The notes beneath the pieces are model-generated. The model had not been told where the DNA came from and did not search any database. It saw nothing but the letters and a program-made list of their open reading frames with translations. From Thermoanaerobaculia bacterium (GTDB lineage Bacteria > Acidobacteriota > Thermoanaerobaculia > Multivoradales > Multivoraceae), in contig JAJEHN010000015.1 of assembly GCA_022823665.1 (NCBI GenBank), forward strand, positions 4,195-68,194: a DNA stretch of 64,000 nt. Reading direction: 5' to 3'. The translations under genes were made by a program, and so were the position numbers. Below, one piece after another: positions 1 to 64,000 of this stretch; the stretch's first letter is position 1, and the number at the start of each line of letters is the position of its first letter.

Positions 1-548
1 CTGAACTCCGTACCGTCCTCGGTGCCCGCGTCGTAGGGGTAGAGAGCGACCTCCACCCGCGCCAACCACTCGTCGTTCGAATCCCGCAGGGAGAGACCGG
101 ACACGCCGACGAACCAGTCGGGGCTCGGGGCGATCATGGAGACGAGGGTGACCAGCGGATGGTCGGCGCTGATGTTGAAGTCCACCGACGTCGAGGAAGT
201 GCCGGTAGAAAGCCCGCTGCCGGAGATCACGGCGCCCCGATTGGCGCCGGCGGCGTTGATTTCCTGCGTGAGCCCGCTCGTACCCCCGAACTCCGCCATC
301 GCCTCGATGCCGGACGTAGCCGTCCCGCCGACTTGCCAGAACGTCACGTTGCTGTTGTGGGTGCCGCCGATGAGCGGCGAGAAGTGGTCGCCGCCCGGCA
401 CCCCGCCCGGCGATGCCGCGGCCGTCCAGGTCCCCGTGAACGTGACCCGGTAGGTGACGGATGCGCTCCCCTGGCCCAGCAGCGAAGACGAACCGCCGAA
501 TCCCAGTGCCGCCAGAGCCAGAGCCAGAGTCAGGGTTCGACGTTTCAA
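1..548 (-). CDS. Spondin-N domain secreted protein, partial (C-terminal part runs off the left edge)
   Basis: Reverse-strand translation gives MKRRTLTLALALAALGFGGSS (signal peptide), then VTYRVTFTGTW...HFSPLIGGTHN...LVSMIAPSPDWFVG...PYDAGTE, which matches the spondin_N fold. Only a TTG start around position 548 is available (no ATG or GTG), which is why it is absent from the ORF track. A possible GGTGA Shine-Dalgarno sits upstream. Confidence 0.5.
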   Translation of the reverse strand, partial: MKRRTLTLALALAALGFGGSSSLLGQGSASVTYRVTFTGTWTAAASPGGVPGGDHFSPLIGGTHNSNVTFWQVGGTATSGIEAMAEFGGTSGLTQEINAAGANRGAVISGSGLSTGTSSTSVDFNISADHPLVTLVSMIAPSPDWFVGVSGLSLRDSNDEWLARVEVALYPYDAGTEDGTEF

Positions 549-678
549 GACACTGTCACCCGGGTTCAGATTCCATGGCTCGATCGGGCGCCACGCCGGC
601 CCCGCGAAGCGCCGCAGAATACCAGTCCGCGACCGGAACGCGACCGGCAAGAGCTGTTCACCGCCGTCCACCACCCTT

Positions 679-1434
679 CTACGCCAGTGTCGCGGCCACT
701 TCGGCCAGCCGACGGCCCAGGCGAGCCGTCCGCAGGCGGATCTTCGCCAGGGGAACGAGGGCCGAGGGACGCATCAGAGCCCCCCGAACCACCGGACCTG
801 TTGAGGAGTCGCCGCCGGCCGCCGAGGCCCGCTCGAGCCAGGACGGAAGCCGGTCCGCCGCCGTGTCGCTGATCGCGCGCACGGCGGCGAAGGGAACGCC
901 GCCACGCTGGAGCACCCGGGCCGCCGCCCAGGTCTCCATGTCGACCGCGGTGTCCGGAAGAGAACCGCTACGCCGCCACAGCGCCTCGCGGGACGAGGTG
1001 GTGACCACCAAACCGGGGGCCGTGACCAGGACGCCCGGGCGGCAACCGCGGGCCGCGGCCGCCCCGACCAGGGTCTCGTCGAGGTCGACGGCCAGCTGGG
1101 CCGGCGCCAACACGGTCCGGCCGACGACCAGATCGCCAACCTCGAGGTCCGGCGACAGGGCGCCGGCGATGCCGATCCAGACGACCCTGCCGCAGGAACC
1201 CCGGGAGGCGAGACGAACGCAGCGCTCGGCGGCCCGCCGCGCCGCCCGCTCGCCGACGCCGCAGACAGCCACCTGGACCGACCGGTCTCCGATGCGGCCC
1301 CGAACGGCAGCGGCCGCCGCGCCGTCCCGGATGCGCAAGGCGCCGTCGACGCGGCGGAGCAGGGCCGAAGCCTCGGACTTCATCGCGGCCAGGTAGATGG
1401 TCTCGCCTGCCGTGGCTCGACCGGCCGTCATCAC
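679..1434 (-). CDS. hpnG: Hopanoid-associated phosphorylase / nucleosidase HpnG (PNP/MTAN family)
   Basis: 251 aa. PNP/UDP-type nucleosidase fold (VAVCGVGERAA...WIGIAGAL...METWAAA). Its start overlaps the hpnA stop by 4 nt, and it lies in an shc-hpnH-hpnA-hpnG array. Confidence 0.75.
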   Translation of the reverse strand: MMTAGRATAGETIYLAAMKSEASALLRRVDGALRIRDGAAAAAVRGRIGDRSVQVAVCGVGERAARRAAERCVRLASRGSCGRVVWIGIAGALSPDLEVGDLVVGRTVLAPAQLAVDLDETLVGAAAARGCRPGVLVTAPGLVVTTSSREALWRRSGSLPDTAVDMETWAAARVLQRGGVPFAAVRAISDTAADRLPSWLERASAAGGDSSTGPVVRGALMRPSALVPLAKIRLRTARLGRRLAEVAATLA

Positions 1435-2432
1435 CGCGACGGCCCCTTCACGTAGCCGTTCTCCTCGAACCAGCGCACCGCGCGTCCGAGCGCCTCCCGG
1501 ATGGAACCCTGGATCAGACCGAGCTCCCTGACCGCCTTGCCGGCATCGAAGAACATCCTGTGGCGCGCCATGCGCGCGCTGTCGAGCGCGACGCGGGGCT
1601 CGCCTCCGGCCAGCCGCGCCCAGCCGGTCGCCAGAGCCGCGGCGCCGACCGGCAGCCAGTGCGGAAGCCGCAGACGGGGCGCCTCGAGCCCGGTGATCCC
1701 GGCCAGCATCCGCAGCATTTCGACCAGGGTGACGTTGCGGTGCCCCAGGATGTACTTCTCGCCCACCCGGCCGCGTTCCGCGGCCAGCAGGTGGCCCCGG
1801 GCGACGTCGCGCACGTCGATCAGGTTGAGCCCGGTGTCGACGTACGCTGGCATCCTCCGGTTCAGGAAGTCGACGATGATTCGCCCGGTCGGCGTCGGCT
1901 TGACGTCCAGCTCGCCAACCGGAGTCGACGGATTCACGATGACGACCGGAGCGCCGGCCGCAGCCGCCTCGACGGCGACTCGCTCTGCCTGGTACTTGCT
2001 GCGCTTGTAGTGCCCGACCATCGCCGAGACGCTGACGGGAGTCGTCTCGGTCGCGGGGCGACCGCCAGGTTCCAGACCGAGCGCGCCCACCGAACTCGTG
2101 TAGACGATGCGTTCTGCTCCCGCCTCAGCCGCCGCCGCCAGCAGACGGCGGGTGCCGTCGACGTTCGAGGCGTAGATGTCACGCGGACGGCGGACGAAGA
2201 GGCGGTAGTCGGCCGCGCAGTGATAGACCTTGGTGCATCCCGCGCAGGCTGCCCGGAGACTCGCGGGCTCCCGCAGGTCCCCCTCGGCGATCTCCACGTC
2301 GCAGCCGTCGAGGTTCGAGCGGTCTCCGCCCGGCCGCGCCAGACAGCGCACGGGTTCCCGGCCCTGAGCGAGGAGTGCGCGGACGACGTGCGCGCCGACG
2401 AACCCGGTGCCGCCGGTGACGAGAACCGTCAC
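1431..2432 (-). CDS. hpnA: Hopanoid-associated NAD-dependent sugar epimerase/dehydratase HpnA
   Basis: 333 aa. N-terminal Rossmann motif MTVLVTGGTGFVGAHVV, YxxxK motif (YKRSKYQAE). Sits between hpnH and hpnG. Confidence 0.75.
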   Translation of the reverse strand: MTVLVTGGTGFVGAHVVRALLAQGREPVRCLARPGGDRSNLDGCDVEIAEGDLREPASLRAACAGCTKVYHCAADYRLFVRRPRDIYASNVDGTRRLLAAAAEAGAERIVYTSSVGALGLEPGGRPATETTPVSVSAMVGHYKRSKYQAERVAVEAAAAGAPVVIVNPSTPVGELDVKPTPTGRIIVDFLNRRMPAYVDTGLNLIDVRDVARGHLLAAERGRVGEKYILGHRNVTLVEMLRMLAGITGLEAPRLRLPHWLPVGAAALATGWARLAGGEPRVALDSARMARHRMFFDAGKAVRELGLIQGSIREALGRAVRWFEENGYVKGPSR

Positions 2433-2458
2433 CCGTCAGGGCCGGGCCGCCGGGGCCA

Positions 2459-3460
2459 TCATCCCGTCAGGTGCCAGGCGGCAAGGCGCAGCGCGTCCTT
2501 CGGACTCTTCTTGAGGTCCCGGACGACCGACGCCTCGAACCCCGAGTGCATCGCGCAGTTCGTGCAGAGGGGATCCTGGCGCGACTCCCAGTAGTCCCAG
2601 TCCGTCTCCTCCCAGAACTCCTCGTAGGTCGCGTAGTGGCGCTTGCCGATCAGGTAGCAGGGCCCCTTCCAGCCGAGCGGCGTCCGGGTGACCGTGCTCC
2701 AGGGCGAGCAGGAGTAGTCCCGCAGCCCGGCCGCGAACTCGAGGAACATGGGGGTCGAGGTCAGCTTGTACCCGTCCGCGATCTCGAGAATGCGCCGGAA
2801 CTTCCGCTCCGTGTCCTGGCGCGTGAGAAAGATGTCGCGATCCACCGACTCGTACTGGTAGCCGGGTGAGATCAGCATGCCGTCGATGTCGAGGTCGCGC
2901 AGGAACCGGCACAGCTCCTCGACTTCATCGATCTTCGTTTCCTTGAACACGGTCGTGTTCGTCGTGACGTGGTAGCCGCGCTCCTTCGCCGCCCGGATCA
3001 TCTCGATCGCCTTGTCGAACACGCCGTCCCGGGCGCACACGAAGTCGTGAGTCTCCCGCATGCCGTCGAGGTGGACGTTCAGCGTGAGCCGCTTGTTCGG
3101 CGGCACCCGGTCGAACACCTTCGTGTCCAGGAGCAGCGCGTTCGTGCAGAGGTAGATGTGCCGGCGCCGAGCGATGATGCCGGAGATCAGTTCCGGAAGC
3201 TCCGGGTAGATCGTCGGCTCGCCGCCGCAGATCGAAACGACGGGCGCCTCGCTCACCCGCACCGCGTCGAGACACTCCGAAACCGGCAGCCTGTCCCTGA
3301 GCTTGCCGGTGTGCCTCTCCACCGCGCATCCAAGGCAGGCCAGGTTGCAGGTGTAGAGCGGCTCCAGCATGAGGACGAACGGATACCGGCGCCTGCCCTG
3401 AAGCGCGTTCCTGGCCTGGTGCTTCAGGTTGTCGGTGACCATGTGCAGCGGTGTTCGCAT
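2459..3460 (-). CDS. hpnH: Adenosylhopane synthase HpnH (radical SAM)
   Basis: 333 aa. CxxxCxxC radical-SAM motif in PLYTCNLACLGCAVE. The C-terminal Cys cluster is typical of HpnH. Directly downstream of shc. Confidence 0.85.
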   Translation of the reverse strand: MRTPLHMVTDNLKHQARNALQGRRRYPFVLMLEPLYTCNLACLGCAVERHTGKLRDRLPVSECLDAVRVSEAPVVSICGGEPTIYPELPELISGIIARRRHIYLCTNALLLDTKVFDRVPPNKRLTLNVHLDGMRETHDFVCARDGVFDKAIEMIRAAKERGYHVTTNTTVFKETKIDEVEELCRFLRDLDIDGMLISPGYQYESVDRDIFLTRQDTERKFRRILEIADGYKLTSTPMFLEFAAGLRDYSCSPWSTVTRTPLGWKGPCYLIGKRHYATYEEFWEETDWDYWESRQDPLCTNCAMHSGFEASVVRDLKKSPKDALRLAAWHLTG

Positions 3461-3493
3461 GGATCTCAGAAGGGTCCTTTCGCGGGCATCCTG

Positions 3494-5518
3494 TCAGTGA
3501 ACATCCGACCGCCGGCCGGGCGCGTCGGGTTCCGGCACGGCGAGCCGCCTGTACGCAGCCAGTGCCTCGAGCGGGAAGTACTGCGCGTAGCCGTGGTAGC
3601 GGAGGTAGAACACGCGGGGGAAGCCTACGCCGGTCCAGTCGCGGTCGTACCACGAGCCGTCCTCGCGCTGGCGATCGTGGAGGAAGGCAACGGCCCGGTC
3701 CAGCGCCGCCACGGTACGGTCCGCGTCGCCGCTCCAGGACCTCGATTCGATTGAGGCGATCAGGCCCATCATCGCCCACGCGGTCTGCGAAGCCGTACTC
3801 CTGCCGCGTCCCTTGAAGCCGGCATCCTCGTAGGAGCGAAGCGACTCGCCCCAACCGCCGTCCTCGTTCTGCACCTCCAGGAGCCAGCGCCTGCCGCGCC
3901 GGCATGCCCGGCTCAGACGTCCCGCGGCGCGGCCGCCGGTCCGCGTCGCCAGCGGCGCGAGCGCGGACAGGGCAAGCCAGGCGCCGTAGATGCCGTTGGC
4001 GCCCCAGCGCCCCGACCAGCTTCCATCCTTCTCCTGCTCGCGAAGGAGGTAGTCCGTGGCCCGTCGCACCGGCCCATCGTCCGGAGCGTGGCCATGCGCC
4101 AGGAGGGCGTTGATCACCCGGGCGGTGATGTCGGGGGTGCTCGGATCGATCATCGCGTTGTGGTCGGCGAAGGGAATGAGGGTCAGGACTTCCTTGTCGC
4201 AGCAGCGGTCGAACGAGGCCCAGCCCCCGTCCGGGTTCTGCAGACCGAGAAGCCAGCGCTGCCCGCGCTCCGCCGCGGCCTGCCTCCGTGCTTCCAGGTC
4301 GCCGGTCCGCCCCCGGACCGCGGCCAGCAGCAGCAGGACTTCCGCCGTGTCGTCGCAGTCGGGGTAGAGGTCGTTCCGGTACTCGAAGCACCAGCCTCCC
4401 GGGGCGTCCTGGAGACTGTTCTCCCGCCAGTCGCCGCCGACCGTGACCTCGCGGTCGAGCAGCCACCTGAGCGCCTCCTGGACGGGCGCATCGCTCCCGT
4501 CCACGTCCGCGGCGAGCAGGGCGCCCACCGACAGCGCCGTGTCCCACACCGGCGAGAAGCAGGGCTGAAGCCGCATCTCTCCGGCCTCTTCGATCTCGAA
4601 CCGTTCGAGTTCCCGCAGTTGCCCCTGGACCAGGGGATGACTCTCCTCGTAGCCCAGACAACGGAACGCGATGGCCGCGTTGACCATCGCCGGGAAGATG
4701 GCGCCCAGACCATCCGAGCCCTCGACGTGGGCGATCAGCCACTCCTCCGCCTTCTCCAGGGCTCGGCGCCGCCACCGGGGCACGGGGCCCACGACCTCCA
4801 CCAGCTTGATCAGGCCGTTGACGCCGGCGAACACGGCGGACCAAAACGACTCGTGGAGAGTCCGCCGGCGGCGACCGGGCCCGGAGTCTCCATGGAGTTC
4901 GCCCAGCGTCACGTCGACCGGCACGCTCGGCCTGAGAGCCCAGATCACCGACAGCGGCACCACGATCGTCCGCGTCCAGGAGGACATCTCGTACAGGTTG
5001 AAGTAGAACCAGCGCGGCAGCAGGATGAGTTCCGGGGGCACGGCGGGCGACCGCCGCCAGGTCCACAGCCCGAAGATCGACAGGTAGAGTCTCGTGTACG
5101 AGTTGCAGGCGCGCAGTCCGCCCGCCCGCAGGATCGCCCGGCGCGCATCGCCCATCCGCGGCGATTGCGGATCGTCACCGGCGAGCTTCAGGCACAGGTA
5201 GGCCTTGACCGAGACGCTCGGGTCCGTCGGCCCGTCCGGATAGATCGCCCAGCCGCCGGCCTTCTGCTGCTGACTGCGCAGACGCTCGCAGCACGCCGCG
5301 ACGCGCGGGTCGTCGCCGCGTCCCAGGAAGTGCAGCAGCAGCACGTACTCGGACTCGAGAATCGTGTCGCCCTCGAGTTCGGCGCACCAGTGGCCGTCGT
5401 CCCGGCGCTGGCCCAGCAGATGGCGCACGGCCGCGTCGATCATCACGTCGATGACCTTCGGCGGCGGAGTGGGAGAAGACTCCGGGCGCTCGCGGAGTCC
5501 TCTGGTCAGGCTGGCCAT
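3494..5518 (-). CDS. shc: Squalene-hopene cyclase
   Basis: 674 aa. DxDDTA catalytic motif (YPDCDDTAEV). Multiple QW repeats (QxxDGGW / QNPDGGWG / QREDGSW). Class II terpene-cyclase length. An alternative start at M26 is possible. Confidence 0.95.
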   Translation of the reverse strand: MASLTRGLRERPESSPTPPPKVIDVMIDAAVRHLLGQRRDDGHWCAELEGDTILESEYVLLLHFLGRGDDPRVAACCERLRSQQQKAGGWAIYPDGPTDPSVSVKAYLCLKLAGDDPQSPRMGDARRAILRAGGLRACNSYTRLYLSIFGLWTWRRSPAVPPELILLPRWFYFNLYEMSSWTRTIVVPLSVIWALRPSVPVDVTLGELHGDSGPGRRRRTLHESFWSAVFAGVNGLIKLVEVVGPVPRWRRRALEKAEEWLIAHVEGSDGLGAIFPAMVNAAIAFRCLGYEESHPLVQGQLRELERFEIEEAGEMRLQPCFSPVWDTALSVGALLAADVDGSDAPVQEALRWLLDREVTVGGDWRENSLQDAPGGWCFEYRNDLYPDCDDTAEVLLLLAAVRGRTGDLEARRQAAAERGQRWLLGLQNPDGGWASFDRCCDKEVLTLIPFADHNAMIDPSTPDITARVINALLAHGHAPDDGPVRRATDYLLREQEKDGSWSGRWGANGIYGAWLALSALAPLATRTGGRAAGRLSRACRRGRRWLLEVQNEDGGWGESLRSYEDAGFKGRGRSTASQTAWAMMGLIASIESRSWSGDADRTVAALDRAVAFLHDRQREDGSWYDRDWTGVGFPRVFYLRYHGYAQYFPLEALAAYRRLAVPEPDAPGRRSDVH

Positions 5519-5531
5519 GGCAGGACGGCGC

Positions 5532-6449
5532 TCAGAAGCTGTACTTCATGCCGAAGCTGACTCCCCACATGCTCAGGTCGCCGGTCGACACGACGTACAG
5601 CACGTCGGCCCCGCCGGGGCCGCGGCTCGAGTGGTGGCTCCGAAGCTGGTCCCAGGCCAGCCGGCCGCTGTCGAAGTCGCCGTACTCGACCAGCCGGGCC
5701 TTGACGCCGAGCGTCACCGAGTCGCTCACCGAGAAGTCGACGCCCGCGAGCAACTGGTAGGCGGACACGCTGTCCTGGAGCTTCGTGTTCGCGATGGTCG
5801 TCGTCCCCGCGACGATCCGCCGCAGGCTCTCCTCGTCCGGATGGCCGGCGAACGTGGTGATGGCGGCCGGATCGCCGTTCCGCTTCCACCGGTTGAAGTA
5901 GTCAATCGACGCGTCCGCCGTGCCGGCGCCGAGGCCGACATAAGGGGAGACTCTCGCGCCCGGGGTGAAGTCCCAGTAGACGTTGGCGAAGAAGCTCTCG
6001 TACTGCACGGTTTCGATCCGGGTTTCCGCGATCTCGAGTTCCTGCTGCGCCTTGTCCACCGTCACGTCGTCGGTCGCCGCCAGGTCGGCGGTGGCGTCGT
6101 ATGAGAGCGCCGAGTGGGTGTACTCGAGTTCGGCTCGGATGTTGCCGAAGCGATAGCCGACCGCGAGGCCGCCCATCATGCCGGAGCCGCCGCCGATGTC
6201 CGAAGACCATGCCGAAGCCGGCGGATCGCAGCCCGCGTTCGTGCCGTCGATCGGCACGATCCAGCCGTCACAGGTCGTCGCGACGTCGTTGTCCGTGCCG
6301 TCCACGGTCATCGACGCTCCGTTTCCGATGCCGATCTCCAGGCCGACGTACGGCCCGTTCTGCGCGGCAACCGGACCGGCGGCCAACAGCGCCGGAGTCG
6401 CCAGCAAGGGCAGCAAACGCACTCGCAATCCATATCTGAATCGTCTCAT
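5532..6449 (-). CDS. Outer-membrane beta-barrel protein (OmpA-like N-terminal / opacity-porin family)
   Basis: Real product is 305 aa and starts MRRFRYGLRVRLLPLLATPALLAAGPVAAQ (signal peptide). A GGGAG Shine-Dalgarno lies about 8 nt upstream. Alternating-hydrophobic beta-strands and a C-terminal ...GVSFGMKYSF (terminal aromatic). The 528-aa track ORF is an N-terminal over-extension. Stop is 13 nt upstream of the shc start, and the start overlaps the Gfo stop (ATGA). Confidence 0.7.
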   Translation of the reverse strand: MRRFRYGLRVRLLPLLATPALLAAGPVAAQNGPYVGLEIGIGNGASMTVDGTDNDVATTCDGWIVPIDGTNAGCDPPASAWSSDIGGGSGMMGGLAVGYRFGNIRAELEYTHSALSYDATADLAATDDVTVDKAQQELEIAETRIETVQYESFFANVYWDFTPGARVSPYVGLGAGTADASIDYFNRWKRNGDPAAITTFAGHPDEESLRRIVAGTTTIANTKLQDSVSAYQLLAGVDFSVSDSVTLGVKARLVEYGDFDSGRLAWDQLRSHHSSRGPGGADVLYVVSTGDLSMWGVSFGMKYSF

Positions 6450-7660
6450 TCCAGTACTCCCTGATTCGTCTCGTAGTCGACCCGTCGGCCTTCCACCGCC
6501 GACACGTACGCCGAGTACAGCACCCGCACGACCTCCAGGCCGAGCTCGCCGTCCGACTCGGCGGCCACGCCGTCCAGCAGGTTCGCGGCAAACGCCTGGC
6601 ACATGCCGAGTTGCCCCGAGGTCCAGTCCTCGTCCGGCATCGGGGTCGTCCAGCCTGCGCCGGAGTCGATCTTCTCCATGATGTAGGCGTCGTCGAAGAC
6701 TCTCTCGTCGGGCGCGTATGCGCTCAGCATGTCGTTCGGGCTCAGGCTGAGCCGCAGCCGACAGTTGCTGGCAAACAGATCGAGGCCGCTTTCCATTCCA
6801 CCCAGGACGTGGTCGCCGCCCCAGGCGACGGCACGCGAACCGTCGTCGAAGCCGATCACGGCGCAGCCCCAGTTCTCGACCTCGCCCCATTCGCCGGCGA
6901 CGCGGAGTTCGTCCGCCGGCAGGCCGGCAACGGCGCTCAGGTCGGCGGTCTCCGCGCTGACCCAGGCGGGTCGCACCGGCTTGCCCGACCGCCGCAGCCC
7001 TTCCGCCCGCTTCAGGTGGAGCATGGCGCCGACCGGATGGGCGGCGAGCCGGATCAGGGCGCCGCCGCCAGTGTGCCGCCAGACCCGCGAGTAGGGGGAG
7101 TGAGAGCCGCTGTGGCACTCGCCGCCCCGCATCTCGAGGAGAACCGAGTCCGCCTTCTTCAGCAGCCCCAGAGCGCGACGGAAGGCGGGAGCGTAGATCC
7201 AGTTCTCGCCGTAGAGAAGCTGCACGCCGGCGTGTTTCGCCGCATTGACCATGGCCCGGGCGTCCGCTTCGGCCACCCGCAGCATCTCGCCGCGGTCGCG
7301 ACCGGCAACGTCGGCGTCGCTCGCGTCCTCAGGCAGGTCCTGGCCGGTGTAGGCGGTCAGCGGCTTCGTGCAGATCACGTGCTTACCGGCCCCGGCCGCG
7401 GCCTCGGCCATCTCCCGGTGCAGGCTGTTCGGAACGCAGAGATCGACGACGTCGATCGCCGGGCTCGCGAGCATGGCGTCGAGGTCCTCGAACACGGCCG
7501 GGACGTCGAAGCGTTGCGCGTAGTCCTCGGCCCGCTCTCGCCGCCGCGACGCGACGCCGGCGATCCCGGCCGAGACGACCTGCTTCCAGCAGCGCGCCCG
7601 GGTTTCGGCCAGGAAACCGGCGCCGACGATCCCTACGCGTAACTGTGCTGACGTGACCAC
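6446..7660 (-). CDS. Gfo/Idh/MocA family NAD(P)-dependent oxidoreductase
   Basis: Rossmann motif LRVGIVGAGF near the N-terminus. C-terminal GFO/IDH/MOCA alpha/beta domain. Start placed at the GTG (VVTSAQLRVGIVG) about 54 codons inside the track ORF. Divergent from the PQQ dehydrogenase gene. Confidence 0.75.
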   Translation of the reverse strand: MVTSAQLRVGIVGAGFLAETRARCWKQVVSAGIAGVASRRRERAEDYAQRFDVPAVFEDLDAMLASPAIDVVDLCVPNSLHREMAEAAAGAGKHVICTKPLTAYTGQDLPEDASDADVAGRDRGEMLRVAEADARAMVNAAKHAGVQLLYGENWIYAPAFRRALGLLKKADSVLLEMRGGECHSGSHSPYSRVWRHTGGGALIRLAAHPVGAMLHLKRAEGLRRSGKPVRPAWVSAETADLSAVAGLPADELRVAGEWGEVENWGCAVIGFDDGSRAVAWGGDHVLGGMESGLDLFASNCRLRLSLSPNDMLSAYAPDERVFDDAYIMEKIDSGAGWTTPMPDEDWTSGQLGMCQAFAANLLDGVAAESDGELGLEVVRVLYSAYVSAVEGRRVDYETNQGVLE

Positions 7661-7748
7661 CGATTCGCGGGAGCATAGCCGCCGCGTGGAACGCCGGATT
7701 CCGCCTGCGGCGGATGCCGGCCAGAAGGCCGGCGCACCGACAGATACG

Positions 7749-9836
7749 ATGGGCGCCGCTCTCGAGATGCGCACGAAGACGATCCTTGGCTCCGCGGTGC
7801 TCTGCATCGCTTCCGCTGCCATGCCGGCAACCGCCCAGACCGGCGCGCCGGCCGGCGAGTGGCCGAGCTACGGCGGCGACGTCGGGTCGACCAAGTACTC
7901 GCCGCTGGACGAGATCGACGCCGCTAACTTCGCCGACCTCGAAGTCGCCTGGCGCTGGCGTTCGGTGGACGGCTTCCTGAGCAAGTCGGAGGCCGGCGGC
8001 GAGTGGTACGCCAACCGGGACGTCATCTTCGACCGGTTGAAGGACGACGATCCGCTGCTCTGGCGGGCCGGCCGCGCCCCCTTTATCCGCAACCTGAAGG
8101 CGACGCCGCTGATGCAGGAAGGCCTGCTCTTCCTGAACACGCCGATCTCGATCGCGGCCGCGGTCGACCCCGGCAGCGGTCGGACGGTCTGGGCCTACAA
8201 CCCGAAGAGCTACGAGAGCGGCACGACGACGATGACCGTCGTCTGGAACCAGCGCGGCGTCGCCTACTGGACGAACGGCGAGGAAGGCGACGAGGCGGAC
8301 AGCCGTATCTACTGGGGCACCGGCGACGGCTACCTGCTCTCGGTCGACGCCCGTACCGGCCGCCCGAACGAGGACTTCGGCGATGGCGGCCGCGTCGACC
8401 TGATGGAGGGCCTGCCGCGCGCCAACCGGGGCGAGCGGGACTACCTGAACGCCCTGCTCTACTCGATGCAGTCGCCGCCCGTCGTGGTCCGCGACGTGGT
8501 CGTCACCGGCGCCTCGATCGCCGACCGCCGGATCACCAGGGAGTCCATCCCGGGCTGGGTGCGCGGCTGGGACGCGCGCACGGGCGAGCTCCGCTGGGTG
8601 TTCCGCACCGTGCCGCAGGAGGGCGACGAGGGCGTCGAGACGTGGGAAGACGAGTCCTGGCGCTACTCCGGCAACGCGAACGTCTGGACGATGCTCTCGG
8701 GCGACAACGAGCACGGCATCGTCTACCTGCCGATCGGCACCGCCACGAACGACTTCTACGGCGGCCACCGCCCCGGCGACAACCTCTACTCCGAGAGCCT
8801 GGTCGCGGTCGACGTCGAGACGGGCGAGAAGCTCTGGCACTTCCAGGCCGTCCGCCACGGCCTCTGGGACTACGACTTCCCCGCCGCGCCGACGCTGATC
8901 GACCTCCCGGGTCCGGCGGGCGCCGATCCCCGGCAGATCGTCGCCCAGGTCAGCAAGCAGGGCTTCCTCTACGTCTTCGACCGCGTCACGGGCGAACCGG
9001 TATGGGAGATCGAGGACCGGCCGGTGCCCCCGGCGACGATGCCCGGCGACACGGCCGCGCCGACCCAGCCCTTCCCGACGAAGCCGGCGCCCTTCGAGTA
9101 CCAGGGCGTGACCGAGGACGACCTGGCCGACTTCACGCCCGAGATCAGGCAGATGGCCCTCGACGTGATCGAGGACTACCGGATCGGCCCGCTGTACACG
9201 CCGCCGTCGTTGCCCGAGCCCGGCGGCAAGCGGGGCACGATCTTCCGGCCGTCGGCCGGCGGCGGCGCGAACTGGTACGGCGCCGCGGTCGATCCGGAAA
9301 CCGGCTGGCTCTACGTGCCATCGCGCAACGCGTTCAGCATGATCACGTTCTACACGCCCGATCCTCTCGAAGGCGGGACGCTCCGCTACACCCACGGTGG
9401 CCGCGGCAAGCGGCCCGAGATGCCGGAAGGCCTGCCCCTGTTCAAGCCCCCCTACACCCGGATGACCGCGATCGACCTGAACACCGGTGAGCACGTCTGG
9501 ATGAAGCCGCTCGGCAACAACGACACGCTGCGCAACCACCCCCGCCTGAAGGACCTCGACCTGCCACCCCTCGGCGGCGACACCTACACCGGGCCGCTGC
9601 TGACGAAGACGTTGCTGATCCATGGCCAGCACGCACCGGAGGACGACGGCGGCAACCGCCTCGTCGCGCGGGACAAGCGGACCGGCGACGTGATCGCCGA
9701 GGTGCCCCTGCCGGCCCGCGGTCTAGGTACGCCGATGACCTACCTCTGGGAGGGCCGGCAGTACATCGCGCTGACCGTCGCCGGCAGGAGGGAGACGGAC
9801 GGCGTGCCGGAGTTGATGGCTTTCGCGCTGCCGTGA
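7749..9836 (+). CDS. PQQ-dependent dehydrogenase (quinoprotein alcohol/glucose dehydrogenase family), secreted
   Basis: Signal peptide MGAALEMRTKTILGSAVLCIASAAMPATAQ, then WPSYGGDVGSTKYSPLDEIDAANFADLEVAWRW (canonical quinoprotein N-terminus). Eight-bladed propeller W-motifs (WAY, WRYSGNANVWT, LWHFQ). About 690 aa. Start taken at the internal Met with the signal peptide; the track start is 32 codons upstream. Confidence 0.85.
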   Translation: MGAALEMRTKTILGSAVLCIASAAMPATAQTGAPAGEWPSYGGDVGSTKYSPLDEIDAANFADLEVAWRWRSVDGFLSKSEAGGEWYANRDVIFDRLKDDDPLLWRAGRAPFIRNLKATPLMQEGLLFLNTPISIAAAVDPGSGRTVWAYNPKSYESGTTTMTVVWNQRGVAYWTNGEEGDEADSRIYWGTGDGYLLSVDARTGRPNEDFGDGGRVDLMEGLPRANRGERDYLNALLYSMQSPPVVVRDVVVTGASIADRRITRESIPGWVRGWDARTGELRWVFRTVPQEGDEGVETWEDESWRYSGNANVWTMLSGDNEHGIVYLPIGTATNDFYGGHRPGDNLYSESLVAVDVETGEKLWHFQAVRHGLWDYDFPAAPTLIDLPGPAGADPRQIVAQVSKQGFLYVFDRVTGEPVWEIEDRPVPPATMPGDTAAPTQPFPTKPAPFEYQGVTEDDLADFTPEIRQMALDVIEDYRIGPLYTPPSLPEPGGKRGTIFRPSAGGGANWYGAAVDPETGWLYVPSRNAFSMITFYTPDPLEGGTLRYTHGGRGKRPEMPEGLPLFKPPYTRMTAIDLNTGEHVWMKPLGNNDTLRNHPRLKDLDLPPLGGDTYTGPLLTKTLLIHGQHAPEDDGGNRLVARDKRTGDVIAEVPLPARGLGTPMTYLWEGRQYIALTVAGRRETDGVPELMAFALP

Positions 9837-9898
9837 CGTTGAATGGAAGTTGGCCGTCGAAGACGAAACACACCATCCCGAAAGAGCGTCTCATCAAC

Positions 9899-10642
9899 GT
9901 GAGAGCTACACGAAGACTGCATCCATTCGCCGCGCGGATCGCCCCGCTCGGTCTGGCGATCCTGGCTGCTTTGCCGGCCGGCTGCGGCGGCGACCCGTCC
10001 GCGGTCGCCACCACCGTCGTCGAGGGACAGGGCGCCCTCTCCATCAGGGGCGAGGTCTGGGCCGACAACTGGTTCGCCTTCTACCTGGGCGACCGCCTCA
10101 TCATCGAGGATTCCGTGCCGATCACGACGGAACGGTCGTTCAACGCCGAGACCTTCGTCTTCAACGCCGACTACCCTCTGCAACTGAACTTCGTCGCCAA
10201 GGACTTCAAGCAGGATGACACGGGTCTGGAGTACATCGGCCGCCGCAACCAGCAGATGGGCGACGGCGGACTCATCGCACAGTTCACGGATACGGCCACG
10301 GGAGTACCGATCGCGGAGACCGACTCCGCCTGGCGCTGCCTGGTGATCCACGAGGCGCCGCTCGACCGCGCCTGCGTAGACGAGGACGAGCCTGAACCGG
10401 GCGTGGGACCGTGCCGGTTCACGGCGACGCCGGAGCCCGAAGGCTGGCGCAACCCTGGCTTCGATGACGGCGAATGGCCGTCGGCGGTCGAGCACAGCGC
10501 GGCGGCGGTCAGGCCGAAGGGCGGCTACGACGACATCTCGTGGCGGGACGGGGCGAGGCTGATCTGGTCGGCCGATCTCGAGACGCAGAACACGCTGCTT
10601 TGTCGGCTGACTGTGGGGCAACCAGTCAGCGCTTCGCCATGA
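9899..10642 (+). CDS. Hypothetical lipoprotein
   Basis: Lipobox LAILAALPAGC follows a GTG (VRATRRLHPF...). No recognisable catalytic motifs. Its 3' end overlaps the convergent enoyl-CoA hydratase stop by 17 nt. Confidence 0.45.
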   Translation: MRATRRLHPFAARIAPLGLAILAALPAGCGGDPSAVATTVVEGQGALSIRGEVWADNWFAFYLGDRLIIEDSVPITTERSFNAETFVFNADYPLQLNFVAKDFKQDDTGLEYIGRRNQQMGDGGLIAQFTDTATGVPIAETDSAWRCLVIHEAPLDRACVDEDEPEPGVGPCRFTATPEPEGWRNPGFDDGEWPSAVEHSAAAVRPKGGYDDISWRDGARLIWSADLETQNTLLCRLTVGQPVSASP

Positions 10643-11405
10643 AGGCGGCGACGGCTTCTCGGTGCGCGTCGCTCGTGTAGGCGGCGTTCAGCTCTTCCAT
10701 CTCGCGGCGGTGGACCTCGTCGAGATCGTGCGATGAACCGTTCTTCGTCAGCAAGCGCTTGATGGCGCGGAGCGAGCTGTCGGCGTTCTCGCCGATCCGG
10801 GCGGCGAGTTCGAGCGCCCGGTCCAGCGTCTGGTCGTGCGGAACGACGGCGTTGGCGAAGCCCATCTCCCCGAGCTCCGTAGCGTCGTAGAGGGTTCCGG
10901 TCAGGCACATCTCGCTCGCCTTCGCCCAGCCGACGCGCTGCACGAGGAAGTGCGACGAGCAGAGTTCCGGCACCAGCCCCATCCGTACGAAGAACATGCC
11001 CACGCGGGCGCGTTCCGAGAGGACGATGACGTCGAAGGGCAGAGCCAGGGTGATGCCGACGCCGACGGCCACGCCGTTGATCGCGGCGATCATCGGCTTC
11101 GAGTCACGCACCAGTTCCACCCAGGGACGCGGCGGCCTGCGGTTGGCCTCCGCCCCGGCCTCGCCGCCGTCGAGCCGGGCCTTGAACTGCGCTCCGATGT
11201 CGGCGCCGGCGCAGAACCCGCGTCCCGCGCCGGTGACGACGATCGCCGCCAGCCCGGGGTCGTCGTTGGCGGCCTCGATCGCATCGACCAACTCGAAGTT
11301 CATCTGGCGGGTCCAGGCATTCAGCTTGTCCGGGCGGTTCAGGGTGAGGATGCGGGTGCGGCCCCGGTCCTCGACCAGGATCTGTTCGTAGTTCGGCGCG
11401 GTCAT
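10626..11405 (-). CDS. Enoyl-CoA hydratase/isomerase (crotonase family)
   Basis: 259 aa, MTAPNYEQILVEDRGRTRILTLNRPDKLNAW...GAGRGFCAGADI (oxyanion-hole motif). Only the C-terminal 259 codons of the 856-aa track ORF are credible. Confidence 0.85.
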   Translation of the reverse strand: MTAPNYEQILVEDRGRTRILTLNRPDKLNAWTRQMNFELVDAIEAANDDPGLAAIVVTGAGRGFCAGADIGAQFKARLDGGEAGAEANRRPPRPWVELVRDSKPMIAAINGVAVGVGITLALPFDVIVLSERARVGMFFVRMGLVPELCSSHFLVQRVGWAKASEMCLTGTLYDATELGEMGFANAVVPHDQTLDRALELAARIGENADSSLRAIKRLLTKNGSSHDLDEVHRREMEELNAAYTSDAHREAVAAFMAKR

Positions 11406-11470
11406 GGATGGTCTCCCCGATTGGCCCCTCCCGGGCCCGTGATGGAAATGCGCGGCGCGCCCGGAGCGTC

Positions 11471-12178
11471 TCAGGCTCCCTCGAGCACCGGCTCGATGCG
11501 CGGCGGCGGCGCGGTCGCCTCGGCCCGGCGCCGCGCCAGGGAGATCCGCGCGCGGCGCGCAACGAACCAGACGCAGACGAGGAACAAGGCGATCGCGTTG
11601 ATCCGGAGCGGCAGGATCATCGTCGTGTGCACCGTCTCCGGCGACGACTGCATCTGGTGGATGCTCCGCCACCAGTTGACCGAGAAGTAGACCAGCGGCG
11701 CATTGACCGAAGCGACGATGCTCGCCGCCGCCGTCCATGGCGCGCGCCTGTGCTCCTCCGCGAAGCGGCGCAGCGCCAGCACGCCGAGGAAGGTCAGCCA
11801 CATGACGAAGGTGAAGGTCAGCCGGGGATCCCAGGCCCAGTAGACGCCCCAGGTCGGCTTGGCCCAGACGATGCCGGAGAGCAGGCCGGCGGTCTCCAGA
11901 ATGACGCCGACCTCGATCACCCCGACCAGCATGCCGTCGATCCAGTCCTTCCGCTTCCACAGCGAAGCGGCGCCCACGAAGCCGGCCCCGAGGAAGCAGA
12001 CAAGCGCGTTCCACTGCAGCGGCACGTGGACGTAGAGGATGCGGTAGACCTCGCCCATGAAGCGTTCCGTGGGCGCCACGAAGAGGCCCAGGTAGACGCC
12101 TCCGATCAGCGCGGCGAGGCCGACCAGGCCGAACCAGTGCTCCCAGGCCCAGCCGCGTTTCGCGTCGACGGCGGTCAT
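11471..12178 (-). CDS. ccmC: Cytochrome c-type biogenesis heme exporter protein C
   Basis: 235 aa, 6 TM. The WWD signature (GVYWAWDPRLT) and conserved His residues are diagnostic of CcmC. No other ccm genes are in the window. Confidence 0.8.
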   Translation of the reverse strand: MTAVDAKRGWAWEHWFGLVGLAALIGGVYLGLFVAPTERFMGEVYRILYVHVPLQWNALVCFLGAGFVGAASLWKRKDWIDGMLVGVIEVGVILETAGLLSGIVWAKPTWGVYWAWDPRLTFTFVMWLTFLGVLALRRFAEEHRRAPWTAAASIVASVNAPLVYFSVNWWRSIHQMQSSPETVHTTMILPLRINAIALFLVCVWFVARRARISLARRRAEATAPPPRIEPVLEGA

Positions 12179-12254
12179 CGCGCCGGGACGTTAGCACCGC
12201 CGCCCCGTCTTGATACGGTCGGCGCTCGATTTCAGGCGGAGGAGCACACGGGCG

Positions 12255-13148
12255 ATGACGGATTCCACGAACATCCTGGGCAAGCTGGGCGTCTGGGCCG
12301 GGCTCGACGGCCTGTCGGCGACGCAGGCAGCCGAGTTCGCGGCCGCCATCGAAGCCCAGGGCTACGGCGCGCTGTGGACACCCGAGGCAGTCGGCCGCGA
12401 CCCGTTCGCGCTCGTCGCGTATCTCGGCGCCCGCACCGAGCGCATCACTCACGCCACCGGGATCGCCAACATCTACGCCCGCGACGCGATGACGACGAAG
12501 GCGGTGCACAAGACGCTGTCCGAGATGCTGCCGGGGCGCTTCGTCCTCGGCCTCGGGGTTTCCCATCCGCACCTGGTCACCCACCTGCGCGGGCACGAGT
12601 ACAAACCGCCGGTGCCGAAGATGCGCGAGTACCTGGAGGCGGTCGGCAAGGCCTTCTACCGCGGAGCCGAGCCCGAGCAGGAAGCGCCGATCGTGATCGC
12701 CGCCCTGCGGCCGTTGATGCTGAAGCTCGCCGCGGAGGGCGCCGACGGCGCCCACCCCTACCTGGTCACGCCCGAGCACACGCGGCGAGCCCGCGAGATC
12801 ATGGGCGAAGGCCCGCTCCTGTGCCCCGAGCAGAAGGTCATCCTGACCACGGACGCCGAAGCGGCCCGCAAGATCGGCCGAGCCAACCTCTACGTCTACC
12901 TGCGGGCACCGAACTACCAGAACAGCCTGCTGGAACTGGGCTACAGCGAGGACGACTGGCAGGAGTTCCAGGCCAGCGACCGCCTGGTCGACGCCCTGGT
13001 TGCCTGGGGCACGGAAGACCGGATCCGTGAACGCATCCAGGCCCACTGGGACGCCGGCGCCGACCACGTCTGCATCCAGGCGTTCCGGCCCGACGGCAAG
13101 CCGGGAGCGGACCTGGACGCCCTGGCGACCCTGGCCCCCGGAGCCTGA
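12255..13148 (+). CDS. LLM-class (luciferase-like, probable F420-dependent) oxidoreductase
   Basis: TIM-barrel LLM family, of the MSMEG_4141-like kind (LGKLGVWAGLDGLSATQAAEFAAAIEAQGYGALWTPEA...). Start moved to M16 (MTDSTNILGKLGVW). Confidence 0.75.
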   Translation: MTDSTNILGKLGVWAGLDGLSATQAAEFAAAIEAQGYGALWTPEAVGRDPFALVAYLGARTERITHATGIANIYARDAMTTKAVHKTLSEMLPGRFVLGLGVSHPHLVTHLRGHEYKPPVPKMREYLEAVGKAFYRGAEPEQEAPIVIAALRPLMLKLAAEGADGAHPYLVTPEHTRRAREIMGEGPLLCPEQKVILTTDAEAARKIGRANLYVYLRAPNYQNSLLELGYSEDDWQEFQASDRLVDALVAWGTEDRIRERIQAHWDAGADHVCIQAFRPDGKPGADLDALATLAPGA

Positions 13149-13181
13149 CGGCCCGCAGCAACCGAACGAAGGAGAACGACC

Positions 13182-14378
13182 ATGAAGAACCGCCACTCCA
13201 CCTCCCTCATCGTGACCGTCGCCGTCTTCACACTGGCCGCACTCGCCTGCGCCCCGGCCGAGGAAGCCCCCGAACCCGTCGATCTCGAGGCGCCGCTCGC
13301 CGACCTCGGGGAAGGCTGGAACACGATCACTCCCGGCGGGAGCACGACCTGCTCCGACGGTTCGCCGTTCCGGTTCTTCGTCCGCAAGGCCGATCCGACC
13401 CAGCTCGTCTTCTACCTCCAGGGCGGCGGTGGATGCTGGACCGCCGAAACCTGCGACCCGCAGGGCCGGCCCACCTACACGATGACCGCGATCGAGGAGA
13501 TGCGCTCACCGAGCGGCACGGAGCCCGAAGAGGGCGCGGCCCACGGCATCGCCGCGTTCAACCATCCGGAGAACCCGTTCGCCGACCACAGCTTCGTCTT
13601 CGTGCCCTACTGCACGGGCGATGTCCACATCGGTGACCGCGACACGGTGTACGACGTTCCGGCGACCGAAGAGGAACCGGCGCGCCAGGTGACGATCCAT
13701 CACCGCGGCTACACGAACGGCCGGGCGGCCCTCGACTGGACCTACGAGCACTTCGTCGGACCCGAGACGGTGTTCATCACCGGCTCGAGCGCCGGCTCCA
13801 TTCCGTCGCCGGTTTACGCCCGCCACTTCGCGGAGAACTATCCGACCGCCCGCATCACCGCGCTGGGCGACGGCGCTGGCGGCTACCGCAACCTGACCGA
13901 GGGCCGGCCGCACGAATCCTGGGGAACGCTGGCCGCGCTGTCCCACTTCGAGAACATGAACGAAGTGGACAGCGACAGCTTCTCGTTCGAGGCGCTCTAC
14001 ATCCAGGCCGCGAAGGCCCACCCCGAGGCGATGTTCACGAGGTATGACACCGCCGAGGACGACGTCCAACTCCAGTTCCTGCGAATCGCCGGCACCAACG
14101 TCGACGACGGCCTGCAGCCGCTGCTCGACGCGAACGAGGCGGACATCGACGCGGCGCTCGAAGGCCAGGACAACTACCGCAGCTACATCGCGGCGGGCGA
14201 GCTGCACACGATCATGCTGCGGCCGCAGTTCTACACGTACGAATCGGACGGCGTGAAGATCCGCGACTGGGTGGCGTCGCTCGCCGCCGGCGAGCCGGTC
14301 GACGATGTCCACTGCGGCGACTGCAGCGGGTCGCCTGAGCCGGAAACGGTGGAAGGCGGCGAAGCGACCGGGCCGTAG
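13182..14378 (+). CDS. Pectin-acetylesterase/Notum-family (PAE-like) hydrolase lipoprotein
   Basis: Lipobox TLAALACAP. The PAE-family signature FYLQGGGGCWTAETC. The catalytic Ser context (ITGSSAGSIPS) is consistent with the PAE/Notum esterase fold. Confidence 0.55.
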   Translation: MKNRHSTSLIVTVAVFTLAALACAPAEEAPEPVDLEAPLADLGEGWNTITPGGSTTCSDGSPFRFFVRKADPTQLVFYLQGGGGCWTAETCDPQGRPTYTMTAIEEMRSPSGTEPEEGAAHGIAAFNHPENPFADHSFVFVPYCTGDVHIGDRDTVYDVPATEEEPARQVTIHHRGYTNGRAALDWTYEHFVGPETVFITGSSAGSIPSPVYARHFAENYPTARITALGDGAGGYRNLTEGRPHESWGTLAALSHFENMNEVDSDSFSFEALYIQAAKAHPEAMFTRYDTAEDDVQLQFLRIAGTNVDDGLQPLLDANEADIDAALEGQDNYRSYIAAGELHTIMLRPQFYTYESDGVKIRDWVASLAAGEPVDDVHCGDCSGSPEPETVEGGEATGP

Positions 14379-14408
14379 AAAGGTCGGCCTTCGGCCGGCG
14401 TGTCAAAG

Positions 14409-14447
14409 CCGCCTTCGGCGGCGGCGGGTCAGAAGACCCGCGCACCC
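14409..14447. repeat. REP-like ~39-bp double-hairpin element, copy 1
   Basis: gccgccttcggcggc + gcgggtcagaagacccgc (two GC-rich stem-loops) in the convergent intergenic gap at 14379-14452. It is the near-exact reverse complement of copy 2 (one mismatch). Confidence 0.55.
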
Positions 14448-14452
14448 AGTTT

Positions 14453-15586
14453 CTACTCCGGGAAGAGGCTCCGGTCCATCCCCGGGATGATCTTGAGCGC
14501 GTTGCGGAAGTAGATCTTCTCGAGCGCCCGGTCGGACAGGCCGAGGCCGTACATCTTCCAGTGGGCGTGGCGCTTCCGGTAGTAGTCGAAGTACTCATCC
14601 CGCGTCTCCAGCACGCGGAAGTAGATGTGGTAGCCCTCGATCGGGTCCCAGGAGTCCTTGCCCATCAGGACGCGGTCCTGGTACTGCTCGAGAAAGGCAG
14701 CGCCCGTGATCGGCTGCCGGCCGAGTTCGGCGAGGACCGCGCCGAGTTCGGTGTAGACGTTCGGCAGCTCGTCGAGCAGCTCGCCGAGCCGCGCCAGGTC
14801 GTTGCCGAGCCAGCCGAGATGGGCGTTGATGAAGGTCGTGTCGGGATGATTGCGGAACAAGTTGTGCTGCTCCCCCATCGTCTGCTCGAAGGAGGCGAAG
14901 CGCTTGGGATCGTCGCGACGCCGCCTCGGGAACATCTTGAGTTCGAGCCAGCGCTCGTTGTGCTCGTCCCAGGGGTCCCAGAACGGTGACGGCTCGCCGA
15001 CGTGGATCAGGACCGGGATGCCCAGCTCGCCCGCCTTCTCCCACACCGGAGCGATCCGCGGGTCGTCGGCCGCCACCCGCTGGCCGTCGCTGTCGGTCTG
15101 GAACATGCTGAGGTTCTTGTAGATCTTGAGACCCTGTGCGCCCGCCTCGACGTCGGCTTCGAGCTGCGCCGCCGCCTTCTCACCCCAGCCGGGTTGGCCG
15201 ATGCCCGAGAAGTCGACGTTCGCGTACACGACGAATCGACCCGGGTAGCGGCCCTTGGTGGCCGCGATGTTCCGCTGCAGCCCCTCGCCGCTGCCGCCGC
15301 TCAGGTTGACGAACACGGCCATGTTCAACTCGTCCATCGTCTTGATCATCTGGTCGATCCGCGCCGCATCGCCGCCGCGCAGATGGCCGTGAGCGTCGAC
15401 GAAGGGGAACTTCGCGCGCGTCACCGGTCCGCCCGGCACCTTGAGCGTCGAGCGCGGCTCGTACGCCTCCACGGTCATCTCCTGGCCGACGGCCGGCAGC
15501 GCCGCGGCGAGCAGCAGGGAGGCGAGCAGGAACCACCTCGGACCAGCGATTCGGATCGACGCGTTCGAACGGTGAGTGGCCGGCAT
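14453..15586 (-). CDS. Amidohydrolase-family (TIM-barrel metal-dependent hydrolase) secreted protein
   Basis: Signal peptide after the internal Met (MPATHRSNASIRIAGPRWFLLASLLLAAALPAVGQ). HxH metal-binding motif (FVDAHGHL). C-terminal motifs of the amidohydrolase_2 family. Confidence 0.65.
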   Translation of the reverse strand: MPATHRSNASIRIAGPRWFLLASLLLAAALPAVGQEMTVEAYEPRSTLKVPGGPVTRAKFPFVDAHGHLRGGDAARIDQMIKTMDELNMAVFVNLSGGSGEGLQRNIAATKGRYPGRFVVYANVDFSGIGQPGWGEKAAAQLEADVEAGAQGLKIYKNLSMFQTDSDGQRVAADDPRIAPVWEKAGELGIPVLIHVGEPSPFWDPWDEHNERWLELKMFPRRRRDDPKRFASFEQTMGEQHNLFRNHPDTTFINAHLGWLGNDLARLGELLDELPNVYTELGAVLAELGRQPITGAAFLEQYQDRVLMGKDSWDPIEGYHIYFRVLETRDEYFDYYRKRHAHWKMYGLGLSDRALEKIYFRNALKIIPGMDRSLFPE

Positions 15587-15683
15587 GTTCTCTTCCTCGG
15601 GTTCCAGATTGCTCGGCAAAGGCGTTGAAGCGGTCGGAGTCTACGGCAGGTTCCACCAGGCTACCCGCGTATACTCGCCGGCG

Positions 15684-15962
15684 ATGTCCATCGTGCGCGC
15701 CGCCGAGGTCGTCGTGCTGCTCTGCACCGTGTACATCGCCTGCGGCCTGGTCTTCGCAACGCTCTTCGCCTGGCGCGGCGCCGACCGCATCGATCCCGCC
15801 GTTAGGTCGGCCGGGCTCGGGTTCCGCCTGATCATCCTTCCCGGCGTCGTCGCGCTATGGCCCGTGCTGCTTCGCCGGTGGCTCTCCGGCCCCCTGCCGC
15901 CGGTGGAGCGCAACGCGCACCGCGACGCGGCCGAACGCCGCGGCAAGGGAGGTTCCGGATGA
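15684..15962 (+). CDS. Small membrane protein (2 TM), first gene of the lipid operon
   Basis: 92 aa from the internal Met MSIVRAAEVVVLLCTVYIACGLVFATLFAW...LIILPGVVALWPVLL. Its stop overlaps the next start (ATGA). Confidence 0.4.
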   Translation: MSIVRAAEVVVLLCTVYIACGLVFATLFAWRGADRIDPAVRSAGLGFRLIILPGVVALWPVLLRRWLSGPLPPVERNAHRDAAERRGKGGSG

Positions 15963-16153
15963 TCCGCGGCCTGCGCCGCCGCCACCGGCTGATCTGGGCG
16001 GTGCTGTTTCCTGTCGTGGCGTTGATACTGGTAGTCGCGTTGCTCTCGAGGCCCGAGCCGCCGTTGATGGACGAGATTCCCGCCGTGCGCCCGGTCGAAG
16101 CCGAGACGGTCAGCGGTGCCGAGGACCCTCAGCGGGAAGATGAAGGCCCGTGA
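15959..16153 (+). CDS. Small membrane protein (1 TM)
   Basis: 64 aa, MIRGLRRRHRLIWAVLFPVVALILVVALLS followed by an acidic tail. ATGA overlaps on both sides (with 15684..15962 and with the Rieske gene). Confidence 0.35.
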   Translation: MIRGLRRRHRLIWAVLFPVVALILVVALLSRPEPPLMDEIPAVRPVEAETVSGAEDPQREDEGP

Positions 16154-17220
16154 GCGCCGAGTACCAGGCGGTCCTCTGGAACCGCAACAAGAAGCTCTAC
16201 GACCTGACGATCGCGGCCGGCGTCGTGGCCTTTCTCGGCATCTTCGTCGGCATCGGCATCGCGACCCGCCCGCAGGCGACGATCGAAACCCTGCTGATCC
16301 GCGGCTTCGGCGCCGGCGCCCTGCTGCTGCTCCATGTCGTGCTCGCCATCGGGCCGCTCTGCCGGCTGGACTCCAGGTTCCTGCCCTTCCTCTACAACCG
16401 CCGCCACCTCGGCGTCTGCACGTTCCTGCTGGCCCTGGCTCACGGCGGGTTCTCGATCGTCCAGTTCCACGGCCTCGGCGTCCTCAACCCGCTGGTCAGC
16501 GTGCTTGCCAGCAACGGCAACTACGGCAGCCTGACCCAGTTCCCGTTCCAGGCGCTCGGCCTCCTGGCGCTGGTCATCCTGTTCCTGCTGGCGGCGACCT
16601 CGCACGACTTCTGGCTCGCGAACCTGACCGCGCCGGCGTGGAAGGCGCTCCACATGCTGGTCTACGTCGCCTACGGACTGATCCTGGTCCACGTGGCGCT
16701 GGGAAGCCTCCAGGCTCCGGAGCGATCGCCGGCGCTCGCCGTCCTGCTGGGCATCGGCTTCGCCGGCGTCGCCTCGTTGCACCTCGTGGCCGGCTGGCGC
16801 GAGCGCGCCCCGGCGCCGAACGCCGAGGTAGGCGGTGCCGCGGTCGATGTCTGCGCCGTCTCCGACATCCCCCTCGACCGGGCCCGGATCTTCCTGCTCA
16901 GCGGCGAGCGAGTGGCGGTGTTTCGTTACAGCGCGGACGGCGGCGAGCGAATCGCGGCCGTCTCCAACGTCTGCCAGCACCAGAACGGACCGCTCGGCGA
17001 AGGCCGGGTGATCGACGGCTGCATCACCTGCCCGTGGCACGGCTACCAGTACCGTCCCGAGGACGGCTGCTCGCCGCCGCCGTTCACGGAGACCATCCCG
17101 ACCTTCAACGTCCGCGTCGAGAACGGCCGGGTGCTGGTCGATCCGCGTCCCAATCCGCCCGGGACCCATGCCGAGCCGGCACGGCTCGGCGCCGCGACCG
17201 GCGCCGGGGAGCCTTCGTGA
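16150..17220 (+). CDS. Ferric-reductase-like transmembrane bis-heme domain fused to a Rieske [2Fe-2S] domain
   Basis: N-terminal six TM helices carrying two His pairs spaced 12-13 residues apart (RRHLGVCTFLLALAHGG; ALHMLVYVAYGLILVHVALG). This is the FRD/YedZ-type heme-b ligation pattern. The C-terminal Rieske box is CQHQNGPL...GCITCPWHGYQY (CxH-x16-CxxH). Confidence 0.8.
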   Translation: MSAEYQAVLWNRNKKLYDLTIAAGVVAFLGIFVGIGIATRPQATIETLLIRGFGAGALLLLHVVLAIGPLCRLDSRFLPFLYNRRHLGVCTFLLALAHGGFSIVQFHGLGVLNPLVSVLASNGNYGSLTQFPFQALGLLALVILFLLAATSHDFWLANLTAPAWKALHMLVYVAYGLILVHVALGSLQAPERSPALAVLLGIGFAGVASLHLVAGWRERAPAPNAEVGGAAVDVCAVSDIPLDRARIFLLSGERVAVFRYSADGGERIAAVSNVCQHQNGPLGEGRVIDGCITCPWHGYQYRPEDGCSPPPFTETIPTFNVRVENGRVLVDPRPNPPGTHAEPARLGAATGAGEPS

Positions 17221-18131
17221 CCGGCGAGCGCCACGACGATTTCTACGTCGGCTATGTCGACGAGACGCCGCCTCGCGTCGCGCGTTTCGCCCGCCGCGCC
17301 GCGATCGGCCTCGTGCTACTGGCCACCGCCCTGGGCGCCGGTCTGGCGCTGCTGCTGGAGCGGTTCGACGAAGGCGTCTTCGAGTACGGCACGGTGCGGG
17401 ACTACGAAGGCGAACTGTTCGTCGATCCCCATCCCCGGCTGCTGACGGCGGACGGACCGGCCGAGGGCTATCTGCTGGTCGGCGTGGGTAAACGGGCACT
17501 CGATGTAACCGGCGAGCCCAGCGCGCCCTCGACGCCCTCGCCGTCCAGGAAGACCGGGCTTTCGGGCACGCTCATCCGGAACCCGGAAGCGGCGATGCTG
17601 GAAGTCCACTCCCTCGATCTCCCTGAAGGAACCCTTGAAGCTGGACCCGCCGTCGAGCCGGACGCTCGGGCCGCTCAATCCGCTCCGCCGACCAGCGGCT
17701 CGCCCCTCGACGGCGAGAGGGCCGGTCCGGAGTCCGAGGTGACAACCATCGTCACTCACGTCCGTGGGCACACCCTGCTGGGCGAGATCGTCGACACGAA
17801 GTGCTATCTCGGCGCCATGAAGCCGGGCCGCGGCAAACCCCACCGGGACTGCGCCTCGCTCTGCATCCGGGGCGGCATTCCGGCCGCGCTCCTGGTGCGG
17901 ACGGAAGGCGGAGAGCGTCACCTGGTCCATCTGCTGAACCCGCAGGGCAAGCCGTTGGGGCGCGAGCTCCTCGAGTGGGTGGGCGAACCGGTGGAAGTGT
18001 GGGGAACCCTGAGGCGGCGCGAGAACCGCCTGTTCCTGCGGACAATCACCATCAGACCGACACGCGCCCCGGCGCCATCCATCGTCGTCCCGGCGGCGCG
18101 CGAACCCGGGGCTGCAACAGCCGATGACTGA
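17217..18131 (+). CDS. Membrane-anchored hypothetical protein
   Basis: GTG start overlapping the Rieske stop (GTGA). 304 aa. One N-terminal TM (AAIGLVLLATALGAGLALLL). A Pro/Ser-rich linker. A C-terminal domain with conserved Cys/His (CYLGAMKPGRGKPHRDCASLCIRGG). Its stop overlaps the olsB start by 8 nt. Confidence 0.5.
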   Translation: MTGERHDDFYVGYVDETPPRVARFARRAAIGLVLLATALGAGLALLLERFDEGVFEYGTVRDYEGELFVDPHPRLLTADGPAEGYLLVGVGKRALDVTGEPSAPSTPSPSRKTGLSGTLIRNPEAAMLEVHSLDLPEGTLEAGPAVEPDARAAQSAPPTSGSPLDGERAGPESEVTTIVTHVRGHTLLGEIVDTKCYLGAMKPGRGKPHRDCASLCIRGGIPAALLVRTEGGERHLVHLLNPQGKPLGRELLEWVGEPVEVWGTLRRRENRLFLRTITIRPTRAPAPSIVVPAAREPGAATADD

Positions 18132-18987
18132 ACCGGTACGCAGCAACGCCTCGGCAACCGGTTCGTGCGGCGGCAGCGTTCCGAGCCCCGAACGCCTGCC
18201 CGACGGTCAGATCGAAGCCGGCACCTACCGCCTGCGCTTCGCCCGCACCGCCGCCGACATCGACCGGCTGCTCGCGCTCCGTTTCGAGGTCTTCAACCTG
18301 GAGCTGGGTGAGGGCCTCGACGAGTCGTACGACACCGGCCGCGACACGGACGACTTCGACGCGAGTTGCCACCACATGCTGGTCGAGCGGACGGACGGCA
18401 CGATGATCGGCACGTACCGAATGCAGACGGCCGCCATGGCGGCCCGCGCCAACGGTTTCTACTCGGCCATCGAGTACGACCTGGACGCCCTGCCCCGCAG
18501 CGTGCTCGAGCAGTCGGTCGAGATCGGCCGGGCCTGCATCCATCGCCGGCACCGGAAGCGGACCGTTCTCTTCCTGCTCTGGCAGGGCCTGGCCCGCTAC
18601 ATGGTGCACAACCGCCTCCGCTACCTGTTCGGCTGCTGCTCCCTGACCAGCCAGGACCAGGCCGCCGGCATCCGGCTCTACCGGCAGCTCGTCGCGGCGG
18701 GCAAGGTCCGGCCCGACCTCGACGTACCGGTGCTCGAGCACGCCCGCTGCGAGGCGCCGGCCGAGGCGGTCGAGAACCGTCCGGAGGTCGAGATACCGGC
18801 CCTGTTCGCGACCTATCTGCGCTACGGCGCCCTCGTCTGCAGCCGGCCGGCCATCGACCGCGACTTCAAGACGATCGACTACCTGGTCCTGATGGACACC
18901 GCGACGCTCAGCCGGCGCATCCGGCTGATCTTCGGACTCGACCGGGCGCCGGCGGCCGGACCGGCCACGCACGCCGCCGACGCCTGA
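18124..18987 (+). CDS. olsB: Ornithine-acyl-ACP N-acyltransferase (OlsB-like GNAT / Acetyltransf_5)
   Basis: 287 aa. Hallmark OlsB N-terminal region YRLRFARTAADIDRLLALRFEVFNLELGEGL. Followed 5 nt later by a PlsC-type acyltransferase. Confidence 0.8.
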   Translation: MTEPVRSNASATGSCGGSVPSPERLPDGQIEAGTYRLRFARTAADIDRLLALRFEVFNLELGEGLDESYDTGRDTDDFDASCHHMLVERTDGTMIGTYRMQTAAMAARANGFYSAIEYDLDALPRSVLEQSVEIGRACIHRRHRKRTVLFLLWQGLARYMVHNRLRYLFGCCSLTSQDQAAGIRLYRQLVAAGKVRPDLDVPVLEHARCEAPAEAVENRPEVEIPALFATYLRYGALVCSRPAIDRDFKTIDYLVLMDTATLSRRIRLIFGLDRAPAAGPATHAADA

Positions 18988-18991
18988 GGGA

Positions 18992-19807
18992 ATGCGCCTC
19001 CTGCGCGTCTGCCGGCTGGCCTGGCGTGGCCCGGCATTCCTCCTGCTCACGCTGGCCGCGTGGCTGCCGCTGTTCGTGCTGAAGCCGTTTCTCGCGGGCC
19101 GCCGCTACCCGACCTGGCGGAAGGTCCGCGCCGGCATCATGCGCCGCTGGGGCCGCGCCTGCCTGGCGGTGCTCGGCTGCCGGGTGACGGTCCGTGGCGC
19201 GCCGCCGGCGCCGCCCTGCCTGCTGGTCTCGAACCACATCTCCTACGTCGACATCCTGGTGCTCGCGGCCTACTCGCCCGCCCGCTTCGTCTCCAAGGCC
19301 GAGATCGCGGACTGGCCCCTGGCCGGCACCGTCTGCCGAACGGTCGACATCATCTTCGTCGACCGCGGCCGGCGCCGCGACGTGACCCGGGTCGGCGAAC
19401 AGATCGCCGAAGCCCTCGAGGCCGGCGACCCGGTCATCCTCTTCCCCGAAGGCACCTCGACCCCCGGCGACGCGGTGGCCACCCTCAAGCCCTCCCTGCT
19501 GGCGCCGGCCGCCGTCCAGGAACTGCCGGTCCACTGGTCCGTTCTGCGCTACGAGACACCGGATGACGAGGATCCCGCCTTCCTGAGCGTCGCCTGGTGG
19601 GGCGAGATGCCGATGACGCCGCACGCGCCCGAGCTGCTCAAGCTCCGCCGCATCGAGTGCGCACTCGAGTTCGGAGCGGAACCGTTCCGCAACGCGGACC
19701 GCAAGGAACTCGCGGGCCTGCTGCGGCGCCGGATGACGGCGGCGTTCCGGCCGATGGTCTCGAGCGAGAAAGCGGCCGCCTCAACCGGCGACCGCCGGTT
19801 CCCATGA
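18992..19807 (+). CDS. olsA: Lyso-ornithine lipid O-acyltransferase (PlsC/LPLAT family)
   Basis: HX4D motif (SNHISYVDI) and FPEGT motif, with an N-terminal TM. It follows the olsB-like gene. Its stop overlaps the next start (ATGA). Confidence 0.8.
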   Translation: MRLLRVCRLAWRGPAFLLLTLAAWLPLFVLKPFLAGRRYPTWRKVRAGIMRRWGRACLAVLGCRVTVRGAPPAPPCLLVSNHISYVDILVLAAYSPARFVSKAEIADWPLAGTVCRTVDIIFVDRGRRRDVTRVGEQIAEALEAGDPVILFPEGTSTPGDAVATLKPSLLAPAAVQELPVHWSVLRYETPDDEDPAFLSVAWWGEMPMTPHAPELLKLRRIECALEFGAEPFRNADRKELAGLLRRRMTAAFRPMVSSEKAAASTGDRRFP

Positions 19808-22449
19808 CGACCTCCGGGCGGCGTCTGCCCTGGCTCCGGATCGCGCTCGGCGCCTATGCCGCCGCGCTGCTCGCGTCGACCGCCGTTCGCATCGTTGCGC
19901 CCGAACCGCCGCTGCCCGAACACCGCAAGACGATGGAGATCCCGACGCCGAGCGGCGAAGGCACGCTGCGCATCGCCTGGAACGAAGCGCCGGGAACCGA
20001 CGAGAGCATGTTTCCGCTCGTCTTGCTCCACGGTTCGCCCGGAAGCGCCGACAACTTCCGTCAACTCCGGGTGATCTGGGTTCTGAGAGCACTGGCCGAA
20101 CCGGCTGGCGACACGGACCAGAGCAGTGAGGCGGGGATCCGCAGCCGGCGGCTCATCACGCCCGACTTGCCAGGCTTCGGCGCCTCCGACAATCGCGTCG
20201 CCGACTACTCCTCCCGCGGCCACGCCGACTCGACGCTGAAGCTGCTCGACCGGCTGGGCGTCGACCGGTTTCACGTCCTCGGTTTCAGCATGGGCGGCGC
20301 GGTGGCGCTGCATCTCGTCGACCAGGCGCCCGACCGGGTGGCGTCCGTGATCATGGTCTCCTCGGTCGGCGTGCAGGAACTCGAGCTCCTGGGCGACTAC
20401 ACGGTCAACCACGGTCTGCACGGTCTCCAGCTCGGCCTGCTCTGGACGATCCGGAACCTGGTTCCCCACTTCGGCCTGCTCGACATCCCCGCAGCCCGCT
20501 CCTACGCCCGCAACTTCTACGACACGGATCAGCGACCACTACGAGGCATCCTGGAGTCCCTCGAAGCGCCGGTCTTCATCATCCACGGCGCGCGGGATCC
20601 ACTGGTCCCGGCCGCCGCGGCGCTGGAGCACCACCGCGTCGTGCCGCACAGCGAGCTGTGGATGCGGCCGGACAGCCACTTCTTCCTGTTCCGCGGCGGC
20701 GACGACCTGATGGATCGGATCGAGGAGTTCCTGGGCCGCGTCGAAGCGGGCGAGGCGGCCACGCGCGGCGATGCCGAAGCGGAGCGGCTGCGGCGGGCGG
20801 CACTGCCGTTCGACGACATGGACCTGCCGCCGTTCACCGGTCCCGCCCTGCTGATCGTCTTCCTGCTTCTCGTTTTCGCCGCGTACGCCAGCGAGGACCT
20901 GACCTGCATCACCGCCGGTCTGCTCGTCGCCCAAGGCCGGCTCGACTTCCCCGTGGCCGTCGCCGCCTGCTACGCCGGCATCCTGAGCAGCGACCTCGGC
21001 ATCGCCTGGCTGGCGCGCGTCCTCGGCCGGCCCGCGCTCAGACTGCCGCCCTTCAAGTGGTGGGTCAGCGAAGCGAGGTTCGAAGAGGCTTCGGCCTGGC
21101 TGCGGCGGCGCGCCCTGGTCGTCGTTCTGGTCAGCCGTTTCCTGCCGGGAACGCGGCTGCCGACGTGCCTGGCGGCCGGCATCCTGCGCACGAGCCTGCT
21201 CCGGTTCTGCTTCTACTTCGCTCTCGCCGTGGCCATCTGGACACCCGCCTTCGTCGGCGTCAACGCGCTCCTGGGACGCGAGGCGGTGGAACGTTTCGGC
21301 GGCCGGCTGCCGGGGGGGCTGCTCGGCGCCGCGCTGGCGCTGGCGGCCGTCATCTTCACCGTCCGGAGCGTCGTTGTGCCGCTCTTCACCTGGCGCGGCC
21401 GCCGCCTCTGGCGCGGCCGCCTGCTGCGCATCCGGCACTGGGAGTTCTGGCCGATGTGGGCGTTCTACCCGCCGCTCGCGCTCTACATCCTCTGGCAAGG
21501 CCTGCGACGCGGCAGCCTCACCGCGTTCACCGCGATCAACCCCGCCATGCCTCTCGGCGGCCTGCTCGGAGAATCGAAGAGCGACATCCTGGACGGGCTC
21601 GCCGGCATCGGCGACGCGCTGCCCGCCTGGAAGCGAATGCCGGCGGGAAGCCATGAGGAACGCATCGCGGCTCTGCGCTGCTTCCTGGAAGAAGAGAAGC
21701 TGGACTATCCGGTCGTGCTCAAGCCGGACACCGGCGAGCGCGGCCGCGGTGTCGCCGTGGCGCGCTCCGAAGCCGATGCGGCGACCTTCTTCGAGGAGAC
21801 GCCGGGACCGGCGCTCGCGCAGGAGTACGTCGCGGGCGAGGAGTACGGCGTGTTCTGGGCTCGCCACCCGGGCCGCCACGACGGGCACGTCTTCTCGATC
21901 ACCCACAAGGTCCGGCCCACGGTAACCGGCGACGGAACCAGCACCCTCGAACGGCTGATCCTGGCCGACGCGCGCGCCGTCGCCATCACCCACGTCTACC
22001 GGCGCGAACATCCGGAAGCGGCGACGCGGATCCCGGCCGCCGGCGAGGAAATCGAACTGACCGAGGTCGGCGCCCACTCGCGCGGGACGATCTTCCTGGA
22101 CGCGAACGACCTCCACACGCCCGAACTCGAACAGGCGATGAACACGATCTGCACCGCCTACGAGGGCTTCGACTTCGGCCGTCTCGATGTCCGCGCCCCC
22201 AGCGCCGAAGCCCTGCGGCGCGGTGAGGGCCTCCGCGTCCTGGAAGTCAACGGCGTGACCTCCGAGGCGACGCACATGTACGACGCCCGCTACGGCTTCT
22301 TCGCCGCCCACGCCATCCTGCGGCGCCAGTGGCGGATGGCCTTCGACCTCGCCGCCGAGCACACTCGCGACGGCGCCCAACCGGCGACCGTGAGTGAGAT
22401 CGTCCGCGCCGTCCGGGCAGAACGACGAGCCCGCCGCGGCGCGGCGTAG
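19804..22449 (+). CDS. Three-domain fusion: alpha/beta-hydrolase + DedA/VTT membrane domain + ATP-grasp carboxylate-amine ligase
   Basis: 881 aa from the internal Met (MTTSGRRLPWLRIALGAYAAALLAS, TM). (1) HGSPGS...GFSMGG (GxSxG nucleophile elbow) and a later ...IHGARDPLVP motif: alpha/beta-hydrolase. (2) LLIVFLLLVFAAYASEDLTCITAGLLVAQGRLDFPVAVAACYAGILSSDLGIAWLARVLGRP...LVSRFLPGTRLPTCLAAG: DedA/SNARE-associated. (3) YPVVLKPDTGERGRGVAVARSEADA...QEYVAGEEYGVFW...LEVNGVTSEATHMYDA: RimK-like ATP-grasp. The track ORF is extended 69 codons upstream. Confidence 0.75.
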   Translation: MTTSGRRLPWLRIALGAYAAALLASTAVRIVAPEPPLPEHRKTMEIPTPSGEGTLRIAWNEAPGTDESMFPLVLLHGSPGSADNFRQLRVIWVLRALAEPAGDTDQSSEAGIRSRRLITPDLPGFGASDNRVADYSSRGHADSTLKLLDRLGVDRFHVLGFSMGGAVALHLVDQAPDRVASVIMVSSVGVQELELLGDYTVNHGLHGLQLGLLWTIRNLVPHFGLLDIPAARSYARNFYDTDQRPLRGILESLEAPVFIIHGARDPLVPAAAALEHHRVVPHSELWMRPDSHFFLFRGGDDLMDRIEEFLGRVEAGEAATRGDAEAERLRRAALPFDDMDLPPFTGPALLIVFLLLVFAAYASEDLTCITAGLLVAQGRLDFPVAVAACYAGILSSDLGIAWLARVLGRPALRLPPFKWWVSEARFEEASAWLRRRALVVVLVSRFLPGTRLPTCLAAGILRTSLLRFCFYFALAVAIWTPAFVGVNALLGREAVERFGGRLPGGLLGAALALAAVIFTVRSVVVPLFTWRGRRLWRGRLLRIRHWEFWPMWAFYPPLALYILWQGLRRGSLTAFTAINPAMPLGGLLGESKSDILDGLAGIGDALPAWKRMPAGSHEERIAALRCFLEEEKLDYPVVLKPDTGERGRGVAVARSEADAATFFEETPGPALAQEYVAGEEYGVFWARHPGRHDGHVFSITHKVRPTVTGDGTSTLERLILADARAVAITHVYRREHPEAATRIPAAGEEIELTEVGAHSRGTIFLDANDLHTPELEQAMNTICTAYEGFDFGRLDVRAPSAEALRRGEGLRVLEVNGVTSEATHMYDARYGFFAAHAILRRQWRMAFDLAAEHTRDGAQPATVSEIVRAVRAERRARRGAA

Positions 22450-22453
22450 CGCC

Positions 22454-22921
22454 TTACCCCGCCTTCGCGGACGCCTTCTTCTTCGTCGTCCGCCGCCGCG
22501 GCTTCGGCTTCTCCAGGGCGTCGAGTCGCGCTTCGATCGCGCTCAGCCGCTCGATCACCGCCTCCAGGTCGGCCTTGCCGGGGACGCCGAGCTTCTCGAG
22601 TCGCCGCTCCAGGTGCTCGTCGATTCCCGTCCGCGCCTTGGCCCGGGTCTGCTCGATTCCCTTCTCGGCGGCGGAGCGCACCTGCTGGACCTTCTCCTCG
22701 GCCTTGTCCCGCCAGTTGCCCAGGGAGTCCCGACCCTGGCTTTCGACCTTCTCGCCGCGGGCGACCAGCCGGTCGAAGACCTTGGCCCCCGCGTCCGCCG
22801 CTTCGCCCGCCACGCCGACGCCGGCGAGCGCCACCTTGTGAGCCTTGTCGACGGCGGATTCGACCACCGCCCGCGCTTTCGATTCGCTATCCCTGGTTTC
22901 CGCCGCGGATGCTGCTGTCAT
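22454..22921 (-). CDS. Phasin / PHA granule-associated protein (TIGR01837-like)
   Basis: 155 aa. Coiled-coil, Lys/Glu-rich. The motif ...KVFDRLVARGEKVESQGRD...LEKLGVPGKADLEAVIERLSAIEARLDALE is typical of the poly(hydroxyalkanoate) granule-associated family. Confidence 0.6.
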   Translation of the reverse strand: MTAASAAETRDSESKARAVVESAVDKAHKVALAGVGVAGEAADAGAKVFDRLVARGEKVESQGRDSLGNWRDKAEEKVQQVRSAAEKGIEQTRAKARTGIDEHLERRLEKLGVPGKADLEAVIERLSAIEARLDALEKPKPRRRTTKKKASAKAG

Positions 22922-22937
22922 CTCGTTCTCCCCTTGT

Positions 22938-23711
22938 CTAGCGCCTTGCCGCCAGCCGCCGCTTCACCGTCTCGATGGGATTGCGATAGTCCACCGTGCC
23001 GAGGCCGCGGTTGGTCAGCTTGTAACCGATCAACGCCTGCAGCTTCTCCGGCATTTCCACCACGACTTCCCACGGCACGCCGACGAACTGGTTCTCCCGC
23101 TGCTTGAGCCACGCCAGGTTGAAGTTGAAGTTGATCGACCGTCGATACCCGTTGTCCGTCGAATTCCCGCCGCCCCGGTGCCAGACGGCGCCGTCCCAGA
23201 GGAACAGCGCCCCGGCCGGCATCTCCACGGTCAGCGTGGGCACGTCCGGATCGACCGGATCGGCAGAGCGGTGGCTGCCGGGAACGATCTCCGTCGCCCC
23301 GTTCTCGGCCGTAAACGGATCGAGCGCGATCAACGTGTTGGCGATCAGCGGAAAGTGCGGCCGCGCAAGCGGATAGTGGCCGTCGTCCTGGTGCATCCGC
23401 TGGCGACGGTCGCCCGGGCCCGGGCGCATCGCGGCGACGCCGGAGACCTGGTAGTCCGGGCCGAGCACCGCCTCCACCAGCCCCAGCAGGCGGTCGTCCA
23501 TGAGGAGTTCGTCGACGGCGCGGGTCTTGGCCAGCAGGTTGTGGGTGTGGATCGTCTGCTGGCCGTAGTCGTCCGTCAGCCGGCTGCCGATCTCGTCGAA
23601 AACGGGGGCGAGGCCACGCCGCAGCCCCTCCAGCATCTCTTCGTCCAGGAAGTCGGGCACCACCGTGTAGCCGTCTTGGCGGACCTGGCGCGCTGAAGTC
23701 TCGATATCCAT
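22938..23711 (-). CDS. Phytanoyl-CoA dioxygenase (PhyH) family Fe(II)/2-oxoglutarate oxygenase
   Basis: PhyH fold markers: HQDDGHYP (HxD facial triad), GALFLWDGAVWHRGGGN (distal His), RRS. Start set at the internal Met MDIETSARQ. Confidence 0.7.
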   Translation of the reverse strand: MDIETSARQVRQDGYTVVPDFLDEEMLEGLRRGLAPVFDEIGSRLTDDYGQQTIHTHNLLAKTRAVDELLMDDRLLGLVEAVLGPDYQVSGVAAMRPGPGDRRQRMHQDDGHYPLARPHFPLIANTLIALDPFTAENGATEIVPGSHRSADPVDPDVPTLTVEMPAGALFLWDGAVWHRGGGNSTDNGYRRSINFNFNLAWLKQRENQFVGVPWEVVVEMPEKLQALIGYKLTNRGLGTVDYRNPIETVKRRLAARR

Positions 23712-23779
23712 GAAGTCCCGTGAACAGTGATCCGTTGAAGCTTGCGCGGCAGCGTAACAAAGCGGGTAGCCTTCGTCCC

Positions 23780-24685
23780 ATGACAAGAAAGACGATGTAC
23801 AGCCGACCGATGTTCCGGGCCCTCCTGGCGACGCTGATCACGTTCGTCGCCTTCTCCGGCGCCTGGGCGCAAAGCGACGCCTCGACCCAGGCCTTCACGG
23901 CGAGCGACGGCGTCGAGATCCACTACCTCGTCGAGGGCCGCGGCGACCCGGTCGTGCTGCTCCACGGCATCACCGGCACCGCCGCCTCGAACTGGGGCGC
24001 CGCCGGCATCATCGGCCGGCTGGCCGAGGAGTTCCAGGTCATCGCCGTCGACCAGCGCGGGCACGGCAAGAGCGGCAAGCCGCACGACGCGGCGAGCTAC
24101 GGCGAGCGCATGGCCCTGGACGTCGTCGACCTGCTCGACCACCTGAGGCTGCAGCAGGCGCACGTCGTCGGCTACTCGATGGGCGGCTTCATCACGATGA
24201 AAGTCGTCGCCCTCGCGCCTGACCGGTTGATGTCGGCCGTGGTCGGCGGCGCCGGCTGGCCCAGCCCCGAACTGCGCGACGACGCGATGTTCGACGCGCT
24301 CGCGGAGTCTCTCGAGGGGGGCAACGGCGGAGGCCCCCTGGTCGAGTTCCTGTGGCCGGGCGAGGAACCGCCGACCCCCGAGCAGGTTCAGGCGATCGGC
24401 CAGGCGATGGTCGCCTCGAACGACCAGGCGGCCCTGGCAGCGGTCGTCCGCGGCATGGCCGGTCTCGACGTGAGCGCCGAACTCCTGCGCGTCAACAAGG
24501 TGCCGACCCTCAACATCATCGGCAGCGACGATCCCCTGAAGCCCAACGCCGACGCTCTGGTCGACACCATGCAGGAGCACCGCCTCCACGTCATCGAAGG
24601 CGCGAACCACATGAACACCCTGAACTCCCCCGAGTTCGTCGACACCGTCCGCGCTTTCTTCATCGAACTCTGCAACTGCGCGTAG
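23780..24685 (+). CDS. Secreted alpha/beta-hydrolase
   Basis: Signal peptide ...MFRALLATLITFVAFSGAWAQ. HGITGTAASNW. GYSMGG nucleophile elbow. C-terminal GANHM (His). The start is ambiguous among three in-frame Met (23780/23795/23810). Confidence 0.7.
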   Translation: MTRKTMYSRPMFRALLATLITFVAFSGAWAQSDASTQAFTASDGVEIHYLVEGRGDPVVLLHGITGTAASNWGAAGIIGRLAEEFQVIAVDQRGHGKSGKPHDAASYGERMALDVVDLLDHLRLQQAHVVGYSMGGFITMKVVALAPDRLMSAVVGGAGWPSPELRDDAMFDALAESLEGGNGGGPLVEFLWPGEEPPTPEQVQAIGQAMVASNDQAALAAVVRGMAGLDVSAELLRVNKVPTLNIIGSDDPLKPNADALVDTMQEHRLHVIEGANHMNTLNSPEFVDTVRAFFIELCNCA

Positions 24686-24716
24686 CGGCGACGCGCGGCT
24701 GCAACTGCTGACGGCG

Positions 24717-25853
24717 CTACGCCGAGAGCTGCGTCTCGACGAGCGTCGTCCAGTAGCGCATGCCGACCGGCAGGACGTCGTCGTTGAAGTCGTAGCGCGG
24801 GGTGTGGAGCCCGGCGCTTTCGCCGTTGCCGAGGAACATGAAGGCGCCAGGGCGCTCCTGGAGCATGTAGGCGAAATCCTCGGAGCCCATCACCGGGGCC
24901 AGGCTCGTGGTGACTTCCCTGCCGACCTCGCGGGCGGCGTTGGCCGCCTTCTCCGTCTGCTCGGCGTGGTTCACCGTCGCCGGGTAGTAGTGGCGGTACT
25001 GGAACTCGAAGCCTGCGCCGTGGGCGGTGCAGATGCCGCGGCCGATCTGGCGCATCCGCCGCTCGACCAGCTTCTGCACCTCGGGCAGGAACGCCCGGAC
25101 GCAGCCGCCGTGGACGACCCGGCTCGGGATCACGTTGTCCGCGTGACCGCCGTGGACACGGGCCACCGTGATCACCGCGCTATGGAGCGGATCCACGTTG
25201 CGGGCGACGATCGTCTGCAGGGCGAGGACGATCTCGGCCCCTATCGGGATCGGGTCCACCGTGCCGTGAGGAAACGCCGCGTGGCCGCCCGCGCTGGTCA
25301 CCGCGAACTCGAAGACGTCGATGGCCGCCATCAGCGGCCCGGCGCAGAGGCCGAAATTGCCGACGTCCATGCCCGGATAGTTGTGGACGCCGTAGACCTC
25401 CTCGGCCGGGAACTGCTCGAACAGCCCCTCCTCGATCATCACCCGGGCGCCGCCGTCCTTCTCCTCCGCGGGCTGGAAGAAGAAGTAGACCGTGCCGTCG
25501 AAGGACCGGTTCTCGCTCAGGTGCTTCGCCGCGCCGAGCAGCATCGCGGTGTGGCCGTCGTGGCCGCAGGCGTGCATCTTGCCGGGGTTCCGGGAACGGT
25601 GCTCGAAGTCGTTCTCCTCGTGAATCGGCAACGCGTCCATGTCCGCCCGCAGCGCGATGCTGCGGTCAGACGAACCGGACCTGAGCACGCCGACCACCCC
25701 GGTGCCGGCGAGGCCGCGATGAACCTCGATGCCGCCGAAGGACTCGAGCAGCTTCGCCACCTTGCCGCTCGTCACCTTCTCCTCGAACGCGAGTTCCGGG
25801 TGCCGGTGGAAGTCCCGGCGCCAGGACCTCATCTGTTCGTGCAGCGGATCCAT
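24717..25853 (-). CDS. M20D-family amidohydrolase (hippurate hydrolase / aminoacylase-like)
   Basis: MHACGHDGH metal-binding motif. The conserved M20 dimerisation domain. Start at the internal Met MDPLHEQMRSWRRDFHRHPELAFEE, which is the typical family N-terminus. Confidence 0.8.
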   Translation of the reverse strand: MDPLHEQMRSWRRDFHRHPELAFEEKVTSGKVAKLLESFGGIEVHRGLAGTGVVGVLRSGSSDRSIALRADMDALPIHEENDFEHRSRNPGKMHACGHDGHTAMLLGAAKHLSENRSFDGTVYFFFQPAEEKDGGARVMIEEGLFEQFPAEEVYGVHNYPGMDVGNFGLCAGPLMAAIDVFEFAVTSAGGHAAFPHGTVDPIPIGAEIVLALQTIVARNVDPLHSAVITVARVHGGHADNVIPSRVVHGGCVRAFLPEVQKLVERRMRQIGRGICTAHGAGFEFQYRHYYPATVNHAEQTEKAANAAREVGREVTTSLAPVMGSEDFAYMLQERPGAFMFLGNGESAGLHTPRYDFNDDVLPVGMRYWTTLVETQLSA

Positions 25854-25884
25854 GAGCTTCGATGGTAGCGGACGATCGAACCTC

Positions 25885-26301
25885 TCAACGACCGCCTTCG
25901 GGGGCGAACGGGTCGAGCACCGGGACTCCGAACGGCTCGAAGTCCCGGACATTCCGGGTAACCACCGTGAGGCCATGAGTTCGGGCCACGGCCGCGATCA
26001 TCGCGTCCTGGACCAAGGCTCCGGACTGCCGGTGCATCAGCCGTCCCCATTCTCTGAACGCGGCTGAGTCCAGAACCAGGACGGGATAGGCAAGGACCAC
26101 CTGCTCCAGCCATGTCTCCAACTCCCGAGCCTTGTCCGCGTCCGTCGCCCTCGTGATCTCGATTCCCGCCTGGATCTCGCCGATCGTGACCGCAGAGAGA
26201 TGAAGACGCTCGGACGGCACGCCGCGAATCCACCGCAGAACCGACGGATGCGGGCGAGGACGTCGCAACTCGGATACGACGTTCGTGTCGAGCAGATACA
26301 C
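25885..26301 (-). CDS. vapC: PIN-domain toxin VapC (type II TA)
   Basis: 138 aa. MYLLDTNVVSE (first acidic residue of the PIN fold). Conserved D...E...D...TRN pattern. A Phd/YefM-like gene sits immediately upstream, 5 nt away. Confidence 0.8.
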   Translation of the reverse strand: MYLLDTNVVSELRRPRPHPSVLRWIRGVPSERLHLSAVTIGEIQAGIEITRATDADKARELETWLEQVVLAYPVLVLDSAAFREWGRLMHRQSGALVQDAMIAAVARTHGLTVVTRNVRDFEPFGVPVLDPFAPEGGR

Positions 26302-26306
26302 GGAAG

Positions 26307-26567
26307 TCAGTCGAAACGCGGCGCGGCGCGGCGGCGCAACGCCCGCCGCGGCGGAGCCAGGGTCTCGGTCCGCGGTTCAGAGGCCAGCAGCAGCGTCTTG
26401 AGGTCCGGCCTCGACGCCCGCAGCAGCAGCCGCCACTGCTCGATGGGCACCAGGACGGCCGTCTCGACGCCACGCTTCGTCACGATCTGTGGCCCCTCGG
26501 CGACACTCGTCTCCAGGAACTCGCTGAAACGGGCCTTCGCATCCTGCACCTGCCACACGTTGTCCAT
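26307..26567 (-). CDS. vapB: Phd/YefM-family antitoxin (VapB-like)
   Basis: 86 aa. N-terminal W.V.DAKARFSEFLE...GPQIVTKRGVETAVLVPIEQW is the Phd/YefM fold. Confidence 0.75.
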   Translation of the reverse strand: MDNVWQVQDAKARFSEFLETSVAEGPQIVTKRGVETAVLVPIEQWRLLLRASRPDLKTLLLASEPRTETLAPPRRALRRRAAPRFD

Positions 26568-26729
26568 TCGTGGTCCCCAGGTCGTCGACAGAAGAGACTA
26601 GGCTTCAGACTAGTCCGACGTAGGCAGGCACGTCAATCGCCCGGCCAACCACCATGCGCCCGGTAGGTACACTCCGCATCGCCGACGCCACTCGGTATCC
26701 GACTCGCCCTGCGGCGAAGCAGCTTCCTC

Positions 26730-29318
<2,589 letters not shown>

Positions 29319-29336
29319 ACGGACTGTCCTCCGCTG

Positions 29337-29375
29337 GGTGCGCGGGTCTTCTGACCCGCTGCCGCCGAAGGCGGC
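29337..29375. repeat. REP-like ~39-bp double-hairpin element, copy 2 (also a likely leuS terminator hairpin)
   Basis: ggtgcgcgggtcttctgacccgc + tgccgccgaaggcggc, 19 nt after the leuS stop. Inverted relative to copy 1. Confidence 0.55.
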
Positions 29376-29490
29376 CATGTGCACGCGCCGGCCGCCAGGC
29401 CGGCTCCGCTCTGAGGAATCGGTTATCATCTCCCGCCCCCGGAGGCGCTGCCACGCATCCGCCCCGGGCCCCAACCTCAGCGAGACGATC

Positions 29491-29733
29491 ATGAAGAGCG
29501 ATATGCACCCCGAACTCCACCCGGTCGTATTCATCGACCCGTCGGCGAACGCCGAGTTCATCTCCCAGTCGACGATGACGAGCGACAAGACCCGGGACAT
29601 CGACGGCGTCGAGCACTACGAGATCCGGCTCGAGATCTCCTCCGCGTCCCACCCCTTCTACACGGGACGCCAGCACTTCGTCGACAGCGCCGGTCAGATC
29701 GAGAAGTTCCAGCGCCGCTACGGGCGCAAGTAG
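29491..29733 (+). CDS. rpmE2: 50S ribosomal protein L31 type B (Cys-less, zinc-independent paralog)
   Basis: [28 protein letters not shown]...[30 protein letters not shown] matches the L31 family but lacks the CxxC...CxxC zinc ribbon, which makes it a type B/YkgM-like paralog. Start at the internal Met of the 131-aa track ORF. Confidence 0.8.
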
Positions 29734-29744
29734 CGCCCCCGCAG

Positions 29745-32039
29745 CTAGCTCAGCGCCCGCCACACCTGGGCGACGGCGAAGCAGAGCACGAAGCCGAGCG
29801 CAACGGGCAGCAGGGCCGAGACCGCGGTCCAGCGGACGCTGCGGGTTTCCTTCCAGATCGTGTACAACGTCGTCGAACAGGGGTTGTGGACGAGGGAGAA
29901 GAGCATCAGGCAGACGGCGGTGAGCAGGGTGAAACCGCCGGCCTCGAGGACGCCGGCGGTCGCGGTCTGTGAGTCGAGCTCGAACATGACGCCGGCGCCG
30001 GCGCCGACGCCCGGCACGCCGGCCACGAGCACGGTCAGCATGAGAATCGTCGGGATCACGATCTCGTTGGCCGGGATCGCGATGATGTAGGCGACGAGGA
30101 TGATCCCGGTCAGGCCAAGGGCGAAGCCGAAGGGGTCGAGGACGCCGATCAGGCCCTCGGCCAGCGATGCCTCGCCGGCGCGGACGTTGCTGAGCAGCCA
30201 GATGACCGCCCCGGCGGGCGCGGCGAAGATCACCGCCCTCCAGAGCACGATGAGCGTCCGGTCGATGATCGAGGTGTAGATCGTCTGCAGCACCCGTGGC
30301 GGCCGGTAAGGCGGCAGCTCGAGCGAGAAGGCGGACGCCTCGCCGCGCAGGACGGTGCGCGACAGGAACCAGGAGACGGCGAAGGTCAGCACGACGCCCA
30401 GCACGGCGACCGCGACGACGGAGAGCGCCGAGACCGCGCCCGCGACGTGCGCCGGCACGAGGCCCCCGATGAAGATCGAGGCGACGAGAATCTGGGTCGG
30501 CCAGCGGCCGTTGCAGAGCGCGAAGTTGTTCGTGATGATCGCGATCAGACGCTCTCGCGGGCTGTCGATGATCCGCGTGGAGACGACCGCCGCCGCGTTG
30601 CAGCCCCAGCCCATCGCCATCGTCAGCGCCTGCTTGCCGTGAGCGCCGACACGGTGGAACATGCGGTCGAGGTTGAACGCCACTCGCGGCAGGTAGCCGA
30701 AGTCCTCCAGTAGCGTGAACAGCGGGAAGAAGATCGCCATCGGCGGCAGCATCACGGCGACGACCCAGGCGGTGGCCAGATAGACGCCGTCGATCAGGAG
30801 CCCGTCGAGCCACCAGACGAGGCCGAACGCGCCGGCAACGTCCTTCAGCAGCGGATGGACCGTGTCGATCAGGAGCGACGCGAGCAGCGACGACGGCACG
30901 TTCGCGCCCGCGATCGTCAGCCAGAAGACGACCGTCAGCATGAGCAGCATCAGCGGGAAACCGAACACGCGGCTGGTCACCAGGCGGTCGAGCGTGGCGT
31001 CGAAGTCGAAGCGGCGGTGCTCGCCGTCGCGGGAGACGGCGCGGTCGGCGATGCGGGCGGCTTCAGCGTAGACCGCCTCGGTCAACGCCTGGTGGAAGTT
31101 GCGGCCCACCCCCCATCGCAGCTGGCCAGCCAGCTCCAGTACGGCCGCGCGGGCCGCGGGGTCGGCGGCAATGGCGGGCTCCGCCAGTTCGGCGGCGGCC
31201 GCCCGGGTCGCCTCCGGTTCGGCAACCGCCGAAACGTCGGCACCGTCTTCCCGCACTCCCAGGTCAACGAGTTCCGCCAGCGAACCGCTCTCCACCGCCG
31301 CGGCCAGCGTACGGTCGCCGTCGAGCAGCCGGAGAGCGACCCACTGTGGATTCGGCAGCGTCGGGAACGCATCCTGGATCGCTCCGGACAACCGGCGGGT
31401 CGCCTCGCTCAGCACCGGGGACCGGCCGCCGACACGCCGCGGCCGGCAACGGTAGGAACCCGTCGCCACCTCCGCGACGACCCGGTTGAGTTCCTCGAGG
31501 CCCTCGCCGGAGCGGGCCGCCGTCGCCACCACCGGCACGCCGAGATCCCGCGCCAGACGCCGCGCATCGACCGTCAACCCCTTGCGCCGCGCCTCGTCCA
31601 TCAGGTTGAGGCAGACGACGGCGCGGTCCGTGATCTCGAGCACCTGGAGCGCCAGATTCAGGTTCCGCTCCAGGCGCGTCGCGTCGACGACGATCACCGT
31701 GACGTCCGGTCGGCCGAAGAGAATGAAGTCGCGGGCGGTTTCCTCGTCGAGACTGGACGAGAGCAACGAGTAGGTCCCCGGCAAGTCGACCAGCTTGTAG
31801 CGGTCGCCGCCGTACTCGAAACCGCCCTCCGCGCGGGTCACCGTCTTGCCGGGCCAGTTGCCGGTGTGCTGGCGCAGGCCGGTCAGGGCGTTGAAGACCG
31901 TGCTCTTGCCCGTGTTCGGGTTGCCGGCCAGGGCGACGACGTAGTCCCAGTCGCTCATGTCGACGCCGAGCCGGACGAGGTTGCCCAGGTGATGCGCCGG
32001 GCAGTTGGCGCAGTCTTGCGCGAGCGCTGGTTGGGTCAT
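29745..32039 (-). CDS. feoB: Ferrous iron transporter B
   Basis: 764 aa. N-terminal G-domain ([28 protein letters not shown]). C-terminal polytopic nucleoside-transporter-like membrane domain with a Gate motif. Confidence 0.95.
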
Positions 32040-33082
32040 GCCGACGCCTCCTGCGCGAGCTGCCGCACCTGGATCTGATTGGCCTGCGACCGGCGCAGGG
32101 CGATCACCGCGCCGCGCACCCGGTAGGCGACCGGATCACCCGAGGGGCTGGCCATCTTCGCTTCCACCAGAGTGCCCGGAAGCAGTCCCAGGTCGAGCAG
32201 CCGGCGACGCTCCATGCCGCGGCAGAAGCGGGAGAAGCCGACTACCTGCGCCTGCTCGCCGACGGCCACGTCCGACAGCGATCCAGTGGCGTCAGCCGCT
32301 GCCGAAGTTCCGCCGGAGGCGTCCTCCTCGGCCCGAATGGCGAAGATGTTCGCCGCGATGACCGGCGCCAGCACGACCTCGTCCAGGTCGGCTTCGAAAC
32401 GGATGCGCTCGGCCGCCACGGACGCGATGCGCAGCCTCATGCCGGGATGCACGCCCTCGGCGACCAATTGCGCGTAAATCGCGGCGGGCTCGTCCTCGAC
32501 GTGGACGACTTCGACTTCGTCGCCGGCCTCGAAGTCCGTCAGCGCCCGGCCGGCTCGCGGTGGAAGGTCGCCTTCCTCGGTCGGGATCGGGTCGCCGTGC
32601 GGGTCGAACGGCGGATGGCCCAGCCGCACCGACAGTTCCTCGGCCTGCTCGGCGGAAGTCCTGTGCTCCCGGCGCTCCGCCTCCGGGTGCCAGCGTTCCG
32701 GCTCCATCCCTGTCTCGTCCGCGAGATAGCGCTCCCACAGCCGGTGAATGCGGATGACGCGCAGCGCCTCGCTGCGTCCTTCGGCGGTCAGCCGGAACCC
32801 CCCTTCCGCCGACACGATGAGCCCCAGCCTCTCCATGCGGGCGAGAAGCTCGGTGCTGCGCCGGCCCCCCAGCCGCAACACGCCGACGAGACTCTGGTGG
32901 GTCGCCTGACGCCCCTGGTACTCGCAGTCGAAGAGGTGCTTCAGCGCGTCCTCGGTGCGTGTCCGGTGCAGGACGCGCCAGCCGGAACGCCAGCGCCACA
33001 GCCAGCCGCGGTCGGGCCATGCCACGAGGGCGGCCAGGGCGACGACCGCGGCGAGAATAACCAGTGCAAGAAGCGGGTTCAT
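32036..33082 (-). CDS. Membrane-anchored DtxR/MntR-like HTH regulator fused to two FeoA domains
   Basis: N-terminal TM ([22 protein letters not shown]). A DtxR-type wHTH and metal-binding/dimerisation region ([35 protein letters not shown]). Two SH3-like FeoA domains ([17 protein letters not shown]...; [16 protein letters not shown]...[21 protein letters not shown]). Its stop overlaps the feoB start by 4 nt. Confidence 0.7.
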
Positions 33083-33110
33083 GGTGTTCGGGGAGCGTTC
33101 GCGCGGGGAT

Positions 33111-33128
33111 GATTCGTTTCCGCGAATC
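33111..33128. promoter_or_regulatory. Candidate operator: inverted repeat GATTCG-n6-CGAATC in the divergent promoter region between the DtxR-FeoA/feoB operon and the permease-HMA gene
   Basis: A perfect 6-bp-arm palindrome, 28 nt upstream of the regulator gene start, in a 106-bp divergent intergenic region. It does not match a canonical Fur or IdeR box. Confidence 0.2.
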
Positions 33129-33188
33129 GGAGTTTTAGTCTACACTAAGTCTCCTTGGAGCGTCTCGCGACGATAGAGTGACTCTGCA

Positions 33189-34457
33189 ATGACAGGCTTC
33201 CTACAGTCGACCTGGAGCGTGCTCGCCGAGCTCGCACCCTGGCTGCTGTTCGGCGCCCTTCTCGCCGCGCTGCTGCACGTCCTGCTGCCTCGCAACCTGA
33301 TCCGCCGGCAGCTCAGCGGCTACGCCGGCACGATCAAGGCGGTTGTCCTGGGCGTGCCCCTGCCGCTCTGCTCCTGCGGCGTGATCCCGGCCGGCATCGG
33401 CCTCAAGCGCACCGGCGCCAGCAACGGCTCGGCGATGGGCTTCCTGATCAGCACGCCGCAGACCGGCGTCGACTCGATCCTGGTCAGCGCGACCTTCCTC
33501 GGCTGGCCCTTCGCCCTGTTCAAGGTCGCGGCCGCCGCGGTGACCGGCATCGCGGGCGGCTGGTGGGTCGAGGGGATGAAGGACGACGGCGCACCGGTCG
33601 AGGAGGAGGCTCCGCCCGAGGACGCCACCGGCGAACCGGCTAGCGGGCATCGCATCGGCGGCAAGGTCCTTCCCAGGATCACCGAGATGATCGATCACGG
33701 CGGCGAACTCCTGCAGAGCATCTGGCGCTGGGTCGCGGTCGGCATCCTCGTGTCCGCCGCGATCGAGGTCCTGTTGCCGCAGCAGGCGTGGCTCGATCTG
33801 GCCGCGCTGGGGACGTTCGGCGCCGCCGCCGCGGCGCTCGTCATTTCCCTGCCGCTCTACGTCTGCGCCACCGCCTCGGTTCCGATCGCGGCCGCCCTGG
33901 TCGCCAACGGACTGCCCCTGGGCGCCGCGCTCGTGTTCCTGATGGCCGGTCCCGCCACCAACGTCGCCACCGTGGGAGCGGTCTACCGCGGCTTCGGGCG
34001 CAAGGTGACCGCGGTCTACCTGACGACCGTCATCGTCGGCAGCCTCGGCTTCGCCGTGCTGTTCGAGACGCTGATCGGAGGCGCCGCGATCCGGGCAGGG
34101 GACGCGCACGAACACGGCGTGCCCTGGTGGGCGGCAATCTCGGCGATCCTGCTGGTCCTGATGTTCGGCTGGTTCGGCCTGCAGGAGTTCCGGCGCTGGC
34201 GACGCAACGCGAGAGCGGACCGGTGGTCGAGCGAGCAGGTAGCGGCCGGCGAGCCGGGCGACAGGGCGGTGGAAATCGCGGTGACCGGCATGACTTGCGG
34301 CAACTGCGCGGACGCGGTCGAGTCCGCTCTGCTTGCCGCGCCGGGGGTCCAGGCGGCCCGCGTCGACCTGACCGGCGGCACCGCCACGGTATGGGGCGCG
34401 GCCGCCGCCGCGACGCTCCGCGAGGCCGTCCAGGACGCGGGCTTCGGAACCCCCTGA
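33189..34457 (+). CDS. Permease (YraQ/DUF318-type, Cys-pair metal transporter-like) fused to a C-terminal heavy-metal-associated (HMA) domain
   Basis: 8-10 TM with a conserved intramembrane CxC (PLPLCSCGVIPAG). The C-terminal HMA fold carries a GMTCGNCADAVESAL metal-binding MxCxxC. Divergent from the feo operon. Confidence 0.7.
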   Translation: MTGFLQSTWSVLAELAPWLLFGALLAALLHVLLPRNLIRRQLSGYAGTIKAVVLGVPLPLCSCGVIPAGIGLKRTGASNGSAMGFLISTPQTGVDSILVSATFLGWPFALFKVAAAAVTGIAGGWWVEGMKDDGAPVEEEAPPEDATGEPASGHRIGGKVLPRITEMIDHGGELLQSIWRWVAVGILVSAAIEVLLPQQAWLDLAALGTFGAAAAALVISLPLYVCATASVPIAAALVANGLPLGAALVFLMAGPATNVATVGAVYRGFGRKVTAVYLTTVIVGSLGFAVLFETLIGGAAIRAGDAHEHGVPWWAAISAILLVLMFGWFGLQEFRRWRRNARADRWSSEQVAAGEPGDRAVEIAVTGMTCGNCADAVESALLAAPGVQAARVDLTGGTATVWGAAAAATLREAVQDAGFGTP

Positions 34458-34530
34458 GCCCTCCGGCACGCACCGAGCACACCGCCCGTTTGCACGCGAC
34501 GCCTCCCGGACATAACCTTCGCGCGCGAAC

Positions 34531-35658
34531 ATGAAAGCCGGAGTCGTACGCGAAACGCATCCGGGAGAGCGCCGGGTCGCCCTGGTTCCCGAGAGCGTCG
34601 CCCGAATCAACGCCAAGGGTGTCGACTTCCTGGTCGAAACCGGCGCCGGCGCAGCGGCCGGTTTCGACGACGACGCGTACCGCGATGCCGGCGCGGAGAT
34701 CGCCGCTACGGCCGGCGACGTGCTCGCGTCAGCCGACCTCGTGGTCCGCGTCCAGGCGCCCGACTCCAACGAGATCGAGGCGTCGAAGGCGGGCGCGGCG
34801 GTCGTCGGCCTGCTCTTCCCGCTGACCGCCGCGGCGATGGTGCAGCAACTACGCGACGCCCGGCTCACCGCGATCGCGCTCGACCGGATCCCCCGGGTCA
34901 CGCTGGCACAGTCGATGGACGTCCTGAGTTCCCAGAGCACCGTCGCCGGCTACCGCGCCGCGGTGCTCGCTGCCTACCGCCTGCCCCAGTTCTTCCCGCT
35001 GCTGATGACGGCGGCCGGGCGAATCGACCCGGCCCGCGTTCTGGTTCTCGGCGCCGGCGTCGCCGGACTGCAGGCGATCGCGACCGCCCACCGGCTGGGC
35101 GCGGTCGTCGAGGCCTACGACGTGCGCGCCGTCGTCAAGGAGCAGGTCGAGAGCCTGGGCGCGAGCTTCGTCGAGGTGCCGGCGATCGAGGACGCCGAGA
35201 CCGAGGGCGGCTACGCCCGGGAGGTCTCGGAGGAGAGCCAGCGGCGGGCCAACGAGGTGATCGCCGAACGGCTGCGTTCGACCGACGCCTGCATCACGAC
35301 GGCGTTGATCCCCGGGCGCCCGGCGCCCAGGCTGATCACGGCCGAGATGGTCGAGGGCATGCCGCACGGCTCGCTGATCGTCGATCTGGCCGCCGAACAG
35401 GGCGGCAACTGCGAGCTGACGAAGCCGGGCGAAGAGATCAACGTGAACGGCGTCACCGTGCTGGGACCGCTCAACCTGGCCAGCGACCTGGCCGCGGACG
35501 CCAGCCGCATGTTCTCGCGCAACGCCGAGAAGCTCGTGCTCTACCTGCTCGCCGACGGCGAGTTGAGCTTCGACTTCGACAACGAGATCGTCAAGGGCTG
35601 CGTCGTCACCCACGACGGCGAGATCGTCGACAAACAGGTCGCCGAAGCACTGGCCTGA
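34531..35658 (+). CDS. pntAA: NAD(P) transhydrogenase subunit alpha part 1 (dI, NAD(H)-binding)
   Basis: Alanine-dehydrogenase/PNT N- and C-domains. Rossmann motif LVLGAGVAGLQAI. Followed by pntAB and pntB. Confidence 0.9.
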   Translation: MKAGVVRETHPGERRVALVPESVARINAKGVDFLVETGAGAAAGFDDDAYRDAGAEIAATAGDVLASADLVVRVQAPDSNEIEASKAGAAVVGLLFPLTAAAMVQQLRDARLTAIALDRIPRVTLAQSMDVLSSQSTVAGYRAAVLAAYRLPQFFPLLMTAAGRIDPARVLVLGAGVAGLQAIATAHRLGAVVEAYDVRAVVKEQVESLGASFVEVPAIEDAETEGGYAREVSEESQRRANEVIAERLRSTDACITTALIPGRPAPRLITAEMVEGMPHGSLIVDLAAEQGGNCELTKPGEEINVNGVTVLGPLNLASDLAADASRMFSRNAEKLVLYLLADGELSFDFDNEIVKGCVVTHDGEIVDKQVAEALA

Positions 35659-35703
35659 CCCCACCGTCACGGCCTGAACCCCGCGCAAGGAGGAGCAACC
35701 GAA

Positions 35704-36018
35704 ATGCTCGAGATCTTCCTTGGGCTGTACATCTTCATGCTCGCGGCCTTCGTCGGCTACGGCGTGATCAAGGGTGTACCTGCCCTGCTCCACACTCCGC
35801 TGATGGCGTTCACGAACGCGATCTCCGGCATCTCCCTGGTCGGCTCCCTGGTCGCCGCCGGCGCCCACTACAACGACGTGAGCACCGTCCTCGGCGCCAT
35901 CGCCGTGCTCTGCGCGACGATCAACGTCGTCGGCGGCTTCTGGATCACGGACCGCATGCTGCGGATGTTCAAGAAGCAGGACCCGAAGGCTGACGCGGCC
36001 GGAGACGCCGCATCGTGA
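35704..36018 (+). CDS. pntAB: NAD(P) transhydrogenase subunit alpha part 2 (membrane dII fragment)
   Basis: 104 aa, 3 TM (MLEIFLGLYIFMLAAFVGYGVIKGVPALLHTPLMAFTNAISGIS...). Position and size are canonical for split PntA. Confidence 0.85.
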   Translation: MLEIFLGLYIFMLAAFVGYGVIKGVPALLHTPLMAFTNAISGISLVGSLVAAGAHYNDVSTVLGAIAVLCATINVVGGFWITDRMLRMFKKQDPKADAAGDAAS

Positions 36019-37427
36019 TCAGCCAGGTCGAGACGCTCTACCTGATCGCGTCGTTCCTGTTCATCCTAGGGCTCCGCGGCCTGACCGCGGCCCACACGGC
36101 CCGGCGCGGGCTGATCTTCGCTGAACTGGGCATGGGGTTCGCCATCTGGGGCACCCTGATCCACCCGGACATCATGGCCCGCTTCGAGATCGCGGGCTTC
36201 TTCGACACCTACAAGTGGATCCTGCTGACCTTCTTCATCGGCAGCGCCATCGGCATCGCCATCTCGGCGCTCATCCCGATGACCCGGATGCCCGAGCGGA
36301 TCGCCCTCTCCCACGCCTTCGGCGGACTCGCCGCGGCGCTGGTCGGCGTCTCCGAGTACTACCGCGAGCAGGTCGTCGCCGGGCACATGGACCACACGAC
36401 GATGGGCGCGATCGGCTTCGAGGTCCTGTTCGGGGGATTGACCTTCACCGGCTCGCTGATGGCCTTCGGCAAACTCTCGGGCCTCATTCCCGGCCGCAAC
36501 ATCACCTGGCCGCTCCAGAACCAGAGCAACATCCTGATGTTCGGGGGCACCTTCGTGCTCCTCGTCCTGGTCACCATCGACCCGTCGAACCAGATCCTCT
36601 TCTACGCCATGGCGGCGATGCCGCTGCTGCTCGGCATCCTGTTCGTGGCGCCCATCGGCGGCGCCGACATGCCGGTCGTCATCACGCTGCTCAACTCCTA
36701 CGCCGGCCTCGCCGCCTCGGCGACCGGATTCGCACTGGACAACAACGTCCTGATCATCGCCGGCGCCATCGACGGCGCCTCGGGTTTCATCCTCTCCGTC
36801 GTCATGAGCAAGGCGATGAACCGCTCGTTCCGCAACGTCCTGTTCGGCGCCTTCGGCAAGGTCGACGAGGAAGACGCGGCGATGGCCTCCGCGGGCGGCG
36901 AACGGGTCCAGGAAGCCTCCGTCGGCGATGCCGCGATGCTGCTCTCCGGCGCAGGCTCCGTCATCGTCTGCCCCGGCTACGGCATGGCGGTGGCACAGGC
37001 CCAGCACGTCGTCGGCGAACTGGCCGAGATCCTGGAAGCGAACGGCACCCAGGTCCGCTACGCCATCCATCCCGTCGCCGGCCGCATGCCTGGCCACATG
37101 AACGTCCTGCTCGCCGAGGCGAAGATTCCCTACACGTCGCTGATGGAGCTCGAGGAGATCAACGAGGACTTCAAGAACACCGACGTCGCCCTCGTCGTCG
37201 GCGCCAACGACGTAGTCAACCCGGCCGCGAAGCACAACCCGGCCAGCTCGATCTACGGCATGCCGGTGCTGAACGCCGACCTGGCGAGGTCCTGCATCGT
37301 CCTCAAGCGCTCGATGCGGCCGGGCTTCGCCGGCATCGAGAACGAGCTGTTCTTCGCACCGAACACGGTGCTGACGTTCGGCGACGCGAAGGACACGTTG
37401 GAGAAAGTCGTCGAGGCGTTGCGTTAA
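36015..37427 (+). CDS. pntB: NAD(P) transhydrogenase subunit beta
   Basis: 470 aa. N-terminal 9 TM plus a C-terminal dIII NADP(H)-binding domain (GYGMAVAQAQH...VGANDVVNPAA). Overlaps pntAB by 4 nt. Confidence 0.92.
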   Translation: MISQVETLYLIASFLFILGLRGLTAAHTARRGLIFAELGMGFAIWGTLIHPDIMARFEIAGFFDTYKWILLTFFIGSAIGIAISALIPMTRMPERIALSHAFGGLAAALVGVSEYYREQVVAGHMDHTTMGAIGFEVLFGGLTFTGSLMAFGKLSGLIPGRNITWPLQNQSNILMFGGTFVLLVLVTIDPSNQILFYAMAAMPLLLGILFVAPIGGADMPVVITLLNSYAGLAASATGFALDNNVLIIAGAIDGASGFILSVVMSKAMNRSFRNVLFGAFGKVDEEDAAMASAGGERVQEASVGDAAMLLSGAGSVIVCPGYGMAVAQAQHVVGELAEILEANGTQVRYAIHPVAGRMPGHMNVLLAEAKIPYTSLMELEEINEDFKNTDVALVVGANDVVNPAAKHNPASSIYGMPVLNADLARSCIVLKRSMRPGFAGIENELFFAPNTVLTFGDAKDTLEKVVEALR

Positions 37428-37475
37428 GGGCGCGCTGCGTACTTGGCTTCCCGCCATGCCGCGAAAGCTGGCGAT

Positions 37476-38438
37476 CTATGAGACCTCGCTGCCTCCGAAA
37501 TGGATGATCCGGCCTTCCGGATCGGGAATCCACGGGCCCGAAACCGCCATCACCACTGTCCTTGGAGGGTCGGCAAGACCTCTCTCAACAACCGTTGGAG
37601 GTAACGCTTCAAAGATGACTGGAACGTCAGATGGGTAAGGCCAGTCCGGCCCCGAGAACCATCGAGTTGGACTGGTGTGACTCCTTCCTATCAGCACAAC
37701 CTCGCCATCATCCAAGAAACTCGAATAGTACGCCTTCTTCTCGGCCTCAAGCCAAACCTTCTTCCGAAAGGTCGTCCCGCCAGCCTCGGACCAGCCACCA
37801 AGCTGATGCCGGAGCTCCGCACCGTAGAAGACCGTCCCGAGGCTCAACTTCTGCGCCTCCTTGAGGCGCTTGAGTGACTCCTCGCGCCCCTCAAGAGTCC
37901 AGTCCAGTCGTGGCTCGCGAACTCGCTCGGGGTGATTCGTCAGACCAAGCACGCCGCTAGTCTCTCCAGCCTTACCGAGCACCATCTGCTCGATATGAAT
38001 CAGCACCCGCTGAGCGTAGTACGCCGCATCGTGCTTGACGGGATCATGATAGTGTACGTGCGGCAGACGTTTGGCAGGAGGAGGGGGGAACGGCAATTGA
38101 AGAACGGGTACGGGCGCTCCTTCCCTATAGTGCAACTCCAAGTCGGTGGGGACCTTCAGGGCAAGACTGTAGGCAGGGAAAACGTGTCTTCGGCCATGCA
38201 CCGACTCGCGAGCCGAGCTACAGTATGCTTGGATCCAGGACCATTCCTCCGCACTGCGCGAAACAGGTGCACGCGCCACGGCCAGCTTGATTCTCGATCT
38301 TTGATTCTCGTACATTCCCGACGTGACTACCTCGTCGAGCACGTCCATGTACTTCTGGGGATCAAGTCCCATATCTCCGGCCATGCGCTCGACTTGATTC
38401 CTGCGCAGCGACCGCGCTTGCTGGGGACAACTCGTCAT
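37476..38438 (-). CDS. Hypothetical protein in a reduced-GC island (candidate restriction-system component)
   Basis: No recognisable motifs. Lies 22 nt downstream of the DNA MTase gene on the same strand, inside the GC-depressed segment. Start chosen at internal Met M27; M1 and M45 are also possible. Confidence 0.4.
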   Translation of the reverse strand: MTSCPQQARSLRRNQVERMAGDMGLDPQKYMDVLDEVVTSGMYENQRSRIKLAVARAPVSRSAEEWSWIQAYCSSARESVHGRRHVFPAYSLALKVPTDLELHYREGAPVPVLQLPFPPPPAKRLPHVHYHDPVKHDAAYYAQRVLIHIEQMVLGKAGETSGVLGLTNHPERVREPRLDWTLEGREESLKRLKEAQKLSLGTVFYGAELRHQLGGWSEAGGTTFRKKVWLEAEKKAYYSSFLDDGEVVLIGRSHTSPTRWFSGPDWPYPSDVPVIFEALPPTVVERGLADPPRTVVMAVSGPWIPDPEGRIIHFGGSEVS

Positions 38439-38537
38439 GGGCCGACCGTACAACTCTGCGCGACCTTGGTCAAGCGGACTACCTCGACCCGGTACTGCGC
38501 CTCCACGACCGACCAAAGAAGGTGACGGATACAGCCA

Positions 38538-39893
38538 CTACGGAGTTCCGAACACGATCGACACCGCCGCCGGTAGTGCCGACGGTTGCGGCTCGCCGCC
38601 GGAAGCTCTTGCGGCTGAGGCTTCCTGTCTCTGCGGGGCGATCCGACTCGTGGCCCCCGATGCCGACCACGTACCCGACACGCAGAACTCCACAAGCTCC
38701 TTCTTCGAGTTGCGCTTCCGGATAGGACGCACCTCGACCTTCTCGAATCCGGCTCGGCGCATCAGCGCGGCATACACTTTCTCGATCGGCACCAGTACGC
38801 CGTAGAAGACCGAGTTCCCAACGATGTAGTGAGCACGAGCGCCGGGCCTGAGCACGCGGCCCACGCTGGCCACATGCTTAGCCACATCCTCGCCGTACTT
38901 CTCCACATAGGCGGCGAGGATCGAACCGTTCGACCGTCCACTCCCAGCGATCTGCCCTACTACCTCAAGCAGTTGGTCCGGCAAACGGACATCCGCGGCA
39001 CGCCGCCACTTGCCAAGCCTGCTGGTGGCTACGCCCCAGGTGCCACCGATTGCCTGCCAGTCGAGTTCCCCGGCCTCTCGACCGTTCTGGAGGTAGTCGA
39101 GCCAATACATGTACGGACGCAGTTCACGGATGTACGACATGCGGTTCGCATACGGCGGCGACGTCACGACCAAGTCGAACGGCTCGCCAAAGCAGTCCTC
39201 GATGCGGCGCGAGTCGCCGAGAACGACGGACACGTTGCCCTCCGGGTTGTACGCAGCGCCCTCGGTCACGAAACGGAGTTCCTGTCGAAACAGCTCCCCC
39301 TCGTCCACGGAGAGGTCCAACTCGCTCTGAGCCGCATCCCTGAACGACATGGACTGATGGTTGAAGGCTGCGGCGGACAGCCGAATCACTAGCCGGCAGA
39401 ACGCTACGTTCAACAGGTCTCGAACCTGGTCGTTCTGCGAAACGTCTTCGATGGCGGCCTTCAGATAGCGGAGGTACATGCGATCCGAACTCGACCACCA
39501 GCGTTCGATCCTGTGCATGGGCGGCTCCTCGACGGGATCGATCCTTCGCTGAAGGGCCTTCTGAAGTACCGCCTCGCCAGCTGTCTCGGCTTCCATGATC
39601 TTTCGAGAGCCATACATGGCCGTCTTGGCTCGGGCGAACCATACGAGGAACGGATTGATGTCCACCGTGCCCGCTTCGTGCCCGCGGTTGGCCGCGGCCA
39701 GAGCAGTGGTGCCCGCGCCACAGAACGGGTCGAGAACGCGGAGGTTCGGACCGCAATCGGCCATCAACTCCTCGACGATCCTCAGTGAGTACGCCGGCGT
39801 CAGCCGCAGCCAGCCGTGCCGACCCAACCGGGTGTTGTAGCGATGCGTGTACTCAGCCCGCTGCCGGAGTTTGGACGTTGCGGTCCCGTTCAT
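38538..39893 (-). CDS. DNA methyltransferase (amino-MTase, N6-adenine or N4-cytosine)
   Basis: Motif I FxGxG (LDPFCGAGTTALAAA) and motif IV SPPY (VVTSPPYANR) with about 190 aa between them, which would be the target-recognition domain. Its start overlaps the upstream ORF's stop (ATGA). GC is about 62%, against roughly 70% in the flanks. Confidence 0.8.
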   Translation of the reverse strand: MNGTATSKLRQRAEYTHRYNTRLGRHGWLRLTPAYSLRIVEELMADCGPNLRVLDPFCGAGTTALAAANRGHEAGTVDINPFLVWFARAKTAMYGSRKIMEAETAGEAVLQKALQRRIDPVEEPPMHRIERWWSSSDRMYLRYLKAAIEDVSQNDQVRDLLNVAFCRLVIRLSAAAFNHQSMSFRDAAQSELDLSVDEGELFRQELRFVTEGAAYNPEGNVSVVLGDSRRIEDCFGEPFDLVVTSPPYANRMSYIRELRPYMYWLDYLQNGREAGELDWQAIGGTWGVATSRLGKWRRAADVRLPDQLLEVVGQIAGSGRSNGSILAAYVEKYGEDVAKHVASVGRVLRPGARAHYIVGNSVFYGVLVPIEKVYAALMRRAGFEKVEVRPIRKRNSKKELVEFCVSGTWSASGATSRIAPQRQEASAARASGGEPQPSALPAAVSIVFGTP

Positions 39894-40699
39894 TCGTCGC
39901 GCCCCAGAAGGGTGCTCAGCACGCTACCTACCTCGGAGCGAAGCGTGTCGGCGTGACGGGCGAAGAAACCGCCCAGGTCGTAGCCGACGATCCTCGCCAT
40001 GAACTCATACGTCGACGTTAGAGGATCACCGCTCCTGAACTCCCCAGTCAGCACCACCCACCGGGCGGCCCTGTAGCGCAGGAGCACGTCTCGGTCGATC
40101 TGCTGGGACAGAACCAGAAGACAGGGGAGATACCCGCTAGTGTACGCCGCTACCGCGTTCGCCAGGTCGGCCTGCTGGCGTTTGCTGTCCTTGCTCTTGT
40201 ACCCCTGCCGCACCTCGAAGACGGCCCCCTTCAGGGAGCCGACGATCGAGGTGTCTACATCGACGGAGTCGGCAGCTTGGCGGATCCATCCCCGAAGCCG
40301 ATCTCTTGAGGGCTCATCGTGCACATCGTCGAGGGTCACTCGACCGTCCAGAGAGAGACGCCTCCGTTTTCCGTCCGACAGCGTGGTCTCGTAAGACCAG
40401 ATCACTTCCTCCGCGGACAGACCGAGTGCGTCCTGGAGTACCTCTCGGAACACGCGCTCGCAGGCGATACCGATCTGCCTGTAGATACTCGTCATTCCGC
40501 CGGCAGACCGATGGGCCGTGTAGAGCTTCGGATCGTCGAGCCCAAGCCATGTGTAGAACGGGTCCGCGCGGTAGAGATCGCGGAACTCCGCAAGAGTCAG
40601 CCCAGCCATCCTTCCCTGGCCGAACTTCGGCCGGTAATCGGCGCAGGACCGCACGCAATCTACGAAGATCCTGAGATAGTCATCGTCACGCGCTGTCAT
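39890..40699 (-). CDS. Hypothetical protein, first gene of the MTase operon (possible cognate restriction endonuclease)
   Basis: 269 aa with no family I can assign from sequence. Translationally coupled to the MTase. Type II REases are typically orphan in sequence; the assignment rests on position only. Confidence 0.4.
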   Translation of the reverse strand: MTARDDDYLRIFVDCVRSCADYRPKFGQGRMAGLTLAEFRDLYRADPFYTWLGLDDPKLYTAHRSAGGMTSIYRQIGIACERVFREVLQDALGLSAEEVIWSYETTLSDGKRRRLSLDGRVTLDDVHDEPSRDRLRGWIRQAADSVDVDTSIVGSLKGAVFEVRQGYKSKDSKRQQADLANAVAAYTSGYLPCLLVLSQQIDRDVLLRYRAARWVVLTGEFRSGDPLTSTYEFMARIVGYDLGGFFARHADTLRSEVGSVLSTLLGRDE

Positions 40700-41076
40700 G
40701 AGGTTCTCTCATCCGGAGGGAGTGGCCCGCGGTTGGCAACGAGCCGAGCGGTAAGGCGGACGAGCGCGGTGCACAGGATCAGCGTGTTCGCCTATTACTG
40801 ACACGAGATCACTCCGAGCGCAGGTGACTGCGCAGAATCTCCCTCACGACATCTTCCAAGGACCTCTCGGAACCAGCGACATCGCTCAGCCGAGGGTCCA
40901 CGAGGAGGCCAAGCCTACACGGACCCTCCGGTGACGAGCCTCGGTCCCAACTCCGCGACTCGCAGAGGCGACTGCCAGCGTGACGGCGGTCAGCCTGATC
41001 CTTCGCCGGCTGACCCGAACACTCCGGAGCGGTCGGAGCCTCGCCTCTGCCCCCCCGGGTCGCCTCAACCTCCAAC

Positions 41077-42573
41077 TCACGGCCGGAAGGGTTCGGCCAT
41101 CCCCATCACGTCGCCGAGAACGGCCCAGAACTTGGTCTTCCTGGCGTCCTGTTTCCGGATCTCTGCGAAGTAGGCGTCGTGATCCTCAAAGCCCCGGTAG
41201 TCGTCGATCCTCTCCGCGAGCCCCGCGCAGGCCAGCAGCTGCCGGGCGGCGTGCCGATAGCGCGATGAGCGGGCGCTCCCCAGTGTGAAGTCGATCATTG
41301 CCCGCAGAACGAGCGTCGCGGCCAGCGGGTGGTCGGCCGCGAAGGCCGACGCGGCCGAGTTCAACGTGGCATAGAAGTCGCCGTTCAGTTCGCTCGCCCT
41401 CCGCACGGCGAGCGATGCGGCTCCGCCCACGTCCGGCCATCGCAGCACAAAACGAAGCGCGTCGTGCACGTCCGGATAACCGGCGGCGTGGTCGAGGGCT
41501 CTCTCGGTCGCGACGGCCGCGTCGGAGTCGCCCAGTCGCTCGAGGTACGCGCGCAAGGACGCCTCGTCGAGATGCTCCTCGAAGATCGCCCAACGCAACG
41601 CCTGAGCCTCCTCCGTTCGGCCGAGCGCGTCAAGCACGTCGATTCGCGTCTCCCGCCACTCCTCATCGGGCGACGGGAAACCATCTTCCCGCACGAGCCG
41701 AGCGGCGTCGAGTGTCTCGAGTGCCTCCCGCGGCCGGTTCGCGTCGAGCAGCCGCCGCCCGATCTCGGCGGCGATCACCGGAATCCTCCTCTGTTGCTCG
41801 TCGTACTGGGCCATGTAGGCATCCACGTCGCCCTGGGCGTCCGCGATGTCCTTCAACGCTTGAGGAATCGCACGCGCGAACACGACCAGGGCTTCATCCT
41901 CCGGGTCCGGCTCGGTTGGCCGACCCCAAGGGCCTCTGACGACGTTGGCCCCGTCCTCGTCAGGCGCGGCGACCACGCCACGGCCCCTGAAGGCGAGCAC
42001 TTTCCGGCGCAAGTGCTCCAGCCCCTCCGGTCCAAGAGCGGGCCCGACTGCGCCGATCAGGCCGTCGTACTGACCGAAGCCGTTCCTCCAGATGGCGTCA
42101 AAGGTCCGGTCGGCGAGCTTGACCCGGTCGGGACCAGCGGCGACGGCGACGCGACCGAGGTCGGCGCGGGCGGCGCGGAAGACCTTCCCGATCAGTCCGG
42201 AGCTGTCGGCGCAACGATCAAAGACCCGCTCGCCAAGCGCCATGAACCGCCACAGCAGATCGAGAGCGAGCCCCGGGTCACGCTCGGCGACGTGCCTCCG
42301 GATCGCCTGTCGCTGCGCCTCCAGGTCGTCCGCCAGAGCCGCGCTGCCGGACCGGGGAACGAACTTCTTCGCGCGACCCATAGCCGCGAGGCGCTTCCGG
42401 ATCTCGCCGGCGGCCGCCTTGGGACCCTTGGCGGCCGCAAGCTCCAGGCGCAATTGACGCTTGGCCGCCGCATCGCGCGCCGTGGCGGCCGAGAGAAGTT
42501 CCGCGAGCCTTCGGGCGCCCAGACCTTCCAAAGCCTCCACATCGATGGTGTTCCCGGCTGGCATGGGTCTCAC
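41077..42573 (-). CDS. Hypothetical alpha-helical protein
   Basis: 498 aa, Ala/Arg/Leu-rich with repeated helical-hairpin character. No catalytic motifs recognised. Confidence 0.55.
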   Translation of the reverse strand: MRPMPAGNTIDVEALEGLGARRLAELLSAATARDAAAKRQLRLELAAAKGPKAAAGEIRKRLAAMGRAKKFVPRSGSAALADDLEAQRQAIRRHVAERDPGLALDLLWRFMALGERVFDRCADSSGLIGKVFRAARADLGRVAVAAGPDRVKLADRTFDAIWRNGFGQYDGLIGAVGPALGPEGLEHLRRKVLAFRGRGVVAAPDEDGANVVRGPWGRPTEPDPEDEALVVFARAIPQALKDIADAQGDVDAYMAQYDEQQRRIPVIAAEIGRRLLDANRPREALETLDAARLVREDGFPSPDEEWRETRIDVLDALGRTEEAQALRWAIFEEHLDEASLRAYLERLGDSDAAVATERALDHAAGYPDVHDALRFVLRWPDVGGAASLAVRRASELNGDFYATLNSAASAFAADHPLAATLVLRAMIDFTLGSARSSRYRHAARQLLACAGLAERIDDYRGFEDHDAYFAEIRKQDARKTKFWAVLGDVMGMAEPFRP

Positions 42574-42655
42574 TTGAAGCGTCCACCGCCAGCGGCCCGG
42601 ACATGCCCCGGCCCCTCAACGACCGCTCCTCGCCCCGCCCGCGATTCCGGCGTGG

Positions 42656-43267
42656 TCAAAGACTCCCGGGTCCTCCGTCCCCGAACTCCCGGCCGACTTC
42701 CACCCACAGGCGGTCGACGTCGAGTTCGATCTCGTCTCGTGTCGGAGACCGCCACTTGCCGGCCTCGGATGCGTGAACGGAGTAGCGCCCTTCCTGAAGC
42801 ACAAGGAAGAGAATGTGTCGCCGGGCGGGATCCACAATCCAGTACTCGGGTACGCCCGAGTCGGCGTAGACGCTGAGCTTGTGGACCTGGTCGCGGCTGG
42901 CGGTCGACCTGGAGAGGATCTCGACGACGAGGTCGGGCGGCCCTTCGATCCAGTTCCGGATGATGCTGCGGTTGCCCTCCGAGATGTAGAGGATGTCCGG
43001 CTGCGGCACGGAGTGGTCGGCCAGATGAACGTCCATCGGCGCCAGGAGCGCCATGCCGCCGGTTCGTTGCGCCGCCTCGGAGAACAGGCGCCCCAACACG
43101 GTGACGAGGTATTGGTGGACGGGAACAGGACCTGGACTCAGGTAGAACCTCCCGAGAATCAGCTCGCAACGGGGCTCTTCGGGAAGGGCGGCGTAGTCGA
43201 TCCGGCGGTACGGACCGAGGTCGCGATGCAGCGTCGGCGGCGTCCGGTCAAGCAGCGTCACGGACAT
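42656..43267 (-). CDS. Uma2-family (DUF820) putative endonuclease
   Basis: Family signature ...PQPDILYISEGNRSIIRNWIEGPPDLVVEILSRSTASRDQVHKLSVYADSGVPEYWIVDP (PD-(D/E)xK-like, with the EYWIVDP terminal motif). Confidence 0.8.
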   Translation of the reverse strand: MSVTLLDRTPPTLHRDLGPYRRIDYAALPEEPRCELILGRFYLSPGPVPVHQYLVTVLGRLFSEAAQRTGGMALLAPMDVHLADHSVPQPDILYISEGNRSIIRNWIEGPPDLVVEILSRSTASRDQVHKLSVYADSGVPEYWIVDPARRHILFLVLQEGRYSVHASEAGKWRSPTRDEIELDVDRLWVEVGREFGDGGPGSL

Positions 43268-43396
43268 GCATTGGAGTATACGGACCGCTTTCGTCGACCG
43301 TCCAGAAAGAACCTTGCTTCACCTTGGCCCATGAGAGATGAACCCGCTCCTTCCGCTGCCGAACGGAAGCGCCTACGAGCGAGCAGACCTGACAGC

Positions 43397-44590
43397 TCAA
43401 CCCGCCGGCGCCTGCAGATCCCCCAACATGCGACCAGCCGCGACGGCCCGGACGCGGTCCGCCATCGGGAAAGAGTGCTCGCTTGCGTGAACGACGGTCA
43501 ACCGGGAGAGTTCCAGGTCCCTGACCGCCGAGCGCATGGAGGGCGTCACGCGTGGCGATGACGTCCGCTTGATCTCGTAGCCGACACGGTGGTCGCCACG
43601 GTCGACGAGCAGGTCGAGCTCGGCGCCGGTGTGGGCCCGCCAGAAGTAGACGCGTTCCTCGGGCAGGTCGAGAAGGGTCAGCAACTGCTCGAGGATGAAG
43701 CCTTCCCACGAGGCGCCGCACTTCGGGTGGCGCTCGAGAGCGGTTTGGCTGTCCAACGCAAGGAGCGTGTGAAGCAGGCCGGAGTCCCGGATGTAGACCT
43801 TCGGCATCTTGACCTGGCGCTTGCGGAGGTTCGCATGCCACGGCTGCAGTTGACGCACGACGAGGGCTTCGGTGAGTTGATCCAGGTAGCGACGGACGGT
43901 CGTGTCAGAGACTCCGAAGGAACGCCCGAACTCGGAGCCGTTCCAGATCTGGCCGTGCCAGTGGGCCAGCATCGCCCAGAAACGGCGCATCGTGGGACCG
44001 GGAATCCGGCTTCCCAGAGCGGGAAGGTCGCGTTGAACGAATGTGTTGATGAACTCGCGCCGCCATCGTTCGCTGTCCTCGCCTGACGGAGCGAGGAATG
44101 AACGCGGAAAGCCGCCGCGGAACCAGAGGCCGTCCAGGGCCGCGACACCGGTCTCGGCAACGGACAGGCCCGGCAGGAAGTGGTAGGCGATCCGACCGGC
44201 CAGGGTCTCCGAACCCTGCCGCAGCAGATGCGGCGACGCGCTGCCGAGCACCAGGAACCGGGCCGGGAGTGGATCGCGGTCGCCGAGGACGCGAAGTACC
44301 GGGAAGAGCTCCGGGCGTAACTGGATCTCGTCGAGGATGACAAGCCCCTGAAGACCCGAGAGCGCCAGCCGGGGCTCGTCCAGACGGGCCAGGTCGTCGG
44401 GGTCCTCCAGATCAAAGCGATGGACCGGTGTGGCAGCGGACGTAGCGGCACGGGCCAGCTGCTTCGCGAGGGTGGTCTTGCCGACTTGGCGAGCGCCCAG
44501 GATGCCCACCACCGGAAACTGCCGGAGGAGGCTCTCGACAGCCGCGACTTGCTGCTGTCGCTGGATGAACTCGCTGGACACGAAGCGCAT
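43397..44590 (-). CDS. AAA+ ATPase with DUF4143 (archaeal-ATPase-like family)
   Basis: Walker A GARQVGKTTL. Walker B LVILDEIQ. The C-terminal DUF4143 region is conserved in this widespread, defence-island-associated family. Confidence 0.85.
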   Translation of the reverse strand: MRFVSSEFIQRQQQVAAVESLLRQFPVVGILGARQVGKTTLAKQLARAATSAATPVHRFDLEDPDDLARLDEPRLALSGLQGLVILDEIQLRPELFPVLRVLGDRDPLPARFLVLGSASPHLLRQGSETLAGRIAYHFLPGLSVAETGVAALDGLWFRGGFPRSFLAPSGEDSERWRREFINTFVQRDLPALGSRIPGPTMRRFWAMLAHWHGQIWNGSEFGRSFGVSDTTVRRYLDQLTEALVVRQLQPWHANLRKRQVKMPKVYIRDSGLLHTLLALDSQTALERHPKCGASWEGFILEQLLTLLDLPEERVYFWRAHTGAELDLLVDRGDHRVGYEIKRTSSPRVTPSMRSAVRDLELSRLTVVHASEHSFPMADRVRAVAAGRMLGDLQAPAG

Positions 44591-44711
44591 TCTACCCGGA
44601 ACTCTCGGCGGTTTCCATCGAGATTTCCTGCCTTAGCGCTGTTCCGCGAACCCGGAACGTCGTTGACCGGAACCCAGGCGGACCGAGCGACCGGCCGGGC
44701 CTCAGCCTGAG

Positions 44712-45143
44712 TCAGCCGAACCGGGGATCGAGCGGGAACGGGCGCAACTTGCCCGGCTTCACCTGATCGAAGTCCCGATGCAGCGGGTTGATGACGACGT
44801 TGCGCTCCAGCGGGTTGACGATGCTGGGAACGGCGATGGCGAGGTTGCGGCCCAGGGCGGTGGCGCCGAGGCGCTGGCTGTCGGAGGACGACGGTTCCGC
44901 TTCGAGGTGAGCGATCGCACCGTCCGGGACCATCACGTCGACGATGCGCCAGACTGGGTGGTCGACTCCGAACGGCAGGCCGACCAGGACTTCGAGCAGG
45001 GCCAGCGAAGAGGTCTCGCTGCAGTAGACGGCTCGCATCCCCGGCGGGCTCCATCTGCCGCCCCTGCGCGCCGCGCCGTCGCCGTTCAGGATCGTCGGAA
45101 CGTCCGGCGCCCACTGGGACCGGGCGAGCCGCCAGACCTTCAC
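44712..45143 (-). CDS. RES-domain toxin (NAD+-targeting, type II TA)
   Basis: RES fold: VWRLAR...GDGAARRGGRWSPPGMRAVYCSETSSLALLEVLV (R-E-S residues). Start placed at the GTG (VKVWRL). The track ORF is extended 34 codons upstream. Confidence 0.75.
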   Translation of the reverse strand: MKVWRLARSQWAPDVPTILNGDGAARRGGRWSPPGMRAVYCSETSSLALLEVLVGLPFGVDHPVWRIVDVMVPDGAIAHLEAEPSSSDSQRLGATALGRNLAIAVPSIVNPLERNVVINPLHRDFDQVKPGKLRPFPLDPRFG

Positions 45144-45150
45144 CCGGGAC

Positions 45151-45552
45151 TCACAGTGGAATGCCGTGGGCGAGGCGGTGAAGGACCGTGAGGACCTCCT
45201 CCGCGCCGACTTCCGTGTCCGAATGCTCCAGGGGCGTCTCGCCACTCAAGGCGGGATTGGCGTGCTTCAGCCACCGGACGGCGCTCTCGTGGTTGTAGTC
45301 GAAGAACTCGAGAGCCGCGTTGTAGACCCGGGCCAGCCGCGCCGCGCGGTCGCTCTCATGCCGGTTGAGCCGGCCCTGCCTGAGCCGCCGGAGCATGGTC
45401 TGGCGGGGTATGCCAACGACTGCCACGAGCTCCAGGTCGGAGATCGACAGCAGCCGCTTCAGGTCGGCGAGGATGTTCGCGGAAGCGCCGCCGCGGATCT
45501 GCTCGAGATCCGGAACGCTCAGTGGCTCTGCCCGTGTCGCCTCGGCCTTCAT
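45151..45552 (-). CDS. Xre-like / DUF2384 antitoxin partner of the RES toxin (ParS/MbcA-like)
   Basis: 133 aa, immediately upstream of the RES gene (7 nt away). The C-terminal region NAALEFFDYNHESAVRWLKHANPALSGETPLE matches the DUF2384 antitoxin domain. Confidence 0.75.
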   Translation of the reverse strand: MKAEATRAEPLSVPDLEQIRGGASANILADLKRLLSISDLELVAVVGIPRQTMLRRLRQGRLNRHESDRAARLARVYNAALEFFDYNHESAVRWLKHANPALSGETPLEHSDTEVGAEEVLTVLHRLAHGIPL

Positions 45553-45586
45553 CTGGTACAGACGACTGTACCATATGGTCTATCCC

Positions 45587-46669
45587 TCACTCGCCGAGGC
45601 AGATGCCGAGGTCGCGGGCGGTGGCGACGACGTCGGCTTCGAGGGGCACGCTCTTCATGCGGCTCACGGCGAGTTCGAGCGGCACGGCACGGACGGTCGG
45701 CGGATCGAGCGACACCATGACGCCGAACTCTCCCTGCTCGATCTGGCGCACGGCGGCGGCGCCGAAGCGGAGAGCGATCAGGCGGTCGTAGGGAATCGGC
45801 TGGCCGCCGCGCTGGAGATGGCCCAGGGTGACGGTGCGCGTCTCCTTGCCGGTGCGTTCGTGAATCTCTGCCGCCACCCGCTCGGCGACGCCGCCGAGAC
45901 GCTCACCGTCGCCAGCCCCCGTCCGCTTCGACCAGGTGAAGTCGCCGCCCACCGGGCGCGCGCCTTCCGCGGCCACCACGACCGCCCAGTGCCGCCCCCG
46001 CTTCTCGCGCGCCATCAGGTGATCGCACACCTCGTCCATGTCGTAGGGAATCTCGGGGATCAGAATGACCTGGGCCGTCGCCGCCACTCCCGCGAAGAGA
46101 GCGATCCAGCCGGCGTAGCGGCCCATGAGCTCGACCACGAAGATCCGGTCGTGCGCCTCGGCGGTCGAGTGCAGCCGTTCGATCGCGGCGGTCGCGACGT
46201 CGACCGCGGTATGGAAGCCGAACGTGACGTTGGTCCCGGCGAGGTCGTTGTCGATCGTCTTAGGCACGCCGACCACGGGAACGCCGAGCCCGTGAAGCTT
46301 GAGCGCCAGCCGCATGGAGCCGTCGCCGCCGACCGCCACGAGCGCATCCAGGCCGAGCCGGTGGAACCCCTTTACCGCCTCGTCGGTGAGATCCTCGACG
46401 ACGACGGAACCGTCCTGCTGCTCTACGCGCCGCTCGAAGGGATAGGCGCCGCTGCGCGTGCCCAGGATCGTGCCGCCCAGGTGGGTCGTGCCGCGCACGG
46501 CTGGGCGGTCAAGGATCCGGACCCGGCTGGGATCGAAGAAGGCTTCGTAGCCGCGCAGGAGGCCGACGACCTCCCAGCCACGGCGGATCGAGGCGAGCGT
46601 CACCGCCCGGATCACCGCGTTGAGGCCGGGCGCGTCGCCGCCGCCGGTGCTGATGCCGATCCGCTTCAT
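45587..46669 (-). CDS. pfkA: 6-phosphofructokinase
   Basis: MKRIGISTGGGDAPGLNAVIRAV (PFK N-terminal signature). GGDGS. PKTIDNDL. MGR motif (MGRYAGWIAL). 360 aa. Confidence 0.9.
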   Translation of the reverse strand: MKRIGISTGGGDAPGLNAVIRAVTLASIRRGWEVVGLLRGYEAFFDPSRVRILDRPAVRGTTHLGGTILGTRSGAYPFERRVEQQDGSVVVEDLTDEAVKGFHRLGLDALVAVGGDGSMRLALKLHGLGVPVVGVPKTIDNDLAGTNVTFGFHTAVDVATAAIERLHSTAEAHDRIFVVELMGRYAGWIALFAGVAATAQVILIPEIPYDMDEVCDHLMAREKRGRHWAVVVAAEGARPVGGDFTWSKRTGAGDGERLGGVAERVAAEIHERTGKETRTVTLGHLQRGGQPIPYDRLIALRFGAAAVRQIEQGEFGVMVSLDPPTVRAVPLELAVSRMKSVPLEADVVATARDLGICLGE

Positions 46670-46718
46670 CGGACTGCGGAGAATCGCACAGTCGCGCGGC
46701 TATCGTCTACTGGCCGAG

Positions 46719-48230
46719 CTACTCTCCGCCGTAGACGAAGCGCTCGACCTCGCCGTGGACCCGATCCACCGTCTCTCGGGAGGGGCCGGGCGTGAAAGCG
46801 GAAACGGCCACCGCCAGCAGAGTGTTTGCGAAGAGGCCCCAGAGGCCGCCGTGCATCCCCAGAGGATGCGCGCCCCAGGGCAGCGTGAACCCCAGACTCA
46901 GCGGGAGCGTCAACGCGAGGGTCAGCAGCCCGGCGCCCAGGCCGGCGAGAACTCCAGCCCGGCTCAGGGAGCGCCGGCCGGGAAAGCAGACGCCGACGAT
47001 CGCCGGCATGAGTTGCAGCGCCCCGGCCCCGGACAGCGTGACGATCGCCACGAGCAGGTCGCTCTCCGTGATCGAAAGCGCGAAGGCGACGCCCAGGAGA
47101 ACGAAGACGATCGCGCGGCCGACGAAGACGTAGTGCGCCTGGCTCTTCCCGCGCGCGACGTAGCGCTGGTAGACGTCGCGGGTGAGGACCGTCATGTTCG
47201 CGTGCAGGATGGAATCGAGCGTGGACATCGCGGCGGCCGCGGCGCCGGCGAGGATGATGCCGGTGAGCCACGCCGGCGCGTGCTGGAACAGAAGCTCCGG
47301 GAAGACGCGGTCCGCGCTCTCGAGTTCCGGCATGACCAGCGCCCCGCCCAGCCCGACGAGCGCGGCCGGGATGTACAGGGTCATCAGGTAGATCGGCGTC
47401 GTGGCGCCGAGCAGCTTGAGCGTCTTGCCGTCCACCGCCGTGTAGTAGCGGATCATCATGTGGGGCTGGAAGATGATCCCGAACGACAGGGTGAGCACCA
47501 TGCCGACCCACATGCCGGGCGTGAAGAACCCCTCGGGCCCGGGCAGGGTCAGCATGTCCGGCCGCTCGCTCGTCACCCGCTGCCAGAGTTCGACCGGGCC
47601 GCCGAAGAGCTCGAACGAGAGGACGAGCGCACCGGCCCAGATCGCCACGTACATCCACGCGCCCTGGAACACGTCCGTCCAGTAGACCGCGCGCAGGCCG
47701 CCGACCATCAGGTGGACGACGGCGACCGTCAGCATGATCAGGACGCCGATCTCGAACGGGACGCGGCCGTCGGTCGCCACGTCCATGATGTAGCCGAGGG
47801 CGAGCGCCTGGACCTGGATGTAGAGGATCGTGAAGAGGACGGAAACCAGGGCCACCGCGACGCGCACCGCCTCCGACTCGTAGAAGTCGGCCAGCAGGTC
47901 CGCCGGCGTGATGTAGCCGAACGCCTTGCCCAGCGCCCAGATGCGCGTTCCGATGACGTAGGTGGCCGCGCCGACCAACAGGGTCCAGGCGCCGGCCGAC
48001 CAGAAGCCGATGCCGTGGGTGAAGAAGAAGCCGCCGGAGCCGAGGAAGGCGAAAGCCGAGTGATAGGTCGCGACGACGGTCAGGTAAAGGACGACGAAGC
48101 CGGTGCGCCGCCCGCACAGGAGGAAGTCCTCCATGTCGACCGTCATGTGGCGATTGGCGACGACGGCGACGCCCAGGGTGATCAGCAGGTAGACGCTGAT
48201 CAGGCTCGTCGCGACGACCCAGGTTTCCAC
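46719..48230 (-). CDS. Sodium:solute symporter (SSS family)
   Basis: 503 aa, about 13 TM. SSS family fold; the conserved region typical of PutP/ActP-like carriers is present. Confidence 0.85.
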   Translation of the reverse strand: METWVVATSLISVYLLITLGVAVVANRHMTVDMEDFLLCGRRTGFVVLYLTVVATYHSAFAFLGSGGFFFTHGIGFWSAGAWTLLVGAATYVIGTRIWALGKAFGYITPADLLADFYESEAVRVAVALVSVLFTILYIQVQALALGYIMDVATDGRVPFEIGVLIMLTVAVVHLMVGGLRAVYWTDVFQGAWMYVAIWAGALVLSFELFGGPVELWQRVTSERPDMLTLPGPEGFFTPGMWVGMVLTLSFGIIFQPHMMIRYYTAVDGKTLKLLGATTPIYLMTLYIPAALVGLGGALVMPELESADRVFPELLFQHAPAWLTGIILAGAAAAAMSTLDSILHANMTVLTRDVYQRYVARGKSQAHYVFVGRAIVFVLLGVAFALSITESDLLVAIVTLSGAGALQLMPAIVGVCFPGRRSLSRAGVLAGLGAGLLTLALTLPLSLGFTLPWGAHPLGMHGGLWGLFANTLLAVAVSAFTPGPSRETVDRVHGEVERFVYGGE

Positions 48231-48274
48231 AGACGGTCCTCAGACGGGGGCGAAGACGGACGAAGGAAACCGCG

Positions 48275-48442
48275 TCACACGCCGCGGCGGTAGGCCCAGA
48301 TCAGCACGGCGATCAGGGCGCAGTAGACCGCGAACAGGGCCAGATACAGGAACGGAACGCCGAGGACGCCCGGCTCGATCCGGTTCAGCAGCGTGTGCGT
48401 GACCGGCGGCATCGCCAGCAGGAAGACCGCCCCGAAGACGAC
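48275..48442 (-). CDS. Small DUF3311-type membrane protein coupled to the SSS transporter
   Basis: The C-terminal about 55 aa (LLNRIEPGVLGVPFLYLALFAVYCALIAVLIWAYRRGV) match the two-TM DUF3311 pattern that commonly precedes SSS symporters. The N-terminal 100 aa of the track ORF are probably not translated, and the start codon is uncertain. Confidence 0.4.
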   Translation of the reverse strand, partial: VVFGAVFLLAMPPVTHTLLNRIEPGVLGVPFLYLALFAVYCALIAVLIWAYRRGV

Positions 48443-48495
48443 GCTGGCGATCCAGCCGTCGCGGGTGCGCGGCAGGAAACGGGAGCGGCGGCGGG

Positions 48496-49521
48496 TCAGT
48501 CCGGGTTCTCCATGCGGTGGTACATCCGCTGCACCTCCGGTTCGGAAGGCTGCCGCTCCGGAAACGCCGTGCCGGACAGGTCGAGCGTTCCAGGCACCTC
48601 CTCGGCGGGGACTCCGGCCGCGTGCTGCTCCGCCGTCTTCTCCCAAAGCACGCGGTAGTACTCCTGCGACTTCTCGATCGCGCTCAGGTCGCTCAGGGGC
48701 GGGCCGTGCCCGGGAACGACGAGGTCGAAGTCGAGCATCGCCAGGTTCCCCAGCGTCTCGGACCACTCGTCGACGTAGCCGTCGCCCATGAAGGACGGAC
48801 CGCCGAACAGCATGTCGCCGGTGAAGACGAGCCTGTCCTGCGGGAAGTAGACGACGGCGTCGCCGCCGGTGTGGGCGCGGCCGACGAAGATGATCTGGAT
48901 CTCCCGGCCGCCCCGGAACAGGGTCATCTTCTCGTTCATCGTCACGTCGGGCGGCAGCGGCCGGATCTCGTCGAAGTCGGCCGCGTGAGCGGCGAACATC
49001 GCGCGGTAGGTCTCGAGACCCGCCCGCTCCTCGTCGTCCTCGGCCGCCTCGATCTGCTCGGCGAGCTGTTCCAGCCTCGCCGCGTTCCCGGCGAGCCCGC
49101 GCTGGTAGGTCGGCTCCTCGTGCGCGCCGGTCGCCATCTTCATCCGCGTGTACTCGTGGCCGATGATCGGGATGTCGGCGAACTCCTGGTTGCCGTGGGC
49201 ATGGTCCCAGTGGTAGTGGGAGTTGATCAGCGCCGTCACCGGCTTGTCGGTGATCGCCGGAATCGAGGCGATCAGGTCGCGGGCCTTGGACGGCGTCACA
49301 TGGGAATCCACGAGGATCACGTCCTCGTCGTTGACGATCACCAGGGCGTTGCTGTTGAACACCTGCGCCGTGGTCTGGGTCAGCCAGATGCCGTTCCGCA
49401 CCTCCATGAAGCGGTGGGTGTCGGTCGTCGTGGTCCAGTCCTGGGCCGACAGCGAAGCCGCCGCAAACACGGTGGCCGCGGCGAGCGCGGTACGAATCGT
49501 CAGTCGAAGAGCGTGTCTCAT
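48496..49521 (-). CDS. Secreted MBL-fold metallo-hydrolase
   Basis: 341 aa from the internal Met (MRHALRLTIRTALAAATVFAAASLSAQ, signal peptide). HxHxDH motif (SHYHWDHAHG). Later GDAVVYF...HGPP ligands. The track ORF is over-extended to 905 aa. Confidence 0.8.
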   Translation of the reverse strand: MRHALRLTIRTALAAATVFAAASLSAQDWTTTTDTHRFMEVRNGIWLTQTTAQVFNSNALVIVNDEDVILVDSHVTPSKARDLIASIPAITDKPVTALINSHYHWDHAHGNQEFADIPIIGHEYTRMKMATGAHEEPTYQRGLAGNAARLEQLAEQIEAAEDDEERAGLETYRAMFAAHAADFDEIRPLPPDVTMNEKMTLFRGGREIQIIFVGRAHTGGDAVVYFPQDRLVFTGDMLFGGPSFMGDGYVDEWSETLGNLAMLDFDLVVPGHGPPLSDLSAIEKSQEYYRVLWEKTAEQHAAGVPAEEVPGTLDLSGTAFPERQPSEPEVQRMYHRMENPD

Positions 49522-49590
49522 GGAACCTCCCTCTCGCGGTACGCCGAGTTCCGGCGACGCCTGCCGTAGCTTGCTGTCTACAATAGCGCG

Positions 49591-51165
49591 ATGAACTTCT
49601 CCCTCCGCCCCTTGCGCGCCACGGCCGGACCGGCCCTCGCTCTCATCTGCCTGGCCGCCCCGGCCGCGACGGCCCCGGCTCGCGCGGACGAAGGCGACGC
49701 GGCATCGACGGTCGCCGCAACGTCCGCTCCGCCCGGACGCTGGGAGAGCAGCCACTCGATCGACGGCGGCGGCGAGACGGTCGAGTACGACGCCGTCGTC
49801 ACTGGAATCCAGCTCGACAACGACGACGGCGCACCGGCCGCCCAGCTCTGGTACACGGCGTACTTCCGGACGAATGGCGCGGCCCCGGGCGAACGCCCCC
49901 TGGTGTTTTCCTACAACGGAGGCCCCGGCTCCGCGTCCTTCTGGCTGCACATGGGGATCATGGGGCCGCGGCGCGTCGTGACCCCCGACGTCGGCCCGCA
50001 GGGAGCGCCGCCCTACCCTCTCGAGGACAACGCCTGGACGATCCTCGACATCGCCGACATCGTGATGGTCGATCCGATCGGCACCGGCTTCAGCCATACC
50101 CTGGGCGAGACTCCGGGCTCCGACTACTGGGGCATCGACGAGGACGCCAAGTCGCTCACCCAGTTCATCCGGCGCTTCCTCAGCACGCACGACCGCTGGA
50201 ACTCGCCCCGCTACCTGCTCGGCGAGAGCTACGGCACGACCCGCTCGGCGGTGCTCGCCGGCCACCTGCAGCGGGCGAACATCGACCTGAACGGCATCGT
50301 CCTGGTGTCCTCGGTCCTGCAGTTCAACACGATCCAGTTCGCGCCCGGCGACGACCTCCCCTACATCGTGAACCTGCCGTCCTACACCGTGGCCGCCCGC
50401 TACCTGGACGCGCTGCCGGAGAAGACCCCGGCGGATCTCGAGACACTGATGGCCGAGGTCGAGGAATGGGCGCTCACCGAGTACGCCACCGCGTTGCTTC
50501 GCGGCGGCACCCTCGACGCGGACACCCGCGCCCGGGTGATCGACCGCCTGCACCGCTACACCGGACTCTCGCGCGACTTCCTCGACAAGTCGGACCTGCG
50601 GGTGACCGCTCCGGCCTTCGAGGCCGAACTGCTGCGCGACGAAGGCAAGATCGTCGGCCGGCTGGACGCGCGCTTCACCGGCCCGGCCGGGGACGCTTTG
50701 GGAGGCCGGCCTTCCCACGATCCGCAATCCACGGCAATCAGCTCGGCCTACACGTCGGCCTTCAACAGCTACCTGCGCGGCGAGCTCGGCTACGGCGGCG
50801 ACCGCGAGTACGTTCCGAGCGGCGCCGTCCGCGACTGGAACTGGGGGCGGGTGAACGCGGGCCGCTTCTCGCGCGGCGACGGCACGCCGAACGTCGCCCC
50901 CGACCTGGCCGCCGCCATGCGCCGGAACCCGGCGCTCGAAGTGCTCCTGATCAACGGCCTGTACGACCTGGCGACGCCCTACTTCGCAGCCGTCTGGACG
51001 ATGGACCACATGGGCCTGCCGCCGGAACTGCGGGCCAACATCCAGCGCGAGGACTTCGCCGCCGGGCACATGATGTACGTGGAACAGTCCCTGCTGCCGC
51101 AGTGGAAAGAGACGCTCGACGCCTTCATCCTGCGGACCTCGGGCGCCGGGCGGGACGCCGACTGA
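49591..51165 (+). CDS. S10-family serine carboxypeptidase, secreted
   Basis: Signal peptide. GESYG catalytic Ser motif (YLLGESYGTTRSA). The conserved WxNGGPG-like N-terminal region (SYNGGPGSASFW). Confidence 0.75.
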   Translation: MNFSLRPLRATAGPALALICLAAPAATAPARADEGDAASTVAATSAPPGRWESSHSIDGGGETVEYDAVVTGIQLDNDDGAPAAQLWYTAYFRTNGAAPGERPLVFSYNGGPGSASFWLHMGIMGPRRVVTPDVGPQGAPPYPLEDNAWTILDIADIVMVDPIGTGFSHTLGETPGSDYWGIDEDAKSLTQFIRRFLSTHDRWNSPRYLLGESYGTTRSAVLAGHLQRANIDLNGIVLVSSVLQFNTIQFAPGDDLPYIVNLPSYTVAARYLDALPEKTPADLETLMAEVEEWALTEYATALLRGGTLDADTRARVIDRLHRYTGLSRDFLDKSDLRVTAPAFEAELLRDEGKIVGRLDARFTGPAGDALGGRPSHDPQSTAISSAYTSAFNSYLRGELGYGGDREYVPSGAVRDWNWGRVNAGRFSRGDGTPNVAPDLAAAMRRNPALEVLLINGLYDLATPYFAAVWTMDHMGLPPELRANIQREDFAAGHMMYVEQSLLPQWKETLDAFILRTSGAGRDAD

Positions 51166-51218
51166 TACAGTGTTACAAGTTCGTCTCGGGCCGGGGTCCC
51201 CGGCCCACGCCATCCGCC

Positions 51219-53054
51219 ATGAAACTCGATCTCAGGACGATCCTGGTGCTCTGCTGCGCCGCCGGCTTCGCGCAGTCCGCGGCGGCTGCTTCGCCTGAAC
51301 CGGCCGGGACGCACCAGACGGCGCCGCTGGCGCTCACGCCGACCGAGTACAACAACACGGTCGCCGACCTGCTCGGCTTCCCCAGGGACGGGGACCTTTG
51401 GCCGAGGCGACCGGCCATAGCCGACCGGATCAGCCCGCGGCGCGCCGCCAGCAAGGGCGTGTTCTCGCCTCCACCGCCGCCCGACCCGTGGCCGTGGCCG
51501 TTCCCGGCCGAGCCAGGCGCCGACGGCTTCGAGGGCATCGTTCAGGGCCAGAGTCCGTCCTCCTACCAGGTCGAGGAACTCCACCTCGCCGGGATGCACT
51601 TCGGCTCCTACGCCCTGCTCTCGCCGACGTTCTTCAACTGCCCGGGTTGGTCCGATCTTCCGTCGGCGGAACGCGAGGCCTGCGCCGCAACGAGCATCCT
51701 CCGCTTCGCCGAGCGGGCGTACCGCCGGCCGCTGCGCACCGCAGAGAGCGAGCGGATCGAAGCGTTCTGGCAGGCGCGGCTCGCCGCTGAACCGATCGAC
51801 GAGGCGGTGGCACTCACCGTCGCGGGCATCCTGCAGGCACCCGCCTTCCACTTCAAGCTGGCGCCCGGCGCGCACGACGCCGATGAGCTGGACCCCTGGC
51901 AGCTCGCCACGCGGCTCTCCTACTTCCTCTGGGACTCCATGCCGGACGAAGAGCTGTTCCGGGCGGCCGGCGCCGGCGAACTCGAGACCGCGGAAGGCGT
52001 CGAGCGGCAGGCCCGGCGCCTGCTCGACGACCCGAAGGCCCGGCCCGCCGTCGTCCACTTCCACCACCAGTGGCTCGGTACCGAGCAGGTCCTCCTGATC
52101 GCGCCCGCCCGCCGCGCCTTCGGACCCCGTTTCGGCATCTCCACCGAGCTGGCCAACACGCGCGACGACGACCCGAAGTGGCCGGCGATCATGGGGCCGA
52201 TCCGGCACTCGATGAAGCTCGAGACGGAGCTGTTCGTCGAGGAGGCAATCTTCGACCGCGAGGGAACGTTCACCGAACTGATGACCGGCAACCACGGCTA
52301 CATGTCGCGCGGCACCGCGCCGATCTACGGCGCAACGGCGAAGGCGGACGAAGGGCGCTCACCCGTGACCCGGCAGATCGAGTACGTCACCGCATCGGTC
52401 GGACGCAAGAAGCCCCTCACCCTCGATCCGGTCGTGCTGGACCCGGCGCAACGGGCCGGCGTGCTGACCCTGCCGTCGGTGCTGGCGATCGGCGCCTACG
52501 CCGTGCAGCCCGGCCCGATTCCCCGGGGCGTGCGCATCCTGGAACGCATCGCCTGCATGGAGATGGGCGATCCGATCGAAGGCGTCGAAAGCGCGCTGCC
52601 GCCCGACGCACTTGGCGTCGAGAGCACGAACCGCGAACGGACCGCCGCCGCCACCAAACCCGGCGAGTGCAACTCGTGCCACCGCCGGATCAACCCGGCC
52701 GGTTTCGCGTTCGAGCACTACGACGCGATGGGCGCCTGGCGCGCCGAAGACAACGGACAGCCGGTCGACGCCAGCGGCTCGCTCCGGCTGCCCGGCGCCG
52801 AAGAGCTCACCTTCGCCAACGGCGTCGAGTTCGCCCACGAGCTGGCCGCGAGCCGCCGGGTGCGGGACTGCTACGCGCTGCACTGGACGCGCTATGCACT
52901 CGGCAGCCACCTGGACCGGAGTGCTTCCGGCCTCGAACCGATCCAGGAGCGTTTCCGCGAGAACGACTCGGTCAGGGAACTCCTCGTCAACATCGCGACC
53001 AGCGACCTCTTTCGTCAACGGGTTGGCGCAACAGGCTCAGGAGCCGACGGATGA
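51219..53054 (+). CDS. DUF1592/DUF1588/DUF1585-domain protein (PSD-type cytochrome-c-like family)
   Basis: 611 aa from the internal Met MKLDLRTILVLCCAAGFAQSAAAA (signal peptide). A CxxCH-like CNSCHRRINPAGFAFEHYD. Conserved LSYFLWDSMPDEEL block. Canonical partner of DUF1552. The track ORF is extended 251 codons upstream. Confidence 0.8.
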   Translation: MKLDLRTILVLCCAAGFAQSAAAASPEPAGTHQTAPLALTPTEYNNTVADLLGFPRDGDLWPRRPAIADRISPRRAASKGVFSPPPPPDPWPWPFPAEPGADGFEGIVQGQSPSSYQVEELHLAGMHFGSYALLSPTFFNCPGWSDLPSAEREACAATSILRFAERAYRRPLRTAESERIEAFWQARLAAEPIDEAVALTVAGILQAPAFHFKLAPGAHDADELDPWQLATRLSYFLWDSMPDEELFRAAGAGELETAEGVERQARRLLDDPKARPAVVHFHHQWLGTEQVLLIAPARRAFGPRFGISTELANTRDDDPKWPAIMGPIRHSMKLETELFVEEAIFDREGTFTELMTGNHGYMSRGTAPIYGATAKADEGRSPVTRQIEYVTASVGRKKPLTLDPVVLDPAQRAGVLTLPSVLAIGAYAVQPGPIPRGVRILERIACMEMGDPIEGVESALPPDALGVESTNRERTAAATKPGECNSCHRRINPAGFAFEHYDAMGAWRAEDNGQPVDASGSLRLPGAEELTFANGVEFAHELAASRRVRDCYALHWTRYALGSHLDRSASGLEPIQERFRENDSVRELLVNIATSDLFRQRVGATGSGADG

Positions 53055-54454
53055 TCTCGAGACGCCACCTGCTGCAACTTGGAGGGCTGACCGCGCTCGG
53101 GGCCGGCTGGCCGGGCGGCGCCCTGCGCGCGCTGGCGCAGAGCCCCGAGCAGGTCCGGCGCCTGATCCTGATCAGCCACTGCCACGGCTGGCCCTACGCC
53201 ACCTGGAAGATGCGCCCGGAAGGCGTCTCCGAGAGCGAACCCTGGTCGGTCGACCTGGAGCAGCTCCCGGAGACGGCATTCAGCTGGCCGCTGGCGCCGC
53301 TCTACGAGCACCGTCGCCGCATCCTCGCCCTGGACGGCCTGTCGCTGGCCACCGCGGAACTCGACGGCGGCGGCAACCGGCACGACCGCGGCTGGGTCCA
53401 CGCCTGGACCGGCGACAACGCGGACTTCGCCGGCCGCGACACCCGTTCCATCTCGCCCTCCCTCGACCAACTCGTCGCCGCGCACGTCGCCCGCGCGGAC
53501 CGAATGCCGTCGCTGGAGGTCTCGGTCGACGCCGCGCTCGAAGCCGGCCGCCCGATCAGCTACAACAGCGGCGGCGTGCGGCTGCCGGCCGAGAACACGC
53601 CGCTGCGCGCCTGGAACCGGGTTTTCGGACCGGCGTCCTCCGGCGACGCGGTCGGCGCCTACCGGCGCAGCACCCTGGACTTCGCCTACCAGGAGTACCA
53701 GGCGGTCGCCGCCCGCTTCGACGCGAACGACCGCGCCCGGCTCGAGTCCCACTTCGGCCTGGTCGACCGGCTCGGCCACCGACTCGAGGGCCTGGCGACC
53801 CTCTCCTGCGACGCGCCGCCACAACCCGCCGCCTCCTTCGACCGCTACGATCTGCAGTTCGACGCCTTCGCCGACATCATCGCCGCCGCCTTCAGTTGCG
53901 ACATCACGCGGGTCGTCTCCTTCTCCCTGGGCGAGATGCCGACCGCGGAGTTCGGCGCCGACCACATCAGCGACAAGGTGCACAAGGGCATCGCCCACTA
54001 CATCCACGAGGATGTCCGCAAGCACGACGCGATGACGAACTACGCGGCCTACCACGGCCAGCAGGTCGCCCGTCTCGTCAGCACCCTGGAGTCGATCCCG
54101 GACGCCGGCGGCGGCTCCCTGATGGACAACACCCTGATCGTCTGGGGCTCCGAACTCGGCGACGGCTGGCACGGCTACCGCAACTACTGCCCCGTCCTGA
54201 TCGGCGGCTCCTGGGCTTTCGACACCGGCCGCTACGTGTACTGGCCGCACGAGACCCCGGCTCAGATGCGCGTCCCGAACCAGGTGGCGCCCGGCGGCCT
54301 CACACAGTTCGCCGGCGTCCCCCACCAGCACCTCCTGGTCAGCATCGCCCAGGCCATGGGCCTCGACGTCAACCACGTCGGCCTCCACCACGCCTACGGC
54401 CAACGCGGCGACCTCATCTCCCTCGTCGGCCCTCTGCCCGGCCTGCGGGCATAG
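53051..54454 (+). CDS. DUF1552-domain protein (TAT-secreted)
   Basis: Twin-arginine signal MISRRHLLQLGGLTALGAG. DUF1552 architecture. 4-nt overlap with the DUF1592 gene. Confidence 0.85.
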   Translation: MISRRHLLQLGGLTALGAGWPGGALRALAQSPEQVRRLILISHCHGWPYATWKMRPEGVSESEPWSVDLEQLPETAFSWPLAPLYEHRRRILALDGLSLATAELDGGGNRHDRGWVHAWTGDNADFAGRDTRSISPSLDQLVAAHVARADRMPSLEVSVDAALEAGRPISYNSGGVRLPAENTPLRAWNRVFGPASSGDAVGAYRRSTLDFAYQEYQAVAARFDANDRARLESHFGLVDRLGHRLEGLATLSCDAPPQPAASFDRYDLQFDAFADIIAAAFSCDITRVVSFSLGEMPTAEFGADHISDKVHKGIAHYIHEDVRKHDAMTNYAAYHGQQVARLVSTLESIPDAGGGSLMDNTLIVWGSELGDGWHGYRNYCPVLIGGSWAFDTGRYVYWPHETPAQMRVPNQVAPGGLTQFAGVPHQHLLVSIAQAMGLDVNHVGLHHAYGQRGDLISLVGPLPGLRA

Positions 54455-54474
54455 CGTCGTGCCGTAGCTTCCGT

Positions 54475-57400
54475 TCACGGCCTGCATGCGCCGGGGAAGG
54501 CGGCGGTGTCGCTGATCGCCGGCGCGACCCTGCCGAGTGTGTTGCGGTAGGTCCTGGGCGGGTCGACGCCCAGGGTGTCGGTGACGGTCATCTCGTACTC
54601 GACGTCGGTGGTCGAAGCGGCGAAGACCCAGCGGTGCTCGTTGATGTGGCAGCCGTCAAGCACCTTGACCAGAATCTCCCAGTTGTCGGCATTGAAGAAC
54701 CAGAACATGCCGGAGTCGTCCGTACGATCCTGGAGGACCACGCCCCAGCCGGTCTCGTCTCTCCGGGTCCGCCAGGTCACTTCGACGGCGTAGCGTTCCT
54801 CCTGTAGACAGAGGGTGTAGCGGTCGGGTTCGCACGTTCCCTTCGGCTGGTCCGGCCGGACGAGGAAGCCGGCGTGGGCCTGGTCGGTTTCGCCCCCGCC
54901 GGCGACGGTGAGGGTGACGCGGTAGAAGCCGGGTTCGACCCAGGCGTGGGTGACGATCTCCGCGGTGTAGGCGCCGCCGTCGCCGGTATCCCAGGCGAGC
55001 GTCTCGACAGGGCCGGTGCTCGTGTCCTCGAAGGTCACCGGATTGCCGGTGAAGGTAGTGCAGAGTTCCTCCGTGCACTCGGCGTCGTGGATGTTGAAGC
55101 TTGCCTTCAGTGGCTGGGAAGGCGGTGGCGGCGGCTCTGGAGGATCGGGCACTTCCAGCACCGTCACCGAGACGGTCCTCAGCGCAAACACAAGGCCGTC
55201 GCTGGCGACGACCAGGAAGAGGTGCGAGTCCTTCACCGACGCGTCCAGGTTGGCGTCGTCGGCCACCGACAACTGGGCCGTGAACTCTCCGATCGTGAAC
55301 GGAGCGGAATCGGCGCCCGCGAGGCCGTAGTCGAGCAGGTCGCCGTCCGGATCGAACGCCGTGACCGGCGAGCCGAACTCGCCTGTCGTGTCCTCGAAGA
55401 TCGTGAGCTCAAGAGGCGTCGCCGGATCGAAGAACGGCGGCATGTTCTGCGGAGGCGGCGGAGGCGGCGGATCCGGCGGTGGCGGCGGCGGCGGAGGCGG
55501 CGCCTCGTCGTTGTCCGTGATGAGCAGCCGGTGGACTCGCGGCGTCCCCGGGGCGTAGCCCTGGCCGTCCACCAGGGTGAACACGATGTTCTCGTTGCCT
55601 TCGACCGCCTGGTCGTCGACGATCGTCACCGTGATGTCGACGCTTGCGGCACCGGCCGCGACCGTGACCGTTCCGGAGTTGCCGGTGGCGCCGCTGACCG
55701 TGTAGTCCACGCCGGGCGCGGCCGCGCCCGACAGGGTGTAGCTCAGCGTGATGGGGCTGGCGGCCGCGGGCTGGAGATTCACGGTCACGTTGCGGCTGCC
55801 GTCGCCCTCGCCGACGCTCGCCCCGGCTAGAGCGAAGGAGGCTGTCGGCTCGTCGGGGTCGGGGTCGTCGTCGGTGATGTTCACGGTGACGTTGCCGCTG
55901 ACGGCGCCGTAGCCGCCGCCGGACGCGGCATGAGCGAGAGTGATGGCGTCTTCGTTGGCCGAGTCCGTGTCCTGCTGGGCGGTAAGGGCGACGGTCTGCG
56001 CGTCGTTCCAGGTGGACGTGGTGAAGCTGATCGTCGTCTGGGCGCCGTCCCTGCCGCTGTCCGTGTCCACGATGAGATCCGTTCCGGCGTGGCCCGAAAC
56101 CGTGACGGTGACGGTGTCCGTGGGACTCGTGCCGAGCCGGACCGTGTAGTTGGCGCTGCCGCCCTCCGTGACACCGACGGTTGTCCGCGAGAAGACGAGG
56201 CGCTTCGTCTCGTCGTCCGTGATCGTGATCTGGCCGTTGCCGGAGCGGCTGGCCGTCGCGCCGCCGTCGAGGTTCGTGAACGTCAGCGTGCCGGTGGAGA
56301 CCGTCACCGTGCGGTCCTCCGCGTCGTCGTCGTCGCTCGCGGTCAGGGTGACGTCGGCTGCCGTCGCGCTCGCGCCGGTGAAGGTCACCGTGCTGCCGGC
56401 GAAGGTGACGCCGGCGGGCGTGCCCGACAGCGCCAGGGTGAAGTCCGTGCCCCTCGCGCCGCCCGAGAACGCGAGCGGCACGGCGAGACTCTCGCCGGAT
56501 ACGAGCGCGCGGCCCAGCGTCAGCCGGATCGTGGCCGTGGCGGAGGAACTGCCCTCCGTCGCCGCGGCGTCCGGCACGGAAAGCGTCACCGGCGTCGGCG
56601 TGTTGTCCGTGATCGTGATGTCGACGTGGGGCGTCCCGCCCCGGGCGTAGCCGCTCGGCAGCGTGCCAAGCTCGAGCCGCAGCGTCTCGTCCGGCTCGTC
56701 GGCCGAATCGTTGGTTGCGGTCAGGGTGATCGTTCCAGCGGTGGCGCCGTCGGCCACCGTGATCGTCCCCGCCGGCGTGCCGCCCAGCGAGTAGTCCGCG
56801 GCTACCGCCGTCGAGTTCGCGGCCACCCGCTGCACCGGAATCGCCAGACTCCTGCCCGACGGCGCCTCGCTGACCGTCGCCGTGATCGTCAGCGTGCCGG
56901 ACTCCGTCACCGCACCGCTGTTGTTCACCGAGAGATCGACCTTCGGATCGTCGTCGTCCGTGATGTTCACCGTCACGTTGCCGCTCACCGAGCCGTAGCC
57001 GCCGCCCGAAGCCGCGTGAGCCAGCGTAATCGCCGTCTCGTTCGCCGTGTCGTTGTCCTCCTTCGCCGTGACCGTGACCGTCTGCGCGTCGTTCCAGGTG
57101 GACGTCGTGAAGCTCAGCGTGTTCTGGTCGTTCGCCGTGACGCTGTCCGTGTCCACCGTGAGGTCCGTGCCCAAGTGGCCCGAGACCGTCACCGTCACGG
57201 TGTTCGTCGGCTTCGTCCCGAGCTTCACCGTGTACGTGGCGCTGCCGCCCTCCGTGACGCCGACGGTGGCGGCCGAGAAGACCAGGCGCTTCGTGTCGTC
57301 GTCCGTGATCGTGATCTCGCCGGCGCCCGTCCGGCTGCCGGTGGCGCCGCCGTCGAGGTTCGTCGCCGTCAGGATCGGCGCGGCGCCCGTCGAACTCGGG

Positions 57401-60400
57401 GGGATGGACACGGTGACGGTCCGGTCGTCCGCGTCGTCGTCGGACGACGCCGTCAGCGTGACGTTCGCCGCCGTGGCCGTCGCGCCGGTTTGCGGACCGG
57501 TGAAGGTCACCGTGCCGGTCGCCGCGTTGAAGGTGACGCCCGCGGGCGACCCGGACAGCCCGAGCGTGAAGTCCGTGCCCGCCGTGCCGCCCGTGAACGA
57601 AAGCGGCACGGCCAATGCCTCGCCGGAGACCAGGCCGCGGCCGAGGGTCAGCCGGATGGTCGCCGTGGCCGACGAACTGTCTTCCGTCGCCGTCGTGTCC
57701 GGCACGGAGAGCGCCACCGTCGTCGGGTCGTCGTCCGTGATCACGATGTCCACTCGGTGCGATGTGCCGTGGTCGTAGCCCGACACCGTGCCGAGCTCCA
57801 GGCGCAGCGTCTCGTCCGGCTCGTCCGCCTGGTCGTTCGTCGCCGTGAACGTGGACGTGCCGGAGGTCTGTCCGCTCGAGATCGTGATCGCCGGAAGCGT
57901 GTAGTCGCTCGCGTCGGCCGACGAGTTCTCCGCCACCCGCTGGACCGGCACGGCCAAGTTCCCGGAGGGCGCACGGCTCACCGACGCCGTCACCGTCAGC
58001 GTGCCGCCCTCCGTCACAGCGCCGTTGCCCGAAACGGAAAGCTCGACGGTCGGGTTGTCGCTGTCGATGATGTTCACCGTCACGCTGCCGGAAACGCCGT
58101 TGTAGCCGCCGCCTGAGGCCGCGTGGACCAGGGTGATCGGCGCCTCGTTGTCCGAATCGTTGTCCGTCGAGGCGCTGACCGTGACCGTCTGCGCGCTGTT
58201 CCAGTTGGTGTCCGTGAAGGTCAGCGTCGACTGGTCGTTCGGCGTCGTGCTGTCCGTGTCCACGGACAGGTCCGTGCCGCCGTGGCCGCTGACCGTGACG
58301 GTGACGTCACTAGTCGGTTCCGACGTCAGCTTCACGGTGTAGGTCGCGCTGTTGCCCTCCGTAACGTTCACGGTGGAGCTGGAGAAGGTCAGGGCCTTCG
58401 TGTCGTCGTCCGAGATCGTGATCTGGCCGGCGCCCGTCCGGCTGCCGGTGGCGCCGCCGTCGAGGTTCGTCGCCGTCAGGATCGGCGCGACGCCCGTCGA
58501 ACTTGCCGGGATGGACACGGTCACCGTCCGATCCTCCGCGTCGTCATCGGGCGACGCCGTGAGCAGGATGCTCGCCACGGTGGCCGTCGCGCCCGTCCGC
58601 GGACCGGTGAAGGTCACCGTGCCGCCCGCGAGAGCGACGCCCGTGGGCGTTCCGGAAAGCGCCAGCGTGAAGTCCGTGTCCAGTGTGCCGCCGTTGAATC
58701 CGAGCGGCACGGCCAGGACCTCGCCGCTCTCCAGGCCGCGGCCGAGGGTCAATTGGATCCTGGCAGTGGCGGCTGTGTCTTCTTCCGTGGCCGTCGTGTC
58801 CGGCGTGGACAGGGTCACTGTGGTCGCGTCGTCGTCCGTGATGACGATGTCCACCTGCGACGAGGAACCGTGGTCGTAGCCCGTCACCGTGCCGAGTTCC
58901 AGCCGCAGCGTCTCGTCCGGCTCGTCGTCCGTGTCCTGTGTCGCCGTCAGGGTGATCGTGCCCGTCCTCGCGCCGTCGGCCACCGTGATCGTCCCCGCCG
59001 GCGTGCCGGACAGCGAGTAGTCGCCCGTTCCGGCCGTGGTGTCCGCCGAGACGACCTGCACCGGGACCGCGAGATCCGCGCCGGACGGCGCCCGCGTCAC
59101 GGTCGCCGTGAGCGTCAGTGTGCCGCCCTCCGTCACGGCGCCGCCGTCCGACACGGACAGGGTGACCGTCGGAGTATCGCTGTCCGTGATGTTCACCGTC
59201 ACGTCGCCGGAAACCGAGCCGTAGCCGCCGCCCGACGCCGTGTGCGCCAACGTGATCGGCGCCTCGTTGTCCGCGTCGTTGTCCGTCGAGGCGCTGACCG
59301 TGACGGTCTGGGCGTCGTTCCAGTTGGACGTCGTGAAGGTCAGCGTCGACTGGTCGTTCTGCGTCGTGCTGTCCGTGTCCACCGAGAGGTCCGTGCCGTT
59401 GTGGCCGGAGACGGTGACGGTCACGGCGGCAGTGGGCCGGGTGGCGAGCTTCACCGTGTAGGTCGCGCTGCTTCCCTCCGTCACGTTCACCGTGGAGGTC
59501 GAGAACGTCAGGCCCTTCGACTCGTCGTCCGTGATCGTGATCCGGCCGTTCCCCGTGCGGCTGCCGCTGGCGCCGCCGTCGAGGTTGGTTGCCGTCAGTA
59601 TCGGTGCATTGCCTGACGAACTCGACGGAATGGACACGGTGACCGTGCGGTCTTCCGCGTCGTCGTCGGAGGCCGGCGTCAACGTGACGTCCGCCGCGGT
59701 CGCGCTCGGTCCGGTGAAGGTCAACGTGCCGCCCGCGAGAGCGACGCCCGAGGGCGTGCCGGAGAGCGCCAGCGTGAAGTCCGTGCCCACCGTGCCGCCG
59801 CTGAACTGCAAGGGCACGGCGAGCGCCTCGTTCGCGATCAGCGCGCGGCCGAGCGTCAACCGGATGGTCGCCGTCGCGGCCGCCGTGTCTTCGCTGGCCG
59901 TCGCGTCCGGCACGGACAACGTCACCGGCGTCGCCGTGTTGTCCGTGATCGTGATGTCCACATGGGAGGGCGTGCCCGGGTCGTAGCCGTCGGGCAGCGC
60001 GCCGAGGCCGATGCGGAGCGTCTCGTCCCGCTCGTCGTCCGAATCCGTTCTCGCGGTCAGGGTGGCCGTGCCCATGGTCGCTCCGTCGGCGATCGTGATC
60101 GTGCCGGCGAGCGTGAAGTCGGCCGCCACGGCCTGCGAACTCCCCGCTACCCGCTGCACCGGAATGCCGAGGCTCGTCCCGGACGGCGCCGTGTCCACCG
60201 TCGCCGTCACGGTCAGCGTGCTCCCCTCCGTCACCGTGCTCCCCGACACCGACAGGCTGACCTTCGGGTTCGCCGCCATGTCGTCGTCCTCGATCGTGCC
60301 GGTCGCCGCGGCGCCCGTGACGAACACCCCGGTGGCGCCCTCCGGCAGCGCCAGAGTGACCGTGAAGTCCTCGTCGCCCTCGATCGCCGTGTCGTGCGTG

Positions 60401-63400
60401 GTGTCGACGGAGATCGTCGCCGTGCCGGTCGTCGTCGAGGTGTTCGTGTTGCCGCCGATCGTCACGCTCCCCGGCGTGCCGTCCGCCGTGCCCGTGTAGT
60501 CGACGCCGCTCTCCGCCGTGCCGTCCGCCGTCTCGTAGCTCAGCGTCAGGTCCGCCGCCCCGGAAGAGCCCAACACGGGGAACGTGTCGTGCGTCACGGT
60601 GAACTCCACGGCCGAACCCTCCGTCGCCGAGGCGTCCTCGACGCTGGCGCAGGAGGCCACCGCGAGCGTTGACGGGTTGGCCGTGCGTTTCGTCTCCAGC
60701 GCCGACGGCAGGGTCCCCGTCAGGCCGTTGCCGCAGAGCGAGAGCTGCGTCAACGCGGTCAGGCCGCCGAGTTGCGACGGAATCGCGTTCGCCAGGTCGT
60801 TGCCGGCCAGGTGCAGTTCCTGGAGGCTGGTCGGCAGGGTGGTCGGAACGGAACCGGTCAGGCCGTTGCTCCGCAGATGCAGATGCGTCAGCGACGTCCG
60901 GGTGCTGAGATCGGGAATCCCGCCCGACAGCTCGTTCCGGCCGAGGACGAGACGTTGGATGCCGGCCGGAAGCTCCGCCGCCGCCGGCACGTTCCCGGTC
61001 AGGGCGTTTCCGCTCAGGTAGAGCCAGTCGAGGGACGCGATCGAACTGAGGTCGGGGATCGCGCCGTCGAGATCGTTGTCGCTGAGCACGAGCCGCAGAA
61101 CGTTCGGCGGGAGCTCCGCCGCGGCCGGCAGCGAACCGGTCAGCCCGTTGCCGAACAGGTAGACGTAGATCAGCGACGCCAGGCTGCTCAGGTCGGGGAT
61201 CGAGCCCGTGAGCCCGTTGTTGTGGAGGAGAAGGACCCTCAGGCCGGCCGGCAGCGACGAAGCCGCCGGAAGCGACCCGGTCAGCGCGTTCCCGTCCAGG
61301 CGGATGTCCGTCAACTCGGTCAGCGTGCTCAGATCCGGGAAGGACGTCCCGTCCAGCGCGTTGTCGCGGATCCAGAGCTGCTTGAGTCCCGTCGGCAGCC
61401 TGTCGGCGCCCGGAACGCCGCCGCTGAACCCGTTCTCGTTCAGGTGCAGGTGGTCGAGGGCCGTGACACCGCGCAGGTCGGGGATCGACCCGCTCAGGTC
61501 GTTGCCGATCAGCCGGAGGAACTGCACGCTGGCGGGAAGCGCGGGAATGCCCCCGGTCAGCTCGTTGTCCGTCAGGTCCACCTGGAACAGCCTCGTCAGG
61601 CCGCTCAGGTCGGGGATGCCGCCTGACAGTCGATTGGTCGGGAGATTGAGAAAGCGGAGCCCCGTCGGCAGGGCGGGAACGCGGCCTGTCAGGTCGTTGC
61701 TCGACAGGGTGAGTTCCTCGAGATTCGAGAGGCCGCTCAGGTCGGGAATGGAACCGGCGAGCGCGTTCCCCTTGAGATCGAGATTCACCAGGCTGGCGGG
61801 CAGAGCCGGGACGCCGCCGGTCAGGCCGTGGCCCGTGATCCGGAGGAACTTCAGCGCGCTCAGGCCGGTGAAGCTCGTCGGCATTGCGCCGTCGAAACCA
61901 TGCGGAACCGACGGGAGCACGAGCGAGGTGACCCGGCCGTCCGGGAAGTCGATGCCGTCCCAGTCCGCCATGCTGACGCCGGACGACCAGTTCAGCGCCT
62001 GAGCCGGCGAATCGCCCTCCAGCGTGTCCTTGATATCCAGCAGGAAGGCGCAGTCGGCCGCCAGCAGGGCGGCCGTCGCGGCGTCGGGCGCGTTCGTCGC
62101 CGTCACGGCCACGGAAGCAGCCGTGCACGACGCGGGTATCTCGTCGTCTTCGATCGTGATCTGCCCGCTGCCGCTGCCGGTCGCGCCGCCGCCGAGGCCG
62201 GTGGCGGTCAGCGTGCCGGTGGAGACGGTCGTCACCAGGTCGATCGCGTCGACGTCGTCCTCGGGGGTCAGGGTCAGGTCGGCGACCGTCGCGCTCGCGC
62301 CCGTCCGCGGGCCGGTGAAGGTCACCGTGGGAGAGGAGAACGTGACGCCCGTCGGAGTGCCCGACAGCGCCAGGGTGAAGTCCGTCCCCGGCGTGCCGGC
62401 CGAGAACGCAAGCGGCACGGCGAGCACCTCGCCGTCGACGAGGCCGCGGCCAAGCGTCAGCCGAATGCCCGCCGTCGTAGGCGACGTGCCTTCCTCCGCC
62501 GTAGCATCCGTGACGGAGAGCGTGACTGTCGTCGGCGTGTTGTCCGTGATCGTGATGGCCACCTGGGTCGTCGCGCCGGGGTCGTGGCCCGTCACCGTGC
62601 CGAGCTCGAGGCCCAGCGTCTCGTCCTGCTCGTCCAGCGTGTCCGTCACGGCCGTGAGCGTCGTCGTGCCGGTCGTGCTGCCGGAGGCGATCGTGATGGA
62701 CGTTGGCGACAGCGAGTAGTCCGCGGCCACGGCCGTGGAGCTCCCCGCCACCCGCTGGATCGGCACGGTGAGATTCGCGGACGGCGCGGCACTCACCGTA
62801 GCGGTCAACGTCAGCGTACCGCCCTCCGCGACCGCGCCCACGCCCGACACGGACAGCTCGACCGTCGGATTCACCGTGCCGGTGAACGTGGCGGACCAGA
62901 GGCCGGCGCCTTTCGAGTTGACCGCGCGAACCTGCACATCGTACTGGACTCCGACCGCCAAACCGGTCAAGGTGTGACTCAGAGTGCCGGCGTTCTCGTT
63001 GCCCGTCGTGACCGTCCAGTGCTGATCGCCCTTGTCGCTCGCGTCACTACGGATGCGCCGCAAGTCATAGCTCGTGACCGCGTCGGCGCCAATGTTGGAC
63101 GGAGCGTCCCAGGACACCGTCAACGACCCCTGGGAACCCGCCACTGCCGTGATCGCCGGCGCACCGGGAGTCGCGCGATGTCCATGGAAGACAAGCCCCC
63201 AGGACGTCAAGCTGCCGACCCTGCCGCCGGAGACTTCGTCGGTGAGTCGCAGCGTCCAGGTTCCGGCGGGGTTCTCCCCCAGATGCGCGGCGGAACCGAA
63301 ACGGAAGGCGCCCGTCAGAGGGTAGCGGTCGCCATCCGGGTCCGTGTAGGGCGGGCTCAGCGTCGAAACCGTCCCGGCCGGTGAGACAAGTTCCAGGCGG

Positions 63401-64000
63401 ATATCCCGAAAACTCGGCGCCTGGAAAACCGTGTTCACTTCAACGAACTCGACGAACTCAACCTCCCCGCCCACCGTCACCGCGCTCGTTACCCGCGAGC
63501 TGTCGTCCGGGATCGATACGGCGGTCGTGTTCGATACCTGCGCGGTTTGAACGAACTGCGGCAGCTTGGTCCACCCCGAGACGAGGTCCACCGCCGCCTT
63601 GGCGTCCAGGACGCCAAACCCGTACTTGTGGTTGAAGTCGTAGCGTTCGCTTGTCGAGCCGTACTTGAGCGCGCCGGTGTTCCAGCCGCCGTCCGAGGCA
63701 TGGTTCTTCCGAGCCGAGGCCGCCAGAATCAGCTTCACGTCCCGCCAGGTCAACGTGGAGTCGACGCCCCGCACCAGCGCCGCGACTCCCGCGACCTGTG
63801 GAGTCGCGGTGGAAGTGCCGTTGAAGTCGTCTCTGTAGCGACCGTAGTTCTCGGTGGTCAGGATACCGCCTCGCCGGCCGAGATACCCATAGCCGCATAC
63901 CCATAGGTTGGCCCCCTCCTCCGAGATCTCCGCCTTCTCGCTCTCGGCATCCAGCACACAGGCCGCGGTGACGCCGTAGTAGTTCGCGTACTCCTCCAGG
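54475..64000 (-). CDS. Giant secreted/surface multidomain protein, N-terminus truncated by the window edge: subtilisin/kexin S8 + P-domain + FN3 + LRR + tandem Calx-beta + cadherin-like + PKD + unknown C-terminal domain
   Basis: >3160 aa. Residues 1-130 are the tail of an S8 peptidase (catalytic Ser box GTSTATPQVAG). Then a proprotein-convertase P-domain (...TWTLRLTDEVSGG...GLVFHGH) and an FN3. About 16 plant-type LRRs follow (LTGSIPDLSGL..L..L.L..N.LTG). At least 14 Calx-beta-like domains come next (VTEGGTLTLTATVS...DETL.LELG...ITITD). Then a poly-Pro linker (PPPPPPPPPDPPPPPPP), a cadherin-like segment, a PKD domain (WDTGDGG...YRVTLTV), and a roughly 160-aa C-terminal domain with 4 Cys. The frame stays open to position 64000. 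Confidence 0.85.
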   Translation of the reverse strand, partial: LEEYANYYGVTAACVLDAESEKAEISEEGANLWVCGYGYLGRRGGILTTENYGRYRDDFNGTSTATPQVAGVAALVRGVDSTLTWRDVKLILAASARKNHASDGGWNTGALKYGSTSERYDFNHKYGFGVLDAKAAVDLVSGWTKLPQFVQTAQVSNTTAVSIPDDSSRVTSAVTVGGEVEFVEFVEVNTVFQAPSFRDIRLELVSPAGTVSTLSPPYTDPDGDRYPLTGAFRFGSAAHLGENPAGTWTLRLTDEVSGGRVGSLTSWGLVFHGHRATPGAPAITAVAGSQGSLTVSWDAPSNIGADAVTSYDLRRIRSDASDKGDQHWTVTTGNENAGTLSHTLTGLAVGVQYDVQVRAVNSKGAGLWSATFTGTVNPTVELSVSGVGAVAEGGTLTLTATVSAAPSANLTVPIQRVAGSSTAVAADYSLSPTSITIASGSTTGTTTLTAVTDTLDEQDETLGLELGTVTGHDPGATTQVAITITDNTPTTVTLSVTDATAEEGTSPTTAGIRLTLGRGLVDGEVLAVPLAFSAGTPGTDFTLALSGTPTGVTFSSPTVTFTGPRTGASATVADLTLTPEDDVDAIDLVTTVSTGTLTATGLGGGATGSGSGQITIEDDEIPASCTAASVAVTATNAPDAATAALLAADCAFLLDIKDTLEGDSPAQALNWSSGVSMADWDGIDFPDGRVTSLVLPSVPHGFDGAMPTSFTGLSALKFLRITGHGLTGGVPALPASLVNLDLKGNALAGSIPDLSGLSNLEELTLSSNDLTGRVPALPTGLRFLNLPTNRLSGGIPDLSGLTRLFQVDLTDNELTGGIPALPASVQFLRLIGNDLSGSIPDLRGVTALDHLHLNENGFSGGVPGADRLPTGLKQLWIRDNALDGTSFPDLSTLTELTDIRLDGNALTGSLPAASSLPAGLRVLLLHNNGLTGSIPDLSSLASLIYVYLFGNGLTGSLPAAAELPPNVLRLVLSDNDLDGAIPDLSSIASLDWLYLSGNALTGNVPAAAELPAGIQRLVLGRNELSGGIPDLSTRTSLTHLHLRSNGLTGSVPTTLPTSLQELHLAGNDLANAIPSQLGGLTALTQLSLCGNGLTGTLPSALETKRTANPSTLAVASCASVEDASATEGSAVEFTVTHDTFPVLGSSGAADLTLSYETADGTAESGVDYTGTADGTPGSVTIGGNTNTSTTTGTATISVDTTHDTAIEGDEDFTVTLALPEGATGVFVTGAAATGTIEDDDMAANPKVSLSVSGSTVTEGSTLTVTATVDTAPSGTSLGIPVQRVAGSSQAVAADFTLAGTITIADGATMGTATLTARTDSDDERDETLRIGLGALPDGYDPGTPSHVDITITDNTATPVTLSVPDATASEDTAAATATIRLTLGRALIANEALAVPLQFSGGTVGTDFTLALSGTPSGVALAGGTLTFTGPSATAADVTLTPASDDDAEDRTVTVSIPSSSSGNAPILTATNLDGGASGSRTGNGRITITDDESKGLTFSTSTVNVTEGSSATYTVKLATRPTAAVTVTVSGHNGTDLSVDTDSTTQNDQSTLTFTTSNWNDAQTVTVSASTDNDADNEAPITLAHTASGGGYGSVSGDVTVNITDSDTPTVTLSVSDGGAVTEGGTLTLTATVTRAPSGADLAVPVQVVSADTTAGTGDYSLSGTPAGTITVADGARTGTITLTATQDTDDEPDETLRLELGTVTGYDHGSSSQVDIVITDDDATTVTLSTPDTTATEEDTAATARIQLTLGRGLESGEVLAVPLGFNGGTLDTDFTLALSGTPTGVALAGGTVTFTGPRTGATATVASILLTASPDDDAEDRTVTVSIPASSTGVAPILTATNLDGGATGSRTGAGQITISDDDTKALTFSSSTVNVTEGNSATYTVKLTSEPTSDVTVTVSGHGGTDLSVDTDSTTPNDQSTLTFTDTNWNSAQTVTVSASTDNDSDNEAPITLVHAASGGGYNGVSGSVTVNIIDSDNPTVELSVSGNGAVTEGGTLTVTASVSRAPSGNLAVPVQRVAENSSADASDYTLPAITISSGQTSGTSTFTATNDQADEPDETLRLELGTVSGYDHGTSHRVDIVITDDDPTTVALSVPDTTATEDSSSATATIRLTLGRGLVSGEALAVPLSFTGGTAGTDFTLGLSGSPAGVTFNAATGTVTFTGPQTGATATAANVTLTASSDDDADDRTVTVSIPPSSTGAAPILTATNLDGGATGSRTGAGEITITDDDTKRLVFSAATVGVTEGGSATYTVKLGTKPTNTVTVTVSGHLGTDLTVDTDSVTANDQNTLSFTTSTWNDAQTVTVTAKEDNDTANETAITLAHAASGGGYGSVSGNVTVNITDDDDPKVDLSVNNSGAVTESGTLTITATVSEAPSGRSLAIPVQRVAANSTAVAADYSLGGTPAGTITVADGATAGTITLTATNDSADEPDETLRLELGTLPSGYARGGTPHVDITITDNTPTPVTLSVPDAAATEGSSSATATIRLTLGRALVSGESLAVPLAFSGGARGTDFTLALSGTPAGVTFAGSTVTFTGASATAADVTLTASDDDDAEDRTVTVSTGTLTFTNLDGGATASRSGNGQITITDDETKRLVFSRTTVGVTEGGSANYTVRLGTSPTDTVTVTVSGHAGTDLIVDTDSGRDGAQTTISFTTSTWNDAQTVALTAQQDTDSANEDAITLAHAASGGGYGAVSGNVTVNITDDDPDPDEPTASFALAGASVGEGDGSRNVTVNLQPAAASPITLSYTLSGAAAPGVDYTVSGATGNSGTVTVAAGAASVDITVTIVDDQAVEGNENIVFTLVDGQGYAPGTPRVHRLLITDNDEAPPPPPPPPPDPPPPPPPQNMPPFFDPATPLELTIFEDTTGEFGSPVTAFDPDGDLLDYGLAGADSAPFTIGEFTAQLSVADDANLDASVKDSHLFLVVASDGLVFALRTVSVTVLEVPDPPEPPPPPSQPLKASFNIHDAECTEELCTTFTGNPVTFEDTSTGPVETLAWDTGDGGAYTAEIVTHAWVEPGFYRVTLTVAGGGETDQAHAGFLVRPDQPKGTCEPDRYTLCLQEERYAVEVTWRTRRDETGWGVVLQDRTDDSGMFWFFNADNWEILVKVLDGCHINEHRWVFAASTTDVEYEMTVTDTLGVDPPRTYRNTLGRVAPAISDTAAFPGACRP
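55900..60500. repeat. Tandem ~1.1-kb DNA repeats (about 4 copies), each encoding a triplet of Calx-beta domains inside the giant gene
   Basis: Plus-strand artefactual ORFs restart with near-identical peptides at 55940, 57047, 58133 and 59240 (spacing 1107/1086/1107 bp). The minus-strand protein shows near-identical blocks ...TVTLSVPD.TATE...TATIRLTLGR...TDFTLALSGTP.GV.... Confidence 0.8.

Follow-up and report, generated by a model that had tools for sequence, protein, structure and literature searches.

One giant gene occupies the end of the window (the whole 64,000-nucleotide stretch of DNA analysed), and we read its product, with a confidence a little above even, as a Ca2+-dependent protease-adhesin of ~3,900 aa that is exported and strongly acidic. 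Most of the protein's parts are already known; their mosaic is unusual but does not amount to a system of a new kind. In the mechanism that we propose, Sec would export the protein, Ca2+ would stiffen a Calx-beta-type array into a long spacer, and the length of this spacer would evolve through the gain and loss of whole super-repeats (four here, two in a relative). The leucine-rich repeat (LRR), cadherin, PKD and C-terminal (CTD) modules would keep the enzyme attached to a surface made of protein or glycan, which may be a particle, the matrix of another organism or the cell's own envelope, and the held protease would cut at that surface, probably after basic residues.

The gene is a single open frame of 3174 sense codons plus a terminal stop at window positions 54475-64000 on the - strand (translation of 54475-63999), and the ORF listing places it at 54475..63957 on the same strand. 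No stop occurs before the window edge, so the gene extends past base 64000; judging by the length of its ortholog, the whole gene would measure ~11.7 kb and its product ~3,900 aa. The earlier note had described one giant ORF (>3160 aa, >9.5 kb) running off the window, which is what we find, and the architecture that it gave, namely a kexin-like S8 domain with a P-domain, plant-type LRRs, a Calx-beta-type array, a hinge, cadherin and PKD domains and a Cys domain, is essentially right. The GC3 of 0.91, with GC1 > GC2, matches the coding signature of a 70% GC genome. At the 3' end of the gene, no relevant Rfam family, tRNA, promoter-like or terminator-like site was found. The part of the protein inside the window has a pI of 4.06 and holds 380 D+E vs 128 K+R. 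From the N-terminal side, its features are as follows:

63550..63999, - strand: C-terminal third of the S8 catalytic domain (Peptidase_S8 E 4e-10), with the catalytic Ser in GTSTATP and a Glu equivalent to furin D306
63187..63450, - strand: proprotein-convertase P-domain, aa 184-271 (P_proprotein PF01483 E 1.9e-12; spanned by the furin alignment)
62881..63153, - strand: fibronectin type III (FN3) domain, aa 283-373 (fn3 E 1.4e-9), overlooked earlier
62140..62874, - strand: partial super-repeat SR0, units A and B only, aa 376-620 (self-BLAST, alignment)
61855..62139, - strand: N-terminal cap region of the LRRs, aa 621-715 (Cys pair 625/650; the BRI1 alignment starts here)
60682..61854, - strand: 17 LRRs of 21-24 aa, LxxLxLxxNxLxGxIP, aa 716-1106 (motif count; Pfam LRR_4, LRR_1, LRR_8)
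60280..60672, - strand: first canonical Calx-beta domain, aa 1110-1240 (Pfam E 7.7e-10, 39.3 bits)
55864..60270, - strand: super-repeats SR1-SR4, aa 1244-2712, ~365 aa each, units A-B-C (self-BLAST, alignment)
55507..55863, - strand: second canonical Calx-beta domain, aa 2713-2831 (Pfam E 2.4e-9, 37.7 bits), missing from ortholog L001
55450..55503, - strand: poly-proline hinge PPPPPPPPPDPPPPPPP (translation)
55144..55449, - strand: cadherin-like repeat, aa 2851-2952 (phmmer vs PDB: protocadherin-15 EC repeats, E 3.3e-10)
54853..55113, - strand: PKD domain, aa 2963-3049, with a short Pro-rich linker ahead of it (PKD_4 E 6.5e-12)
54478..54852, - strand: CTD, 125 aa, aa 3050-3174, with four invariant Cys and the motif FWFF..NWE.LVKVLDGC..N...WVF
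54475..54477, - strand: stop codon, convergent with a DUF1552 gene ending at 54454

The missing 727 aa are provided by ortholog L001, from a Candidatus Multivorans MAG (Acidobacteriota; about 89-95% identical; independent long-contig assembly), and comprise a signal-like segment, an FN3 domain, roughly three domains of PPC-like type and the first part of S8, which carries Asp, His and Asn. Inside the window the Ser is the sole active-site residue, while Asp, His and the oxyanion Asn lie past the edge. In the ortholog, D, H, N and S align with furin D153, H194, N295 and S368 in subtilase order, and residue mapping shows that both S1-pocket acids are kept (furin D258 as D, D306 as E), that furin D191 and E236 are conserved, and that the S2/S4 residues D154 and D264 are swapped for N and Q, which makes a strict dibasic specificity doubtful. 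Over the catalytic and P domains the closest solved relatives are furin (E 6.5e-46) and kexin (9.7e-45), vs 2e-19 for the best subtilisin, and the furin alignment covers chain residues 7-466 with the P-domain directly after the catalytic domain. By sequence, the catalytic domain is thus of the furin/kexin type, S8B-like, with an adjoining P-domain, and the S8 and P-domain pairing named earlier is borne out by the two Pfam matches. The description of this P-domain as 'eukaryote-like' is not supported: S8+P+FN3 modules abound in prokaryotic assemblies, with 428 matches at E<=1e-5 among the 8000 candidates scored, and such modules also occur at the Dehalococcoidia loci L002 and L003 and in a paralog in the relative's genome. 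Within the ortholog's 760 N-terminal residues, Pfam gave sub-threshold fn3 and PPC matches followed by S8 and no match to an I9-type or S8 prodomain, although a divergent prodomain may be present.

The spacer is built from 16 beta-sandwich domains, two of which pass the Pfam Calx-beta threshold and 14 of which are divergent (5 A, 5 B, 4 C). The super-repeats were found by chunked self-BLAST and are absent from the TRF output because their period exceeds 500; each A-B-C super-repeat consists of three beta-sandwich domains with acidic ITITDDD-type linkers at the ends. Unit A scores 24.5 (SR0) and 14.9 bits against Pfam Calx-beta, below the cut-off of 27, and units B and C have no Pfam Calx-beta match and no significant family by sequence. 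Comparison by hhalign nevertheless relates A to B (E 2e-5), to C (9e-6) and to the canonical Calx domains (4e-5) at probabilities of 70-83%, AF2 predicts A-B-C as three sandwiches in tandem (pLDDT 82), and Foldseek matches this model to NCX1/CALX CBD12 and to integrin legs at E 1e-9 to 1e-11. D-x-D-x-x-D/E-x-E motifs are seen in every A, B and C unit. The 14 divergent domains are Calx-beta-like by profile comparison, predicted fold and acidic motif, and Ca2+ binding is predicted. The earlier count of 'at least 14 Calx-beta' domains resolves into the two canonical copies and the 14 divergent ones, which fall below the Pfam threshold and are Calx-beta-like by these three lines of comparison. The poly-proline hinge, on which TRF reports a GCG/GCGGAGGCG array at 55449-55502, the cadherin-like repeat (no Pfam match at E<=1) and the PKD domain were all recovered as previously proposed.

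An extracytoplasmic location of the giant protein is well supported on sequence grounds, and export via Sec can be inferred from the N-terminal hydrophobic segment of the ortholog together with the Cys residues, of which the window part has 12, all in six sequential pairs. The window protein contains no transmembrane segment; its C-terminus (...AAFPGACRP) lacks a PEP-CTERM, MYXO-CTERM or LPXTG-type motif with hydrophobic helix and basic tail, and no hydrophobic segment is found there (maximum Kyte-Doolittle value over 19 aa of 0.66 in the last 150 aa). No Pfam or NCBIfam match to a T9SS Por_Secre_tail or type-B CTD was obtained on the last 125 aa at E<=1, and no membrane or wall anchor or outer-membrane secretion signal was found in the giant protein. 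The label 'surface protein' is supported as far as the extracytoplasmic location goes, no anchor having been found.

The CTD itself, in our reading stapled by disulfides, had been noted as an unassigned Cys-containing domain, and so it remains: no family model in Pfam or NCBIfam matches these 125 aa, even with E<=1 as the limit, and Foldseek searches of its model, predicted to be all-beta with an AF2 pLDDT of 90.6, returned nothing below E 0.1 in the PDB or BFVD. A profile search nevertheless recovers 10,032 representative proteins (50% identity clusters) at E<=1e-3, so that a family of >10,000 clusters has no curated Pfam or NCBIfam model. Its partners elsewhere are domains of secreted enzymes and adhesins, including PKD (20/58), fn3 (12/58), metallopeptidases and beta-propellers. 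Assignment to the PA0111/PP0108 redox-disulfide family was considered and rejected, the weak NCBIfam match of two members (E 1e-3) reaching 18 bits against a cut-off of 230.

The CTD also carries one of the two best-surviving alternatives, in which it serves an uncharacterised system for sorting or attachment and fixes the C-terminus to the envelope, so that the stalk projects the LRR block and the protease head outward from the cell surface, as in lactococcal PrtP and streptococcal C5a peptidase. The domain lies <=10 aa from the C-terminus in 133/150 of the best family members, is joined to many unrelated secreted enzymes and typically follows a PKD domain, as in many sorted cargo proteins, and the paralog in L004 likewise ends in PKD+CTD. 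However, it matches none of Por_Secre_tail, PEP-CTERM, LPXTG or similar sorting domains, no hydrophobic segment accompanies it, and in other proteins it occurs in 2-4 tandem copies, at the N-terminus, or internally with PPC and LRR downstream, which is not how sorting signals behave. Nor was conserved neighbouring machinery seen in two gene contexts, those of two short CTD proteins, which have no partner genes in common. We consider this alternative unlikely, and the earlier suggestion of a sorting or anchoring domain is not upheld; because it is often tandem and sometimes internal, the CTD is more likely a binding module, as the protease-adhesin reading would have it. More speculatively, and with little confidence on our part, the CTD may be a module, new and widespread, for extracellular targeting or attachment (a tag that many diderm lineages use for surface retention or secretion) or a new lectin-like fold, and together with the multi-protease giants it could mark an undescribed class of tethered extracellular degradative machines in uncultured Acidobacteriota and their neighbours.

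Because >80% of the length consists of binding or spacer domains, the protein could instead be primarily an adhesin or matrix protein whose kexin-like domain is inactive or merely self-processes the polyprotein into LRR and Calx modules. Its dibasic sites are few and some sit at module borders (ETKR after the LRRs, DDxTKR at the B/C border within SR3 and within SR4), and repeat-number variation is typical of adhesins. Yet these sites vary among the super-repeats, SR1 and SR2 having SKG and TKA at that position, the catalytic and S1 residues are conserved, and relatives carry two or three S8+P modules per protein, which self-processing alone explains poorly. A primarily adhesive role is thus unlikely in our view, and we retain the protease-adhesin reading.

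In the LRR block, the 17 repeats counted by motif agree with the ~16 plant-type LRRs of the earlier note, the top PDB matches are all plant LRR receptor kinases (MIK2, GSO1, FLS2 and BRI1, with E down to 1e-77), and the block is closed by the Cys pair 1089/1117. In phmmer, the region aligns with BRI1 from query residue 14 onward, opposite chain residue 16, and the cap region has no Pfam match to LRRNT_2 (PF08263) at E<=1. These nearest solved structures, together with the match of the cadherin-like repeat to animal protocadherin-15, would suit a eukaryote-like effector of a host-associated symbiont, in which plant-type LRR, cadherin and FN3 domains mimic host proteins. However, among the matches listed those nearest to the LRRs are metagenome proteins of prokaryotes (35-45% identity vs ~30% for plant proteins), GC content is uniform along the giant gene, free MAG contigs of Dehalococcoidia and Acidobacteriota commonly carry the same set of domains, and the window holds no sign of host association. 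The effector reading is therefore improbable, and the earlier treatment of the LRRs as a symbiont or eukaryote-like marker is not supported: neither the relatives nor the GC content point to a recent eukaryotic origin or a host-associated lifestyle. On the same two grounds, we rejected the idea that the LRR block passed recently from a plant to a bacterium. Searches of the literature on Candidatus Multivorans returned no habitat or biology, and those of the sponge-symbiont literature nothing specific.

Comparison with relatives also bears on the integrity of the gene. Downstream synteny is conserved between the giant gene and its ortholog, which keeps SR1 and SR3 of the four super-repeats, with indels in register. 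The upstream gene in the relative encodes a zincin protease-FN3-2xCTD-PPC-LRR protein drawn from the same domain stock, and a 4,843-aa paralog in the relative's genome has three protease modules. All matches listed in the protein homology searches are < ~820 aa, so full-length giant relatives are probably under-sampled or fragmented, as in L005, a 57%-identical homolog split into three gene calls in another long-read assembly. An assembly artefact or pseudogene, in which several repeat-bearing genes were fused or collapsed, might be suspected from the length and repetitiveness of the gene, the broken homolog and a copy number unlike that of the relative, yet it is scarcely credible, since the super-repeats are just 71-77% identical in DNA with a longest shared exact run of 64 nt, the frame is unbroken across 9.5 kb, and the ortholog is also one intact frame with the same domain order, whole-unit in-register losses being the only differences. 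The gene thus appears to be a single real one, as against the collapsed-repeat mis-assembly that had been named as its possible refutation.

Uncultured Acidobacteriota are abundant, and polymer attack and surface attachment among them are poorly known. A 3,900-aa protein that unites a furin-type protease with plant-type LRRs and a length-variable Ca2+-type stalk offers a concrete, testable candidate for surface-tethered proteolysis, a case that the three-protease paralog makes equally. The more general pay-off is the CTD, which is confidently folded, has thousands of members on proteases, propellers and PKD/FN3 arrays, and merits curation and structure determination.

Among known systems, the LRR block shares with plant PS-type ectodomains (BRI1, FLS2, MIK2) and their bacterial look-alikes the NxLxGxIP consensus and Cys-flanked N- and C-terminal cap regions, whereas its repeats are alternately 21 and 24 aa long, not uniformly 24, and it sits in a giant protein that, unlike plant receptor kinases, has no kinase, transmembrane segment or LRRNT_2 match. 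Furin and kexin (MEROPS S8B) and the Aeromonas sobria serine protease ASP (PDB 3HJR), the top solved relatives, likewise place the P-domain immediately after S8. The giant protein differs from them in having FN3 and PPC-like domains (in the ortholog) in place of a recognisable I9-type prodomain, ~2,900 aa of LRR, Calx-beta, cadherin and PKD modules after the protease, relatives with 2-3 protease modules per protein, and no D154 or D264. The giant repeat adhesins LapA, SiiE and MpIBP depend on Ca2+ and leave the cell by type I secretion; the likeness lies in tandem beta-sandwich repeats, units A and C giving sub-threshold Pfam LapA matches, and the shared traits include large size, acidity, linkers of Ca2+ type rich in Asp, a varying number of repeats and ligand-binding modules towards one end. 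Unlike these adhesins, the giant protein has a protease domain, no T1SS C-terminal signal, no RTX nonapeptides (GGxGxD, 0 in the window protein and in the ortholog) and, in the ortholog, an N-terminus with a Sec-type hydrophobic segment. PrtP, ScpA and deseasin MCP-01, the last of which is among the solved-structure matches of the giant protein's catalytic region, represent the cell-envelope and multidomain extracellular subtilases; they are S8A enzymes with a PA insert or, in Gram-positives, an LPXTG anchor, and the giant protein departs from them in being S8B-like with a P-domain and an LRR solenoid, without a known anchor, and about three times longer. Lactocepin PrtP, ScpA and MCP-01 likewise combine a subtilase head with FN3/PKD/PPC-type beta-sandwich domains and a long spacer, and the logic common to all of them is a protease kept at a surface or an insoluble substrate.

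The best-supported reading of the giant gene, as judged from its sequence, is an exported, Ca2+-dependent protease-adhesin, in which a long, length-variable Calx-beta spacer and putative binding modules (LRR, cadherin, PKD and the four-cysteine C-terminal domain, CTD) would place an endoprotease of the furin type on a surface, either of the cell or of a substrate. Neither of the two convergent neighbours hints at a functional link with the gene:

54475..63957 (-): giant-gene ORF in the ORF listing of the window
about 51.2-53.05 kb (+): DUF1592-family gene, convergent with the giant gene
53.06-54.45 kb (+): DUF1552 gene, convergent with the giant gene

Translation of window 54475-63999 gives 3174 sense codons and one terminal stop (residue numbers count from this visible translation). 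Since this frame runs off the window edge without a stop, the gene extends past base 64000, as the earlier note had proposed. Its codon-position GC (GC1 0.61, GC2 0.56, GC3 0.91) follows the pattern of the other window genes (window GC roughly 70%), and the visible protein has a pI of 4.06, with three times as many acidic as basic residues.

With the initial 380 residues of the visible part as query, a scan across GTDB species genomes located an ortholog (locus L001); its 1.8 Mb contig belongs to a MAG that bears the label Candidatus Multivorans sp. (Acidobacteriota, Thermoanaerobaculia). In a comparison of about 13.6 kb that took in the downstream genes, the stretches that could be aligned are 91-95% identical in DNA; the window thus comes from a close relative of the L001 genome and not from that genome itself. 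The ortholog is a single intact frame of 3056 aa, with 727 N-terminal residues additional to the window part, in this order:

first: hydrophobic signal-like segment
second: FN3-like domain, just under the Pfam threshold
third: about three PPC-like domains, under the Pfam threshold
fourth: N-terminal two thirds of the S8 domain

A Pfam scan of this N-terminus detected no prodomain family. By analogy, the full-length protein of the window strain would be about 3,900 aa. Directly upstream in the relative, just beyond the window's end and on the same strand, L001:7-3531 (+) encodes a 1,174-aa zincin metalloprotease-FN3-2xCTD-PPC-LRR protein, with the same domains and a different protease.

Chunked self-BLAST and an alignment of the repeats (A3) resolved the stalk into four super-repeats (SR1-SR4) of about 365 aa at aa 1244-2712, each composed of units A, B and C, with an additional A-B copy at aa 376-620. 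Pfam calls Calx-beta only in the two flanking domains:

aa 1110-1240: canonical Calx-beta 1, Pfam match
aa 2713-2831: canonical Calx-beta 2, Pfam match

Unit A falls just under threshold and units B and C are without Pfam assignment; hhalign relates A to B, C and the canonical domains (E about 1e-5). The AlphaFold A-B-C model (pLDDT 82) consists of three beta-sandwiches in tandem, with Foldseek matches that include NCX1/CALX CBD12 and integrin leg domains, and all units bear an acidic Dx(D)xxD/ExE motif and close with an ITITDDD-type linker. A fair count from motifs and models would be 16 Calx-beta-type domains; the "at least 14" claimed earlier holds for that broad type, whereas only two are Pfam-canonical.

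Beyond the stalk lie a 17-residue poly-Pro hinge, read directly in the translation, a cadherin-like repeat (E 3e-10 to protocadherin-15 EC repeats), a second Pro-rich linker, PKD and the CTD; the hinge, cadherin-like, PKD and Cys-containing C-terminal domains are all present as first described. The CTD (125 aa, four invariant Cys, motif FWFF..NWE.LVKVLDGC..N...WVF) is matched by no family in Pfam or NCBIfam, even with the cut-off relaxed to E<=1. An eight-sequence profile searched in a 1.84-billion-protein library found 10,032 representative proteins at E<=1e-3 (8,812 at E<=1e-10). Among the 150 best matches, the domain is the extreme C-terminus in 133 and N-terminal in 13, and each of the 150 has its copies in tandem, two or four of them, which reflects a bias of the ranking since scores add up. 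In the gene upstream of the ortholog it is internal, two copies preceding PPC and LRR. Its partner domains are PKD, FN3, zincin metallopeptidases, lactonase-type propellers, He_PIG and M23. The AlphaFold model is all-beta and of high confidence (pLDDT 90.6, pTM 0.87); Foldseek returned nothing significant in PDB or BFVD, and the profile matched no PDB sequence.

The rivals to the protease-adhesin are a "protease on a stalk" with a C-terminal anchor, an adhesin whose protease would be self-processing, a host-mimicking effector and, least likely, an artefact. For the CTD, a T9SS, PEP-CTERM, LPXTG or RTX signal was rejected, as Pfam/NCBIfam scans and sequence features revealed none. Positional freedom and tandem use make it more probable that the CTD is a binding module stabilised by disulfides than a sorting tag.

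The closest solved structures to the S8+P region of the ortholog are furin (E 6.5e-46) and yeast kexin, followed by the kexin-like Aeromonas sobria protease, with classical subtilisins at only about 1e-19. Furin D153/H194/N295/S368 align with D/H/N/S, the S1 residues D258 and D306 with D and E (the latter being residue 2 of the window translation), and D191 and E236 are retained; D154 and D264 become N and Q. This closeness and these matches justify the label "kexin-like" and make a preference for basic P1 plausible, while a strictly dibasic specificity is doubtful. The P-domain had been called eukaryote-like, but it is not peculiar to eukaryotes here: of 8000 candidates scored with S8+P+FN3 modules, 428 matched at E<=1e-5. 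A 4,843-aa paralog on the L001 contig at 942-961 kb (L004:3182-17713, +) holds three complete S8+P modules in one polypeptide and ends in PKD and CTD; a 3,220-aa Dehalococcoidia protein (L003:8900-18562) has two, without a CTD.

The LRR block comprises 17 LxxLxLxxNxLxGxIP repeats (not the 16 or so first counted) spaced 21-24 aa apart, with the Cys pairs 625/650 and 1089/1117 on either side. As the name of a sequence class, "plant-type" is right: the best PDB matches are all plant LRR receptor-kinase ectodomains (E down to 1e-77). The nearest relatives in a large protein database are prokaryotic metagenome proteins (35-45% identity, plants about 30%), often fused with FN3, Calx-beta, PKD, cadherin or S8+P. 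With such relatives and GC flat along the gene, there is no sign of a recent eukaryotic origin.

The earlier note had named collapse of shorter repeat-containing genes as its refutation; at only 71-77% DNA identity, and with no exact run in common longer than 64 nt, the super-repeats have diverged well beyond what a collapse would allow. In the independently assembled L001, one frame shows the identical domain order; SR1 and SR3 are kept (90-91% aa identity), SR2 is missing, and so is SR4 together with the second Calx-beta. The window has all of SR1-SR4 (55864-60270) plus that second Calx-beta. These clean in-register unit indels speak for a genuine gene, with a stalk that changes in length by unequal recombination, and the copy-number difference between close relatives points to rapid length evolution. 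A 57% identical protease-region homolog (L005:7738-14253, +; ENA ERZ25069191, 2.8 Mb contig) is broken into three gene calls that overlap and follow one another on the same strand (760 + 568 + 858 aa), probably because of erroneous frameshifts in a long-read assembly at 16x. Such genes are thus easily fragmented, which may explain short database relatives.

Elsewhere in the window, a secreted-looking S10 serine carboxypeptidase gene (49570-51165, +) lies three genes from the giant protease, with DUF1592 and DUF1552 between. GC falls to 0.62-0.66 at 37476-40699 (-), a probable horizontally acquired restriction-modification island of three co-oriented ORFs. The middle one encodes a DNA methyltransferase of 451 aa that carries an SPPY motif; the two around it (346 and 269 aa) are without a Pfam match. 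A RES-domain toxin and Xre/MbcA/ParS-type antitoxin form a toxin-antitoxin pair at 44712-45579 (-), near a DUF6880 protein (41077-42573, E 1e-151) and an AAA_14/DUF4143 ATPase (43397-44632). Translations judged by eye suggest likely hopanoid genes at 1431-5545 (-):

3494-5545 (-): squalene-hopene-cyclase-like ORF
2459-3493 (-): radical-SAM HpnH-like ORF
1431-2435 (-): NAD-dependent epimerase-like ORF

Two by-products are the most interesting: the CTD family, which lacks curation, and the paralogs with several protease modules. Giant extracellular mosaics are frequent in MAGs, and all parts but one of the protein belong to known domain families. What is new is this particular fusion of an S8B-like protease, plant-type LRR and poly-Calx-beta stalk; the kind itself is known.
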